A program made the translations under genes and the position numbers. Source: Spirochaetales bacterium (GTDB taxonomy: Bacteria; Spirochaetota; Spirochaetia; DSM-27196; PWMO01). Taken from it: a DNA stretch of 39,999 nucleotides. Positions within the stretch are counted from its first letter, which is position 1, and every line of letters begins with the position of its first letter. This document shows positions 1 through 39,999 of the stretch, in pieces. The DNA lies in assembly GCA_007123465.1 (NCBI GenBank), contig SKLB01000228.1, positions 1 through 39,999 of the forward strand, read 5' to 3'. Below the pieces are notes generated by a model. It did not search any database, was not told the origin of the DNA, and saw only the letters and a list, made by a program, of their open reading frames with translations.

Positions 1-1049
1 CCGCCATCCCGGTCAACGTGCTGCTGCAGCCGCGTGATTACCTGAACGCGTTTCTGCTCTACGCCGGTCTGCTCGTGGGCGGTCTTGCAGCGCTCTTTGC
101 CTTCCGCGGCTTCACCGCGCCGGCGTTCACCTCGTTCTCGGCGGTCGTAGTCGGCGGCAAGCCTACCCCATTCTGGCCGGTGGTTCCGTTGGTGATTGCC
201 TGCGGCTCGCTGTCGGGGTTCCACTCGCTGGTGGCCTCGGGGACCACGTCCAAGCAGCTCACCAACGAGAAGGCCGGTCTGCCGATCGGCTACGGTGTCA
301 TGCTGGTTGAGGGGTTTCTCTCTACAATCGTTGTCATCGCGGTAGCCGGTTTCGGTATGACAGTACTGGCCAATGCCGGACATCCGGTAGCCTTTGCCGA
401 GTGGGGAACGCGCTATAACCCGCAGGCGGCTGCAGCCGGCCTCGGCGGTGCGCCGATGTTCTCTGAAACCTGGGCCGAGATGGTCTCGGTAACCTGGCTC
501 GGCTTCATCCCGCGGCAGTTCCTGGCGATCATCGCCGGCATGTGGGTCTCATCGTTTGCCATGACTACGCTGGATACCACCAACCGTCTGGCGCGCTACT
601 GCCTGGCAGAGATGTTCCTGCCGATCAAGGATAAGGCGGAAGGCGTCTACAGGTTCTTCACCAACCGCTGGATTGCCTCGCTGATTCCCGCGGCGCTCGG
701 AATCTGGCTGGGTTACAGCGGCACATTCGCGATGCTCTGGCCCTCGTTCGGCAGTGCCAACCAGCTGATCGCGTCAATTGCGCTTCTGACCGGAACCGCG
801 TGGGTCACCAAGCGGCTCAAAGCTAAAGCCACCGTGGCCTACATACCGGCTATGGCGCTCTGGATCACCGTAACCGCGGCTATGCTCTGGTACGTGGCAG
901 TACCACTTCCGGCAACCATAGCTTCCGCACCGGCAACCGGCTGGACGGTTATGGTTATCGTTGTAATCATGCTGCTGATGAACTTCCTGTTCATCTTTGA
1001 CTTCTTCAAGACCAAGAATCTTCCCGCTTCGGCGGAAATACAGTCGTGA
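1..1049 (+). CDS. cstA: Carbon starvation protein CstA-family transporter, C-terminal part (5' end lies upstream of the window)
   Basis: The frame is open from the first bases of the window. The translation contains ...VNVLLQPRDYLN... followed by a series of hydrophobic helices typical of the CstA C-terminal half. Stop TGA is at 1047-1049. Confidence 0.7.
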   Translation, partial: AIPVNVLLQPRDYLNAFLLYAGLLVGGLAALFAFRGFTAPAFTSFSAVVVGGKPTPFWPVVPLVIACGSLSGFHSLVASGTTSKQLTNEKAGLPIGYGVMLVEGFLSTIVVIAVAGFGMTVLANAGHPVAFAEWGTRYNPQAAAAGLGGAPMFSETWAEMVSVTWLGFIPRQFLAIIAGMWVSSFAMTTLDTTNRLARYCLAEMFLPIKDKAEGVYRFFTNRWIASLIPAALGIWLGYSGTFAMLWPSFGSANQLIASIALLTGTAWVTKRLKAKATVAYIPAMALWITVTAAMLWYVAVPLPATIASAPATGWTVMVIVVIMLLMNFLFIFDFFKTKNLPASAEIQS

Positions 1050-1381
1050 GCGGGCAGGACCGATCAGGACAACATCAACAACAAGGCGCCTTCGGGCGCC
1101 TTGTTGCATCGACCCGCGGCTTCCTCAGATCGTTCTTCTCCAGTACCGACCAGGCGCATCGCAACAAAGCGGTCGGGCTTACCGAGTGCGAGGTCAGAGA
1201 GCTTGAGAATATGTTTGTCCTGTTGCTGATGGGCTCGTTTACCGGGCTGCCGGCGCCGCCATCGTTCATCTCGGCCGAGCTGCTGCCGCTTATGGAACAC
1301 GAGCTCAAGGTCGCAAACCGCCGCGCCGAAAACGCCGACGATGCGCTGGCCGAAATTGCCGGTTGCTTCGACGTAACCTAA
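1046..1381 (+). CDS. Small protein between cstA and the ArsA-like ATPase, start uncertain (GTG 1046 gives 111 aa, ATG 1211 gives 56 aa)
   Basis: Same orientation as its neighbours, and the GTG start overlaps the cstA stop (GTGA). The only other in-frame start is ATG 1211. The C-terminal half (GLTECEVRELENMFVLLLMGSFTGLPAPPSFISAELLPLMEHELKV) reads like real protein. Codons 12-21 run through a perfect hairpin, which favours the shorter form. It may belong to the small family RefSeq labels cory-CC-star protein, but that is an unverified recollection. Confidence 0.4.
   Translation: MSGQDRSGQHQQQGAFGRLVASTRGFLRSFFSSTDQAHRNKAVGLTECEVRELENMFVLLLMGSFTGLPAPPSFISAELLPLMEHELKVANRRAENADDALAEIAGCFDVT
1079..1106 (+). 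terminator. Perfect 12-bp GC-rich hairpin with UUCG tetraloop, 29 nt after the cstA stop (terminator or processing/stability element)
   Basis: CAACAAGGCGCC-TTCG-GGCGCCTTGTTG, with arms 1079-1090 and 1095-1106 fully complementary. The closing pair and loop form the classic C(UUCG)G. No U-tract follows on the + strand. Confidence 0.45.
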
Positions 1382-1391
1382 GGATACCCTC

Positions 1392-2309
1392 ATGAAAGCA
1401 CTCTTTTTCACAGGTAAAGGCGGCGTGGGCAAATCCACCCTCGCGGCTGCTGCAGCCTGGCAACTCTCCGAACGGGGCTTCAAGGTTCTGGCGGTCTCGT
1501 TTGATCCCGCGCACAACCTTGGCGACCTCTATAACCTGCAGCTGGGCCATAAGAAGAAAAAATTCACCAAGAATCTCTACCTGCAGGAAGCTGATCTGGA
1601 CAAGGCTGCTTCGGCGTATATCGCGCAGAATATCGACATATTGAACGAGGTCTACAGTTACACCCGCGCCTTCAATATGGATCTCTATTTCAAAGTGTTA
1701 CGCTATTCACCGGGTGTAGAAGAGTACGCCTCGCTGACGATTATGGAAGAGATCTTCCGCAGCGAGACCGGCTTCGATTACATAGTCTTCGACACGCCTC
1801 CAACCGGACTCACGCTGAGGATTCTGGCGCTACCCAATATTACGGTTACCTGGATCGATCGACTGCGCCGAATCAGGAAGCAGATCCTCGAGAAGCGCTA
1901 TACGATTCACAATATCAGTGGACAGTACATAGAAAAGGGAGTGCGCCTGGCGTACCAGGAAGAAGACGATCGGGTCATCAAGAAGCTGGATGAATTGTGG
2001 AAACGCTATGCCGGGGTTTACAAGATTCTCAAGAGCGATAGCACCAAGCTGTGCGTTGTCTTCAACCCCGATTACCTTTCGTTGCGCGAGTCGCAACGCA
2101 TCATCACCGGATTCAAGGACCTGCAGCTCGGCCTGCACGTAGCCTACAACAACAAGTATCAGGACAGCCTCTCCAATGTGGCTCAAGACGTCGAGCAGCG
2201 ATTGCTCAACGGCATTACGGGAGTTGATCTTGTACGTGTTCCTATGCATGATTACGTGCGTGAGAGCGCCTACGCCTTTGATTTTGACGTAACCGCGCCT
2301 TTCCGCTGA
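1392..2309 (+). CDS. ArsA/GET3-family P-loop ATPase (single-domain, ArsA-related)
   Basis: Deviant Walker A FFTGKGGVGKST, DPAHNL signature, FDTPPTGLTLRIL (the ArsA DTAPTGHT-like motif). AAGGA RBS lies 7-8 nt upstream of the ATG. Confidence 0.85.
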   Translation: MKALFFTGKGGVGKSTLAAAAAWQLSERGFKVLAVSFDPAHNLGDLYNLQLGHKKKKFTKNLYLQEADLDKAASAYIAQNIDILNEVYSYTRAFNMDLYFKVLRYSPGVEEYASLTIMEEIFRSETGFDYIVFDTPPTGLTLRILALPNITVTWIDRLRRIRKQILEKRYTIHNISGQYIEKGVRLAYQEEDDRVIKKLDELWKRYAGVYKILKSDSTKLCVVFNPDYLSLRESQRIITGFKDLQLGLHVAYNNKYQDSLSNVAQDVEQRLLNGITGVDLVRVPMHDYVRESAYAFDFDVTAPFR

Positions 2310-2337
2310 CCAGTCTACCAAGAGGAACCACTCACCG

Positions 2338-3030
2338 ATGCAGACCGACATAGTACAGCAACCGCTATTCTACCTGTTTATCGCAGTCACTATCCTGATC
2401 TCGCTCGGCTACTCGTGGGGCAAGCGGCGTAACCGGCGTATCTATCTCTCCGCGTTCGACGCCATAACCCGGGTAATCCAGCCAAAAGATCAGCAGTTCA
2501 CCAACATCGGCGGTCTCACCGGATACCACGCCAACTTCGTACCGCACAAAAACCGCTTCATCAGACGACTGGACGCTACCATCACTATGCTGCCGCGGCA
2601 GTCGTGGCTCTATTACCCGGTATCTCGACTGATCCGCAGGTTCGACCGGCTCTTTCTGGCGTATCACCTTTCTCCCAAAGCCGCCGGTGTGCTCCAAGAG
2701 GGTCACCTGATAGAAAAGGGCTACTCACGGTTTGCCGGCGCCAGCATTGAAAATGAAGACAGCCTGACCCGCGAGACAATCGACTGGGGCGGATTGACCT
2801 TCTTTTTCTATTACCAGGATCAACAGATCCGAACTCGGCTGGAACAGCTGCGCGAACAGATAGGTGATCCCGGCCCGTTGCGCCACGTAGCGCTGGTACC
2901 CGAACAGGACCGATTGTTTGTTTTTATGATACCGCGCATCGGCCAGGTAGAACACGTGATTGCTACGGTGACACACTGGTTCACCGAACTTGTGGAATCA
3001 CGTTTACCATTGCGGCAGGAGCGCCACTAA
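2338..3030 (+). CDS. Hypothetical membrane-anchored protein (one N-terminal TM helix, no recognisable domain)
   Basis: 230-aa ORF with an AGAGGA RBS. N-terminal hydrophobic helix LFYLFIAVTILISLGY is followed by a KRRNRR stop-transfer. It lies 28 nt after the ArsA-like gene. Confidence 0.6.
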   Translation: MQTDIVQQPLFYLFIAVTILISLGYSWGKRRNRRIYLSAFDAITRVIQPKDQQFTNIGGLTGYHANFVPHKNRFIRRLDATITMLPRQSWLYYPVSRLIRRFDRLFLAYHLSPKAAGVLQEGHLIEKGYSRFAGASIENEDSLTRETIDWGGLTFFFYYQDQQIRTRLEQLREQIGDPGPLRHVALVPEQDRLFVFMIPRIGQVEHVIATVTHWFTELVESRLPLRQERH

Positions 3031-3064
3031 CTCACAGGATTGTTGAACATGCTTACCTGGTAGT

Positions 3065-4288
3065 ATGGCAGCGATAAAGAAGCACTCACCGCTACTCTAC
3101 ATCCTGTTGTTCATTCTGGCGCACTTCTTTCACCATCTGATGACCGCGCTGGTGGTACCGCTGCTGCCGTTCATCCGCGACGGCTTCGACTTGAGCTACG
3201 CCCAGTCCGGGTTGGTAGTGTCCGCCTTCACGCTGGCTTACGGAATCGGACAGCTGCCGGCAGGCTGGCTGGCAGACCGTATCGGACCGCGCTACGTGTT
3301 GACCGTAGGCGTTGCCGGTGTGGCACTCGCCGGAGCGGCGGTTGGGCTCTCGCAGCGCTGGGAAACCCTGATTATCTTTCTGATCTGCATGGGAATAGCC
3401 GGCGGCGGCTATCATCCGGCCGCGGCACCGCTGATCTCGGCTGCTGTCCCGCCGGCGCAGCGCGGACGCGCCCTGGGGCTGCATCTGATTGGCGGTAGCG
3501 CCAGTCACCTGGCCGCGCCGCTTGCGGGAGTCTTGATTGCCGGCTGGCTCGGCTGGCGAGCATCGTTCCTGGTACTTTCACTGCCGGTGCTGCTGTTTGG
3601 TGCAGCCCTCTTTGTAATACTGACTCAGCACGAGATCCGCGCCCGAGCCGGACGCGCTGCACGCAGCGACGCATCGATCAACGAGGAAGCCGAAACCCCT
3701 GCACGGCCGGCGCTGATTGCGGTCTTCCTGATCATGACCGCATCGGTTGGCGCGTTCACCGGGTCCAGCATCGCCTTTCTGCCGCTCTACCTGGTAGACA
3801 TCTTCGGGGTCTCGGAAGAGGCTGCCGCGGTGTTCCTCTCAGCCTTCTACGCAACCGGAATCTGGGCCTCGCCTCTGGGAGGCGCCGCCTCGGACCGTTT
3901 TGGCCCGCTAACGGTGTTCCTGATACTCGCGCTTGCTGTCGGGCCACTGATCGTTCTGCTGGCTGTGGCCGGCAGCTGGATAGTGGCAGCCCTGGTGATG
4001 CTCGGTGTTGGGATCACGCTCTTCGTGCGAATGCCGGTCTCCGAGACCTACCTGGTCTCTTCGGTACGCAGGCGCAACCGCTCTACGGTACTGGGTATCT
4101 ATTTTTTTGCCGGCATGGAGGCCAGCGGCGTCATTACACCCATTCTCGGTTGGCTCATTGACGTCTATGGTTTCCGCCGTGGTTACGCTTCGGTTGGCGC
4201 CCTGCTGACGCTGATCATTGTCTGCGGCTGCGTAGTCCTGCTTGGTCTCTCGCGCCGGGACCGCGCACGTCTACGGCTGCAGTCCTGA
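3065..4288 (+). CDS. MFS transporter
   Basis: 407 aa with about 12 predicted hydrophobic helices. MFS motif-A-like GQLPAGWLADRIGPR after TM2. Confidence 0.8.
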   Translation: MAAIKKHSPLLYILLFILAHFFHHLMTALVVPLLPFIRDGFDLSYAQSGLVVSAFTLAYGIGQLPAGWLADRIGPRYVLTVGVAGVALAGAAVGLSQRWETLIIFLICMGIAGGGYHPAAAPLISAAVPPAQRGRALGLHLIGGSASHLAAPLAGVLIAGWLGWRASFLVLSLPVLLFGAALFVILTQHEIRARAGRAARSDASINEEAETPARPALIAVFLIMTASVGAFTGSSIAFLPLYLVDIFGVSEEAAAVFLSAFYATGIWASPLGGAASDRFGPLTVFLILALAVGPLIVLLAVAGSWIVAALVMLGVGITLFVRMPVSETYLVSSVRRRNRSTVLGIYFFAGMEASGVITPILGWLIDVYGFRRGYASVGALLTLIIVCGCVVLLGLSRRDRARLRLQS

Positions 4289-5311
4289 ATGCTGAGGACC
4301 GCCTTCACGCCGAACAATCCCCCGCAGCAGGCGGCCCAGAATATCGGAGCCGGTGATTACCCGTTTTTCGTCGCCCCAGTAGAGAATGATGTCCTGGTCG
4401 ACTACGTCATCATCGGCGCGTTCGGGGTGAACTTTCAACCGCGGCAACAGCTCACCGAGGCGTGTCTGGGGGTCACGGACCATGATTGGACGGTGACAGT
4501 GGCGCAGCGCTACAAAGCGTTGAGGCGAGAACAGCGCCTCGCGGAGGAAGCTTGCTGCGTTGAGCGTCAGGTGCGGCTGACCGGCACTGTCGACCAGGAT
4601 AACCCATTTCTTCTTTGATGCATCCAGCCGCCGCAAAAAATCGTCCGCTGGAGACAAACTCAGCGTGGGGAACAGCGGGTTCCCATCGCGGAACTCGAGC
4701 TCGATGATGCTGTCCGGATCGATACGCTCGCCCTCTTCGCACACCGGCACATCGTCGATAGCCAGAAAGTTGAGACTGCCGGTACCCTCAACGCTTCCAA
4801 TGTCGCTTTCAGGCGCCAACGAGTGCAGCCGGATGAGCTCCTGAAGGTCTGCCTCCTTGAAGTATCGGATACCCTCGGGGCCAAGCAGCCGGTCGAGCAG
4901 CAGGGCGGTAGGCCACGCTATAGGAAACAACAGCAGCTGGTAGAAGCGGATCACCGGTGACAACGCTGCTGCAATCCGGAGCGCGTGGCGCGAGAAATAA
5001 GCCTGCGGGATGATCTCGCCCACAATTGTGATCAGCACCGTAGAAAACAGAAACGCCGTTATCCCGGCGAGCACCGATTCGGCCAGCAGCGCCAGCAGGA
5101 CGTTCACCGCCACGTTGGCCCATAGAATAGTGACCAGCAGGAAGTTGGCGTTGCTGCGCAGCGCCAGAACCCGCTCAGCGTAGCGGTTGTTGCGCTGTGA
5201 CTCCACCTCCAGCCGTAAACGGCTGACACTGAAGAACGCCAGATTCAAGCCCGACAGCGTAGCGGACTGCGAAATGCAGAGCACAATGCCGATCCAGATG
5301 ATTGTTCTCAA
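4271..5311 (-). CDS. DUF21/CNNM transmembrane-domain protein (hemolysin-C/CorC-like family)
   Basis: N-terminus IIWIGIVLCISQSATLSGLNLAFFSVSRLRLEV plus 3 further TM helices resembles the DUF21 domain, followed by a soluble CBS-like region. TTG start. The 3' end overlaps the MFS gene by 18 nt (convergent). Confidence 0.6.
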   Translation of the reverse strand: MRTIIWIGIVLCISQSATLSGLNLAFFSVSRLRLEVESQRNNRYAERVLALRSNANFLLVTILWANVAVNVLLALLAESVLAGITAFLFSTVLITIVGEIIPQAYFSRHALRIAAALSPVIRFYQLLLFPIAWPTALLLDRLLGPEGIRYFKEADLQELIRLHSLAPESDIGSVEGTGSLNFLAIDDVPVCEEGERIDPDSIIELEFRDGNPLFPTLSLSPADDFLRRLDASKKKWVILVDSAGQPHLTLNAASFLREALFSPQRFVALRHCHRPIMVRDPQTRLGELLPRLKVHPERADDDVVDQDIILYWGDEKRVITGSDILGRLLRGIVRREGGPQHSGLQP

Positions 5312-5347
5312 TTGCTGCCTCGCTTGAAGCCGTTGACACGCCCGGTA

Positions 5348-7627
5348 TCAACGCGCGCTGGTACGCGCTGCGTAGCCGATCTCATCGAGCAGAATACTGC
5401 CCGCCTGCTCAGGATCAAAGACAAAGCGAATCTCGCCAATTTCGTCAAGCTGCAGCCCGCCGGCGGCGGCCGACTCCAGCGGTACGCGAAAACTGTGCAA
5501 GACGGTTTCCTGCGGTTGCATCAGCGCGCGCTCGAGTGCGCCCAACTTTGAGTACTGGATCACCAGCGGCGGTGGCAGCGGCTGCAGCGAGTCCAGCGCA
5601 ACGCGACTGCTGTTGCCGCTGCGGTCGGTCAACTGCAGCGCAATACGCAACGGTTCCAGCCGCTGCCCCGCTGACGGCCGCCGAGCGTCGGCCAGGGAGA
5701 ACAGCAGTTCACCGTCGCTTGTGAATATAGAGCTCACGGGTGCGGGCAGCTTTACCGAGAAATGAGCTTTGCTTGCTGCAGCACTCCAGCTGATAGCGCG
5801 GGCGCGGTTGCCGCTCTGCCTCCCGAGCGCGCGCAGCGTTACTTCCTGATTGATCCAACTGTCGAGTCCTGCGCCCTCGAAGACCACGCCGGTCTCGCTA
5901 CCCACTGTGGGGTCAACGTCTGAATCAAAATCAGCTATCACGCTGCGGCCGCCGTCACGGTAGCGCTGCAACACCCACTCATCGGACATGAGCTGGCGTG
6001 CTATCCACGGCCGCTGCAGGACGGCCCGCGCTTGCCGCCGCCCGCGCAGCGAAGCCTCCACAAACGCGGTTACATACTGCCGCGTCAGCCGCTGCTGCGC
6101 GGCCGGCTCGAGCTGCGCCGCGCGGTTTACCAGCTGGCCGAACGGAAAAGACATGTCCGCGTGAGCCGGCGTTGTGCTGAATCCGCTGTGGCTGCCGCGA
6201 TACAGATACGCCAGCGCTTTGAAACCGTCAGCGCCTGGAAAGACCCGCTCGTACTGCGCAAGGCCCATGAACAACGCCACATCGCCGTCGTGCCCCCCGT
6301 GCAGCAGCAGATAATCAACCGCCTCCAGTTCAATAGCGGCACCGCCGGGCCGATAAAACCCTTCGCTCGGTGCCAGCGCAACCACGCCGGCGATATTGAA
6401 TCCATAGTCGAATTTGATTTCAGGCCGGTCCGGATGCGCCGACAAACCGTTGAAAAGCGCTGCTGCGGCAGCCGCTTCGCCGCCACGCGAATGGCCCACT
6501 AACGCGATCTGTGACAAATCGACGCGATCGAACCACGGCGATGCCGGGTCTGCGCTCCATCCGCGCCACAACCGAAGGTGTTCAAGCAGCAGCCAGGCGC
6601 GCGCGGGAATCTCCTGGCGCTGGTAACCCTCTCCGAGCCACGAAAAATTGAGAAAGTTCTGATCGACCGATACGGCGATGTAGCCGTGCGAAGCCAGCTG
6701 CTCCCCCAGGTAGTCATAGCCCAGCTCGGCCCGCCGATGCATCGGGTGGTTACCGTGAACCATCACTACCAGGGGATAGGATTCAGCGCCGACGCGGTTG
6801 CTGATTTGTGGCGCCCAGACCACGCCGGCCAGCGGAACCCCGGTTTCATCAAAGCCCCAGTAGCGCCGGCGGACCCGGCCGTCGAGCCCCTTGGCGGAAG
6901 GCAGCAGCGAGGATATGTCCACGGAGTCGTTCTGCAGACCGTAGCTGCTACGCTCTACCTGGTACGGCCCCGGCTCGCCCAGAGCGAGCAGCTGTAGCGC
7001 GGCAGGATCCGCGGCGTGCGCAGTCTCCGCGGCTGCCGCAGGAAGCGGGGCTGCGGCCAGATGTGCGTCGCTTCCGGCGCCGAGAAACCAGACCAACCAT
7101 GCAGCGTAGACTCCAACTGAGACCAAAGCAAATCCGGCAAGCGCAGCGCGCCGCAGTGTTGCCCGGCCGCTGGGATCGTTACGACTTTGAAGCGCCTTGA
7201 TGACCGCGCCAAGGCCGCCGCCCAGCAGCGCATGCACAGGTACAACTATCAGGGCCATCAACAGCGCCATTGGGACAAAGGTGCCCTGGAAAGACAGCAG
7301 CGCGGTCAGCGCCAGCACACCGGTTGCGACAGCGTAGCAGAAGCTGCGTGGAATAAGCTGCACCACAAAGCCAAACAGCAGAAGCACCGCCGCGCAGATC
7401 AGCAATGCTGCTATCGCCAGCGGGGCAACCAACAACCCAACCGGAACGCTGCCGATCGGATCGACGCCCCTTACCTTCCAGACCGCTACCGCCAGTACCG
7501 CAATGGAACTGAACAGGAACACAGCGGCGGCCGACAAGCGGGCGCCGGGCGAGCCCGAGAACATAGTGTGTGGACGGGTTTTCACCACCGGCCTCCATGC
7601 AATGTGCAGCGCAACAGACGCAATCAT
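5348..7627 (-). CDS. Polytopic-membrane-anchored alpha/beta hydrolase (PAF-acetylhydrolase/chlorophyllase-like), start uncertain (7627 or the ATG at MFSGSP, about 7564)
   Basis: About 200 aa of N-terminal hydrophobic helices. Then the nucleophile elbow VGHSRGGEAA (G-x-S-x-G) preceded by VMVHGNH. A beta-rich C-terminal region of about 250 aa follows. Confidence 0.6.
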   Translation of the reverse strand: MIASVALHIAWRPVVKTRPHTMFSGSPGARLSAAAVFLFSSIAVLAVAVWKVRGVDPIGSVPVGLLVAPLAIAALLICAAVLLLFGFVVQLIPRSFCYAVATGVLALTALLSFQGTFVPMALLMALIVVPVHALLGGGLGAVIKALQSRNDPSGRATLRRAALAGFALVSVGVYAAWLVWFLGAGSDAHLAAAPLPAAAAETAHAADPAALQLLALGEPGPYQVERSSYGLQNDSVDISSLLPSAKGLDGRVRRRYWGFDETGVPLAGVVWAPQISNRVGAESYPLVVMVHGNHPMHRRAELGYDYLGEQLASHGYIAVSVDQNFLNFSWLGEGYQRQEIPARAWLLLEHLRLWRGWSADPASPWFDRVDLSQIALVGHSRGGEAAAAAALFNGLSAHPDRPEIKFDYGFNIAGVVALAPSEGFYRPGGAAIELEAVDYLLLHGGHDGDVALFMGLAQYERVFPGADGFKALAYLYRGSHSGFSTTPAHADMSFPFGQLVNRAAQLEPAAQQRLTRQYVTAFVEASLRGRRQARAVLQRPWIARQLMSDEWVLQRYRDGGRSVIADFDSDVDPTVGSETGVVFEGAGLDSWINQEVTLRALGRQSGNRARAISWSAAASKAHFSVKLPAPVSSIFTSDGELLFSLADARRPSAGQRLEPLRIALQLTDRSGNSSRVALDSLQPLPPPLVIQYSKLGALERALMQPQETVLHSFRVPLESAAAGGLQLDEIGEIRFVFDPEQAGSILLDEIGYAARTSAR

Positions 7628-7661
7628 AGCAGCACTGCGGCGTCACCGCAATCCGGCGCCG

Positions 7662-7692
7662 TTTCGCGGCAACTGCTGGATTTCGCGGCAAC
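7662..7692. repeat. Two exact copies of TTTCGCGGCAAC spaced 19 bp apart in a divergent intergenic region (candidate operator)
   Basis: Copies at 7662-7673 and 7681-7692 are identical 12-mers. They lie between the hydrolase gene (-) and the amidotransferase gene (+). Confidence 0.35.
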
Positions 7693-7731
7693 GGGTTGCG
7701 GTACTGGTGCGTCGCTGAGTATCATAGACCG

Positions 7732-8466
7732 ATGCGAGCCCACTACCTGCAGCACGTTGACTTTGAGGGTCTCGGTTCGATTGAAGCCTGGCTGCTAAAC
7801 GCCGGATATACGATCAGCAACAGCGCCTTTTTTCAGCCGCCCGAGTTGCGCAATCCCCTGCCGAGCCCCGCCGACGTTGACCTGCTGGTGGTATTGGGTG
7901 GGCCCATGAGCGCCAATGACGAGCAGGCGTTCAGCTGGCTGGCCACCGAGAAGCGCTTCATCCGCGACTGCATCCACGCCGGAACCCCGGTGCTGGGCAT
8001 CTGCCTCGGAGCGCAGCTGATAGCGGCAGCCCTCGGTGCGCGCGTCTATCCCAACTCCCAGAAGGAAATCGGCTGGTTTGCGCTGCAGGCGGTCGGTGAC
8101 AATGCAACCGACCTGCTGCGGCTGCCCGATGCTATGCAGGTATTTCATTGGCACGCAGAGACCTTTGACCTGCCGGCGGAGGCAGTCCTGCTGGCAAGAA
8201 GCAACGCCTGTACCAATCAGGCGTTCCAGGTCGGACGCTCGGTTGTGGCTCTGCAGTTCCATTTGGAGACTACGCCGCAGTCGGCACAAGCGCTGCTGGA
8301 CAACTGCGGCAATGACCTTGTCAGTGCCCGCTACGTCCAGTCGGCCGAGACTATCCTGGCGGCTCCTGCTGAGCGCTACCGAAGCATCAACGCGGTAATG
8401 GAGCAGGTGCTGAGGTTTCTCACCAGCAACGCTGCGTCACCCTCGCACCGCCCAGCGGGAGGATAG
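7732..8466 (+). CDS. Class I glutamine amidotransferase-like protein (GuaA-type GATase domain only)
   Basis: MRAHYLQHVDFEGLG start, nucleophile motif GICLGAQL, HWH and LQFHLE (His/Glu) near the C-terminus. The ORF-track start at 7696 is probably an upstream extension. Confidence 0.8.
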   Translation: MRAHYLQHVDFEGLGSIEAWLLNAGYTISNSAFFQPPELRNPLPSPADVDLLVVLGGPMSANDEQAFSWLATEKRFIRDCIHAGTPVLGICLGAQLIAAALGARVYPNSQKEIGWFALQAVGDNATDLLRLPDAMQVFHWHAETFDLPAEAVLLARSNACTNQAFQVGRSVVALQFHLETTPQSAQALLDNCGNDLVSARYVQSAETILAAPAERYRSINAVMEQVLRFLTSNAASPSHRPAGG

Positions 8467-8473
8467 CAAGGCC

Positions 8474-10195
8474 ATGGAATCATCAGCTGCGCAGCACGCC
8501 CAACCGCCGGTACGCGTGCTGAGCGAACAGGTCGCGCGCAAGATCGCCGCCGGTGAGGTAATCGACCGGCCATACTCGGTTGTGCGGGAACTCATTGACA
8601 ACGCGCTCGATGCGCAGGCGGACTCTGTTGACATCTGGCTCGAGGATGGAGGACGCAGCCGGCTGCAGGTAGTCGACAACGGGGTTGGCATGGACGCCGC
8701 GGACGTAGAGCTGTGCTGCCGGCCCCACGCGACCAGCAAGATCGAAAACGAGACCGACCTCGAAAATGTCTCCAGCCTGGGGTTTCGCGGTGAGGCACTT
8801 TCCAGTATCGCCACGGTGGCGCGCCTGGAGATCAGAAGCAGCCGGACTGCTGCCGAGCCCGGACGGCAGCTGGTGGTACACGGCGGTGAAGTCATCAGCC
8901 TGGAGCCGTGCCAGCCACTAAGCGGAACATCGGTCACCGTGGAGGACCTGTTCTATTCTCTACCGGGGCGGCGCAAGTTCTTGAAGCGAGCGTCCGCTGA
9001 AACTACCATGTGCCGCAACGTTCTGATAGACAAGGCGCTAGCCTTCCCGGAAGTTGCATTCCGGCTATTCGTCGACGGAGAGCTCAAGCTGTTTCTGCCA
9101 CCGCAGGAGAGTGAGCAGCGCGTGCTCTCGTGCTATCCGGAGATCGGCGACCGCAAACTACTGTCTACCGTCAAAGGCAGCGACGACGGTTTCTCCATCG
9201 AGGCCGTAACCACCGGCAGCTCGATGCTGCGCCGCGACCGCAAGCTGATGCAGGTATTTGTCAACCGGCGGCGCGTCTGGGAGTACGCTCTGGTACAGGC
9301 AATGCAGTACGCCTTCGAAGCGGTGGCCCCCGGAGGCAGCTATCCGATCTGTTTTCTGTTTGTGCGCTGTGAGCCGCGGTTGGTTGACTTCAACATTCAC
9401 CCGGCAAAACGCGAGGTGCGTTTTCGCAATCTGGCCCAGATTCACCGCCGCAGCGTGGAGACTCTTTCGGGGTTTCTGCGCGCCGCAATCATCCAGCAGA
9501 GCGGACCGGCGCAGCGCAGCCGGGAGGTGCCACCTCAGACGCCGTATCTCGCGGAGCATTTGTTCAGCGGTAACCGCGTAGCAGAGCCTGCGCCATTGTT
9601 CAACGATACCGAAGCACACCAGAGCTCATTTTCCAGCGCCGGCGCCGGCGGCGCTGCCGACCACTTCCGCTACGTAGGGCAACTCTTCGACCTGTTTCTG
9701 CTGGCAAGTCGGAAAGATAGCCTCTACATCGTGGACCAACACGCCGGCCATGAGCGAATTCTCTACGACCGCTTCCGCAGCGACCGCAGCCGCCAGGAGT
9801 TACTCGTGCCGCTGGTTATGGAGGTAAGCGACGAAGAGGAGCAGGTGTTGCTGACGCGGCTTGAGCAGATCGCCGACCTGGGGGTGAGACTGGAACGTTC
9901 GGGGCCCGGCCAATGGAGCGTAACCGCTGCCGCAACGGCCTTTCTTGAGCACCAGGAGGAGGTGGTCGAGACGATTCGGGAAATTGCACGCCACCCCCAG
10001 GAGATCAGCCACCGGTTCTACGCGCAGATGGCGTGTAAGGCTGCGGTCAAACAGGGCAACGCCCTCGATCCGCAGGCTGCTACTGACCTGCTGCGGCAGA
10101 TCTTTGCCCTTCCCGAACCGCGCTGCCCCCACGGCCGCCCGCTGTGGGCCGAGCTTTCGCGCGAGCAGCTCTACTCACTGGTTGGCCGCACCTGA
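8474..10195 (+). CDS. mutL: DNA mismatch repair protein MutL (endonuclease-type)
   Basis: GHKL ATPase motifs IAAGEVIDRP, ELIDNALDA, DNGVGM. C-terminal endonuclease motif DQHAGHERILYD, ACKAAVK and CPHGRP. GGGAGGA RBS. Confidence 0.95.
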   Translation: MESSAAQHAQPPVRVLSEQVARKIAAGEVIDRPYSVVRELIDNALDAQADSVDIWLEDGGRSRLQVVDNGVGMDAADVELCCRPHATSKIENETDLENVSSLGFRGEALSSIATVARLEIRSSRTAAEPGRQLVVHGGEVISLEPCQPLSGTSVTVEDLFYSLPGRRKFLKRASAETTMCRNVLIDKALAFPEVAFRLFVDGELKLFLPPQESEQRVLSCYPEIGDRKLLSTVKGSDDGFSIEAVTTGSSMLRRDRKLMQVFVNRRRVWEYALVQAMQYAFEAVAPGGSYPICFLFVRCEPRLVDFNIHPAKREVRFRNLAQIHRRSVETLSGFLRAAIIQQSGPAQRSREVPPQTPYLAEHLFSGNRVAEPAPLFNDTEAHQSSFSSAGAGGAADHFRYVGQLFDLFLLASRKDSLYIVDQHAGHERILYDRFRSDRSRQELLVPLVMEVSDEEEQVLLTRLEQIADLGVRLERSGPGQWSVTAAATAFLEHQEEVVETIREIARHPQEISHRFYAQMACKAAVKQGNALDPQAATDLLRQIFALPEPRCPHGRPLWAELSREQLYSLVGRT

Positions 10196-10216
10196 GATAC
10201 GCCGGCGCAGCTCAGG
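10191..10216. terminator. Weak inverted repeat spanning both stop codons of convergent mutL and trxB (possible bidirectional terminator)
   Basis: CCTGAG (10191-10196) and CTCAGG (10211-10216) with a 14-nt loop. The stem is only 6 bp. Confidence 0.2.
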
Positions 10217-11162
10217 TGTTGAGAAACTCTTCGGCTTCCAGCGCAGCCATGCAGCCGCTGCCTGCAGCGGTAACCGCCTGGCGATAGCGCTTGTCCTGCA
10301 CGTCTCCGGCGGCAAAAACGCCCGCAACGCTGGTCGCCGTAGACTTACCTTCTGTAATCACGTATCCGGTCTCGTCGGTCATCAGCTGGCCTGCGAGAAA
10401 GCCCGTGTTGGGAAGGTGTCCGATTGCGTAAAAGAGTCCCTTTGCTTCCAGCGTTTCTTCCTCGCCGGTCTGGTTGTTCTTGATTCTGACGGCGTTCATC
10501 GCCTTATCGTCGCCAAGCACCTCTACCGCGTTGGTGTTCCAGCGAATCTCGATCTTCGCGTTATCGAACACGCGCTTCTGCATTGTCTTGGAAGCGCGCA
10601 GCTCATCGCGCCGTACCAGCATGGTAACGCGGCTGCCAAATTTGGTCAGGAAGGCGGCTTCCTCGCAGGCACTGTCGCCACCCCCAATTACCACCAGCGG
10701 CTGGTTACGGAAGATCGGCAACGCTCCGTCACAGACCGCACACGCCGACATACCGCGCTGCCAGTAGGTCTCTTCGCCGTCCAGTCCCAGGCGCTTGGCG
10801 GTTGCACCGGTGGCAATAATCAGCGCCTGAGCGCGATACTCGCTCCCGCCTTCGGTTGTGACTACAAAGGGATGCTGGGCGAGCGCTACCGAGGCAATGG
10901 TCTCGGTCTTGATGCTGCAGCCGTAGTTCAGCGACTGCTGCCGCATGCGATCCATCAGTTCCGGGCCGCCGATTCCATCGGCGAAGCCGGGATAGTTCTC
11001 TACGTCGGTGGTTGTGGTCAGCTGTCCACCGGCAGCCACGCCGGCGGCCATGAAGCCTTCAAACAGAAGAGGTTTCAGCTCGGCTCGGCCGGCGTAGATA
11101 GCCGCAGTGTGAGCGGCGGGCCCCGAGCCGATGATAATCAGTTTTTCAGTTGAATCGGACAT
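10212..11162 (-). CDS. trxB: Thioredoxin-disulfide reductase
   Basis: FAD motif [12 protein letters not shown], redox-active CAVCDG, NADPH motif [11 protein letters not shown]-terminal [17 protein letters not shown]. Confidence 0.95.
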
Positions 11163-11239
11163 AATACTCCTCGGTTGAACGGAAGTCGAACTTCTGCTGA
11201 AAGGTACGCAGCCGCGCCGAGTTCGTCAACCGCGGGCAG

Positions 11240-13201
11240 TTACAGTCCGGCCAGCAGAGCTTCAACCTCGGCGCGCGCGGTGTACTGCGGGTTGCGATCG
11301 AGCAGCTGGCGCAGGATGCGTCGCGCATCGTCCTGCTCTTCCCTGGCAATCAGTACCTCGCCGAGCTTCTGATACGCCGGCCAGTACGATGCATCGATCT
11401 TGATCACCTCGTTGAGCGCCGACTGCGCCTCGGAAAAGCGGCGAGAACCGATGTAGGCCAACGCCAGGTTGTAGCGCATCAGGGTATCGTTGGGACGCTG
11501 CTGGATAGCGCGCCGGTAGTGGGTGATACTGTCGTCAAACATCTCTTTGTTGAGGTAGACGTTACCGAGGTTGTTATTGACCTCGACGCTGCTGGGCTCA
11601 ACTCTGTGCGCAGCCAGCAGGAAATCGAGCGCCTGATCGTGCATCTGCTGCTCGTCCAGAATGCGTCCCAACTCCACCATCGCACGCACGTACTCGCGGT
11701 TGCGCGAAATCGCCGCCGTATGCGCCTGCATCGCTTGGGTGACGTTGCCGCGCTGCTCCTGGATCTGTCCCAGAGTGTAGTAATACTCGGCTCGCTCCGA
11801 GTTCAGCTCTATAGCACGCTGGATGTTGCGGTAGGCCTGATCGGTCTTACCGAGGTCGAAGCGTACCAGCGCCAGATTATAATTGTTGGTGGCGTTGCTG
11901 GGCTGCAGCTCGTCGGCGCGTGCAAAGTGGCGCTCGGCGTCCTCGAAGCGCTCCTGACGGAAGAAGGCAGTTGCCAGTCGCGAATGGTACACCGCGGTGG
12001 TCGGATCGAGTTCAACCGCCTTCTGCAGTGGCGCGATAGCACGCGCGATCTCACCCTGATCAACCTGAATACTGCCGATACGATAGTGTGCGCGCGCGTC
12101 CTGAGGGTGCGTCTGCGCGGCAAACCGGAACGCCTCGAGAGCCCGGGTGTTGTCGCCCAGCTGCAGGTTGGTAATACCGAGATTATGATAGGCGTTCTCG
12201 TAGTAGGGGTCCAGGCGTACCGCGGCCTCGTAGGACTGACGCGCGTCGCGGAACTGCCGCGCGCGAAACTGCGCGTTACCGAGGGCAAAGAACACCGAAG
12301 CATCATCGGGATTGAGTCGCGCCGCGGAGCGAAAACTGCTGATCGCATCGTCAAACAGCTCGGTGTCGTGGTAGATTCTCCCCAGCGTGAAATGTGGTTC
12401 CCACAGTTCCCGGTCGCGTTGGATAGCGCGGTTGGCGTACTGTATCGCCTGGCGACGGCTGCCGGCATCACCGGGGTTCTGCTCGTAGAGCGCCCGGGCG
12501 GTGCGGGCCAGCGCCTTTGCGTGGTAGCGATCGGCAGCCGTATTATCCTGCAGATCGATCTCGAGCACCTCGCCGAAGGCACTGCGTGCCTCATTGAAGT
12601 TACGCCGCTGCAGAAAATCGTCACCTTCGCTGAGAAGCCTCTGAATCCGCTGTTCGCGTTCGCGTTCCTCGGCCGACAGACGCGCAAGCCGCTCTTCCTC
12701 GGCCTTACGGCGCGCCTCTTCTTCGGCCTGACGCCGCTGTTCATCGGCGCGCCGCTGCTGCTCCAGCTGCTGCGTTATTCGCTGCTCGGCCTCGCGCGCG
12801 CGCCGCTCGGCTTCGGCCTGCTGCGCCTGCAGCTCGCGCAACCGCGAGTCATCGGGCCGCGCAGCCAGTTCCTCTTCGAGCTGGCGCCGCCGTGCGGCTT
12901 CCTCCTCGGCAATACGCCGCTGTTCTTCGCGCCGTGCCACCAGAACCGCTTCCTTGAGCTCGTGCGCCTCTGAATCATCAGCGTCGGCAATCAGCAACTG
13001 ATCGATGATATCCAGCGCGCGCTGATACTCACCGCTGTCGTAATAGCCGCGTGCCAGCTGCAGCCGATTGGCGCGCAGCCGCTCGGCCTCACTCAATTCC
13101 GGCGCCACAGCGCCGCCACGCAGCAGAAAGAAGGCTGTTATCCCCAATGCCAACGCCAGAACTCCGCCGGCGATTATCAGTTTGCGTTTATCGTAGAACA
13201 C
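11240..13201 (-). CDS. Membrane-anchored TPR-repeat protein with an E/R/Q/A-rich helical spacer
   Basis: 653 aa. N-terminal TM LIIAGGVLALALGITAFFLL, a charged helix of about 100 aa (EEQRRIAEEEAARRRQLEEE...EEARRKAEEERLARL), then more than 10 TPR-like units (repeated A-x-x-x-Y/F...A...P patterns). Confidence 0.85.
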   Translation of the reverse strand: MFYDKRKLIIAGGVLALALGITAFFLLRGGAVAPELSEAERLRANRLQLARGYYDSGEYQRALDIIDQLLIADADDSEAHELKEAVLVARREEQRRIAEEEAARRRQLEEELAARPDDSRLRELQAQQAEAERRAREAEQRITQQLEQQRRADEQRRQAEEEARRKAEEERLARLSAEEREREQRIQRLLSEGDDFLQRRNFNEARSAFGEVLEIDLQDNTAADRYHAKALARTARALYEQNPGDAGSRRQAIQYANRAIQRDRELWEPHFTLGRIYHDTELFDDAISSFRSAARLNPDDASVFFALGNAQFRARQFRDARQSYEAAVRLDPYYENAYHNLGITNLQLGDNTRALEAFRFAAQTHPQDARAHYRIGSIQVDQGEIARAIAPLQKAVELDPTTAVYHSRLATAFFRQERFEDAERHFARADELQPSNATNNYNLALVRFDLGKTDQAYRNIQRAIELNSERAEYYYTLGQIQEQRGNVTQAMQAHTAAISRNREYVRAMVELGRILDEQQMHDQALDFLLAAHRVEPSSVEVNNNLGNVYLNKEMFDDSITHYRRAIQQRPNDTLMRYNLALAYIGSRRFSEAQSALNEVIKIDASYWPAYQKLGEVLIAREEQDDARRILRQLLDRNPQYTARAEVEALLAGL

Positions 13202-13231
13202 TCGTTAACTCTCCGGTTACTCGCGCAGTGA

Positions 13232-13999
13232 TCAGTCCGCTATATCGAACTCGTCTTCATATTCGTCGATGTCTTCGGCTCCACCGCCAAGACTGCGCGT
13301 CTCACCGCTGGAACCACCGAGCGATTCAAGTACCGAGTCCAGCAGAGCACGCCGACGCTGTTCCTCTTCCTCGCGCCGACGCTGTTCCTCGGCCCTGCGC
13401 CGCTCTTCGGCAACGCGCTGCTGCTCGGCCTCCTCGCGCGCACGCCGCTCCTGCTCCTCGATCCGTACACGCTCCTCTTCAATTATATCGCGCAGCAGCG
13501 ATATCATCCGGCGTATTTCGTCTCTTTGCGGCGTAGATGGTGCAAGCGTCAGGTAGACGGTGTAGTCGTCAACCGCACCGCTATACTGCTCGGTGCGCAC
13601 ACGCAGGTTTGCCCGATTGAGGTACGCTTCGGCCAGACTACCGTCACTGCGGATCGCCTGAGTATACATTTCACCAGCTAAATCCGGGCTGCCCGCGGCA
13701 AGGTAGTTGTTGCCCAGGTTGAAATAGATCAGTCCCCGATAAGTCCCGTCCACCTCGAGGCCCTTGCGCAGGATCTCCGCGGCACGCTCGTGACGTCCAA
13801 GTTGCTCGTAGACTATACCGAGATAGAGGTAGATGCGTTCATTCCGTGGCTGCTGCTCGAGCGCCGCTTCCAGAACCGCGGCAGCCTCTTCGGGTCTGTT
13901 CTGCATGTAGAGTTCTTCACCACGCTTCAGAAGCGGCGAGGCAGAAACCGTTGCGGACACGATCAGCAGCAAAATAGCGCCACAGGCGTATCGCCGCAT
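13232..13999 (-). CDS. Secreted or membrane-anchored TPR protein with C-terminal E/R-rich helix and acidic tail (ORF-track start 14059 is the alternative)
   Basis: Starting at ATG 13999 gives a signal-like MRRYACGAILLLIVSATVSA. There are 3-4 TPR units, then EEERVRIEEQERRAREEAEQQRVAEERRRAEEQRRREEEEQRRR and the tail EDIDEYEDEFDIAD. Confidence 0.75.
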   Translation of the reverse strand: MRRYACGAILLLIVSATVSASPLLKRGEELYMQNRPEEAAAVLEAALEQQPRNERIYLYLGIVYEQLGRHERAAEILRKGLEVDGTYRGLIYFNLGNNYLAAGSPDLAGEMYTQAIRSDGSLAEAYLNRANLRVRTEQYSGAVDDYTVYLTLAPSTPQRDEIRRMISLLRDIIEEERVRIEEQERRAREEAEQQRVAEERRRAEEQRRREEEEQRRRALLDSVLESLGGSSGETRSLGGGAEDIDEYEDEFDIAD

Positions 14000-14019
14000 C
14001 CGCCGGCAGGGGTGCCGGT

Positions 14020-14048
14020 TTGACAGTAGTCTGGAAACCTCGTATTGT
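14020..14048 (+). promoter_or_regulatory. Sigma-70-like promoter TTGACA-N17-TATTGT for the TM-TPR/MPE/ParB-like operon
   Basis: TTGACA at 14020-14025 and TATTGT at 14043-14048. A 6-bp inverted repeat CCGGCA-GGGG-TGCCGG (14003-14018) lies just upstream. Confidence 0.35.
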
Positions 14049-14089
14049 TGTTCTGGCATGTTCTACTCTCTTACACCAACGGTGCTGCC

Positions 14090-15445
14090 ATGGGCATAGT
14101 AGTCCTTATTATGATCCTCGGTGCGGCCGTGGGTTTGATTACCTTTTTTGTAGTCAGGTCCATCCTGGCTCCGAAGAAAGTAGCCGCCCTGCAAAACCTG
14201 ATCAAACAGGGAAAGACCACCCAGGCAATCCGGATTGCCAAAGCTATACTATCCAGGGACCCGCGCGACTCCGATGCCCACTATCTGTTGGGGCTGGCCT
14301 ACCAGGCCGAAAACAAAGCCGAACTGGCTCTGATGGAGTTCAAGTCTGTCAATGATATCGGCCAGTTCGATGGCGTTGTAAATGAAATACCCTTCAGAGA
14401 GAAGATAGCAGATCTTTACGCGAAATTCAATCAACCCGAAGAAGCGCTCAAGGAATACCTGGTTCTGATCCGCAAAGATCCACACAACGCCGAGTACTAC
14501 TATCGTGCCGGCCGGCTCTTTGAAGATCGCAACCGCTCGGAGAAAGCCGCGGCGCTCTACAAGAAGGCCGTTGAGCTGGATTCACGCCACTCACAGGCGT
14601 ACTCCGGCCTCGGATCGCTGCTGTTCCGCGCCAAGCGCCACGCAGAGGCCAAGGGCTACCTCGACTCTGCGGTACGGCTGGACGCAGAGAACTACCGCGC
14701 CTGGTTCTACATAGGCAAGATCCACAAGGAGTTCAAGGACCATACCGCCGCGATGTCGGCGTTTGAAAAGGCTTCCAAAGACCCCGAGCTCAAACTCAAA
14801 GCGCTGGTTGAACGCGGCAGTTCATTACTGGCGCTGGGAGACTACGATCGCGCCGGCGCGGAACTGGAGCGCGCGATCAAGCACTCCGAGAATGACTCGG
14901 CGCCCGAGACACTGTTTGCGCGCTATTTTCTGGCCGTTGCTTACGAGAAGACCCGCCGTATTGAGCCGGCGATCGAACAATGGGAGAAGGTCTACCAGAA
15001 GAAGCCCGGGTTTCGCGATGTGGCCGAAAAGCTCAGCCAGTACCAGGAAATGCGCCACGATGACCGCATCAAGGATTACCTCACCAGCAGTGCCGCGGAG
15101 TTCTGCGAGATCTGCCGTAAGCTCACCGCGGCAATGGGGCTTACCGCACGCGACGTATCCAATATGGACAACGGTTGCGAGATCGTGGCTATGGAGCCGC
15201 AGTCAAAATGGCGCAATACCCGCAACCTTCCGATTCTGATCCGCTTCCTGCGCGGAACCGAGGTTATCGACGAAGGCACGGTCCGCGTACTGCACGAGGA
15301 GATGAAAAAGCAGTCGGTCAACCGTGGCGCGCTGGTGTGCAGTTCCACGTTCTCGCGTACCGCGCAAGGATTCGCTGAGTCCCGTCCTATTGATCTGCAC
15401 AATAAGGACAGACTGCAGGAGTTTCTGGCGCACATTGAACTGTGA
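14090..15445 (+). CDS. TM-anchored TPR protein with C-terminal Mrr-type restriction-endonuclease-fold domain (catalytic Lys apparently lost)
   Basis: MGIVVLIMILGAAVGLITFFVV TM helix, about 7 TPR units, then FCEICRKLTAAMGL...DNGCEIVA...ILIRFLRG...GALVCSSTFSRTAQGFAES...DLHNKDRLQEFL. This aligns by eye with Mrr_cat (FE.LV..LL.AMGY...DGGIDG...QAKR...G.F.TTS.FS..A..YA). The TTG start at 14045 falls inside the predicted -10 box, so ATG 14090 is preferred. Confidence 0.7.
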   Translation: MGIVVLIMILGAAVGLITFFVVRSILAPKKVAALQNLIKQGKTTQAIRIAKAILSRDPRDSDAHYLLGLAYQAENKAELALMEFKSVNDIGQFDGVVNEIPFREKIADLYAKFNQPEEALKEYLVLIRKDPHNAEYYYRAGRLFEDRNRSEKAAALYKKAVELDSRHSQAYSGLGSLLFRAKRHAEAKGYLDSAVRLDAENYRAWFYIGKIHKEFKDHTAAMSAFEKASKDPELKLKALVERGSSLLALGDYDRAGAELERAIKHSENDSAPETLFARYFLAVAYEKTRRIEPAIEQWEKVYQKKPGFRDVAEKLSQYQEMRHDDRIKDYLTSSAAEFCEICRKLTAAMGLTARDVSNMDNGCEIVAMEPQSKWRNTRNLPILIRFLRGTEVIDEGTVRVLHEEMKKQSVNRGALVCSSTFSRTAQGFAESRPIDLHNKDRLQEFLAHIEL

Positions 15446-15457
15446 GCCTGCACTGAG

Positions 15458-16156
15458 ATGAAGATCCTGTGCGTTTCAGATCACGTAGATCCGCTGGTCT
15501 ATAGCGCCAACGTTCGCGAACACTTCAGCGACGTTGACCTGGTCCTCAGCGCCGGCGACCTGCCGATGAACTACCTCGGTTTCCTTGCCAGCAGCTTCAA
15601 TACTCCGGTCCTGTTTGTGTTCGGCAATCACAACCTGTCGCACCTGGAGAACTTCCGCGGTCAATCCGCCCATGTAAGCGATATCGGGGATATCGACTTC
15701 CGCATAGCCAACACCTTTGGATCAACCCACGTTCACCGCAGAGTAGTGCGGACAAAGGGCATGCTGATTGCGGGCCTCGGCGGCAGTCTGCGCTATAATG
15801 CGGGAAAAAATCAGTTCAGCGAGCACGAGATGTACCGCCAGATTCTCGCTATGGTGCCGCGCCTGCTGTGGAACCGCCTGATTCATGGGCGCTACCTGGA
15901 CATCCTGCTGACGCACGCCTCACCATACGGTGTTCACGATAAGCCGGACCGCTGCCATACTGGTTTCCAGGCGTTCCGCTGGTTCATCAGGCGCTTCCAG
16001 CCGCGCTACCTGCTGCACGGGCACGTGCATCTGTACGATCTGAACGCCAGGCGCGTCACAGTGGTAGACGGCACCACGGTAATAAACGTCTACAGCCACT
16101 TTATTCTGGACACCGCCAACCCGCCACAGGAGCCAAGCAATGAGCAGTATCGTTGA
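15458..16156 (+). CDS. Calcineurin-like metallophosphoesterase
   Basis: Complete MPE motif set: SDHVD (DxH), AGDL (GD), FGNHN (GNHD/E), THASP (H), HGHVH (GHxH). Confidence 0.85.
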   Translation: MKILCVSDHVDPLVYSANVREHFSDVDLVLSAGDLPMNYLGFLASSFNTPVLFVFGNHNLSHLENFRGQSAHVSDIGDIDFRIANTFGSTHVHRRVVRTKGMLIAGLGGSLRYNAGKNQFSEHEMYRQILAMVPRLLWNRLIHGRYLDILLTHASPYGVHDKPDRCHTGFQAFRWFIRRFQPRYLLHGHVHLYDLNARRVTVVDGTTVINVYSHFILDTANPPQEPSNEQYR

Positions 16157-17072
16157 CCACGAAGCTCGCGAGGATTTCAACCGGGCGCGCCTGCACGAGA
16201 TCCTGCACCGCATCATGAACGCACTCTCGGCGCAGAATCAGGAACTGCTGTCACTGAACGAAGTCAAGCAGGTGCTCCGTCCGCGCGGCGAGACCTACCG
16301 CGGCATGCAGACTGTCGAAATATCTCAGATAGTCGGCAGCGAAGGACGCTACCGCGATTTCAGCAAGAGCTTTCTACCGCGCCACGACTACCTCAAACAC
16401 CGCTGGGTCAGTATCGACAAGGCCCACCTGCAGGACGTCATCCTGCCACCGGTGCGCCTCTACGAAATCGGCGGACTCTACTTTGTACGCGACGGAAACC
16501 ACCGCGTATCGGTAGCCAAGGCGCAGGGCGTTGGAGCCGTCGACGCCGAGGTCACATCGCTTTCATCGGCAATCACGCTGGATCCGCGTATGTCGCGCGA
16601 AGAGCTCACCCGCGCTGTCATCGCCTACGAGAAGTCGAAGTTCTACGAGCAGACACGCTTCGCGCGGTTGGTCCCCGACTACAACCTCGTCTTCACTGCA
16701 ACCGGCCGTTACGACGAAGTGCTGCAGCATATCCACGGTCACAAGTACTTTATCAACCAGGGTATCAGCGAGGAGATCCCGTTCGACAAGGCGCTGGTGT
16801 CGTGGTATCTCAATGTATTCCGGCCGGTAGTCGATACAATCGAGGCCGAACGAATCATGACTCGGTTTCCCGGCCGCACCCACGCTGATCTATACATGTG
16901 GATTGTGAAGCGCTGGCATCTTCTAAAAGACCGGTTTGGGGCCGATTATCCGGTAAGCGAAGTCACACGACAGATTTCGATGCGCTACGGCAAGACGCTG
17001 TGGCAACGTATCCGCTCATTCTTCGGCAAAGACAACCGTCAGCGTCGAATGGGTCCGGTTAACGAACCGTAG
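16140..17072 (+). CDS. ParB/sulfiredoxin-like N-terminal domain protein with uncharacterised C-terminal domain (DUF4032-like, from memory)
   Basis: LYEIGGLYFVRDGNHRVSVAKAQG matches the ParB-N DGHHR core. AGGAG RBS. Overlaps the phosphoesterase gene by 17 nt. Confidence 0.6.
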   Translation: MSSIVDHEAREDFNRARLHEILHRIMNALSAQNQELLSLNEVKQVLRPRGETYRGMQTVEISQIVGSEGRYRDFSKSFLPRHDYLKHRWVSIDKAHLQDVILPPVRLYEIGGLYFVRDGNHRVSVAKAQGVGAVDAEVTSLSSAITLDPRMSREELTRAVIAYEKSKFYEQTRFARLVPDYNLVFTATGRYDEVLQHIHGHKYFINQGISEEIPFDKALVSWYLNVFRPVVDTIEAERIMTRFPGRTHADLYMWIVKRWHLLKDRFGADYPVSEVTRQISMRYGKTLWQRIRSFFGKDNRQRRMGPVNEP

Positions 17073-17710
17073 TACGACCCCAGCGGCACGTAGAGGTAGC
17101 TTCTGCCGGCGGAGTTGCTATGAACCAGCCCGTCGAGCGGGTACCGTCCGCCCGCCAGCGTTCGCTCAAGCGTCACAGAGGTCTCGCCGGAATCGTCATC
17201 ATGGGACACAACCAGCAGAGAAGCACCGGCCTCGGGCACTGTGATGCTCTGCTCGTCCGGGGCAAGCTGCGGCAGCTGATCGTGCACGCTGGATAGCAGC
17301 GGCGCATCGATCGACACGCTGCGCTCATCGTGTTCCCCGGCGCGGTCAATCACCACGGTGCGGTACTGCCCGCGCGGCAATTCGCCCCAGTCGGCCATGC
17401 TGAGACCGGAAAACCCGACCCAGTTCTCGCCCGTAACACGACGATGCGTCCAGCTCTGCGCGTCAAAGCGCCAGTAGAGTTCAGCCTCATCGTGAATCAG
17501 GTAGAACTCGCTTATGTCGCCAAAACCGTCCTCGTCGCGCACCAGCGCAAACAGCGTCAGCTGCTCGTAGCGCCGGTTGAGATCCAGATCGTCGACGTAC
17601 TCCAAACTGACCTCAACGCTGACGATCTGCGGCGGTGCGCCGGTACACGCACTGAGCAGGGCGCTGACCGCGGCGGCAACCAGCAGCGGGGCTGCCAGCC
17701 GGCCACTCAT
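17039..17710 (-). CDS. Hypothetical lipoprotein
   Basis: MSGRLAAPLLVAAAVSALLSAC has a lipobox LSAC. The start ATG shares one base with the upstream stop (TGATG). The ORF-track start at 17830 is an extension into the upstream gene. The 3' end overlaps the convergent ParB-like gene by 34 nt. Confidence 0.6.
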   Translation of the reverse strand: MSGRLAAPLLVAAAVSALLSACTGAPPQIVSVEVSLEYVDDLDLNRRYEQLTLFALVRDEDGFGDISEFYLIHDEAELYWRFDAQSWTHRRVTGENWVGFSGLSMADWGELPRGQYRTVVIDRAGEHDERSVSIDAPLLSSVHDQLPQLAPDEQSITVPEAGASLLVVSHDDDSGETSVTLERTLAGGRYPLDGLVHSNSAGRSYLYVPLGSYYGSLTGPIRR

Positions 17711-19053
17711 CACTGTTTTCTCCGCGCGCGACGCGGCAGCCGTACGTGTACCGATGAGGCGCGCTCGAGCAGCCCGTCGGCAACCAGGCGGGCGGTGACC
17801 GCCCGGGCACTGTTGCGCGGAAGTCCCCACAATTGTGCCAACTGACGTTGGTGCAGCTCGCGGTCTGAACCGGATAGATGCGTCTGAGCCTCGTGGGCAA
17901 GCGTCTGCAGCGCGTGCGGAGAAACCACACGCGCGTTATCGAGAACCACCGCAAAGCCCAGCCGCTGCAGCGATTCAACCAGCGCGCGCGTGTTGGGATG
18001 ACGGTTGCGAGCCGCGTCGTAACCGGTACGCCCACAGCGTTCAATTTCCTGGCGCAACTGCCGCGCGGCCGGCGGCAGGACCTGATCTCTGGCTACATCG
18101 GCGGGGAAGAAACGCCCGTCACGCTTGACAAGCAGCGTACTGTCTGCGGCAGCCCAGCTGACAAGCGCCATCGAAAACGCGGGACCGCCCACACCGGATA
18201 CCTCGCTGACTACACGCACCGCATCACGGCTACCGATGCCCTCGTGGCGCCTGGCGGCGCGCTGCAGCGCAGCCACACAGCGATCGAGTAACGATGGAGT
18301 GGCCCACCAGCCACCGATGTCAACCGGCGCCGGCTCCTGCTGCTCCAGCCAGCTGCTGCGTTGTTGCGCCGAGCGGCACCCGACAAAACCCCATACTCGG
18401 TAGGTCACCTGCTCGATCGGCAGACCGTCTGCCAGCAGCCCAGCAGCAGCAGACGCTAAGGCATTGACGTCGCCGTGCGCCGGCAGCGCCAGCACAACCG
18501 ATAGACGGCTGCAACGGCGGCCCTGACGCAGTTCATAGTCACAGCCCGGTATCAGCGGCAACGCGCGCGTAAGCTGCAGCAGCGCGTGTCGATTGTCCCA
18601 CGGTCGGATAGCGCTCAACCCAACCTGCAGCGTGTCGGCCACCACAGATGGAACGTCGGGAATCCTGACGCTGCAGGCGCTTCCCGTACCGCTGTGTTGA
18701 AGATTCTGGCAGGAAACCAAAGCCGTTGTGGTGTTGTACTGTTCCTGTGCCGCCGCAAACAGAAGCCCCCCGGGTTTCAGTTCGCGCCGCGTAGCACCCT
18801 TGAGTACCACATCGAAGAAGCGGGAATTGCTCTGCTTACCGCTGTTGCCGCGTCCGCGGACAGTCAGCGCGCGTTTCCCCGGATAGAGCAGCAGTGCTGG
18901 AGGAGGGGCCTCACCGGCTACCGTGGCGCCGAGGCGCAGCGCAACTCCCCTGCCGGGAATCGGGGCCTCGACTTCAGACGTTTCAACCCACCACAGTGGC
19001 GGCGCCACGTACGGTGAGTTGGATTGGTTTGTGAGGGACAAGTCTTGTATCAA
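17710..19053 (-). CDS. Hypothetical protein resembling SelB/EF-Tu beta-barrel domains II-III plus C-terminal tandem winged helices, with no GTPase domain
   Basis: 447 aa, no P-loop. N-terminal PGRGVALRLGATVAG...VVLKGATRRELKPGGLL and LLQLTRALPLIPGCDYELRQGRRCSRLSVVL read like translation-factor barrel domains. C-terminus LQRLGFAVVLDN... and QLAQLWGLPRNSARAVTARLVADGLLERAS read like wHTH modules. Only 23 nt separate it from rpsU, so no G-domain exon is missing. Confidence 0.4.
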   Translation of the reverse strand: MIQDLSLTNQSNSPYVAPPLWWVETSEVEAPIPGRGVALRLGATVAGEAPPPALLLYPGKRALTVRGRGNSGKQSNSRFFDVVLKGATRRELKPGGLLFAAAQEQYNTTTALVSCQNLQHSGTGSACSVRIPDVPSVVADTLQVGLSAIRPWDNRHALLQLTRALPLIPGCDYELRQGRRCSRLSVVLALPAHGDVNALASAAAGLLADGLPIEQVTYRVWGFVGCRSAQQRSSWLEQQEPAPVDIGGWWATPSLLDRCVAALQRAARRHEGIGSRDAVRVVSEVSGVGGPAFSMALVSWAAADSTLLVKRDGRFFPADVARDQVLPPAARQLRQEIERCGRTGYDAARNRHPNTRALVESLQRLGFAVVLDNARVVSPHALQTLAHEAQTHLSGSDRELHQRQLAQLWGLPRNSARAVTARLVADGLLERASSVHVRLPRRARRKQ

Positions 19054-19076
19054 TTGTGCGCGGGAAGAATCCCGTG

Positions 19077-19292
19077 TCAGTAGTTCTTCATCGCTTGCAG
19101 CTTGCGCTGCTTCTTCAGGAGCTTACGCTCCATCGACTTGCGCTTTCTGTTTTTGATAGTCGAAGGCTTCTCGAAGTACTCGCGCTTCTTCCACTCGCGA
19201 ATGATCCCTTCCTTCTCTACCATACGCTTGAATCGTTTGATGGCTTTCTCAAGCGGTTCGCTGTCATCAACTCGTATATAGGCGATTAACAT
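19077..19292 (-). CDS. rpsU: 30S ribosomal protein S21
   Basis: [41 protein letters not shown] is the canonical S21 core. ATG 19292 overlaps the M23 stop (TGATG). Confidence 0.9.
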
Positions 19293-20263
19293 CACCCCCT
19301 TTCCGTATCTGCGGTAGTACTGTGAAGTATTGTACGGAAGATCGCGCGTTTGTCAACCAGAGGCCGCTCCAGAAAAGCTTGCGGATCAACGGGGACCCCG
19401 GCAACGCGGAACTCCCAGTGCAGATGCGGACCGGTTGCCAACCCGGTCATTCCAACAGTACCGATCGGCTGCCCGCGCCGCACCAGTTCACCCTCCGCAA
19501 CGTCAAGCCGGTCCAGATGGTAGTACAGTCCAAATACGCCCGGCAGGTGTTCGATGACCACCGACTTTCCGGTAATTATGCGGTCAGCGGCAAACACAAC
19601 CCTTCCCGCCCCGGAGGCCACTACCGCTGTTCCAGTTGGCGCAGCAAGATCGATGCCGAAGTGGATCGATTGCGCCTCGTTGCCGTCAGCGTAATCGAAA
19701 ACCCGGCGATCACCGTAGTCGGCGCTGACGCGAGCGTTCTCTACCGGAACGATGAATTCACCCTCGTTGTAAACGCGCTGTGGGTTGTGGGTGGCCACCA
19801 GCGCAATGATCTGCCGCGCCTGCTCGAGGCGGCGCGGGTCAGGTGTTTCACGAAGATCGCTCATCGCGCGGTTGAGGGCGATGCGCATCGAGGAAAACTG
19901 CCGCGGTCTGACCGTGATGCTGCGTGTACGCGCTACTTCTTCACCGTGTTCGGTGGACGCGACAACCTCCAGCAGGTACTCATCGGGCGCAAGTGTAGAC
20001 GGAATACCGAGTAACGATACCCAGACCTCAACATCACGAACCGTGGTGGTCCGGTATCCTCCGCCAGCCGTCACACGGTCGCCGTTGGCGCGGTAGAGCG
20101 CCACCCGCAATTGTACTACCTCCACTGCGGCTTGCAGGTGGACAACTAACGGTTTACCGCGCTCGATCTCACTCGGCACGTGCATCTGTATCGCTGCTGC
20201 CGGCTGCGCACACAAGAGTGCCACACCGGCAAGCGCTAGATTCCTGACGCTATTTCGGAACAC
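19292..20263 (-). CDS. M23/LytM-family metallopeptidase (secreted)
   Basis: Signal peptide [30 protein letters not shown] (HxxxD), [15 protein letters not shown] (HxH). GTG start with GAAGGA RBS. Confidence 0.85.
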
Positions 20264-20293
20264 GGGTCCTTCTCGGTATGCGGAAATATCGCG

Positions 20294-22441
20294 CTACTCT
20301 GCATTCTCGGTTCCGGTATTGCTTCCGGTTCGGGCAATATCGACCACGCTCAGCTGCGTGTTCTCCCTATTCTGAAAATAGTTCTTTTCCAGACGAAATG
20401 CCACATCCACAACGTCATCGAGGCTGAAATCAACGTTGACGCGCTCCGCAGCATTCCAGAATACCGCCGGCCACTTGAAGCTGCCAACCGACAGGGTCAT
20501 GCGCAGATGCTGCTCCTCGCGCCCCATGAAGTCAAGCCGTGCGAGCCGGGCACGGCGCACCAGGAATACCAGTGGCGCATTCTCCTGACCGTACGGCGCC
20601 AGCGAGTCAACGATATCGTGTAGCGCCGGTGTCATGTGCGTATGCGGAATCTCGGCGTCGATCAGCACGTCCTGATCCTCATCGTGCAGCTGAATTGAGG
20701 CTGCAACGCCGGCGGCGCGCTCCAGGAATCCCGGCACCCGTTCCGAGGGCAGTGCAAAACCGGCGGCCGGATCGTGACCGCCCCACTCGTCGAGCAAGTC
20801 TTCGAACTGCCGCAGAAATTCGGTAGCCAGGAATCCGCGCACGCTGCGAACCGATCCAACGGTCTTGCCGTCTACACTCGTCATCACCATCGCCGGTGCG
20901 CGAAACTGACGGCAGAGCCGGCCGGCGAGGATTCCGGTTATGCCACGGTGCACCTCGTCGTCGTGTACTACTACCAGCTTTCCGCCAAACGTCTCCAGGC
21001 TGACGCGCGCCTGGGGCTGGATACGGGTCCATGCCTGGTCACCTATGTCGCGGCGGCGCACGTTGAGCTGGACAACCTGCTCCACAAGCGCTGCAATCTC
21101 GGCACTGTCCTGCGACAGGAAGAGCCGGACCGCCTTGTCCGGCTCTCCCATGCGGCCGGACGCGTTTATCACCGGCGCCAGCTGGTAGCCGATGTCCTGA
21201 GATGTGATGGTCTTGCCCAGCAGCCCCTGGCGCTCAATCAGCGCCAACAGTCCCGGCCGCGGCGCTTCTCGCATTGCACTAAGCCCCATGTGCACCAGGA
21301 TACGGTTTTCGTCACGCAGCGGCATCATATCGGCGATTGTTCCCAGAGCAATCAGGTCGCTGACCGCACTGTAGGCGGTCTCCAGGGCGGGTACACGTTT
21401 CTGCATGTAGAGCGAAAACAGCGCTACGAACACGTCGATCTCTTCCGGCCGGCGACTGCGGTAGCGCGGCAGCTTTGAGCTTTCCAGCATCTTGAGCAGG
21501 CTGCGCCCTTCGAGCGCCGGGAAGACCTTCCACACCTCCGGGGCGGCATCGAGCAACGCTACGTCCACGCGATTGCCGAAGACACGCCGGATCATGCGCT
21601 CCTGCGCCGCGGCATCGTAGGCGATGACTTCGTGCCCGTGCAGAAACGCGCCAATTCGCGTGTCTTCAATCCCTACCATGCCCGGTACAACCGTCTCGGA
21701 TATGCGGTCGATTTCTACCAGGTTCTCAAGCTTCACGGCATCGATGATGATGGTGTCGTTTCCCGGTCTGACGTTGAGCAGGCAGACGGTCTGTTTGTAG
21801 AGCTCGGTCTGTGCCAGCTGCAGCGCCCAGCGCAGCTTGGCGGCCAGCGCGCAGCCGCACAGGCCGGCAAACGGATAACCGCTATCCGGCATCTTGGGAT
21901 TGACGATTGCCACCGCGGCGGGGATCTCCAGTTGAGGGTTATGATGGTCAATTACGATCACATCGATCCCCAGCTCTGTAGCGCGCGCAACCTCGATGGT
22001 ATTGGTGATTCCGCAGTCAACAGCCACTATCAAGCTGCCGTCAGCGGCAGCAAAGCGCTCGACGGTCTCCACGGTCAGCCCGTAGGGCTCGTCGCCCAGC
22101 GGCAGGGCCCAGCTGACCTCAATAGCCAGCTCGCGTAAAGTCTGTACCAGAATCGATATGCTGGTAATCCCGTCGGCATCGCGGTCTCCGAATACCAGCA
22201 CTTTCTCGCCTTCGGCTTTGGCGGTCAGAATGCGGTCAACTGCGTCTTCCATCTCTTCAAACAGGAACGGATTGTGCAGGTACTGCGGATCTTTCTCGAG
22301 GAAGTAGAGCAGATCCTGCGGCTCGATCAATCCACGGCGCACCAGAATGGCGGCGGGCAGCAACTCGATACGGTGAGTCTGCGACAATTCGCGTACCAGC
22401 TCTGCGTCAACCGGCGGCTTTGTCCACTTCATTGAATTCAT
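20294..22441 (-). CDS. recJ: Single-stranded-DNA-specific exonuclease RecJ (long form with C-terminal extension)
   Basis: DHH-family motifs FGDRDADGITS, AVDCGITN, VIVIDHHNP, and DHHA1 GGH (WGGHDPAAG). The preferred start MNSMKW at 22441 overlaps the upstream stop (TGATG). Confidence 0.9.
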   Translation of the reverse strand: MNSMKWTKPPVDAELVRELSQTHRIELLPAAILVRRGLIEPQDLLYFLEKDPQYLHNPFLFEEMEDAVDRILTAKAEGEKVLVFGDRDADGITSISILVQTLRELAIEVSWALPLGDEPYGLTVETVERFAAADGSLIVAVDCGITNTIEVARATELGIDVIVIDHHNPQLEIPAAVAIVNPKMPDSGYPFAGLCGCALAAKLRWALQLAQTELYKQTVCLLNVRPGNDTIIIDAVKLENLVEIDRISETVVPGMVGIEDTRIGAFLHGHEVIAYDAAAQERMIRRVFGNRVDVALLDAAPEVWKVFPALEGRSLLKMLESSKLPRYRSRRPEEIDVFVALFSLYMQKRVPALETAYSAVSDLIALGTIADMMPLRDENRILVHMGLSAMREAPRPGLLALIERQGLLGKTITSQDIGYQLAPVINASGRMGEPDKAVRLFLSQDSAEIAALVEQVVQLNVRRRDIGDQAWTRIQPQARVSLETFGGKLVVVHDDEVHRGITGILAGRLCRQFRAPAMVMTSVDGKTVGSVRSVRGFLATEFLRQFEDLLDEWGGHDPAAGFALPSERVPGFLERAAGVAASIQLHDEDQDVLIDAEIPHTHMTPALHDIVDSLAPYGQENAPLVFLVRRARLARLDFMGREEQHLRMTLSVGSFKWPAVFWNAAERVNVDFSLDDVVDVAFRLEKNYFQNRENTQLSVVDIARTGSNTGTENAE

Positions 22442-23781
22442 CAAAGGTTGGTTATCTCTTGCAGAATAACTGGTAACTGCTGCACCGGGGAGGATCCTAC
22501 ACGAAACGCCTGCTCCAGCAACTGCCGAGCGTTTTGCAGCGCCTGCTCGCCGGCAGCGTAGATGGTGCACAGAGCATCACCGCAGCCAACGCGGCTGCCG
22601 CGCTTAGTGTGGATTTCAATACCAACGTGCGGCAGAACGTCATCGTCGGCCTTGTTGCGGCCCACTCCCAGGTAGACCCCCGCCATTCCGACCTTGTAGG
22701 CGTCGATCTGCTCTACATAACCGGCGTCCGCGGCCGTGATCGTGTGGCTTTCGGGGGCGCGCCAGTTCTGATAGCGCCGCTCGAGAACCGCTGGATCGGC
22801 TCCCTGCAATTCAACGTTGCGCACAAAACGGCGCCACGCGCTGCGGTCATCGAGTTTCTGCCCGGCAAGCTCGCACCCCTGCTCAACCGTGGAGCACGTG
22901 CCGCCGAGCACCAGCATCCAGGCGGCGAGTCGCAGCGTCACTTCCATCAGATCCGCCGAGCGCGCATCGGGCTGCAGACCGCGCGAACCCACGCTGCCGT
23001 GCAGGCACGCTATCGATTCTTCAACTTCCAGGAAGTTGCCGACCATGTGCCCCAGCGGCTGTTCCATTGCGGTAAGCACCGCAACCACCCGTTTTCCCAA
23101 CGCATCGCCGGTTTCCACCAGAGACTCCGCGAGCTCTCGCGCCTGCGCGTTGGTCTTCATGAACGCCCCCGAACCGCACTTGACGTCAAACACAAGCGCG
23201 TCCGAGCCTTCGGCAAACTTCTTTGACAGGATGCTGGCGGTAATAAGGGGAACGGATTCAACCGTTCCGGTGACGTCGCGCAGCGCGTAGAGCAGCCGGT
23301 CAGCCGGCACTACATCTGCACTCTGGCCGGTCATCGCGTAGCCCACCTCGCGCAGAACGTCACGAAAGCGGTCCATCGACAGAGCGGTAGTGTAGCCCTC
23401 AATCGACTCGAGCTTGTCGAGCGTACCCCCGGTGTGCCCAAGTGCCCGGCCGCTCATCATCGGCACCGGCACTCCGCAGGCAGCCACCAGCGGGGCCAGG
23501 ATCAGCGATACCTTGTCCCCTACACCGCCGGTGGAGTGTTTGTCGACAAACGGTCCGGCAATACCCGACAGGTCAAAGACGGTGCCGGATTGAATCATGA
23601 CATCGGTAAGATGACCGGTCTCCTCACGCGACATCCCGCAGAAGTACACCGCCATCAGCCACGCGGAGACCTGATACTCCGGAATTGAACCGTCAACGTA
23701 TCCGTTAATCAGATAAGCGATCTCATCCCGGCTGAGTGCCTCGTTATTCCGTTTCTTGACTACCAGATCCACCGCGCGCAT
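22441..23781 (-). CDS. Thymidine / pyrimidine-nucleoside phosphorylase
   Basis: Homology begins at MRAVDLVVKKRNNEALSRDEI. Signature DKHSTGGVGDK, then GRALGHTGGTLDKLES. The ORF-track start at 24183 is a 134-codon upstream extension with no family resemblance. Confidence 0.9.
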   Translation of the reverse strand: MRAVDLVVKKRNNEALSRDEIAYLINGYVDGSIPEYQVSAWLMAVYFCGMSREETGHLTDVMIQSGTVFDLSGIAGPFVDKHSTGGVGDKVSLILAPLVAACGVPVPMMSGRALGHTGGTLDKLESIEGYTTALSMDRFRDVLREVGYAMTGQSADVVPADRLLYALRDVTGTVESVPLITASILSKKFAEGSDALVFDVKCGSGAFMKTNAQARELAESLVETGDALGKRVVAVLTAMEQPLGHMVGNFLEVEESIACLHGSVGSRGLQPDARSADLMEVTLRLAAWMLVLGGTCSTVEQGCELAGQKLDDRSAWRRFVRNVELQGADPAVLERRYQNWRAPESHTITAADAGYVEQIDAYKVGMAGVYLGVGRNKADDDVLPHVGIEIHTKRGSRVGCGDALCTIYAAGEQALQNARQLLEQAFRVGSSPVQQLPVILQEITNL

Positions 23782-23871
23782 ACATTCTCCAGGGCCCAGA
23801 GAGTAGCACGAATGCCGGACCGTGAGAACCGGTCGAGCAAAGCGCCCTTGTGCCGGCAGGGCGAACTGCAT

Positions 23872-24735
23872 ATGATGCAGCCCATGAACTACCGTATGAT
23901 CACCGGCAATACGCAGCTGCAGGCGCTGCAGCAATCGCTTTCGCAGCGTGATGTTGCGGTTATTGCACTCGATGTGGAAGCCGAGTTCAACCTGCACGTC
24001 TACGGGGAGCGGCTCTGCCTGATTCAACTCTATGACGGAGAACAGCTTAGCGCAGTTGATCCGCTGGAGATCGACCGTCCGCTGCTCAGAGCCTTTTTTG
24101 AGGATCGCGGCGTACTCAAGATCATGTACGACTCGCTGAGCGACCAGTCGCTGCTGTTCAAGACGCTTGAAACGCGGATTCATTCAATCGTCGATCTGAA
24201 GCCCGCGGTTGATCTGCTGCAGTACACCAGGCGCGATCTGGGTTCGGTACTCAACCACGCGTTGGGAATCACTATCGAGAAGAAGTCGCGTTTCCAGCGT
24301 TACAACTGGACCACCCGCCCCCTGGCAGCCGACGCGGTTGAGTACGCCATGTCCGACGTGGCGCATCTTTTTGCGCTCAAGGATCACCTGCTGGCCGAGC
24401 TCAGCGCGGCAGGACTCATCGACGCCTACCTGTTGAAGAATCTGATGCTGCAGAACAAGCCCCCCGATATCAATCGCCGGCCGCGGCTGTTCCGATCGGG
24501 AGAATTCCGCAATCTCTCAGCATCAGCCAGGCAGCGCTTTGAGCGCATTTACGAGATCCGCGACGGTTACGCGCGCGAGGCCGACCTGCCGCCGGATACG
24601 CTGCTTGCCAAGCGACATCTGTTTCAGATTGCCGCCAATCGAATGCCGGCCGCTGCGCTGGAGGTCAACCCGCGAGTACCACGACCCATCCACCGCAAGA
24701 TGGTTGCCGATATCGAAGCGCTGTTGGATCAGTGA
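23872..24735 (+). CDS. RNase D-like 3'-5' exonuclease with HRDC domain
   Basis: DEDD ExoI ALDVEAEF, ExoII YDSLSDQ, ExoIII YAMSDVAHL (DEDDy), and C-terminal HRDC-like RFERIYEIRDGYAREADLPPDTLL. The exact start is among ATG 23872, 23875 and 23884. Confidence 0.75.
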   Translation: MMQPMNYRMITGNTQLQALQQSLSQRDVAVIALDVEAEFNLHVYGERLCLIQLYDGEQLSAVDPLEIDRPLLRAFFEDRGVLKIMYDSLSDQSLLFKTLETRIHSIVDLKPAVDLLQYTRRDLGSVLNHALGITIEKKSRFQRYNWTTRPLAADAVEYAMSDVAHLFALKDHLLAELSAAGLIDAYLLKNLMLQNKPPDINRRPRLFRSGEFRNLSASARQRFERIYEIRDGYAREADLPPDTLLAKRHLFQIAANRMPAAALEVNPRVPRPIHRKMVADIEALLDQ

Positions 24736-24749
24736 TGACCGCGGCACTA

Positions 24750-25502
24750 TCACAGTATCCCGCCGCCGATACGAAGCGTATTGAGCGGCGTCTCGGCCAC
24801 ATCCTGGATTAAACGGTAGAGTACGCTTCGGGCGTTCTGCAGCGCCGCGTCGTCGAGACCGATCTTCAGCGCCGCTGAGAACTCCAGCCGTCCGCTGTAC
24901 TGCAGGTAGTCCGCCGCTGCCCGGCCCAGGGCAGTGACCGTGCCGGGCTGGGCGCAGCTGGCGCAGACGAAACCGGTCTGCCGCGGTTCGTAGTAACGCC
25001 TTGAATCTGCTGCCAACCCGGCTCCGCAGTCGGCGCACACGCCGAGTTCCGGCTGCAGTCCGGCGGTCTCCAGGTAACGCCACAGGAACTGGATACTGAC
25101 CGGGCGGAAATCGGCAGCGCTATCGAGAGCCCGCAGCGCGTCCAACAGCAGCGTAAACAGTCGGTCGCTCTCAGCCCCTCCGCCAAAGGTCTTGAGCACC
25201 AACTCGGCCCACAAAGACGCGCTGTAGAACCGCGTGACCGATTCACGCAGCCCGGAAAAGAAGTCATTCACGCTGAGATCGGTGATCTTGATGCTCTTCT
25301 TGACCGGATCGGTGTAGAGATAACAGTGTCCGTAGCAGAACGGATTGGTAACGCCGCGCAATTTTCCCTTCTGCGAGTAGGCCCCGTGCGCAATTGCGGA
25401 CAGCAGCCCCTGCTGCGGGGTAAGCATGGTCACACCCTTGTGGATATCCCCGATACGCGAGTTCTTCAAAATAATGACGTCGGTTGCACTGTTACGGTTC
25501 AT
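24750..25502 (-). CDS. recO: DNA repair protein RecO
   Basis: N-terminal OB region DVIILKNSRIGDIHKGVTMLTPQQG, and the zinc-finger pairs CADCG...CASC. Confidence 0.85.
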   Translation of the reverse strand: MNRNSATDVIILKNSRIGDIHKGVTMLTPQQGLLSAIAHGAYSQKGKLRGVTNPFCYGHCYLYTDPVKKSIKITDLSVNDFFSGLRESVTRFYSASLWAELVLKTFGGGAESDRLFTLLLDALRALDSAADFRPVSIQFLWRYLETAGLQPELGVCADCGAGLAADSRRYYEPRQTGFVCASCAQPGTVTALGRAAADYLQYSGRLEFSAALKIGLDDAALQNARSVLYRLIQDVAETPLNTLRIGGGIL

Positions 25503-25516
25503 TGTCGGTTTGCCGC

Positions 25517-25546
25517 TTGACTGCACTTACAGGCCATAGTCATATT
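25517..25546 (+). promoter_or_regulatory. Possible sigma-70-like promoter for lon (TTGACT-N18-CATATT)
   Basis: TTGACT at 25517-25522 and CATATT at 25541-25546, about 40 nt upstream of the lon ATG with AAGGTG RBS. Confidence 0.3.
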
Positions 25547-25585
25547 ATACCAAGTACACAGCTATCTAGCTCACAAGGTGAAACA

Positions 25586-27943
25586 ATGTCGAGTCCACAC
25601 GCAATCATTCCGGCTGACCAGATTCTGCCGGCCAAGCTTCTTGTTATCCCGTTATCGGGTAAGCCGATCTTTCCCGGGATCTTTACCCCCATGATGATCA
25701 CTTCACAGGAGGATATTGCGGTAATCGAGCAGTCGCTGGCAGGCGACAGCATGATCGGGCTTACCCTGTTGCGCGATGAAGATACACAAGAGCCTACCGG
25801 CGACGACCTGCATCAGGTGGGAACGGTGGCCAAGATCATGAAAAAAATCAACCTGCCCGACGGTGGTCTCAACATATTTGTCTCAACGCTGAAGCGCTTC
25901 CGCATCAAGAAAGTGCTGAACCGCAGCGGGCCGATTGCCGTAGCCGTTGAATATCTCGAAGACAACTACGATTCGGCAACCGGAGATGAAATCAAGGCGC
26001 TGACGCGCTCGCTGATTGGCGAGATGAAGCAGGTCTCCGAAAACAACCCGCTGTTTTCCGAGGAGATGCGGCTGAATATGGTCAACATTGACCACCCGGG
26101 GAAGATTGCAGACTTCTCCTGCTCAATTCTCAACATCGATCGTGAGGACCAGCAGCGGATTCTGGAAACCTCCGATGTCAAGAGCCGAATGGAGCAGGTG
26201 CTGATCCACATCAAGCGCGAACAGGAACTCTTGCGCCTGCAGAAGAAGATCCAGCAACAGATCAACGAGAAGATCGAGAAAAGCCAGCGCGAATACTTTC
26301 TCAAAGAGGAGCTCAAGGCCATCAAGCAGGAACTCGGCATGCCGGTGGACGCAAAGAGTTCTGAGCACCAGCGCTTCCGGGACGAAATCGAAAAGCTGCA
26401 GCTCTCAGCCGAAGTGCGCGAACAGGTCGAGCAGGAACTCGAGAAGTTTTCTTTGACCGAGCCGAGCTCGCCGGAGTTCCAGGTAACACGCAACTACCTC
26501 GACACCATCATCAATCTACCCTGGAACGATCCCAAACCCGAACAGATCGACATCCGACGCGCCGAACGCATACTGAACGCCGACCACTACGGGCTCGAGG
26601 ACGTCAAGGAGCGCATACTCGAGTTCCTGTCGGTGCGCAAGCTGAAACAGGACGCCAAAGGGTCGATAGTCTGCCTGGTTGGACCTCCCGGAGTTGGTAA
26701 GACATCGGTGGGTAAGTCGATTGCCAGGGCGCTCGGCAAGCAGTTCTTCCGATTCTCGGTTGGCGGTATGCGCGACGAAGCCGAAATCAAGGGACACCGA
26801 CGCACCTACGTCGGCGCAATGCCCGGCAAGATCATTCAGGGCCTGAAGGCGGTCAAAACCAACGATCCGGTGTTCATGATCGATGAAATCGACAAGCTCG
26901 GGGCATCGTTCCAGGGAGACCCATCATCGGCGCTGCTCGAAGTGCTCGATCCCGAGCAGAACGTGGCGTTCCGCGATCACTACCTGGACCTGCCGTTTGA
27001 TATCTCCAACATCTTCTTCATCACCACCGCCAACACGCTCGACAGTATCCCGGCGCCGCTGCGTGACCGCATGGAGATCATCCGCCTGTCGGGTTATATC
27101 GATGACGAAAAAGTTGCCATCGCACGCAAGTATCTGCTTCCAAAATCGCTGCAGCGCGCCGGCCTCGGCAAACGCGATGTCAAGTACAGCAAGAAGTGTC
27201 TGCTTCAGATTGCCAACGGTTACGCCCGCGAAGCCGGCGTCCGTAACCTCGAAAAGGCCCTGGACCGCATCCACCGCAAACTTGCCCACCGCGTGGTACT
27301 GGAGCAGGAGCAGCAGCCGTTTACTATCGAGGTCGAGCAACTCGATGACCTGCTGGGCAAGCGCATCTTCAAAGATGACCTGGAGCGGCGCAGCACGGTT
27401 GCCGGAACCGCCACCGGCCTGGCGTGGACTCCGCACGGCGGTGACGTGCTGGTGATCGAAGCGGTCAGCAATCCGGGCAAAGAAGGCTTTCACATAACCG
27501 GCCAGATGGGCGACGTAATGCAGGAGTCGGCGCGCATCGCCTACACCTGGGTCCGCCATATAGCCGAACGCTTCAAGGTGCCGGCAGAATACTTTGAGCA
27601 GCGCCAGATCCATCTGCACATCCCCGCCGGCGCTACACCCAAGGACGGACCATCTGCCGGCATCACTATGGCGGCCAGCCTGTTGTCACTGGCAACCGAC
27701 AAACGTGTACGCACCCGCCTGGCGATGACCGGTGAGCTTTCATTGGTGGGCACGGTTCTGCCGGTTGGCGGACTCAAGGAAAAGACCATCGCCGCACGCC
27801 GTTACAAGATCAAAGAGCTCATTATCCCCAAAGAGAATGAGCGCGATCTTGAAGACATTCCGCAGCACATTAAACGCGGCATAACGTTCCACGCGGTGCG
27901 TACCATGGACGAGGTCGTTGAAAAAATCTTTCAAACCCGGTAA
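25586..27943 (+). CDS. lon: ATP-dependent Lon protease (LonA)
   Basis: LON N-domain (LLVIPLSGKPIFPGIF), Walker A GPPGVGKTS, Walker B VFMIDEIDK, protease site KDGPSAGITM with the downstream Lys. Confidence 0.95.
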   Translation: MSSPHAIIPADQILPAKLLVIPLSGKPIFPGIFTPMMITSQEDIAVIEQSLAGDSMIGLTLLRDEDTQEPTGDDLHQVGTVAKIMKKINLPDGGLNIFVSTLKRFRIKKVLNRSGPIAVAVEYLEDNYDSATGDEIKALTRSLIGEMKQVSENNPLFSEEMRLNMVNIDHPGKIADFSCSILNIDREDQQRILETSDVKSRMEQVLIHIKREQELLRLQKKIQQQINEKIEKSQREYFLKEELKAIKQELGMPVDAKSSEHQRFRDEIEKLQLSAEVREQVEQELEKFSLTEPSSPEFQVTRNYLDTIINLPWNDPKPEQIDIRRAERILNADHYGLEDVKERILEFLSVRKLKQDAKGSIVCLVGPPGVGKTSVGKSIARALGKQFFRFSVGGMRDEAEIKGHRRTYVGAMPGKIIQGLKAVKTNDPVFMIDEIDKLGASFQGDPSSALLEVLDPEQNVAFRDHYLDLPFDISNIFFITTANTLDSIPAPLRDRMEIIRLSGYIDDEKVAIARKYLLPKSLQRAGLGKRDVKYSKKCLLQIANGYAREAGVRNLEKALDRIHRKLAHRVVLEQEQQPFTIEVEQLDDLLGKRIFKDDLERRSTVAGTATGLAWTPHGGDVLVIEAVSNPGKEGFHITGQMGDVMQESARIAYTWVRHIAERFKVPAEYFEQRQIHLHIPAGATPKDGPSAGITMAASLLSLATDKRVRTRLAMTGELSLVGTVLPVGGLKEKTIAARRYKIKELIIPKENERDLEDIPQHIKRGITFHAVRTMDEVVEKIFQTR

Positions 27944-27953
27944 GAGTTCCCGT

Positions 27954-28847
27954 ATGAGCGATGTTCGATCAGCTCCGTTTCCTGGTACGACGCACCGTGG
28001 GGCCGGAAGGCCGTTCAAGACAGTGTCTGCTGCTGCTGCAGCCGTACTGCTACTCGCCGGATGCAACGCTGCGCGCGACGTCAATGCAGAACGGCCCGCG
28101 CCAAGCGCAGACGAACCTGTGCTCCACTCGGCATTCAGCCTGACCGAGGAGCAGTTGCTGCAGATGGTGGAATCACAGCCTGATCCGCTGCCGGCGCGCG
28201 TTGCCGAGCACCCGCAACGCTTCCTGGAACTGGCTGATTCGGTCCTCGATCTGGAGCACGATTTCATACTGCTGGTCGATAAACAGCACCCGTTGCCGCC
28301 GGACTATCAGCCCGCTGACCTGGTGTCGTTGAGCGACTACGGCGGTCGCATCGGCTACGCGGCAGCTGACCGAACGGTACGCGAGGCAATTGTGGACGAT
28401 CTGCTGGCGATGGCCGAAGAGGCCCGCGAAGACGGCGTGCACCTGCTGGTTCAGTCGGCCTATCGCTCCTGGAACTATCAGCAGACCCTCTTCAACAACT
28501 ACGTGGCGCGGCACGGCGAAGAAGCCGCCGAGCGTTTCTCGGCCCGGCCGGGGCACTCGCAGCACCAGCTGGGCAGCGCGGTTGACTTTGCGCCGATTGG
28601 CCACCAGTTCAGCGGCACGGAGGATGACCTCTGGCTGCGCGAGAACGCCTGGCGCTTTGGTTTCTCGCTTTCCTATCCGGACGGCTTGGAAGCGATCACC
28701 GGCTACATCTATGAGCCGTGGCACTACCGCTGGATCGGCCGTGATGCCACACAACTCGAACGCGAGTTCTTCGGCGGGATCCAGCAGCATATGCTCGAGT
28801 TCCTGCACACCCACGCAGACACCCTGCGCGCCGCACGGGCCCAATAG
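27954..28847 (+). CDS. VanY/M15-family D-alanyl-D-alanine carboxypeptidase lipoprotein
   Basis: Lipobox LLLAGC. SAYRSWNYQ, PGHSQHQLGSAVDF (SxHxxGxAxD zinc site) and EPWHYRW. Confidence 0.8.
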   Translation: MSDVRSAPFPGTTHRGAGRPFKTVSAAAAAVLLLAGCNAARDVNAERPAPSADEPVLHSAFSLTEEQLLQMVESQPDPLPARVAEHPQRFLELADSVLDLEHDFILLVDKQHPLPPDYQPADLVSLSDYGGRIGYAAADRTVREAIVDDLLAMAEEAREDGVHLLVQSAYRSWNYQQTLFNNYVARHGEEAAERFSARPGHSQHQLGSAVDFAPIGHQFSGTEDDLWLRENAWRFGFSLSYPDGLEAITGYIYEPWHYRWIGRDATQLEREFFGGIQQHMLEFLHTHADTLRAARAQ

Positions 28848-28857
28848 CGCGCCGGCT

Positions 28858-30096
28858 ATGGAACTGCTGTCACCCGCCGGCAATAGCGAGAAACTGCGTT
28901 GGGCCTACCTCTGGGGCGCTGATGCCGCCTATATCGGGCTACACGGGTTCTCACTGCGTTCGCGCGCCGACAACTTTGGCCTGCAGGAGTTCGCCGGGCT
29001 CAAGCGGATCAAGGCCGGGAGGCGGCTCTACTGCGCACTGAACATCTATTTCTTTGACCACGATATCACCGCGCTCGAGCGTGCGCTGGACCAGGTGGAC
29101 CACGGTATCTTTGACGCGTTTATTGTAAGTGACCTCGGCATCCTTCCCACGCTGCGGCGCCGCTTCCCGGATACCGAACTGCACCTGTCAACCCAGGCCA
29201 ACTGCATCAACAGCGACGCTGCGCGCTTCTATCGCGACCTGGGTTTCTCGCGTGTGGTACCCGGGCGGGAGCTGTCGCTGGCGCAGATTGCCGCAATCAA
29301 GAACACGGTTCCGGATCTGCAGCTGGAGGTGTTTGCGCACGGAGCGATGTGTCTGGCCTACTCGGGGCGCTGCTTTCTGAGCCGCTGGATGAGTGACCGG
29401 TCTGCCAACCAGGGAGACTGCGCGCACTCGTGCCGCTGGAACTACCGGCTCGGTGTCGATCCGCTGGTCCTGGAAGAACAGCAGCGTCCCGGTGAGTATT
29501 ATCCGATTATCGAAGCCGACAACTTCACCGAGATTCTCTCCTCGCGAGACCTCTGCATGATCGACCACCTGGCTCAGCTGCGCGATGCCGGTGTCGACAG
29601 CCTCAAGATCGAAGGGCGCATGAAGTCGGTCTACTATACAGCGGTAGTCACTCGCGCCTATCGCGCGGCGCTCGATGCGTTTTCCGCACCCGATCCCCGC
29701 GCACTTGAGTTCAGTGCGGAACTCGATGAAGTCAGCCATCGAGAATACACCACCGGCTTCTACTTTGACCGCGAGGCAATCGAGCGCCCGGCCGCCCGCG
29801 GTTATCGCCGCGGCTACCTGTTTCTCGGAGCGGTTGAGGAGAGAGTTGGGGTGCGGCGCTACCGCATCTCGGTCAAGAATGCGTTCTCCATCGGACAGGA
29901 AATAGAGTTTCTCGGTCCACGCAGCACAACACTGAGCGACAGAGCGTTTGTGCTGCTGGACGCCGAGCACAACCCGGTCAAACAGGCAATTCACCAAGGA
30001 ACCTGGTACCTCGAAACCGACTGCGCCGTTGACGCGGGCTACCTGATCCGTACCCGACTGCCTAACGCAGGGTCCGCACCCGGGCCAGCGTTGTAG
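28858..30096 (+). CDS. Peptidase U32-family protein
   Basis: MELLSPAGN start typical of the family, and an exact U32 signature EVFAHGAMCLAYSGRC. The ORF-track start at 28390 is an out-of-frame overlap with the VanY gene. Confidence 0.85.
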   Translation: MELLSPAGNSEKLRWAYLWGADAAYIGLHGFSLRSRADNFGLQEFAGLKRIKAGRRLYCALNIYFFDHDITALERALDQVDHGIFDAFIVSDLGILPTLRRRFPDTELHLSTQANCINSDAARFYRDLGFSRVVPGRELSLAQIAAIKNTVPDLQLEVFAHGAMCLAYSGRCFLSRWMSDRSANQGDCAHSCRWNYRLGVDPLVLEEQQRPGEYYPIIEADNFTEILSSRDLCMIDHLAQLRDAGVDSLKIEGRMKSVYYTAVVTRAYRAALDAFSAPDPRALEFSAELDEVSHREYTTGFYFDREAIERPAARGYRRGYLFLGAVEERVGVRRYRISVKNAFSIGQEIEFLGPRSTTLSDRAFVLLDAEHNPVKQAIHQGTWYLETDCAVDAGYLIRTRLPNAGSAPGPAL

Positions 30097-31030
30097 CGGC
30101 CAGTTCCTCAAGCGGCGCCAGCCGACGCGTCAGATAGCCGGCTATCACTTCGGCTTCCATCACACTATCCAGCGCCGAAACGAGTTCGGCGCGCAACATC
30201 TCGCAATCAGCGCCCAGGCGATTGAGCCGCTGTTGCAGCGGAGCATCTGCCAGAAACTCCGCCCGGTTACCGGCGTGCCGCGCTGCAGCGTGCAGGCCGG
30301 CGGTGGCCTTACGCAGTGTACGCCATGACTCTTCGGTGAACCGATCGAGCCGTTCCGCGCTCTCAGCCACCGGACAAACCAGCGCAGCGAGCCCACAGTT
30401 ATCACCCGCACTGAGATCAAACGCCCGCGCAATACTCGCCTCGATCGGTTGGAACTCATCGGATGCCGGCGCGGAATCCGGCGCCGGCGGCTGCAGCAGC
30501 GGCTCGATCCCGCGCGAGCGCAGTAGTTGCTGCAGCGGCTGCACGAAGCGCCGACGGTAGGCGTCCTGCAGCTTCTGATCGCCGCAACTGCCAACCGCGC
30601 CCAGTGCAATACGCGCAACATCTCCTGTCACTGCCAGCAGATCTTCGACCACGCGTTCGGCCATTCGCAGCGCCGCAGCCAGAGAAACGTCCATCTCACG
30701 CCAATCGCTTGAAATACGCGCCAGACGGGCAAAGTTTTCAACCCGGTCCAGCACGCGCGGCAGACCGTGGCGCGCCAGGTGAGGCACAAGCGTAACGTTG
30801 GATCGTGCCGCAACCGAGCAGATGCCTTCGATCTCCTTTTCGCTGAACGATCCAGGTCCTGCCAGTCTGGCATCGATGTTCCAGGGAAAACTCTCCTCCC
30901 AGTCAACCACCAGCTCCTGTACCCCTGCGTCAGACAGCAGCGGCAGCAGCCGACACAGGTGGTCGGCTCTGGGTGGAATGCCGCGGAAACTGAGTTCAAG
31001 CGTGCCTGCCTCTCCGATTGTTGACCGCAT
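30062..31030 (-). CDS. Hypothetical protein, with a weak resemblance to the GH20/HEXDC-like TIM-barrel N-terminal half
   Basis: 322-aa ORF. ELVVDWEESFPWNID recalls the LLEWEDMFPY-type motif of HEXDC-like hexosaminidases (recollection). The 3' end overlaps the U32 gene by 35 nt. Confidence 0.45.
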   Translation of the reverse strand: MRSTIGEAGTLELSFRGIPPRADHLCRLLPLLSDAGVQELVVDWEESFPWNIDARLAGPGSFSEKEIEGICSVAARSNVTLVPHLARHGLPRVLDRVENFARLARISSDWREMDVSLAAALRMAERVVEDLLAVTGDVARIALGAVGSCGDQKLQDAYRRRFVQPLQQLLRSRGIEPLLQPPAPDSAPASDEFQPIEASIARAFDLSAGDNCGLAALVCPVAESAERLDRFTEESWRTLRKATAGLHAAARHAGNRAEFLADAPLQQRLNRLGADCEMLRAELVSALDSVMEAEVIAGYLTRRLAPLEELAATTLARVRTLR

Positions 31031-31057
31031 GTTGCTGCAACTCTACCCGGCAGCAAC
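31031..31057 (-). promoter_or_regulatory. 8-bp hairpin abutting the start codon of the 322-aa gene, with an SD-like sequence in the loop
   Basis: Minus-strand RNA is GUUGCUGC-CGGGUAGAGUU-GCAGCAAC followed directly by AUG (31030). Confidence 0.3.
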
Positions 31058-31133
31058 ACTGCGCGCAAGGGTTTAGCCGCTAATCGCACGCTCCAACCTT
31101 GCGTTTTTGACACACTCCGGCTATCTTTTCGGT

Positions 31134-32468
31134 ATGCAGAGCTTTCAAGAATCGTTTGCAGAGATAGGATTGGCGGTTCCAGATATCTGGTTGCCAGCTG
31201 AAGGGACCGATCTGGAACGCTGGGCGGTCATCGCGTGCGATCAGCACACATCGGATCCTGGTTACTGGGAGCAGGTAGAGAAAAAGGTGGGCAATGCACC
31301 GTCCACGCTGGCGCTGATTTTTCCCGAAGTCTACCTCAACGCGCCCGATGCTGGCGCCCGTATGCACAACGTAGCACAAGCCATGCAGCGTTACGTTGAC
31401 CAGGGAGTGCTGCAGAGCAGCGGGCCTATGGCGGTGCTGGTGGACCGCCAGACTCCGCAGGTTGCCCACCGCACGGGGCTGGTGCTGGCCGTTGACCTGG
31501 AACACTACGACTACCGGCCCGATTCCACGTCGCTGATCCGTGCCAGCGAAGGAACCATTCTGGAGCGCCTGCCTCCGCGCGTCAAGATTCGCAGACAGGC
31601 CAGTTTCGAATTCCCGCACGTGCTTATCCTCATCGACGATCCCGAGAGAACCGTGATCGAACCGTTGTGCCGTGACCGCGATTCGTTTGAGCGGCTCTAC
31701 GATACCAGGTTGATGCTCGGCGGCGGCTCGGTGCGCGGCTACGCGGTACGCGAACCGCAGCATTTACAGCGTATCGCCCATGCCCTGCACAAACTTCGCG
31801 ATCCGGCACGATTGAAGGCGCGCTATGATCGCGACGATGCGATGCTGTTTGCCGTTGGCGACGGCAACCACTCGCTGGCAACCGCCAAGCAGGTCTGGGA
31901 AGAGAAGAAGTCCGCCGGCAGCCCCCTGGCCGACGACCCGGCACGCTACGCGCTGGTCGAAATCATCAACATGCACGATCCCGGCCTGCACGTCGAACCG
32001 ATTCACCGCGTAGTCGATGGCATTGACGCCCAGATGCTGGCTGATACGCTACGCTCGGCAATTAAATCCGGCAAGGAACCGGAGCTGATGACGCCCGGGC
32101 AGGCGGTTGAGCGCGTGCTGCAGACATCCCAGCCGCCGCGCAGTTTTGCGCTGCTGGACGGTGAGCGAGCGCTGTGCTACACCCTGCCCGATGGCTCAGC
32201 ACTGTCCCCCGCGGTGCTGGTGCAGCAAACACTCGAGAGCTTCGAGCAGACCGGCAGCGCCAACGTCGAGATCGACTATATTCACGGTACCGAGGCGATT
32301 ATGGAGCTCAGTCGCCGTGAGGGTTCGCTTGGATTGCTGGTGCCACCGATTGAGGCCGAGTCGCTGTTTCAATACGTTGCCAACAACGGTCCGTTACCGC
32401 GCAAGATTTTTTCGCTGGGAGAGGCGGAAGAAAAGCGCTACTACTTTGAGTCACGGCGAATCGTCTGA
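31134..32468 (+). CDS. DUF1015-family protein
   Basis: LERWAVIACDQHTSDPGYWE and FAVGDGNHSLATAK match the conserved DUF1015 blocks (ACDQ.T and DG.H) as I recall them. Confidence 0.55.
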   Translation: MQSFQESFAEIGLAVPDIWLPAEGTDLERWAVIACDQHTSDPGYWEQVEKKVGNAPSTLALIFPEVYLNAPDAGARMHNVAQAMQRYVDQGVLQSSGPMAVLVDRQTPQVAHRTGLVLAVDLEHYDYRPDSTSLIRASEGTILERLPPRVKIRRQASFEFPHVLILIDDPERTVIEPLCRDRDSFERLYDTRLMLGGGSVRGYAVREPQHLQRIAHALHKLRDPARLKARYDRDDAMLFAVGDGNHSLATAKQVWEEKKSAGSPLADDPARYALVEIINMHDPGLHVEPIHRVVDGIDAQMLADTLRSAIKSGKEPELMTPGQAVERVLQTSQPPRSFALLDGERALCYTLPDGSALSPAVLVQQTLESFEQTGSANVEIDYIHGTEAIMELSRREGSLGLLVPPIEAESLFQYVANNGPLPRKIFSLGEAEEKRYYFESRRIV

Positions 32469-32869
32469 AGCAGGAAGAACGCCAGCAGCGCTGAGCTGAG
32501 CGCCAGCGCCCGAAACAGGTTTCGATCCGCACTCCAGCGCTCGGGTTGCGCCAGTTTCTCCCCGGCAGACTCCGCCGGTTCTACGGCGCCGACGCGGCCG
32601 GGAATGCGGATCAAACCCTCGGATTGGCCCACGTAGCCCATTCGTCGCGCTTCGATTCGAATCTGCTGCGGATCCGAACGCAGTCTCCGCGCTGAAGCTG
32701 AGAGCTCATTCTGCAGCTCGGTGAGTTCTTCGATGTGTGATACCAGAGTGTCGCGATACTCCGAGAGCCCCGCGTACGCCAACAGCCCGCGTTCGCCAAA
32801 AAATAGCGTCATCAGGAGATAGATCCAGGCGGCGATCGCCAGCGAGAGTCCAAGATTCTTAACTATCAC
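32441..32869 (-). CDS. FtsB/DivIC-like septum formation initiator
   Basis: Single N-terminal TM LSLAIAAWIYLLMTLFF, then a coiled coil LVSHIEELTELQNELSASARRL and the DPQQIRIEARRMGYV motif typical of the family. The 3' end overlaps DUF1015 by 28 nt. Confidence 0.6.
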   Translation of the reverse strand: MIVKNLGLSLAIAAWIYLLMTLFFGERGLLAYAGLSEYRDTLVSHIEELTELQNELSASARRLRSDPQQIRIEARRMGYVGQSEGLIRIPGRVGAVEPAESAGEKLAQPERWSADRNLFRALALSSALLAFFLLQTIRRDSK

Positions 32870-32908
32870 ACTTCTGAGTTACGGAACAAACAGCGACACT
32901 CTTTAATG

Positions 32909-32938
32909 TTGACAACCGAAATTGCGTTGCAGTACAGT
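32909..32938 (+). promoter_or_regulatory. Sigma-70-like promoter TTGACA-N18-TACAGT
   Basis: TTGACA at 32909-32914 and TACAGT at 32933-32938, in the 146-bp divergent intergenic region. Confidence 0.35.
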
Positions 32939-32948
32939 GAGAAACGTG

Positions 32949-32976
32949 TCAACAGCACTCTGTTCGATGCCGATAA
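32949..32976 (+). promoter_or_regulatory. Sigma-28 (FliA)-type promoter: TCAA-N16-GCCGATAA
   Basis: GCCGATAA at 32969-32976 matches the sigma-28 -10 consensus 8/8. TCAA at 32949-32952 matches TAAA 3/4. The ATG lies 39 nt downstream with a GGGAG RBS at 33002-33006. Confidence 0.5.
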
Positions 32977-33015
32977 GAAAATTGATGAACCCCATGTTCC
33001 CGGGAGATAACTGAA

Positions 33016-34695
33016 ATGGAGCTCGAGCAGTACGGAGTCTGGGTCAAAGCGGGGCCTGAAGACGTAGCGGACGACAATGAAGAGATGTTCGCTCTCTCAG
33101 ACGTTGGTGACGACGTCGATCAGGACACGTTCGCTGAGTCGAGCCATCTTACCTCCGAAGAAGAGGATCTGCTGGCATCGCTCGAAGAGGAAGAGCCCGC
33201 TGCAGAGCAGCCCGCCGCTGTGGCAGAGTCCGCTGACGGCGATCAAGATTTTTCCTTTGATCTCGACCAGGACGACGAAACACTGGAAGACAGCCTCTCG
33301 CTGGATGACTTCACACTCGATGATATTGAGCTCGATGACATGTCGATCCCGGCCGAAGAGTCCGCAGCAACCGCTGATCTGGAGGATGACCTGAGCCTCG
33401 AGGACACCGCAGAGGAACTGCCCGAACTCGACATCGAAAGCGATGAAGGATTCGACGACCTCGACGCAGTCACGCGCGAGATGACCGACAACAGCTCCGC
33501 GCCGCCCGCCCCCGACGGCTCTCAACGCCCAGCAGCAGAACCGATCGGCGGGATAGAAAGCGAGCTCGCGTCAATCAAGGCCGAGCTCCAGGCGCTGCGC
33601 GAAGAGCTGGCCGAGATCCGCAGCGGTGCAGGCCCCGCCCCAGCCGACGCAACCGGCCCAACCGGGAGCGCTATCGACAGCAGCGAGGAACCGCAGATAA
33701 GTGCCGGGTTCTTTGAGGAAGACGAAGACGAAACAATCGCGCTCACCGATGATGAGCTCGACAACATCCTGAACACCGCAGAGTTTACCGAGGAACTGGG
33801 CAAACCAAGCGCAGTTGACGATGTCGATGAGGCCGAGCCAGCTACCGAGCCGCTCGAGCAGGCCGACCAGATCAGCCTCGAGCAACTCGATGACGTGGAG
33901 ATGATCGATCTCTCGGATGAATCCGGCGAGGAAGCATCGCAGTGGGAAGATCAGTCGCTGCACGGTGGTGACATTCTCGCGCCATCCAGCTTTGACGAAG
34001 AGATCACTCTGGAAGATGAAGACGACGCCGACCTTCAAGACAGCGAAACCGCTACTGAGCTCTTCGTTGGAACACAAAAGGACGTAGACGCGCTGGCCGA
34101 CATGGACATCGATAGCGAACTCGCGGGCATTGAAGAGCTGCGCGATGACGAAGATGACTATCAAGATGCTGCGCAGGAGACGGGCGCAGCGGAGTTGGAC
34201 TCGCTCGAGATAGACGTACTCGAAGCCGCCCCCGACGAAGACGAGTCTGCAGAATCTGCAGAGGATCTCTCATTAGACAGTCTCGATACGCTTGAAGCAT
34301 CCGGTGAAGAGTTGGAGCTGGCCGAAGCCGCAGATGACGAAGACCAAAGTGGTGGTCTCGAGCTGGATTTGGACGATATCGGCGATGATGCGCCGTTTGA
34401 TCTCAGCGACGAAGACGAGCTGACTCCCTCTTTCCAGGCCGATGACACCGAAGACCTGGACCTGGACATCGATCTGGATGAGGGCCCGCAGCAGCCGGCC
34501 GCTGAGGCACCATCAACAACGGAGTCGTTTCCCTCTGACCTGCGCGAAGAAATCCGCTCGGTGCTGCAGTACATGGACCAGCTGCTCGAGTCGCTGCCGG
34601 AGGAAAAGATCGAAGAGTTTGCGCGTTCAGAGCATTTCGAAGTATACAAGCGGCTCTTTGAGGAACTCGGGCTCGACGCGCCTGGTGCAGAGTAA
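33016..34695 (+). CDS. Polyacidic, low-complexity (probably intrinsically disordered) protein with one short coiled coil and a compact helical C-terminal domain
   Basis: 559 aa. About 36 D/E in the first 100 residues, and only 15 K+R in the whole protein. Recurring L-[DE]-[DE]-x-[LI]-[DE] units. ELASIKAELQALREELAEIRS coiled coil. Ordered-looking C-terminus DLREEIRSVLQYMDQLLESLPEEKIEEFARSEHFEVYKRLFEELGL. Confidence 0.8.
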   Translation: MELEQYGVWVKAGPEDVADDNEEMFALSDVGDDVDQDTFAESSHLTSEEEDLLASLEEEEPAAEQPAAVAESADGDQDFSFDLDQDDETLEDSLSLDDFTLDDIELDDMSIPAEESAATADLEDDLSLEDTAEELPELDIESDEGFDDLDAVTREMTDNSSAPPAPDGSQRPAAEPIGGIESELASIKAELQALREELAEIRSGAGPAPADATGPTGSAIDSSEEPQISAGFFEEDEDETIALTDDELDNILNTAEFTEELGKPSAVDDVDEAEPATEPLEQADQISLEQLDDVEMIDLSDESGEEASQWEDQSLHGGDILAPSSFDEEITLEDEDDADLQDSETATELFVGTQKDVDALADMDIDSELAGIEELRDDEDDYQDAAQETGAAELDSLEIDVLEAAPDEDESAESAEDLSLDSLDTLEASGEELELAEAADDEDQSGGLELDLDDIGDDAPFDLSDEDELTPSFQADDTEDLDLDIDLDEGPQQPAAEAPSTTESFPSDLREEIRSVLQYMDQLLESLPEEKIEEFARSEHFEVYKRLFEELGLDAPGAE

Positions 34696-34698
34696 GCC

Positions 34699-35768
34699 AT
34701 GAAGACCGAAGGACTGCTGCGCAGGGCGATTCGCATTCAGAATAGCGGCAGCCCGAGCGGGGCTGCTACGCCGTCGCACGCCCAGGTTCAGCCACAAAAA
34801 AAAAAGCGCTCGCCGAGCTTCTCCGTGAGGCGCCTGCGGTTGACCAGCCGGTCGAGAACCTCGATGCGGAAGCTGCAGTTGCCCACCTGCTGAGAGAGTT
34901 TGAGACTATCCACACCGGCTTCGACGCGCCGGTACGCGTGTTCTCACTGTTGTGCCGGGATCTCGGGATAGAAAAAGGTGCATTGCTCCTGCCGGACTAT
35001 GACGGCGTACATTTTGCGCCGTGGGCTCTGCGCGGTATCGACAGCACCTCCGAGCGGCGCATGCAGATACCGTCAGCCATGCTGCAGGAAATGTGTGATG
35101 TCACCGCGGTTGATATCCTGCAGGCTGAACGCCTCGAGCCGTGGCGGCGCTACTTCTCTTTCCGCGAAGGTTCAATGTTGAAGCATCTGGCGCTGATCCC
35201 ATTCTGCGTTGACAGCTCGCCGTTGGCAGTGATCCTTATTGCAGCCAGTCCCTACCTGCAGGTCGAACACATCGCTATTCGCCTGATTGTCTCAGCAATT
35301 CGCGAGCGCGCACTCGCTCTGATTCTGCACGATCATGAAGCCCGCGTACGGGCCCGCTTCCGTCACGTACTGAGCGCGCACAACGACATTGTGCAGCGTA
35401 TCAGCGAAGAGCTCGAGCGACCGGATGTCACCTCGGTCACTGCGGTGGTAATCGAAGTGGCAACGCTGCTGACCGCAGTCAGCGACAGTAACCATGACGC
35501 TGATCGATATCACCTGCAGCAGGATCTGCTGCGGATAATTGGATCGATGGTGGAGGATAGTGCCACAGCCGGCCTGTCGGCGCCGGGCAGGATTGTGCTG
35601 ATTCTGCAACCAGGCCTTGCGCTGGGTCCGGAACTGCTGGTTCACCAGCTGCAGTTGTCGTTGGCGGAGCTGTTTCAGGAGCTGCCCCAACCGATTGACC
35701 TCAAACCACGCTACAAGACAATAACGCGTGACGTAGCTGCCGTCGACGAACTGCTGTCTTCACCCTGA
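34699..35768 (+). CDS. GAF-like domain protein split at an A10 tract (ORFs 34699-34893 and 34938-35768). A continuous 356-aa product requires a -1 shift at A_AAA_AAG
   Basis: ATG lies 3 nt after the upstream stop. After the A-tract, the -1 frame reads KKKALAELLREAPAVDQPVENLDAEAAVAHLLREFETIHTGFDAPVRVFSLLCRDLG... straight into the 276-aa ORF. The 0 frame instead gives R/S-rich junk and stops at 34893. The -1 frame is closed upstream by TAG at 34743 and has no ATG/GTG/TTG before 34938. Confidence 0.5.
34796..34805 (+). repeat. A10 homopolymer (slippery tract) inside a coding region of a high-GC genome
   Basis: Ten consecutive A, read in frame as CAA AAA AAA AAG, which contains the heptamer A_AAA_AAG at 34800-34806. 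Confidence 0.9.
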
Positions 35769-35783
35769 ACCGGTGGTGTCTCA

Positions 35784-37355
35784 ATGATCAAAATCATGCA
35801 CGCACGCAACGGACAGCTCGCGGCTCAGGCCGACGGCAGGGCGCTGTATTCACGCTACGATCCGGCTGCCGAGGCGATGCGCTTTGTCAGGCGCGAACTC
35901 GCCGCAGCGCAACAGTGCACCACTGTCGTGATTCTCGGTGAAGGGCTGGGGTACCTCACGGCGGCGCTGCGCACTCTGCAGCCTGCTGCACGAATCGTTG
36001 CGGTCCATCTGAACGCAGCGCTTTTCGCCAGGCGAATCTGCGATGCCGATCAGCAGTGGTGCGTCGCAGAACCAGGACGGATCACCTTCGAGCAATTCCT
36101 CGAACAACAGATCGCCGATGAAGAGATCGACGGGCTGGTGTTGCTGACGTGGGAACCGTGCACGCGCGCATTTGCAGCTCAGGCGGAACCGATCGCGGCG
36201 GCAGTGCGCAACTTCCTCGATCAGCGCTCCGCCACTCTGGCCACCGAGCGCTATTACGGCGCACGCTGGATCAGTAACAGTGTTGTGAACGCAATTGAGC
36301 TGCAGCCGTTACCGCGTATCAAGGGCAGAAACGCTCCGGTGGCGATCGCGGCCGGCGGTCCTTCCCTGCCGGAGTCGTTGGAGCTGCTCAAGCAGCGAGA
36401 CCGCGGGGTATCACTCTGGGCGCTGCCCTCGGCGCTTCCCATTCTGTTGCACGCCGGATGCCCTCCCGATCTGGTTGTTACCACCGACGCCGGTTTCTAC
36501 GCCACACACCACCTGCGCCAGCTGCGCACCTGGCCAAACATACCTCTGGCCGCTCCGCTGTCGGCCGCGTTGATATTGCAGGTGCGCCGCCGCCCGACGC
36601 TGATTCTCAACCAGGGAAGCTGGTTTGAGCACGACCTGCTCTCCGATTGCGGTCTGCCGTGGGTTGCAGTCCCGGCGCACGGAACGGTAGCCGGTTCAGC
36701 CTGGTACCTGGCCGCCGCACTTGGGGCAACCGAAGTAGTGTTTGCAGGGTTAGACCTCTGCATTCGCGACATCCGGTCCCATCCGCGCGGCCATGCCTTC
36801 GAGCCACTGCTGTATAGCGGGGAGCAGCGGCTGCGTCCCTTGCACCATGTCCTGTTTGAGCGCAACGTTACAGCGAGCGAACGCATCGCAGCAGCATCGA
36901 TCGAGCGGACTTCGCGTGCGCTGCGCACGTACGCTGCCTGGTTTCGCGGCCACGCTGCCGCGATGCCAATTCCCGCTTCGCGCCTGGCTCCTTCACCGGT
37001 TGACACCGCTCTGGCGCCGTGTCACCGTCTGCCGCGCTGCGCCGATGCCGGGTACGCAGGCCCGGGGACACCGGCCGGTACCGTCGACCGCCGCCATGCG
37101 CTGCACCAACGTCTCTGCACCTGGCAGCTTCAGACAGAAGAGCTGAACTCTGCGTTCTGCACCGCTGGCACACAGCGAGATCAACAGCAGCAGCGCCTGC
37201 TGGCCATGGCGCGCACCGTTGACACCGCCGGATATCTCCAGGCGCTGCGAGCGCTGCGCAACAACGATCAGCCCGACAAGCGTGTGCAACGGTTGCAGCG
37301 GCGTCTGCAGCAGTTCTTTGACCACTTGCGGCGACGGGTGGAGCAGGCCGCGTGA
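35784..37355 (+). CDS. DUF115 / Maf (motility-associated factor, MptE-like) family protein, paralogue 1
   Basis: N-terminus ALYSRYDPAAEAMRFV, core PVAIAAGGPSLPESLELLK...PDLVVTTDAGFY...HGTVAGSA...GATEVVFAGLDL is typical of Maf-type putative flagellin glycosyltransferases. Confidence 0.7.
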   Translation: MIKIMHARNGQLAAQADGRALYSRYDPAAEAMRFVRRELAAAQQCTTVVILGEGLGYLTAALRTLQPAARIVAVHLNAALFARRICDADQQWCVAEPGRITFEQFLEQQIADEEIDGLVLLTWEPCTRAFAAQAEPIAAAVRNFLDQRSATLATERYYGARWISNSVVNAIELQPLPRIKGRNAPVAIAAGGPSLPESLELLKQRDRGVSLWALPSALPILLHAGCPPDLVVTTDAGFYATHHLRQLRTWPNIPLAAPLSAALILQVRRRPTLILNQGSWFEHDLLSDCGLPWVAVPAHGTVAGSAWYLAAALGATEVVFAGLDLCIRDIRSHPRGHAFEPLLYSGEQRLRPLHHVLFERNVTASERIAAASIERTSRALRTYAAWFRGHAAAMPIPASRLAPSPVDTALAPCHRLPRCADAGYAGPGTPAGTVDRRHALHQRLCTWQLQTEELNSAFCTAGTQRDQQQQRLLAMARTVDTAGYLQALRALRNNDQPDKRVQRLQRRLQQFFDHLRRRVEQAA

Positions 37356-39010
37356 ACATCCTGCAGAAGAATCTTGCCACGTTGTCCCTGCGGCATGCGG
37401 CGCTCTCAAAACGGCTGACAGAGCTGCGCCCGAGTTCCCGGGTGCGCTTCAGCGCCAGCCGTGCCGGACCGCTCTACGCGGTTATTGGAGACGAACGAGA
37501 GACCGCGCTGCACTCGCGCTTCGATCCACGCCGCGAGGCCTCACGGCTGGTAGCCGGCAGCCGCAGCTCGGGCTTCTGCCTCGTCCTGGGCCTGGGCCTG
37601 GGGTATCATGTCCGTGAACTACTGTGCCAGCCTCACCTCCAGCGTGCGCTGATTATTGAGTATGACGGCGCGCTGCTGCGCGCCATTCTCGAGCGGCAGG
37701 ATCTGAGTGATGTGTGGCAGGACAGTCGGGTTCAGCTCTATGTCGATCAAGCGCCACACGCCGTTGCCTCCGCTATTGCGCAGCACTACGTTCCGGTTCT
37801 TCACGGCAATCTTTCAACCCTGCTGTTGCGCGGCAGGTTTGACTGTGACCGAGCGCTGTTCAGCGATGCAGGGACAGCTGCTTCCGAGGCCGCCGAAGCT
37901 GCCGGTGCTGACCTCAGCGTGCAGCGCGTCTTTGGCCGCCAGTGGATGCGCAACATCATCACCAACAGCCTTGCCTGCCCGGTACAACCCGGCTTGCCGC
38001 GTTGCCGCAGCGCGATTGTCAGCGCAGCCGGACCGTCGCTGGACAACAAAATCGACGCCATAGCACGACGCAAAGCGGACCAGTTGCTGATTGCCACCGA
38101 TACATCGCTGCCGCGACTGCTGGGCGCCGGCATCCGGCCGGATCTGGTGCTTGCTATCGACTGCCAGCTGGCATCGTATCTGCACGTGCTGGCTACCGCC
38201 AAACAGCAGCTGACACTGGTAGCTGACGCCGGGGTCCATCCGGCGCTTACGCGCCGTTTTTCGGCCGTACATCTGATCGGCGGAGGCCATCCGCTGCTCG
38301 CTTATCTACGCACCGAGGGCGTCCCGATAACCTGGCTTGATACCTCCGACGGCAGCGTAACTCACGCCGCGGTTCGTCTGGCGGTCCAGCTCGGAGCCAA
38401 ACAGATCGAGGTCCACGGCGCCGATTTCTGCTATCCGCGCGGCAGCGCGTACGCCCGCGGCAGCTACATTCATAGTCACATGATCGGCCGTGCCCGGCGC
38501 ACAGTGCCATACGCCAGCGGTCTGTACCGCTTTGTGCTCGAGCGCCCCGAACTTGAACTCGACCAGATAGACGGCCACTGGGCCTACACCACAAAGGTGA
38601 TGCGTCACTACCACCAACGTTTTACAAATCTGCAAGCGGAACTAGGGGCGCGCATCGTACGCCCAATCGGCGGTGCGCGAATCGACAGCGGCACCGTGCA
38701 GTCCGGCGTGCAGGATCACCGCTGCAGCGAGCACGGCGCACCCGCGCCGCTGAACACTGCCGGCGACACTGCTGCAGGTAACGCTCACTCCGTGCTTGGC
38801 GCCTATCGCCGGGCGCTGGCACAGATCCCCACTGTACACGATCCGCTGTGGTTCTACTTTGATCAGAGCACGGCCGCCGAGCGGCGCCTGTGGCAGACGC
38901 TGTTTCCTCTGGCGGCGTTCTTCTCGGCTCAGTCAAGGCCCGTTGGAACCGCGGCGCTACTCGAACACACCCGCGATAGCGCACTGCAACTGCTCAAGCA
39001 GCTGGTATAG
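37352..39010 (+). CDS. DUF115 / Maf family protein, paralogue 2
   Basis: LHSRFDPRREASRLV, SAIVSAAGPSLDNKIDAI...LLIATDTSLPRLLGAGIRPDLVLAIDCQ...GSVTHAAVRLAVQLGAKQIEVHGADF. The GTG start overlaps the upstream stop (GTGA). Confidence 0.7.
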   Translation: MNILQKNLATLSLRHAALSKRLTELRPSSRVRFSASRAGPLYAVIGDERETALHSRFDPRREASRLVAGSRSSGFCLVLGLGLGYHVRELLCQPHLQRALIIEYDGALLRAILERQDLSDVWQDSRVQLYVDQAPHAVASAIAQHYVPVLHGNLSTLLLRGRFDCDRALFSDAGTAASEAAEAAGADLSVQRVFGRQWMRNIITNSLACPVQPGLPRCRSAIVSAAGPSLDNKIDAIARRKADQLLIATDTSLPRLLGAGIRPDLVLAIDCQLASYLHVLATAKQQLTLVADAGVHPALTRRFSAVHLIGGGHPLLAYLRTEGVPITWLDTSDGSVTHAAVRLAVQLGAKQIEVHGADFCYPRGSAYARGSYIHSHMIGRARRTVPYASGLYRFVLERPELELDQIDGHWAYTTKVMRHYHQRFTNLQAELGARIVRPIGGARIDSGTVQSGVQDHRCSEHGAPAPLNTAGDTAAGNAHSVLGAYRRALAQIPTVHDPLWFYFDQSTAAERRLWQTLFPLAAFFSAQSRPVGTAALLEHTRDSALQLLKQLV

Positions 39011-39011
39011 A

Positions 39012-39836
39012 TCAGACCCAGAAACCGACGGCAGCGTAACCGACAAAGTTTGCATCACCGGACCGATCAAAGCTATTGGCATACCCCAACTCACGCCCGC
39101 GCTCTGCTCCCTGCGTCCTCGCGAAGGCAACTGCGGCGGCTGCGGCTCCAGGCGAGCAGGCCGACTGGTTACGCGCTGCATGTTCAAGCAGCGCCTCGGG
39201 GTCGGCCGCCACACTGCAGTCCAGAAAACCGCGGTCATTGACCGTCTCGGCCCATCGTCGGTTGCTCTCACGCGAACCCGGGCGCGTCAGAGCGAAACGC
39301 GGACCGTAGTGCGTCAAATCTGTTGACCCGACAACGGTCAGCTTGTGCTGCTCGGCCTCACGCGCCAGTAGCTGCCCCAGCGCTATCGCGCTGCGGTCAG
39401 CCGGAGCACGCAGCCAGACCACGCGTGCCCGGGGGAAGAGGTGGGCTATCAGCGGAAGATGAATTTCAACCGAGTTCTCGCGGCTGTTGTCGGCGCTAGT
39501 GGACAATTCGCCCCGGACCTTGTGCACTAGCTCGGTGTCGGACTCAACAACACCCAGCGGTGTCTCAAACCCCTGCTCAACAGCCACCAGAATCGGCTGT
39601 CCGGGGGCCAGGTGCCCACCGATCACCACAACGGTCCGTGCGTCCGGATCAAGCGCCCTCACACCGCGGTACGCAAGCTCACCCGAGAAGGCCCAACCGG
39701 CATGCGGCACAATTGCGGCACACGCGCCGCTGTCGTCGCTGATCTGATTGTGCCATTGCCGGCAAACCTCGCGCACCGCACCCGCGTCCGCAGGATACCA
39801 GCCGGCAGGCAGACCCCGCTGTCGGATAGTTGCCAT
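39012..39836 (-). CDS. Memo-family protein (AmmeMemoRadiSam system protein B-like)
   Basis: RQRGLPAGWYPAD and AIVPHAGWAFSG are the Memo N-terminal motifs, followed by VVVIGGHLAP and GSTDLTHYG. The start is taken at ATG 39836 rather than the ORF-track 39944. Confidence 0.7.
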   Translation of the reverse strand: MATIRQRGLPAGWYPADAGAVREVCRQWHNQISDDSGACAAIVPHAGWAFSGELAYRGVRALDPDARTVVVIGGHLAPGQPILVAVEQGFETPLGVVESDTELVHKVRGELSTSADNSRENSVEIHLPLIAHLFPRARVVWLRAPADRSAIALGQLLAREAEQHKLTVVGSTDLTHYGPRFALTRPGSRESNRRWAETVNDRGFLDCSVAADPEALLEHAARNQSACSPGAAAAAVAFARTQGAERGRELGYANSFDRSGDANFVGYAAVGFWV

Positions 39837-39883
39837 GACTTCATGATACACCGTATTCCGGTGTGGAGAAAAGTGTGGGAAGT

Positions 39884-39908
39884 GGTGCCGAAAATGTTGT
39901 TCGGCACC
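39884..39908. other. Perfect 9-bp inverted repeat upstream of the Memo-like gene (operator, or terminator of a gene beyond the window)
   Basis: GGTGCCGAA (39884-39892), a 7-nt loop, then TTCGGCACC (39900-39908). Confidence 0.3.
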
Positions 39909-39999
39909 AGCAGCGCCGGATCTCATCCCTGCGGTCCGCGCCACCGCTCTGCGTGACCCTCTGTCACCTCGTCAGCCCGCAGGAACCGTCTACGCCACC

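Follow-up and report, generated by a model that had tools for sequence, protein, structure and literature searches.

A conserved out-of-frame tract of adenines, with selection acting on both reading frames as judged from substitution patterns, divides the second gene of the four-gene module at 33016–39010 of the window (the whole stretch of 39,999 nucleotides analysed here). The pattern points to programmed recoding of gene 2, and this apparently conserved recoding event is the most unusual feature of the module and our main new result. Full-length gene 2 would not be encoded in one frame here or in at least 40 other distinct lineages. Moreover, a conserved gene order, the folds of the products and a conserved promoter motif were observed for the module, and we consider it fairly probable that the module is a late-flagellar operon of the sigma-28 class, likely serving nonulosonic glycosylation of FlaB, with gene 2 made by recoding at A10/A11.

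Organization and conservation of the operon

All four genes run in the same direction, on the plus strand. Gene 1 (33016–34695) encodes a polyacidic, mostly disordered protein of 559 aa of the TP_0179 family, and its stop is followed after 3 nt by ATG 34699 of gene 2. The zero-frame ORF of gene 2 has 64 codons (34699–34893), and its body lies in the -1 frame (34806–35768, 320 codons plus stop), with a GAF domain, a long helix and a degenerate GGDEF-like domain. The two Maf paralogues come next: gene 3 (35784–37355, 523 aa) starts with ATG 15 nt after the gene 2 stop, and gene 4 (37352–39010, 552 aa) starts with a GTG that overlaps the gene 3 stop as GTGA. These are the junctions given by the first-pass annotation, and the module it described is real, with every claimed feature in its place. 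The 146-nt gap before gene 1 is a divergent promoter region, common to a DivIC-like gene on the minus strand. Nonulosonic-acid, flagellar structural and tRNA genes were not found in the window, in agreement with the earlier statement that it holds no sugar-biosynthesis genes; the Pfam scans took in the long ORFs up to 24735 and the neighbours of the module, and 24750–28847 was assigned from the synteny of relatives only (RecO, Lon, VanY).

The operon is conserved across the class Spirochaetia. We retrieved 80 species-representative loci via gene 1, and the order of TP_0179-family acidic protein, GAF protein, Maf and Maf recurs in nearly all of them and is kept in close relatives. Synteny had been proposed beforehand as a check on the module, and this and every other computational test suggested at that stage came out in its favour. 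Some loci of host-associated Treponema retain gene 1 and the two Mafs but lack gene 2, which is therefore not a core component. The sequences are metagenome assemblies with the exception of one long-read isolate genome (L065), whose gene 2 is unreliable because it carries several homopolymer frameshifts.

An out-of-frame A tract in gene 2

The A10 tract occupies 34796–34805 on the plus strand, where the zero-frame codons are CAA AAA AAA AAG and contain A_AAA_AAG. No other homopolymer in the 40 kb exceeds 7, and from base composition one would expect about 0.004 runs of this kind; AAA accounts for only 32% of the Lys codons in the window. The tract separates the 64-codon ORF from the long -1-frame ORF, which is open from 34746 to 35768. 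We propose that only about the first 36 codons of the zero-frame ORF, to the end of the A tract, belong to full-length gene 2. The first reading of this DNA had rightly noted a slippery tract here, and the conserved recoding that the tract appears to force went unseen.

Both sides of the tract are conserved, each in its own frame. The N-terminal GLLRRA motif is kept in split and single-ORF relatives (MGL[LMIYF]x[RK]). Substitutions peak at codon position 3 of the zero frame upstream of the tract and at position 3 of the -1 frame downstream, the periodicity changing frame exactly at the A tract. The public annotation instead has two independent genes at this locus and no recoding, one an ORF of 64 aa and the other encoding a protein of 276 aa that begins at GTG 34938; this is the very split that gene callers make in the NCBI MAG and several assemblies, and we nevertheless regard this reading as very improbable. 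The 132 nt between the tract and that GTG (34806–34937) are conserved as a -1-frame protein in P0003 and in the single-ORF relative L014, and they belong to the confidently folded gene 2 model, encoding a folded part of the GAF domain with helix 21–32 and the start of helix 41–53. The -1 frame has no start codon before 34938, and the zero-frame tails after the tract are unconserved and vary in length (about 30–90 codons overall). In addition, more distant relatives encode the gene 2 protein as a single ORF, and orthologues such as L014, P0131 and P0132 join the same N-terminal motif and the body in it.

The A10 split with a -1 offset is present in 28 species genomes and the window, and about 20 further metagenome loci, re-read manually, are split at A10 or A11 and all need -1. 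After removal of duplicates, an out-of-frame A10 (A11 in one clade) was found in 41 distinct lineages, and the required frame is -1 in all split lineages with one exception. In L001, a close relative, the tract is A9 and the offset +1. Within the species, A10 is present in all five independent assemblies (the window and L175–L178), which are 99.75–99.82% identical, with 0 gaps over 7.7 kb.

It seems highly doubtful that A10 is a sequencing or assembly error for a true A11, with gene 2 an ordinary single ORF, even though homopolymers are error-prone, A11 would restore the frame of gene 2, L001 shows A9 and the isolate L065 shows homopolymer frameshifts. The five assemblies agreeing on A10 come from different samples and projects, the 41 split lineages need the same -1 frame with a single exception, and the split or in-frame state tracks the gene tree and not the data source. 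Moreover, assemblies from other clades contain in-frame A10 and A11 tracts, one of these cases being MAGs with the same soda-lake sediment isolate naming scheme, and therefore pipelines do not systematically drop an A.

The tract could also be a DNA-level phase-variation switch, in which slipped-strand mispairing turns gene 2 on or off in the population. Campylobacter has phase-variable maf genes with homopolymeric tracts, and the homopolymer here is likewise close to the 5' end of a gene within a Maf cluster; spirochaetes as a whole include tracts of in-frame and of out-of-frame length, and A9 in L001 differs from A10 in its near relative L013. We consider such a switch unlikely, since the consensus allele has the OFF length in 41/41 distinct split lineages, the +1 OFF length (A12) was never seen, no ON allele occurs inside the split clades, and same-species replicates agree (5/5, 4/4, 3/3 and 2/2). 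In all split lineages purifying selection acts on an unbroken downstream ORF, a finding that sits badly with a gene switched OFF in almost all of the populations sampled. Neither sequencing error nor phase variation is thus a good fit to the tract.

Recoding of gene 2 accommodates these observations. The tract lies about 30–90 codons into the gene, with the rest in the -1 frame, and with gene 2 split over two frames the full-length protein would therefore arise only via slippage or a ribosomal -1 shift. As for the mechanism that operates, we infer that transcriptional slippage is favoured over -1 ribosomal frameshifting: RNA polymerase would add one A on the tract, giving a product of 356 aa with the junction ...QPQKKK/ALAELL..., and the unslipped product would be a short N-terminal peptide. 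Bacterial RNA polymerase slips efficiently on A/T runs of at least 9, mainly adding bases (PMC5009743). Split lineages all keep a tract of at least 10, whereas 7 nt are enough for a ribosome to slip; no structure downstream of the tract is conserved, and an SD-like element lies upstream in 3 of the 41 split sequences, all points that count for transcriptional slippage. Alternatively, the ribosome would slip -1 on A_AAA_AAG, a route that is possible because every tract has an in-phase A_AAA_AAN heptamer; with its A9 and +1 offset, gene 2 of L001 could not be rescued by it. A local hairpin (GCGCUCGCC...GUGAGGCGC, 34806–34833, plus strand) directly follows the A tract and is predicted in the window, L002, L006, L009 and L016. 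Across the wider split group (33 loci, mean z -0.54) this hairpin shows no conservation, and no spacer separates it from the tract (0 nt), so we do not count it as a frameshift stimulator.

Programmed transcriptional slippage is represented by Thermus thermophilus dnaX, the Shigella mxiE/spa genes and the poly(A) rescue of endosymbionts. Gene 2 resembles these in a homopolymer of at least 9 that is conserved with a downstream frame offset, in a rescue that needs added bases, and in one gene that would give two products. It differs in that the frameshifted product is predicted to be a long functional protein, in the new gene family, clade and flagellar context, and in a tract that stays A10/A11 though the proteins are only about 25–30% identical. 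With E. coli dnaX, a case of -1 ribosomal frameshifting, the window and most split relatives have A_AAA_AAG in the same phase in common, but gene 2 has no conserved stem-loop at a functional distance downstream and no conserved SD-like element upstream, and its tract always keeps three extra A's.

Products of genes 1 and 2

Gene 2 folds confidently as GAF plus degenerate GGDEF (AF2 pLDDT 91.3, pTM 0.86). The first-pass GAF call was correct and incomplete, as the model, Foldseek and a profile all reveal the second domain, a weak profile match to the GGDEF domain whose signature is replaced; neither the GGDEF signature nor the RxxD site was found in the profile alignment. The best Foldseek match is PelD (4etx, E 1e-6), followed by GAF domains. 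PelD of Pseudomonas aeruginosa, likewise GAF plus degenerate GGDEF, is the c-di-GMP receptor that controls synthesis of the Pel polysaccharide. No other structure matched both domains as well (338 aligned columns); the domain order is the same, and like gene 2 PelD is encoded beside glycosyltransferase machinery. However, inspection of the sequence and model of gene 2 reveals no obvious hydrophobic stretch that could sit in a membrane, its two domains are oriented differently to one another (TM 0.27), and the RxxD c-di-GMP site is the one not found in the alignment; therefore we place gene 2 outside the PelD family. It would most likely be a soluble ligand-sensing regulator or adaptor of the Mafs with a PelD-like architecture, and its conserved position beside them suggests such a partnership.

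Gene 1 contains 193 D+E and only 15 K+R (34.5% acidic). The first pass could give it no described function, and its function is still uncharacterised; it is now assigned to a named Pfam family, PF27359 (TP_0179), through a precomputed hit to that family in P0007, a protein of identical sequence. Among the scored candidates, 794 matches have E <= 0.001, and the named ones within the best 120 of the list are all spirochaetal. The AF2 model has a mean pLDDT of 48, with helices only at 176–203 and 245–259 and in a C-terminal three-helix unit at 507–551. Conserved motifs are YGVWVK, GFFEEDEDETIALTxDELDNIL and YMDQLLExLPEEKIxEFAxSEHF, and searches found no structural or functional relative. With its disorder and short helical C-terminal domain, gene 1 would most likely be a scaffold or chaperone-like protein, and the conserved gene order suggests that the Mafs are its partners.

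Maf paralogues, candidate promoters and proposed flagellin glycosylation

Both Maf assignments of the first pass hold. Genes 3 and 4 score 65.3 and 91.9 bits against PF01973 (MptE-like/DUF115; cut-off 34.6 bits), and gene 4 matches the solved Magnetospirillum Maf (PDB 5mu5, E 6.5e-5). They are 25% identical over 443 aa, and the position of gene 3 is conserved in relatives; Mafs also occur in T. denticola. Like the Maf (DUF115/MAF_flag10) glycosyltransferases of Campylobacter, Helicobacter, Aeromonas and Magnetospirillum, which transfer nonulosonic acids to flagellin, they have the PF01973 core, stand side by side as paralogues do in many species, and have a flagellar-class promoter motif on their operon. 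Unlike these, they are very divergent in sequence, their operon lies outside any flagellar or sugar-biosynthesis cluster, and the pair is fixed across the whole class, always after two spirochaete-specific genes; their activity and substrate are predicted from sequence.

The sigma-28-type promoter candidate (32949–32976, plus strand) consists of TCAA (32949–32952), 16 nt and an exact -10 box GCCGATAA (32969–32976), 39 nt before the gene 1 ATG. As an 8-mer the box has 2 matches in the window against 0.95 expected, which is not significant; its significance comes from conservation in relatives and not from window statistics. A search of the plus strand over the 250 nt before gene 1 found CCGATA[AT] in 37 of 63 genome loci and not in the other 26; the background rate is 0.06 per 250 nt, and the minus strand, as a control, had it in 2/63. 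The boxes cluster about 40 nt upstream (-37 to -47), with TTAA/TCAA 15–17 nt further upstream, and keep this position across lineages with otherwise unrelated intergenic sequence. The motif matches the mapped sigma-28 promoter of T. denticola flaB2 (-35 TTAA, -10 CCGATAA; PMC9481697), the -10 being identical, so that the box noticed in the first pass is upheld. The operon would accordingly to this motif be sigma-28 dependent in vivo. A candidate sigma-70-like promoter, TTGACA-N18-TACAGT (32909–32938, plus strand), also lies in the divergent region, with 10/12 consensus matches in a consensus scan and both hexamers conserved in L002, L003 and L006. A Shine-Dalgarno-like GGGAGA (33002–33007, plus strand), read from the sequence, lies 8 nt before the gene 1 ATG, and GGAGATAACTGA at this site is invariant in four aligned loci.

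Spirochaete FlaBs carry an O-linked nonulosonic acid derivative, which filament assembly requires (PMC13439194). Together with the conserved position of the sigma-28 box and the homology of gene 4 to a solved flagellin Maf, this makes FlaB the probable target. The MptE-like proteins might instead modify another substrate, with genes 1 and 2 in unrelated signalling: no flagellar or nonulosonic-acid genes lie nearby, GAF/GGDEF-like proteins are typical second-messenger components, and the Mafs, gene 3 with a weak match to the NCBIfam PseD domain, score 22–25 bits against the cut-off of 670 of this flagellin-specific model. Against the evidence above, to which a Maf_flag10_N match of gene 4 (20 bits, below its cut-off) adds weakly, we judge this rather unlikely.

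A flagellin role has a parallel in the GlfM–Maf-2 tripartite system of Shewanella oneidensis, in which flagellin binding and site specificity depend on GlfM, a small cis-encoded non-enzymatic factor beside Maf (bioRxiv 10.1101/2023.12.03.569772). The candidate cis-encoded Maf partners here follow the same logic, but gene 2 encodes 356 aa with GAF and GGDEF-like domains and gene 1 a disordered acidic protein of 559 aa, and no sequence or fold relationship to GlfM was found. The operon would most likely build machinery in the cytoplasm for O-glycosylation of the FlaB core flagellins with a nonulosonic acid ahead of their export, with the two ancient Maf paralogues as the transferases, and recoding would hold the sensor at a low, fixed and possibly regulated dose compared with the enzymes transcribed alongside it.

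Organization and surroundings of the locus

Four co-directional genes on the plus strand make up the locus: g1 (33016-34695), which encodes a polyacidic protein of 559 aa; g2 (starting at 34699), which encodes a GAF-like protein; and two genes for Maf paralogues, g3 (35784-37355) and g4 (37352-39010). The junctions of 3 nt between g1 and g2 and 15 nt between g2 and g3, as well as the GTGA overlap of g3 and g4, all read as the first-pass annotation had given them. A DivIC-like gene (32441-32869, minus strand) flanks the locus upstream, and a convergent Memo-like gene (39012-39944) flanks it downstream. The window belongs to a Spirochaetaceae genome of soda-lake type. Four other assemblies are 99.75-99.82% identical to it across 7.7 kb, and the g2 protein shares 94% identity with one from 'MAG: Spirochaetaceae bacterium'.

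All close relatives found via g2 have the same order, namely DUF1015, DivIC (minus strand), a TP_0179-family gene corresponding to g1, g2, Maf and Maf. We then used the conserved g1 C-terminal motif YMDQLLExLPEEKIxEFAxSEHFxVYKRLFEELGL as a locus probe and obtained 506 confirmed relatives among species-representative genomes, of which the best 80 were kept. These best 80 of 506 loci all belong to Spirochaetota, including Alkalispirochaeta, Oceanispirochaeta, Treponemataceae, Brucepastera and Treponema, and the contigs, where long enough, continue from g1 into g2 and one or two Mafs, with exceptions in Treponema. Four host-associated Treponema loci (L051, L066, L075 and L083) contain g1 and both Mafs, and g2 was not detected there, a distribution that suggests loss of g2 in some lineages. 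At L075 the first Maf begins directly after g1. The idea that the four genes are not syntenic in relatives can clearly be set aside, and our confidence in the module and in its conservation is high.

The remaining window is occupied by housekeeping genes, including those for CstA, MutL, RecJ, thymidine phosphorylase, TPR proteins, peptidase U32, DUF1015 and others; the identities given to the genes at 24750-28847 (RecO, Lon, VanY) come from synteny with relatives only. No flagellar structural, nonulosonic-acid or tRNA genes were found within the 40-kb window. Close relatives keep a 322-aa ORF without Pfam match (30062-31030, minus strand) between the genes for peptidase U32 and DUF1015. Since the related locus L014 has a PF27487 (TP_0183_C) gene (L014:8388-9296) between DUF1015 and DivIC, there are hints that the neighbourhood may be equivalent to T. 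pallidum TP0179-TP0183. The protein encoded at 14045-15445 (plus strand) has TPR repeats and a C-terminal Mrr_cat / inactive restriction-endonuclease-like domain, and the neighbouring genes at 11240-13201 and 13232-14059 (minus strand) are also TPR-rich. At 16140-19053 there are three ORFs without Pfam match at E <= 1e-5 (16140-17072, plus; 17039-17830, minus; 17710-19053, minus), whose overlap suggests that at least one of them is not a real gene.

The first-pass annotation had also placed an exact sigma-28 -10 box upstream of g1. The box is present at 32969-32976 in the arrangement TCAA-N16-GCCGATAA, and GGGAGA stands 8 nt 5' of the g1 ATG. As an 8-mer, GCCGATAA was found twice in the 40-kb window against 0.95 expected, which is not significant alone; therefore we examined its conservation in relatives. 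The upstream sequence was usable in 63 species-representative spirochaete loci. Of these, 37 have CCGATA[AT] on the coding strand in the 250 nt before the g1 start, while the opposite strand has it in 2/63 and the background is 0.06 per 250 nt. Nearly all positions are -37 to -47, with TTAA, TCAA or TTAT 15-17 nt upstream, and the position is kept though the flanking sequence is unrelated between clades. Moreover, the g1 box matches the mapped sigma-28 promoter of T. denticola flaB2, which has TTAA at -35 and CCGATAA at -10 (PMC9481697). We took a sigma-28 promoter to consist of a GCCGATAA -10 with a TAAA/TTAA-like -35 about 15-16 nt upstream at orthologous positions, and such an arrangement was found. 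Because of the kept position and the flaB2 match, a predicted sigma-28-class promoter before g1 is well supported.

Among the nearest relatives, conservation extends over the full intergenic region and takes in a sigma-70-like TTGACA-N18-TACAGT. The divergent intergenic region 32870-33015 is unusually conserved even against relatives with about 50% identical proteins, with conserved blocks that include CTTTAATGTTGACAA, CAGTAnAGTAAGAAACGT and TTGATGAAC, and it may hold further regulatory sites or the DivIC promoter besides the sigma-28 box. The other GCCGATAA in the window (6349-6356, plus strand) lies inside and antisense to a 759-aa minus-strand gene (5348-7627) and was treated as a probable chance match.

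The A tract and the two frames of g2

An A10 tract at 34796-34805 lies inside g2. It is the longest homopolymer in the window (the next is 7), where about 0.004 such runs are expected and the AAA share of Lys codons is 32%. The zero frame reads ...CCA CAA AAA AAA AAG CGC... at the tract and has a stop after 64 codons, and the -1 frame is open at 34746-35768 and has no ATG, GTG or TTG before 34938. The public annotation reads these frames as two genes, the second of which starts at GTG 34938. This reading is very unlikely, since the 132 nt between the tract and the GTG are conserved as protein in the -1 frame (related protein P0003 and locus L014) and are part of the confidently folded GAF domain of the AF2 model. 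In distant orthologues (L014, the proteins P0131 and P0132, and 26 genome loci), the N-terminal motif MGL[LMIYF]x[RK]... (MKTEGLLRRA in the window) and the body form one ORF with no tract. Among 11 related loci, substitutions upstream of the tract peak at position 3 of frame 0 (371 vs 178 and 152) and those downstream peak at position 3 of frame -1 (1276 vs 658 and 487); selection acts on both frames. The zero-frame tails past the tract are variable in length and not conserved. From the -1 conservation, the single-ORF orthologues, the substitution periodicity and the unconserved tails, we conclude that the true g2 product joins both frames at the tract, giving a protein of 356 aa with the junction ...QPQKKK/ALAELLREAP.... 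Some public calls of g2 are truncated to 261-276 aa from an internal GTG or ATG, and others are extended to 358 aa from a spurious -1-frame upstream start that overlaps the end of g1; L012:5217-6047 and L013:11575-12651 are among the examples of wrong calls. The public annotation of g2 is systematically wrong.

We surveyed the tract in 68 scorable genome loci, including the window, and in metagenome loci, four of which were re-read by eye. An A10 tract with the body in the -1 frame, here referred to as "split", is present in 29 genome loci (28 species genomes and the window) and 11 metagenome loci, while the same arrangement with A11 occurs in no genome locus and in nine metagenome loci, of which seven form one clade whose contigs stem from hypersaline samples and the others are L126 and L129. 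No tract and a single ORF were seen in 26 genome and 16 metagenome loci, and an in-frame tract in 12 genome loci (A11 in six, A10 in three, A9 in two and A8 in one) and 11 metagenome loci (A11 in six and A10 in five). The last genome locus, from a Brucepastera isolate, has an A9 split with further homopolymer frameshifts and is unreliable; no metagenome locus falls in this class. A degenerate DNA pattern made from the tract and downstream codons found no match in the metagenome collection.

After duplicate removal, 41 distinct split sequences were obtained. All of them require -1, equal to one extra A, with the single exception of L001, which has A9 with a +1 offset and a near relative with A10. 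The tract occurs in all three codon phases, depending on clade. In a neighbour-joining tree of the g2 body, the split clades alternate with in-frame clades that have no tract, and one Treponemataceae clade has in-frame tracts. This Treponemataceae-type clade carries A8-A11 in frame at the same position, encoding KKK before a second GLLxR motif, with A11 in L042, L049, L073, L080 and L085 and A10 in L030, L052 and L063 as examples. The homopolymer seems to be older than the frameshift, and a slippage-generated truncation may also be made in this in-frame clade. In the complete genome of Brucepastera parasyntrophica RmG11 (L065:8141-9100), an A9 needs -1 and at least one further frame break lies near T8/A9 runs, reflecting either a decaying gene or long-read homopolymer errors in this isolate genome.

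A sequencing error at the tract would imitate such a split, but replicate assemblies agree on it, with A10 in 5/5 for this species and agreement in 4/4, 3/3 and 2/2 for others. In addition, the A11 in-frame MAG L020 and the A10 split MAGs L017, L031 and L043 have isolate names that follow one shared scheme for soda-lake sediment, so assemblers are not systematically dropping an A. An error is thus very unlikely. Phase variation of the tract at the DNA level, with lengths that switch g2 on and off, is argued against as well. All 41 lineages have an 'OFF' allele as their consensus and never the alternative OFF length, the downstream ORF stays intact, and no ON allele was seen inside the split clades, where the A9 of L001 is the only variant at the assembly level. 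On the whole, the g2 frameshift is very probably a genuine recoding feature.

Candidate routes of recoding

The two frames could be joined by RNA-polymerase slippage or by -1 ribosomal frameshifting, and both routes lead to an identical protein. Judged from the sequences, slippage is probably the mechanism. Bacterial RNA polymerase adds bases on A/T runs of at least 9, a length matching the 9-10 bp RNA:DNA hybrid (review PMC5009743). The shift needed in g2 is a base addition, and 41 distinct lineages have the uninterrupted A/T run of at least 9 and the conserved, out-of-frame downstream ORF by which a slippage site is recognised. The run is never below 10 in the split lineages, though 7 nt are enough for the ribosome, and L001, with A9 and a +1 offset, is rescuable only at the RNA level. 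There is also no conserved downstream structure (mean fold z -0.54 over 33 loci), and only 3/41 loci have an SD-like 5-mer upstream. The g2 tract is like known slippage sites, while its gene family and context are new and its conservation is unusually deep.

A dnaX-type -1 ribosomal frameshift has an appreciable chance of being the route, though below even. CAA AAA AAA AAG contains an in-phase A_AAA_AAG, and A_AAA_AAN (AAG, AAA or AAC) is available in every tract phase seen; the heptamer is like that of dnaX, but the gene family and context differ. The stimulators of the dnaX type, a structure 5-9 nt downstream and an upstream SD-like element, are not conserved in the 33 loci folded and the 41 scanned, and the hairpin of the close clade has a spacing of 0 nt from the tract, which counts against ribosomal frameshifting. 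Slippage and ribosomal frameshifting could also co-occur. The main text of the review mentions no spirochaete or flagellar slippage case, and no literature on recoding in spirochaetes was found.

Protein families and a functional model

Pfam/NCBIfam scans gave no usable domain matches for g1 and g2; a FliG_C match was weak (E 0.008, below the cut-off) and was set aside once the fold was clear. A profile search with g2 returned 254 cluster representatives, 50 of which were used for an AF2 model with pLDDT 91.3 and pTM 0.86. The best Foldseek match is the cytosolic part of PelD (4etx, E 1e-6, 338 columns), with many GAF domains ranking next, and the top matches 4etx, 4dn0 and 4etz span both domains, GAF and degenerate GGDEF. 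The earlier "GAF-like" designation was right about the GAF fold and incomplete, as a degenerate GGDEF domain is also present in the model. The C-terminal half matches a GGDEF domain marginally in a profile-to-PDB search, and the GGDEF signature is replaced (family consensus 'dsgrl', SAPGRIVLIL in the window). Like PelD, g2 has a GAF and then a degenerate GGDEF, but it differs in at least one defining feature, since the RxxD inhibitory (c-di-GMP) site is absent at the expected position in the g2 profile alignment to the GGDEF domain. The g2 product is thus predicted to have a PelD-like architecture without the c-di-GMP site. No obvious hydrophobic stretch for a membrane segment was seen by eye in the sequence or the model. 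A search with a Treponema-type g2 protein gave only two unnamed matches and no named T. pallidum or T. denticola orthologue, and the clusters of remote relatives are named only 'hypothetical protein'.

The g1 protein has 193 acidic and 15 basic residues in 559 aa. PF27359.1 (TP_0179), a family named after a Treponema pallidum hypothetical protein, has a precomputed match on P0007, whose sequence is that of g1 (100% identity), and on every homologue listed. The family has 794 matches with E <= 0.001 among the scored candidates, and the named matches within the top 120 of the search are all spirochaetal. An AF2 model from a 37-sequence alignment is largely disordered (mean pLDDT 48), with a probable coiled coil at 176-203, a helical segment over the invariant motif GFFEEDEDETIALTxDELDNIL and, at the C-terminus, a unit of three helices at 507-551 (pLDDT about 80). 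A structure check of the C-terminus had been proposed, and it gave this three-helix unit as a model, while a PDB search with the g1 C-terminal profile found no solved relatives. On the function of TP0179-TP0182, only 'hypothetical protein' or pseudogene mentions were found in the literature. TP0179 gave the g1 family its name, and the gene with the adjacent number, TP0180, has been listed as frameshifted or as a pseudogene in T. pallidum ssp. pertenue and the Fribourg-Blanc strain when compared with Nichols (PMC3265458, PMC3630124).

As had been claimed, g3 and g4 are two Maf paralogues and thus members of an already known family. Both exceed the cut-off of 34.6 bits for PF01973 (MptE-like/DUF115, the Maf core), g3 with 65.3 and g4 with 91.9 bits, and g4 matches the solved Magnetospirillum Maf 5mu5 (E 6.5e-5) in the catalytic core only. 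PF20157, the Maf N-terminal domain, reaches 20 bits in g4, under its cut-off of 23.5, and has no match in g3. With a mutual identity of 25%, g3 and g4 are old paralogues.

Mafs are known transferases for nonulosonic acids elsewhere and have been noted in T. denticola. The FlaB flagellins of spirochaetes bear O-linked nonulosonic-acid derivatives, and filament assembly depends on them (PMC13439194); this FlaB glycosylation is known only from T. denticola papers. In Shewanella, one Maf requires the small cis-encoded GlfM to bind flagellin. The accessory-factor logic of the operon would be similar, but the proteins are unrelated in fold: GlfM is a small four-helix bundle, whereas g2 is a 356-aa alpha/beta two-domain protein adjoining Maf, and g1 is helical at the C-terminus only.

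We consider the following composite model, the most economical one, reasonably likely. A sigma-28 operon would supply two Maf transferases and, with them, two accessory proteins specific to the lineage. Of these, g2 would serve as a regulator or adaptor that senses a ligand and is made at a dose fixed by the recoding step, and g1 as a disordered acidic scaffold or chaperone-like partner. The roles of g1 and g2 are read from gene order and fold only, and the absence of g2 from some Treponema fits a regulatory rather than a core role. A bolder version, which we put forward as speculative and rather doubtful, is that the A10/A11 tract is a recoding switch of ancient origin and under selection, acting most likely by RNA-polymerase slippage, and that it meters or conditionally gates the synthesis of a PelD-like small-molecule sensor. 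This sensor and the TP_0179 protein would control when and where the two Mafs glycosylate FlaB of the periplasmic flagella, as a four-component spirochaete-specific machine. If this is true, the in-frame, out-of-frame and tract-free versions of g2 record repeated evolutionary tuning of dosage.

The g2 tract provides a clear example, and a phylogenetically deep one, of an obligatory frameshift in a cellular gene that is not mobile. Matched natural controls exist in which the same gene is in frame or without the tract, and the whole set is useful for learning how genes come to adopt transcriptional slippage or ribosomal frameshifting and how they lose it again. FlaB glycosylation is essential for assembling the periplasmic flagella behind spirochaete motility and invasiveness, and the question of which partners Mafs need for flagellin recognition has so far been answered in one system, GlfM of Shewanella. 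The operon yields two conserved candidates, specific to spirochaetes, that accompany the Maf pair throughout the class and apparently sit under a flagellar late promoter, and the question is testable in genetically tractable spirochaetes.

Follow-up and report, generated by a model that had tools for sequence, protein, structure and literature searches.

A polyacidic, largely disordered protein family of Spirochaetota encoded beside flagellin-handling genes, and its candidate role as a scaffold

The acidic gene, its operon, and its predicted promoter

The window, by which we mean the whole 39,999-nucleotide stretch of Spirochaetales DNA that was analyzed, carries on its forward strand a predicted four-gene operon in which the gene of a polyacidic protein comes first, followed by a GAF/GGDEF-like gene, maf1, and maf2. 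The genes are spaced by 3 nt, 15 nt, and then a 4-nt overlap, at which the start of maf2 overlaps the stop codon of maf1. The GAF/GGDEF-like partner gene is interrupted by an A10 run at 34796-34805. The promoter, ribosome-binding site, and genes are listed here.

32949..32976, + strand: predicted sigma-28-type promoter, TCAA + 16-nt spacer + GCCGATAA, 39 nt upstream of the start codon
33002..33006, + strand: ribosome-binding site GGGAG, read directly from the sequence
33016..34695, + strand: coding sequence of the 559-aa polyacidic protein (TP0179/PF27359 family), an open ORF with an ATG start
34699..35768, + strand: partner gene of the GAF/GGDEF-like family, starting 3 nt past the stop codon of the acidic gene
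35784..37355, + strand: maf1, Maf/MptE-like, 523 aa, pI 9.4 (PF01973, E = 7e-18)
37352..39010, + strand: maf2, Maf/MptE-like, 552 aa, pI 9.5 (PF01973, E = 5e-26; weak Maf_flag10_N match)

In this organism we found three flagellins of the FlaB type, a synthase of the NeuB/PseI type, and four Maf genes. Both Mafs of the operon are basic (+13 to +15), in the window as well as in T. pallidum, and the flagellins are acidic. The gene order in 80 related loci is ftsB (divergent), the acidic gene, the GAF-like gene, maf1, and maf2, with the GAF-like gene retained downstream in 48/80, maf1 in 68/80, and maf2 in 63/80 of these close loci. The first-pass annotation had placed the acidic gene at the head of a putative flagellar operon and called that position unexplained. 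The position itself holds, in 68 of the 80 related loci, and far from staying a puzzle it proved to be the most informative feature of the gene.

We looked upstream of the gene for a TAAA-N15-GCCGATAA-type promoter that is suitably spaced from the start codon and shared by orthologs, and in the genome for FliA. A T(T/C)AA-N15/16-TGCCGATA(A/T) box lies 35-50 nt ahead of the start codon in 37/65 related loci, the consensus of the conserved box being T(T/C)AA-N16-GCCGATA(A/T), and the genome to which the window belongs encodes FliA (295 bits). The window box matches the mapped sigma-28 promoter of T. denticola flaB2, which has TTAA at -35 and CCGATAA at -10 (PMC9481697). The full promoter pattern occurs just six times genome-wide, and a flaB gene follows one of the other copies at a distance of about 300 nt. 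The operon would be read from this conserved, predicted sigma-28-type promoter, which would place it in the late flagellar program. A sigma-28 box was found neither upstream of the acidic gene in T. pallidum or most deep lineages nor ahead of fliS in those operons, described below, that include it.

Composition, disorder, and conserved islands of the acidic protein

The 559-aa protein contains 98 E and 95 D, together 193 acidic residues (34.5%), with 6 K and 9 R, just as the first-pass annotation had it when it put D/E at about one third or more of the residues. The protein has no Cys. The computed pI is about 4.05 and the net charge about -178. In its own genome, where 3,547 six-frame ORFs reach 200 aa or more, the protein ranks first in acidity, with a D+E fraction of 0.34 against an ORF mean of 0.10 (sd 0.035). 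The recurring acidic units quoted earlier, including LELDLDDIGDD and LDLDIDLDE, are all present, at residues 94, 122, 418, 448, and 481. We found no real DNA tandem repeats in the gene; therefore, the low complexity is compositional. A search for a hydrophobic segment was also negative, the Kyte-Doolittle maximum being 0.44 in a 19-residue window, so the protein has no membrane helix or signal peptide. Scans of the 559-aa protein against a Pfam-A set without PF27359 (E <= 0.01) and against NCBIfam (E <= 1) gave zero matches.

The AlphaFold2 model has pLDDT below 50 at 374/559 residues, and about 90% of the protein is disordered in it; the confident helices are confined to residues 175-203, 507-526, 529-537, and 539-550. 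Together with a conserved end domain, this agrees with the initial picture of a low-complexity, disordered protein with a small ordered C-terminal domain. Compared with a 91%-identical ortholog, the gene has an overall dN/dS of 0.16, which falls to 0.02 within the conserved islands and rises to 0.22 within the linkers. The gene is real and under purifying selection.

The conserved islands of the family are an N-terminal YGVWVK box, one coiled coil, the invariant motif DEDETIALTGDELDNILNTAEF, and a three-helix C-terminal domain. The acidic linkers between them vary freely in length and sequence, and family members range in size from 271 to more than 1,300 aa. The conserved segments of the window protein are the following.

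33022..33066, + strand: N-terminal box LEQYGVWVKAGPEDV, residues 3-17 (alignment A1)
33148..33189, + strand: conserved acidic amphipathic helix LTSEEEDLLASLEE, residues 45-58 (E48-E50, L53, and L56 conserved; AlphaFold2 helix 47-55)
33412..33486, + strand: conserved boxes EELPELD (residues 133-139) and FDDLDAVTREMT (residues 146-157) (alignment A1; AlphaFold2 helix 148-158)
33544..33624, + strand: coiled-coil segment IGGIESELASIKAELQALREELAEIRS, residues 177-203 (alignment A1; AlphaFold2 helix 175-203)
33706..33801, + strand: invariant short linear motif GFFEEDEDETIALTDDELDNILNTAEFTEELG, residues 231-262 (family-wide conservation)
34081..34146, + strand: conserved box DVDALADMDIDSELAGIEELRD, residues 356-377 (alignment A1; AlphaFold2 helices 354-361 and 365-369)
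34528..34674, + strand: C-terminal three-helix domain, residues 505-553, the family-defining PF27359 region (alignment A2; AlphaFold2)

Seven residues of the N-terminal box are invariant in alignment A1 (Y6, G7, V8, W9, V10, K11, and P14). The box is present in members from the class Spirochaetia and missing from deeper lineages. The single heptad coiled-coil stretch that had been placed at residues of about 183-203 corresponds to the segment at 177-203, in which I180, L184, I187, and L194 are invariant (A1) and the helix 175-203 has a pLDDT of about 83. A whole-family profile searched against the PDB matched solely designed coiled-coil peptides (E = 0.0013). The invariant motif is found in 307/365 family proteins, mostly as a single copy and in 17 proteins as two; a Leptospira-like homolog has it about 15 times in tandem.

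The C-terminal domain has 18 invariant columns (alignment A2), a core pLDDT of 88-91, and lies at the extreme C-terminus throughout 1,739 representative clusters. A helical hairpin had been proposed for this region from the letters alone. The conserved helical end stands and the two-helix form does not, since the AlphaFold2 helices at 507-526, 529-537, and 539-550 make a three-helix unit. Nothing meaningful in the PDB sequences matched a profile of the domain, a Foldseek search of its model against the PDB gave zero matches, and no domain fusions were found in 35 long family members. A match to a well-characterized family unrelated to flagella would have spoken against a flagellar link, and none was seen; the only assignment is to PF27359, an uncharacterized family of spirochetes.

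Family distribution and gene neighbors across Spirochaetota

A precomputed Pfam column assigns PF27359.1 to the window protein and to all 240 listed homologs, and the homologs, all with PF27359, come solely from Spirochaetota. PF27359 goes unmentioned in the literature searched, and family members carry only "hypothetical" annotation. A profile of the C-terminal domain finds the family in 336/401 sampled genomes and 145/153 genera of the phylum, so that nearly all sampled spirochetes retain it, the agents of syphilis and leptospirosis included and Borrelia-like groups excepted. Tabulated deep homologs have a D/E content of 26-37%, and the close relatives of the window lineage are soda- or salt-lake metagenome bins. 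The protein is absent from three families (f7, f8, and f12; 13 genomes, 97-99% complete), and exactly these also lack Maf; f8 retains FliA despite the missing protein. This co-occurrence is statistically light, because both the protein and Maf are near-universal in the phylum. Family f25 has Maf in 38/38 genomes, and the C-terminal domain was detected in just 4/38 of them, so Maf is able to function where no family member can be recognized.

TP0179 of T. pallidum has the same C-terminal domain, internal motif DETIALTGDELNNIL, coiled coil, and N-terminal YGVWVK box, and sits in the same gene cluster of ftsB-like (divergent), TP0179, GAF-like, Maf, and Maf genes. The translation of a T. pallidum-like locus (L091) contains the DETIALTGDELNNIL motif, the coiled coil, and the C-terminal box YMDxLLExLPEEKIxEFAxSE, and the C-terminal domain is 76% identical to this locus by tblastn. 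The gene there is 1,884 nt long, which equals the published length of tp0179 (PMC8789261). However, TP0179 is less acidic than the window protein (19% versus 34.5% D/E) and has no sigma-28 box directly upstream. Publications describe tp0179 solely as a locus that varies or recombines and that has a poly-G tract 80 nt before it (PMC8789261, PMC7864442, PMC11371664).

In the deep lineages, the GAF partner follows the acidic gene in 15/20 loci at about -7 to 63 nt, most of them within 16 nt. These partners begin with MGL(L/R)xKAxxYR and match Pfam GAF_3 above the cut-off; their GGDEF match is weak and falls below it. Pairwise BLAST did not link a 757-aa GAF protein of Leptospira-like genomes to the window's partner gene, and we regard it as a relative of the partner because its N-terminal motif, its place in the locus, and its domain content are shared. 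Among the neighbors, only the GAF/GGDEF-like gene stays constant across the phylum, T. pallidum and Leptospira-like genomes included, and its pairing with the acidic protein is ancestral.

Other spirochete classes have the acidic protein and its GAF partner between fliS and fapA. fliS encodes the flagellin export chaperone and fapA the flagellar assembly protein A. fliS (PF02561, E = 3e-38) lies upstream in 6/20 deep-lineage loci, at 20-24 nt in the two loci measured, and fapA (PF03961, E about 1e-40) comes after the GAF partner in five of these loci. Neither Maf nor fliS/fapA adjoins the gene in Leptospira-like genomes and in 9/20 deep loci. In other lineages, small membrane proteins are encoded upstream; an FtsB or flagellar reading of these was rejected, as they are ComEA-like, with SLBB and HHH domains.

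A candidate flagellin-handling scaffold and competing explanations

Our preferred reading, to which we give a probability of roughly 0.45, is that the acidic protein may be a cytoplasmic, disordered, multivalent scaffold or adaptor of the late (sigma-28) flagellar program that acts on flagellin before export. Selection maintains the short motifs and the end domain and leaves the linkers free; this is therefore the signature of a protein-binding scaffold and not of bulk charge alone. The protein would dimerize or oligomerize through its coiled coil, and its motifs and C-terminal domain would hold the GAF/GGDEF-like partner and the basic Maf enzymes. In this way it could concentrate or order the cytoplasmic steps of newly made FlaB, first glycosylation and next delivery to FliS and the export gate, and the GAF partner may couple flagellin handling to a small-molecule signal.

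Gene neighbors in several lineages point to such a helper role in readying flagellin for export, with Maf, FliS, and FapA as three independent kinds of flagellin-handling gene beside family members. The Maf context and the fliS/fapA context, which appear to be independent and occur in separate lineages, favor the scaffold reading, as do the conserved sigma-28-type box, the joint absence of the protein and Maf from three families, and a charge complementarity in which the Mafs are basic and the flagellins acidic. Several observations stand against it. Within a clade, shared descent is enough to preserve gene order, T. pallidum and most deep lineages lack the sigma-28 box, some neighborhoods contain neither Maf nor fliS/fapA, and f25 has Maf with few recognizable family members. 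The T. pallidum two-hybrid supplement examined lists zero TP0179 interactions. Taken with the promoter and the GAF partner, the neighbors would turn a "hypothetical protein" into a candidate organizer of flagellin modification and export. Spirochete motility requires periplasmic flagella, and a phylum-specific accessory factor would interest flagellar biologists. If true, the scaffold would also be a clear bacterial case of a disordered scaffold made of short linear motifs.

A functional analogy may be drawn with Shewanella oneidensis, where Maf-2 needs a small adjacent helical adaptor, GlfM (SO_3260), to bind flagellin (bioRxiv 10.1101/2023.12.03.569772). Both GlfM and the window protein are maf-adjacent accessory proteins that lack an enzymatic domain and have a small helical bundle; bridging of Maf and flagellin is shown for GlfM and proposed here. 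GlfM, however, folds as a four-helix bundle of 89 aa, has a conserved Asp (D77), and is encoded downstream of maf-2, whereas the window protein has 559 aa, is about 90% disordered, ends in three helices, and is encoded upstream of the maf genes. The two are set side by side by description, and no homology is claimed.

Among the competing explanations, the acidic protein and its GAF/degenerate-GGDEF partner could form a sensor/effector module, for example a cyclic-nucleotide-responsive one, that tunes motility or another process, with Maf, FliS, and FapA as passengers of gene order. The phylum-wide retention of the GAF/GGDEF-like gene, alone among the neighbors, and the Leptospira-like genomes with no adjacent flagellar gene both fit such a signaling pair. 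We nevertheless consider it unlikely: separate lineages repeatedly show flagellin-related neighbors of two kinds (Maf or fliS/fapA), conservation extends to the sigma-28 promoter, and the protein goes missing together with Maf. Any enzymatic or binding activity of the partner is also putative, because its GGDEF match is under the Pfam cut-off. A role for charge itself had been suggested at the outset, whether as a sink for cations or polyamines, as a mimic of DNA or a polyanion, or as an entropic spacer. Extreme acidity that persists in deep homologs (26-37% D/E), the top rank among the ORFs of the genome, and relatives from soda- or salt-lake metagenomes would suit this idea. These functions fit poorly with the pattern of conservation, in which short motifs (dN/dS 0.02) and a folded end are selected and linkers (0.22) are free. 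Furthermore, T. pallidum TP0179 keeps the motifs and the end domain with just 19% D/E, and bulk charge leaves the conserved operon and promoter unaccounted for, which makes it very improbable. Export of the protein itself through the flagellar type III apparatus, like the disordered anti-sigma factor FlgM, to act in the periplasm on the periplasmic flagella, would agree with its disorder, lack of Cys, predicted sigma-28 control, and place beside fliS in some lineages. However, the lengths above 1,300 aa that some members reach are atypical of such substrates and the operon partners Maf and GAF are cytoplasmic enzymes, and we think this extremely unlikely. A polar landmark or hub, assembling itself close to the cell ends and bringing flagellar assembly factors such as FapA, Maf, and FliS cargo to the subpolar motors, is, by analogy, an outside chance. 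HubP/FimV and PopZ are likewise strongly acidic and largely disordered, with a small C-terminal helical module, multivalent recruitment, and a link to polar flagella, and the acidic linkers, oligomerizing helix, and small conserved C-terminal helical domain of the window protein resemble them. Several homologs are named "FimV" by JGI, and fapA shares the operon in five deep loci; in Vibrio, the fapA product is required at the pole for flagellation. The LysM domain and transmembrane segment of FimV/HubP are, however, both missing from the window protein (Pfam; hydropathy maximum 0.44), no NCBIfam family at E <= 1 supplied a FimV_Cterm match, and the C-terminal oligomerization domain of PopZ (DUF2497) had no Pfam match at E <= 0.01. 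The "FimV" label is best explained by composition.

Lastly, the invariant motif (I)ALTGDELDNILNTAEF could mimic the peptides that bind phosphorylated CheY, namely the FliM N-terminus (LSQDEIDALL) and the CheZ C-terminus. ALT(G/D)DELDNILNTAEF aligns with the CheY-binding N-terminus of FliM (LSQxEIDALL) from 18 spirochetes with an hhalign probability of 65% and P = 5.9e-5 over 13 columns, and none of 300 column-shuffled controls (mean 7.7, maximum 15.3) reaches its score of 17.7, nor does the reversed profile. As in FliM, the motif lies in a flexible region, here disordered and accessible; it is also the most conserved element of the family and multiplied in one lineage, and the gene is under predicted sigma-28 control, as are chemotaxis and late flagellar genes. 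Unlike the FliM and CheZ peptides, the motif is internal and not terminal, and it is at best a candidate CheY site. A position matrix and an HMM of FliM N-termini miss it in a genome scan, and a BLOSUM scan of 2.4 million positions places it no higher than 15th to 28th, with unrelated enzymes matching better; we keep the idea only as a lead for these reasons. The pattern L-S/T-x-D-E-hydrophobic-D-x-x-L is also a common start of helices, the comparison with FliM was picked after the likeness had been noticed, and Borrelia-like genomes carry out chemotaxis without the acidic protein. It is thus a long shot that TP0179 proteins are multivalent binders of CheY-P, with one site in most spirochetes and about 15 in Leptospira-like ones. 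Such binders, produced along with the late flagellar genes, would buffer, localize, or pass on the chemotaxis signal in cells that are very long and have motors at opposite ends, which would bear on the long-standing question of how spirochetes coordinate their two poles.

Composition, predicted structure and family of the acidic protein

The acidic gene has an open frame and a ribosome-binding site. The features of the operon's 5' end used here are as follows.

Features of the acidic gene and its partner in the window
32949-32976, sigma-28-type box TCAA-N16-GCCGATAA, upstream of the acidic gene
33002-33006, + strand, ribosome-binding site GGGAG, final base 9 nt before the ATG
33016-34695, + strand, acidic-protein ORF, open frame with ATG start, 559 aa
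34796-34805, A10 run interrupting the GAF-like partner gene, with frames of 64 codons (34699-34893) and 276 codons (34938-35768)

The first-pass annotation had described a protein rich in Asp and Glu with few Lys and Arg, and the counts bear this out: 98 Glu and 95 Asp (34.5%), 6 Lys, 9 Arg and no Cys, giving a pI of ~4.05 and a net charge of ~-178. No other of the 3,547 six-frame ORFs of 200 aa or longer in the window's own genome reaches its D+E fraction of 0.34 (mean 0.10, sd 0.035). Every acidic unit quoted in that annotation was found in its place. No hydrophobic segment was found in the protein sequence, and the gene's DNA has no tandem repeat of note. AlphaFold2, run with a 20-sequence alignment, gave pLDDT below 50 for 374 residues and confident helices only at 175-203, 245-260, 354-369 and 507-550; the coiled-coil heptad stretch noticed earlier falls at residues 177-203. 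Modelled alone with 34 homologues, the C-terminal 71 residues form three helices with a core pLDDT of 88-91, so the ordered helical domain proposed before stands, as three helices and not as a hairpin. Judged by its sequence, the protein is cytoplasmic and predicted to be disordered, and its conserved short motifs make it multivalent; it has a single, probably oligomerising helix and a small folded domain. Purifying selection acts on the gene, with an overall dN/dS of 0.16 in the comparison with a 91%-identical orthologue; the conserved islands stand at 0.02 and the linkers at 0.22.

Local Pfam-A and NCBIfam scans gave zero matches to the protein. A search of 5.8 billion proteins returned hundreds of homologues, and all of those listed carry PF27359 as their precomputed Pfam family. 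The acidic protein belongs to this family, PF27359/TP0179, which is catalogued yet uncharacterised. Named homologues are nearly all from Spirochaetota (two are labelled as Bacteroides/Prevotella metagenome bins) and are annotated as "hypothetical" or "FimV," a label that probably reflects composition. Membership in FimV/HubP or PopZ was rejected, as the protein lacks a LysM domain, a membrane helix and the C-terminal domain of either family. In the family alignment, conserved islands follow one another in a set order, and the acidic linkers between them differ greatly in length.

Conserved islands in the family alignment, in order
Island 1, N-terminal box L-E-x-YGVWVK-x-GP
Island 2, LTxEEExLL
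Island 3, ELPEL
Island 4, FDDxxAV
Island 5, coiled coil
Island 6, GFFxEDEDETIALTGDELDNILNTAEFTEE
Island 7, EVDALAxMDIDSELAxIEEL
Island 8, C-terminal box LPxDLKxEIRSVLxYMDQLLESLPEEKIxEFAxSEHFEVYKxLFEELG

As a query, the C-terminal domain retrieved 1,739 representative clusters, in which it lies at the extreme C-terminus without exception, in proteins ranging from 50-aa fragments to ~1,400 aa. The T. pallidum member was identified as tp0179 because of its neighbors (gpmA, pfs, the Tpp15 lipoprotein gene, smpB and tuf) and its gene length of 1,884 nt. In the literature, tp0179 is no more than a "hypothetical protein," mentioned for recombination, for substitutions specific to lineages and for a poly-G tract upstream of it (PMC8789261, PMC11371664, PMC7864442).

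Promoter and operon in the window's clade

In its own clade, the acidic gene sits behind a sigma-28-type promoter. In 37 of 65 loci, the start codon is preceded at 35-50 nt by the pattern T(T/C)AA-N15/16-TGCCGATA(A/T), which equals the sigma-28 promoter mapped by experiment for T. denticola flaB2 (-35 TTAA, -10 CCGATAA; PMC9481697). The bare 8-mer of the box is not rare (6 matches in the window vs 2 expected); there are just six copies of the full pattern in the 2.7-Mb own genome. One of these six, TTAA-N16-GCCGATAA at ~4046-4073 of contig C190, precedes a FlaB-type flagellin gene by ~300 nt. The box was mostly not found upstream of the acidic gene in 20 loci from deep lineages, nor in T. pallidum. 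A sigma-70-like match (TTGACA, 18-nt spacer, TACAGT; 10/12) is present at 32909-32938, ~30 nt upstream of the sigma-28-type box, and the operon could have two promoters.

We surveyed the neighborhood by tblastn of the window's neighbor genes against 80 related loci. The conserved order is a divergent ftsB-like gene, the acidic gene, the GAF-like gene, maf1, maf2 and a convergent Memo-like gene, with the GAF-like gene present in 48/80 loci, maf1 in 68/80 and maf2 in 63/80. The window's operon is tightly packed (3-nt gap, 15-nt gap, 4-nt overlap), and T. pallidum has the same cluster. In a T. pallidum-like locus, both Maf genes are followed by a gene for a 471-aa protein that matches GGDEF weakly (L091:2565-3980, minus strand), which gives the T. 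pallidum cluster two GGDEF-like or GAF-like proteins. Also present in the window's own genome are genes for FliA, three FlaB-type flagellins, a NeuB/PseI-type synthase and four Maf-like proteins. This assembly, which is 75.6% complete, yielded no FliM gene, probably reflecting an assembly gap and not a true absence.

Gene context and distribution across Spirochaetota

We examined 20 deep loci from other families of Spirochaetota. The gene 3' of the acidic gene starts with MGL(L/R)xKAxxYR in 15 of them, at a spacing of ~-7 to 63 nt, mostly 16 nt or less, and several of these partners score above the Pfam cut-off for a GAF domain and match GGDEF weakly. The corresponding N-termini are MKTEGLLRRAIRI in the window and MGLIARASRIRR in T. 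pallidum. On this basis, we infer that the acidic protein and a GAF/GGDEF-like protein are the ancestral, phylum-wide pair.

What surrounds the pair varies. Maf genes adjoin the acidic gene in 5/20 deep loci. In six others, fliS lies directly upstream (PF02561, E = 3e-38), at 20-24 nt in the two loci measured, and in five of these six fapA follows the GAF partner (PF03961, E ~1e-40). This gives a second operon form of fliS, acidic protein, GAF/GGDEF-like protein and fapA (L131, L132, L133, L135 and L136; L127 for fliS). The protein is co-encoded with flagellin-handling genes in many lineages, and with two different flagellin or flagellum gene sets around the same pair, inherited gene order is harder to invoke than for either set alone. 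The other deep loci have a ComEA-like or an unrelated gene upstream; in L128, L130, L134, L137, L138 and L139, the gene just upstream codes for a small ComEA-like protein, anchored in the membrane, with SLBB and/or helix-hairpin-helix domains.

Across 401 Spirochaetota genomes, the C-terminal domain profile matches 336 (145/153 genera) and Maf (PF01973) is found in 388. The families without Maf number exactly three, f7, f8 and f12 (13 genomes, completeness 97-99%), and these three also lack the acidic C-terminal domain. FliA falls below the cut-off in f7, which appears Borrelia-like, and in f12, and is present in f8. Since f8 keeps FliA without Maf or the acidic protein, loss of the protein tracks loss of Maf more closely than loss of sigma-28. 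The exception is family f25, in which Maf is present in 38/38 genomes and FliA is kept; the C-terminal domain is recognizable in 4/38, all with weak scores, and is either lost or strongly diverged. The joint absence agrees with a functional link between the acidic protein and Maf, and is not strong evidence because both features are near-universal and the losses are few events.

The invariant motif and possible roles

The motif (D/E)ETIAL(T/S)xDELDNIL occurs in 307 of 365 family proteins, mostly as a single copy and twice in 17. A 988-aa homolog in a 4-Mb Leptospira-like genome (L092:8083-11049, minus strand) carries ~15 tandem copies, EPIALSEDELGNLLS plus acidic spacer. It lies downstream of the ATP synthase operon and is followed by a gene for a 757-aa protein with only sub-threshold GAF and GGDEF matches, and no Maf was found near it. 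The motif resembles the N-terminal peptide MTEVLSQDEIDALLTAIS of 30 spirochaete FliM genes, a peptide that in FliM binds phosphorylated CheY; the C-terminal peptide of CheZ is similar to the motif as well. Tests of the FliM likeness gave mixed results. Among own-genome ORFs, neither a position matrix nor an HMM built from FliM N-termini picked up the motif, and in a BLOSUM scan its rank was 15th to 28th among 2.4 million positions, below chance matches in unrelated enzymes. Profile-profile comparison with FliM N-termini gave a probability of 65% (P = 5.9e-5, 13 columns), scoring above all 300 column-shuffled controls. We treat the FliM-like reading as a lead, not a finding.

Our preferred reading, held tentatively at a probability of about 0.45, is that the acidic protein would serve as a scaffold or adaptor that gathers the GAF partner and the basic Maf enzymes, and would order cytoplasmic steps of flagellin maturation ahead of FliS-mediated export. 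Mafs are basic here and in T. pallidum (pI 9.4-9.5, charge +13 to +15), and flagellins are acidic. The general plan has support in the literature. Flagellin glycosylation is thought to be cytoplasmic and to precede chaperone binding (bioRxiv 10.1101/2020.06.03.131540), and at least one Maf reaches flagellin only with the help of GlfM, a small helical adaptor encoded next to it (bioRxiv 10.1101/2023.12.03.569772). The acidic protein cannot itself be classed as GlfM, from which it differs in size, gene position and fold. A pure signalling pair, in which the acidic protein would act with its GAF partner, is unlikely. We consider a CheY-binding scaffold quite unlikely, and place a HubP/PopZ-like polar hub on the same footing. 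The bulk polyanion proposed in the first-pass annotation, set beside islands with a dN/dS of 0.02, is very improbable, and an exported flagellar substrate is the most improbable of these.

New here are the proposed ancestral pairing of the acidic protein with its GAF/GGDEF-like partner, the second gene context with fliS and fapA, the counts across the phylum in which the acidic protein and Maf are absent together, the tandem array of motif copies in the Leptospira-like homolog and the possible FliM likeness with its mixed test results. As for protein contacts, the accessible portion of a T. pallidum two-hybrid supplement (PMC2386257) lists no TP0179 interaction. In these data, FlaB3 (TP0870) scored once with TP0174, which by our reading is a fragment of this cluster's Maf gene in the original annotation; if so, this would hint at direct Maf-flagellin contact in a spirochaete.

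What the first reader, a model, noticed from the sequence alone, without database searches (positions are those of the whole stretch)
34699..35768. Gene interrupted at an A10 tract that forms a dnaX-type A_AAA_AAG -1 frameshift heptamer
The 0 frame reads CAA AAA AAA AAG, with the heptamer at 34800-34806. A -1 slip joins MKTEGLL...QPQKKK to ALAELLREAPAVDQ... and on into the 276-aa GAF-like ORF, giving 356 aa. The -1 frame has no canonical start before GTG 34938, and that GTG lacks an SD. The 0-frame continuation is R/S-rich and ends after 29 codons. Four explanations are open: a homopolymer sequencing error (A11 would fuse the frames), slipped-strand phase variation, transcriptional slippage on a run of at least 9 A, or programmed -1 ribosomal frameshifting. 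Campylobacter maf-family genes are phase-variable through homopolymeric tracts, so a switch directly upstream of two maf-like genes is suggestive. An A10 run is conspicuous in a genome this GC-rich.
Basis: partly seen in the sequence, partly recalled or inferred. Interest (0 to 1): 0.7.

Follow-up and report, generated by a model that had tools for sequence, protein, structure and literature searches.

The report
Conserved poly-A recoding site, spirochete gene
A run of ten A's splits a spirochete regulatory gene into two reading frames, and the same out-of-frame run is kept in relatives down to about 30% protein identity, so it is very probably a deliberate slippage site (most likely RNA polymerase adding one A) and not an error or a dead gene.

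Summary
A10 lies at 34796-34805, the 0 frame from ATG 34699 reads CAA AAA AAA AAG, and the -1 frame continues to 35768, giving a 356-aa fusion. It is not a sequencing error. Thirteen distinct lineages from independent short-read assemblies (NCBI MAGs, ENA, JGI, Logan), with fused proteins sharing only 25-94% identity, carry the same A10 with the same -1 offset. One strain has A9 (+1 offset). One sister lineage has A11 and is in frame, and one distant lineage has an in-frame A10. The 44 codons after the tract, upstream of any start codon, are under purifying selection only in the -1 frame (pN/pS 0.22 against 1.3 and 3.5). The short upstream ORF encodes the family's N-terminal MGLL/GLLRRA motif. 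The A_AAA_AAG heptamer itself is not conserved: G is replaced by T or C and the codon phase shifts in some lineages. No dnaX-like stimulators exist. Run length is what is conserved. Best reading: programmed transcriptional slippage (A10 to A11 mRNA), with ribosomal -1 slippage a possible contributor, limiting output of a PelD-like GAF plus degenerate-GGDEF protein encoded upstream of two Maf glycosyltransferase genes. This is a new case of a known mechanism, unusually deeply conserved.

The parts
34699..34806 (+). Segment 1 of the gene (0 frame): ATG 34699 through AAG 34804-34806. It encodes MKTEGLLRRAIRIQNSGSPSGAATPSHAQVQPQKKK (36 aa) and carries the family's N-terminal GLLRRA motif.
   Evidence: The same motif, in the same frame, precedes the tract in all 15 split loci and starts the continuous relatives (MGLL[KDE][RK]A...). 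Constraint is only weak (pN/pS 0.72 against 0.81 and 1.18 in the other frames).
34796..34805 (+). A10 homopolymer, the recoding (slippage) site. A11 in the mRNA, or a -1 ribosomal slip, joins segment 1 to segment 2.
   Evidence: It is the only run longer than 7 in the window, with 0.004 expected. A10 with the same -1 offset is present in 13 distinct lineages at 25-94% protein identity.
34800..34806 (+). A_AAA_AAG heptamer in the 0 frame. It is a possible -1 ribosomal slip site, present here but not conserved as such among relatives.
   Evidence: G is replaced by T in L024 and by C in L026/L028, and the codon phase differs in L026/L028.
34806..35768 (+). Segment 2 of the gene (-1 frame): GCG 34806 to stop TGA 35766-35768, 320 codons. 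It encodes ALAELLREAP... followed by a GAF-like domain and a degenerate GGDEF-like domain.
   Evidence: The first 44 codons (34806-34937, upstream of any start codon) have pN/pS 0.22 in this frame against 1.31 and 3.49 in the others. Structure model pLDDT 72.9; best PDB match PelD, then GAF proteins. 254 relatives found by profile search.
34807..34893 (+). Out-of-frame tail of the unshifted product (28 codons, RSPSFSVRRLRLTSRSRTSMRKLQLPTC, then TGA 34891-34893). It is probably a by-product.
   Evidence: Tail length varies from 1 to 28 codons among lineages and the sequence is not conserved as protein.
34938..34940 (+). GTG that gene callers take as the start of a 276-aa ORF. It is not a conserved start.
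   Evidence: The homologous codon is CTG in L003/L004. Called starts differ in every lineage (P0001-P0006, P0008-P0010).
33016..34695 (+). Upstream gene for a very acidic 559-aa protein (TP_0179 family in relatives). Its TAA stop ends 3 nt before ATG 34699, so it is probably co-transcribed and translationally coupled.
   Evidence: Precomputed PF27359 (TP_0179) hits on the syntenic genes of L001, L003, L004, L006, L009, L018 and L019.
35784..39010 (+). Two downstream Maf-like (MptE-like) glycosyltransferase genes (35784-37355 and 37352-39010, overlapping by 4 nt), conserved neighbours of the recoded gene.
   Evidence: Pfam PF01973, E 7e-18 and 5e-26. Same synteny in every locus long enough to show it.

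Best explanation
The two ORFs are one gene for a roughly 356-aa PelD-like (GAF plus degenerate GGDEF-like) protein. Its genomic reading frame is deliberately broken by an A10 tract. The frame is restored during expression, not in the DNA. Most likely RNA polymerase slips on the T10 template and adds one A in a fraction of transcripts. Normal translation of the A11 mRNA then gives MKTEGLL...QPQKKK-ALAELL...; A8 would also fuse the frames. Unslipped transcripts give a 64-aa peptide with a junk tail. The tract therefore caps the yield of the full-length protein at a fixed minority fraction relative to its operon neighbours (the TP_0179-like protein upstream and two Maf-like glycosyltransferases downstream). 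Early termination in unslipped transcripts could also reduce downstream maf expression. Shown: the split, its deep conservation, coding constraint in both frames, and the architecture of the family. Inferred: that the shift occurs at transcription, its efficiency, and its regulatory purpose.
For: (1) It is not an error and not a recent lesion. A10 with the same -1 offset occurs in the window, L001, L003/4/5, L017, L006, L007/8, L009-15, L018, L019/20, L021/22, L024, L026 and L028. That is 13 distinct lineages from SPAdes, MEGAHIT, JGI and Logan short-read assemblies of different samples. Their fused proteins share only 25-94% identity. The window and L001 are 92.4% identical in DNA. Within a lineage, the consensus length is the same in every sample pair or group compared, including 7 samples for L009-15. 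(2) The fused product matches the family. Continuous 330-400-aa relatives start MGLL..A and are colinear across the junction. L023, at 51% identity to the split L024, has A11 at the homologous site and is in frame (GAA GAA AAA AAA AAA GCC CTT). (3) Both parts are coding. pN/pS is 0.22 in the -1 frame for the 44 start-less codons after the tract, against 1.31 and 3.49 in the wrong frames. No start codon is conserved there. (4) Run length, not a heptamer, is conserved. The next base is G in 12 loci, T in 1 and C in 2, and the codon phase is shifted in L026/28. All 14 A10 loci fuse at A11. All-AAA lysine codons are kept in genomes where AAG is preferred. An A10 also persists in frame in L029-32. 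(5) No ribosomal-frameshift stimulators were found. Downstream fold z-scores run from -1.0 to +1.0, the covariation term is +0.17, there are zero conserved pairs upstream, and no Rfam match has E below 6. (6) L002 (A9) needs +1/-2, which a -1 ribosomal slip cannot supply but a one-A deletion by RNA polymerase can. (7) Precedent exists. RNA polymerase slips efficiently at runs of 9 or more A/T. Thermus dnaX uses a run of 9, and two-ORF Chlorobi dnaX genes carry A10. Reporter efficiencies were 10%, 40% and 63% for 7, 9 and 11 A. C. rodentium tssM1 (A11) gives 20-25% full-length product, while Y. pseudotuberculosis tssM3 has the tract in frame (PMC5009743; PMC3711429; PMC4256274).
Against: There are no transcript or read-level data, so the step at which the shift occurs is inferred. 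Every A10 locus also contains a valid X_XXY_YYZ heptamer in the 0 frame, and 12 of 15 have A_AAA_AAG in the ideal phase, so -1 ribosomal slippage would give the identical protein and may contribute or dominate. The only locus that argues directly against -1 PRF (L002, A9) is a single short contig and could be an assembly error or a null allele. The slippage behaviour of spirochete RNA polymerase is unknown. The tRNA-Lys repertoire could not be checked because the window has no tRNA genes. The N-terminal segment is only weakly constrained (pN/pS 0.72).
Confidence: 0.6

Rival explanations
1. Programmed -1 ribosomal frameshifting on the run is the main route. This would be tandem slippage at A_AAA_AAG or A_AAA_AAA, or length-dependent ribosome sliding on poly(A). 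Transcripts would be faithful A10 copies.
For: The heptamer A_AAA_AAG is in the correct phase in the window and in 12 of 15 split loci, and the other three have A_AAA_AAT or A_AAA_AAA. The -1 offset is conserved in all 14 A10 loci. The product would be identical to the A11-mRNA product. A_AAA_AAG and A_AAA_AAA are known bacterial shift sites (PMC3711429).
Against: Seven bases suffice for tandem slippage, yet 10 are conserved, including synonymous A's in minority codons. The G is not conserved. No conserved downstream structure, upstream SD-like element or Rfam dnaX element was found. L002 (A9) cannot be rescued by a -1 slip. AAG is the preferred Lys codon here (68%), which by inference implies a dedicated tRNA-Lys(CUU). 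That is the situation in which Thermus uses polymerase slippage rather than ribosomal frameshifting (PMC5009743).
Confidence: 0.22
2. The tract is a DNA-level phase-variation switch (slipped-strand mispairing). Most cells are OFF (A10), and rare A11 or A8 cells are ON.
For: Homopolymers are mutable. Tract length does differ between related lineages: L002 has A9 and L017 has A10 at 92% protein identity, and L023 has A11 and L024 has A10 at 51%. The locus concerns cell-surface or flagellar modification, a typical target of phase variation (PMC3711429).
Against: The consensus state is OFF, at the same length, in 13 lineages. It is identical in every set of independent samples of one lineage: 7 samples for L009-15, 2 for L004/5, and 2 each for L007/8, L019/20 and L021/22. 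No ON-dominated population of an A10 lineage was seen. A gene silent in nearly all cells would not be expected to keep pN/pS 0.22 and stay recognisable down to about 25% identity. A10 has been held against the easy A10-to-A11 mutation for that whole time span.
Confidence: 0.1
3. The split is an artefact or decay: a homopolymer sequencing or assembly error (true length A11), a pseudogene, or two independent genes (a 64-aa peptide and a 276-aa protein started at GTG 34938).
For: A single window cannot exclude an indel error. Gene callers annotate a separate 276-aa ORF.
Against: The same A10 is found in more than 25 contigs from unrelated projects and assemblers, all short-read. Those assemblers also call A11 (L023) and in-frame A10 (L029-32) where these occur. 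There is purifying selection upstream of any start codon. GTG 34938 is CTG in L003/4, and the called starts differ in each lineage. There is no SD before the GTG.
Confidence: 0.03

Closest known systems
Citrobacter rodentium tssM1 / Yersinia pseudotuberculosis tssM3 transcriptional frameshifting (Gueguen et al. 2014, PMC4256274)
   Same: A cellular, non-mobile gene is split at a poly-A run (A11) with no SD-like or structural stimulators. The full-length protein is made from slipped transcripts at a minority ratio (20-25%). In a related species the tract is in frame and slippage gives the short form. The same two arrangements are seen here: A10 out of frame in most lineages, and A11 or A10 in frame in L023 and L029-32.
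   Different: The gene family and phylum differ. The tract here lies near the N-terminus, after about 36 codons, so the short product is a small peptide rather than a functional truncated protein. Conservation here spans lineages at 25-35% protein identity, against two species for tssM. No experiment has been done here.
Thermus thermophilus dnaX (run of 9) and two-ORF dnaX genes of Chlorobi (A10): programmed transcriptional realignment (PMC5009743; PMC3711429)
   Same: The slip site is a run of 9-10 A. Stop codons lie close by in the non-productive frames. Conservation of run length among orthologues is used as the argument for polymerase slippage. In the Chlorobi genes the long product needs the shift, as here.
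   Different: dnaX makes two functional products in a defined ratio. Here a function for the short product is doubtful. The protein is unrelated.
E. coli dnaX -1 programmed ribosomal frameshift (A_AAA_AAG)
   Same: The same heptamer in the same phase is present in the window, and a -1 shift is required.
   Different: E. coli dnaX depends on an upstream SD-like element, a downstream stem-loop and a single tRNA-Lys. None of the RNA elements is found or conserved here, and the heptamer's G and phase are not conserved. In dnaX the shift truncates the protein, whereas here it extends it.
Shigella flexneri mxiE, mxiA, spa13, spa33 transcriptional slippage (cited in PMC4256274)
   Same: Slippage at A/T runs sets the level (15-55%) of a regulator and of components of a surface-appendage machine.
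   Different: Enterobacterial virulence-plasmid genes with shallow conservation and a different machinery.
Campylobacter phase-variable maf genes
   Same: A homopolymer lies in a flagellin-glycosylation locus containing maf-family genes.
   Different: In Campylobacter, poly-G tracts inside the maf genes vary in DNA between ON and OFF within strains. Here a poly-A tract lies in a neighbouring regulator-like gene and is held at one out-of-frame length across lineages and samples.
PelD of Pseudomonas aeruginosa (c-di-GMP receptor, GAF + degenerate GGDEF; PDB 4dn0, 4etz)
   Same: It is the best structural match to the model of segment 2 (Foldseek E 2e-5). Both have a two-domain order of GAF followed by a GGDEF-like alpha/beta domain lacking the GGDEF motif.
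   Different: Sequence identity is 12-14% and TM-scores over the whole chain are low (0.23-0.29). No Pfam or NCBIfam match exists. I could not recognise an RxxD I-site. The genomic context is flagellar glycosylation rather than Pel polysaccharide.

Membership tests
Programmed transcriptional realignment (RNA polymerase slippage) site | Homopolymeric A or T run of about 9 or more in the coding strand at the frame junction | tested here: met
   A10 at 34796-34805. Relatives have 9-11 A at the homologous site.
Programmed transcriptional realignment (RNA polymerase slippage) site | Run length conserved among orthologues regardless of codon phase and flanking base, with the frames joined by a change of one or two run nucleotides | tested here: met
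   All 14 A10 loci fuse at A11. The next base is G, T or C, and two codon phases occur. L023 carries A11 in frame.
Programmed transcriptional realignment (RNA polymerase slippage) site | Heterogeneous mRNA population (A9, A10, A11, A12...) from a homogeneous DNA template | not testable with these tools
   Needs RT-PCR amplicon sequencing or ESI-MS with a synthetic RNA control, as in PMC4256274.
dnaX-type -1 programmed ribosomal frameshift | Slippery heptamer A_AAA_AAG in the 0 frame | tested here: met
   Present at 34800-34806. Across relatives, however, G is replaced by T (L024) or C (L026/28) and the phase is shifted in L026/28.
dnaX-type -1 programmed ribosomal frameshift | Downstream stimulatory stem-loop or pseudoknot a few nucleotides 3' of the heptamer | tested here: not met
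   Single-sequence folds have z-scores from -1.0 to +1.0. In the alignment fold the covariation term is +0.17, and 1 of 22 pairs is compensatory.
dnaX-type -1 programmed ribosomal frameshift | Upstream SD-like element, or a match to the Rfam dnaX frameshift element | tested here: not met
   There are no conserved columns or pairs in the 70 nt upstream. The Rfam scan of 34500-35100 found no match with E below 6.
dnaX-type -1 programmed ribosomal frameshift | AAG decoded by a single, weakly pairing tRNA-Lys(UUU) | not testable with these tools
   The window has no tRNA genes. AAG makes up 68% of Lys codons, which suggests, but does not show, a tRNA-Lys(CUU).
Phase-variable contingency locus (slipped-strand mispairing) | Tract length differs between close strains or samples, including ON (in-frame) alleles | tested here: not met
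   The length is identical in all samples of each lineage: 7 for L009-15, 2 each for L004/5, L007/8, L019/20 and L021/22, and 4 for L029-32. The only close-pair difference is L002 (A9) against L017 (A10), and both are out of frame.
Phase-variable contingency locus (slipped-strand mispairing) | Length heterogeneity among reads within one population | not testable with these tools
   No read data are available.
PelD-like GAF + degenerate GGDEF c-di-GMP receptor | GAF domain followed by a GGDEF-fold domain lacking the catalytic motif | tested here: inconclusive
   AlphaFold model pLDDT 72.9 from a 7-sequence alignment. Foldseek top hit is PelD 4dn0 (E 2e-5, TM 0.25-0.28). GAF-only hits have target-normalised TM 0.52-0.60. 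No Pfam or NCBIfam hit.
PelD-like GAF + degenerate GGDEF c-di-GMP receptor | RxxD inhibitory-site motif that binds c-di-GMP | tested here: inconclusive
   By eye, no RxxD precedes the GGDEF-equivalent position. The conserved motif is D-x-[FY]-R-[ILV]-x-Q-D. Binding was not tested.
Maf (MptE-like) flagellin glycosyltransferase neighbours | Pfam PF01973 domain above the gathering threshold | tested here: met
   65.3 and 91.9 bits against a cut-off of 34.6 for 35784-37355 and 37352-39010.

The most novel reading that the evidence does not exclude
The A10 tract is an ancient expression governor of this gene family, maintained by selection throughout a large part of the Spirochaetia. A one-base shortfall has been kept while the protein diverged to about 25-35% identity. 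Lineages occasionally reset the dial by moving the tract in frame (A11 in L023, in-frame A10 in L029-32). That would make it one of the most deeply conserved recoding sites in a cellular, non-mobile gene outside dnaX and prfB. The tiny 'frameshifted' gene TP0180 next to TP0179 in Treponema pallidum might be the same split, which would bring the phenomenon into a cultivable pathogen where it can be tested.
Probability: 0.4. Interest if true: 0.72.

Novelty: new member of a known kind. Interest (0 to 1): 0.6.

Why it matters
Annotation pipelines call this gene as a truncated 260-290-aa protein plus an orphan peptide. They therefore miss its true N-terminus and the fact that its output is throttled. 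About a quarter of the family representatives examined have similarly short calls. Conserved slippage sites in ordinary cellular genes are few (dnaX, tssM, Shigella T3SS genes). One that has been held out of frame across very deep divergence gives strong natural evidence that a low, fixed ratio of product is itself the selected trait. The gene sits between a TP_0179-family protein and two Maf-type glycosyltransferases and looks like a PelD-type second-messenger receptor. The site may therefore set the dose of a regulator of spirochete flagellin glycosylation. It also offers a natural series (A9, A10, A11, in frame and out of frame) for studying slippage by spirochete RNA polymerase.

Tried and rejected
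1. **Sequencing error.** Rejected, because the same A10 occurs in more than 25 contigs from independent short-read assemblies.
2. **Separate 276-aa gene starting at GTG 34938.** Rejected, because the start is not conserved and the 44 codons upstream of it are under purifying selection.
3. **dnaX-like stimulators.** I looked for a downstream hairpin or pseudoknot, upstream structure or an SD-like element and Rfam families. None was found.
4. **Pfam and NCBIfam on the fused protein.** No family was found, only a sub-threshold FliG_C hit (E 0.008) that I disregard.
5. **Metagenome scan with the window-clade alignment.** It found no loci. The narrower A6 gave L026-L028.
6. **Second homologous-protein run with an 86-sequence profile.** It returned nothing new because of the candidate cap.
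7. **Cluster names.** They gave only 'uncultured Spirochaetia/Spirochaetales'.
8. **tRNA-Lys repertoire.** The window has no tRNA genes.
9. **Literature.** I found no report of this family or of spirochete A-tract recoding.
11. **Promoter and terminator scan of 32400-36000.** It gave only background-level hits.
Full report
**1. The observation**

The sequence is as described. A10 occupies 34796-34805 and is followed by G. ATG 34699 sets the 0 frame, which reads CAA AAA AAA AAG, so A_AAA_AAG lies at 34800-34806. The 0-frame ORF ends at TGA 34891-34893 after a 28-codon R/S-rich tail, giving 64 aa. The -1 frame is open from 34746 to 35768, and its first ATG/GTG/TTG is GTG 34938. One extra A, or a -1 slip, gives a 356-aa protein. 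The run is the only homopolymer longer than 7 in the 40-kb, 60.5% GC window. The iid expectation for A>=10 is 0.004, and AAA and CAA are minority codons here at 32% and 15%.

**2. Context**

The gene lies 3 nt after the stop of a very acidic 559-aa protein gene. It lies 16 nt before the first of two overlapping genes for Maf-type (Pfam MptE-like) proteins. The order is conserved in every related locus long enough to show it: DUF1015, DivIC-like (minus strand), TP_0179-family, this gene, Maf x2, Memo (minus strand).

**3. Relatives: the split is conserved**

A search of 5.8 billion proteins found only six close relatives. All were called as 261-316-aa proteins with different, non-homologous start codons. 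I fetched their contigs, and later those of more distant relatives found by a profile search of 1.84 billion representatives (254 hits) and by genome and metagenome scans. The same arrangement appeared again and again:

- an ATG-started short ORF encoding an MGLL/GLLRRA motif;
- an A10 run;
- the conserved protein continuing in the -1 frame.

| State of the tract | Loci |
|---|---|
| A10, out of frame (-1) | window, L001, L003, L004/5, L017, L006, L007/8, L009-15, L018, L019/20, L021/22, L024, L026, L028 |
| A9, out of frame (+1/-2) | L002 |
| A11, in frame | L023 |
| A10, in frame | L029-32 |

The A10/-1 loci make up 13 distinct lineages whose fused proteins share 25-94% identity. The window and its nearest relative, L001, are only 92.4% identical in DNA. 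The sources are independent short-read assemblies: SPAdes MAGs at NCBI, MEGAHIT at ENA, JGI metagenomes and Logan. Within a lineage, every sample has the same length, including seven samples for L009-15.

The exceptions are informative:

- L002 is 92% identical in protein to L017 but has A9. It needs a +1/-2 correction, or one A fewer.
- L023 is 51% identical to the split L024. It has A11 at the homologous site and is in frame, reading GAA GAA AAA AAA AAA GCC CTT. A11 is exactly the length that would fuse all 14 A10 loci.
- L029-32 carry an in-frame A10, GAC AAA AAA AAA AGT.

This pattern rules out sequencing error and recent decay.

**4. It is one gene**

- Continuous relatives of 330-400 aa begin MGLL[KDE][RK]A. 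Some have (D/E/Q)KKK at the homologous linker position. They are colinear with the conceptual fusions across the junction.
- The 44 codons between the tract and GTG 34938 contain no start codon. They show pN/pS 0.22 in the -1 frame, against 1.31 and 3.49 in the other frames, summed over seven pairs.
- GTG 34938 is CTG in L003/L004.
- The N-terminal 33 codons are only weakly constrained (0.72 against 0.81 and 1.18). Their support is mainly the conserved motif and the position of the ATG at the end of the upstream gene.
- The out-of-frame tails vary from 1 to 28 codons and are not conserved. The short product therefore looks like a by-product.

**5. Which mechanism**

Three processes can act on an A run: slippage by DNA polymerase, by RNA polymerase or by the ribosome.

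*DNA-level phase variation is disfavoured.* The consensus is the same OFF length in all lineages and in all replicate samples. The gene nevertheless stays under purifying selection across very deep divergence. A10 has also been held against the easy mutation to A11.

*Between the two expression-level routes, the evidence favours the polymerase:*

- (a) What is conserved is a run of 10, three more than a heptamer needs. It includes synonymous A's in disfavoured codons.
- (b) The base after the run is G in 12 loci, T in one and C in two, and the run sits in a different codon phase in L026/L028.
- (c) I found no conserved downstream structure, no upstream structure or SD-like element, and no Rfam dnaX element.
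- (d) The A9 variant cannot be rescued by a -1 ribosomal slip.
- (e) AAG is the preferred Lys codon. This suggests a dedicated tRNA-Lys(CUU), the situation in which Thermus uses polymerase slippage (PMC5009743).

*Published precedents fit:*

- RNA polymerase slips efficiently at 9 or more A/T (PMC5009743).
- Two-ORF dnaX genes in Chlorobi have A10, and reporter efficiencies rise from 10% (7 A) to 40% (9 A) and 63% (11 A) (PMC3711429).
- C. rodentium tssM1 (A11, no stimulators) yields 20-25% full-length protein, while Y. pseudotuberculosis tssM3 has the tract in frame (PMC4256274).

*The caveat.* Every A10 locus still contains a usable slippery heptamer, and the two routes give the same protein. 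Ribosomal slippage, or ribosome sliding on poly(A), may therefore contribute.

| Reading | My estimate |
|---|---|
| Recoding of some kind | about 0.85 |
| Transcriptional slippage as the main route | about 0.6 |
| Ribosomal slippage as the main route | about 0.2 |
| DNA phase variation | about 0.1 |
| Artefact, pseudogene or two separate genes | about 0.03 |

**6. What the protein is**

No Pfam or NCBIfam family matches. An AlphaFold model of segment 2 has pLDDT 72.9 from a shallow alignment. Its best PDB match is PelD, the c-di-GMP receptor built of a GAF domain and a degenerate GGDEF domain (E 2e-5). Many GAF proteins follow, and GAF-only matches have target-normalised TM up to about 0.6. 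'GAF-like' is therefore supported, and the C-terminal half is probably a degenerate GGDEF-like domain. Ligand binding is untested, and I saw no RxxD motif. Named relatives are all uncultured Spirochaetia.

**7. How it probably works**

- Shown: the upstream gene and this gene are adjacent, which suggests co-transcription.
- Inferred: ribosomes start at ATG 34699. On faithful A10 transcripts they terminate at 34893 after making a 64-aa peptide.
- Inferred: on the fraction of transcripts carrying A11, they continue to 35768 and make the 356-aa protein.
- Inferred purpose: the full-length protein is held to a fixed minority of the translation initiated at this gene.
- Speculative: about 870 nt of untranslated mRNA in unslipped transcripts could lower expression of the downstream maf genes.

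Lineages with the tract in frame would have the opposite ratio, as in Yersinia tssM3.

**8. Novelty**

The mechanism is of a known kind. The gene family, the phylum and above all the depth of conservation are new as far as I could find.

One lead is unverified. T. pallidum TP0180 is a 159-bp gene next to TP0179 and is listed as frameshifted in yaws strains (PMC3265458; PMC3630124). That is what the short upstream ORF of such a split gene would look like.

**9. Verdict**

This is a real, conserved recoding site.

Noticed in passing
literature; T. pallidum TP0179-TP0181: T. pallidum TP0180 is annotated as a 159-bp gene directly after TP0179, the namesake of the Pfam family of the window's upstream gene. 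It is listed as 'frameshift mutation, pseudogene' in T. pallidum ssp. pertenue and Fribourg-Blanc. It may be the short upstream ORF of the same split gene.
   Followed up: partly
window 33016-34695 (+): The upstream 559-aa protein is extremely acidic (long D/E-rich stretches). Its orthologues carry a precomputed PF27359 (TP_0179) hit, but my own Pfam scan of the window protein returned no family. The likely reason is an older Pfam copy or composition filtering.
   Followed up: no
L024 2326-2333: The split relative L024 (42% GC) has a second A run (A8...ACG GAA AAA AAA GTA...) inside the short upstream ORF, about 80 nt before the A10 tract.
   Followed up: no
L029 2054-2060 (and L030-32): In the lineage with the in-frame A10 there is also an A7 (ATA AAA AAA GCC = IKKA) in the second N-terminal motif, and another A7 about 110 nt downstream. 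A-rich lysine runs seem to recur in this N-terminal linker.
   Followed up: no
window 37352-37355: The two Maf-like genes overlap by 4 nt: the GTG start of the second lies inside the end of the first (35784-37355 and 37352-39010). This suggests translational coupling.
   Followed up: no
window 39012-39944 (-) and 31107-32468 (+): The flanking genes are an AmmeMemoRadiSam system protein B / Memo-like gene (TIGR04336, E 2e-52) and a DUF1015 gene (E 2e-58). Both are conserved neighbours of the locus in relatives.
   Followed up: no
L011 and L015, 1718, against L010 and L012-14, 1763: In contigs of the same lineage from different samples, the first Maf-like gene is called with different starts (570 aa against 555 aa). 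There may be a sequence difference just after the recoded gene's stop.
   Followed up: no
protein representatives P0013-15, P0021, P0028, P0038, P0039, P0053, P0061, P0062, P0071, P0081, P0087, P0088, P0100, P0125: About a quarter of the family representatives examined are called with only 10-40 residues before the conserved core and lack the MGLL N-terminus. All six such cases I could check at the DNA level were A10 splits (P0008, P0009, P0010, P0093, L026, L028), so many more may be.
   Followed up: partly
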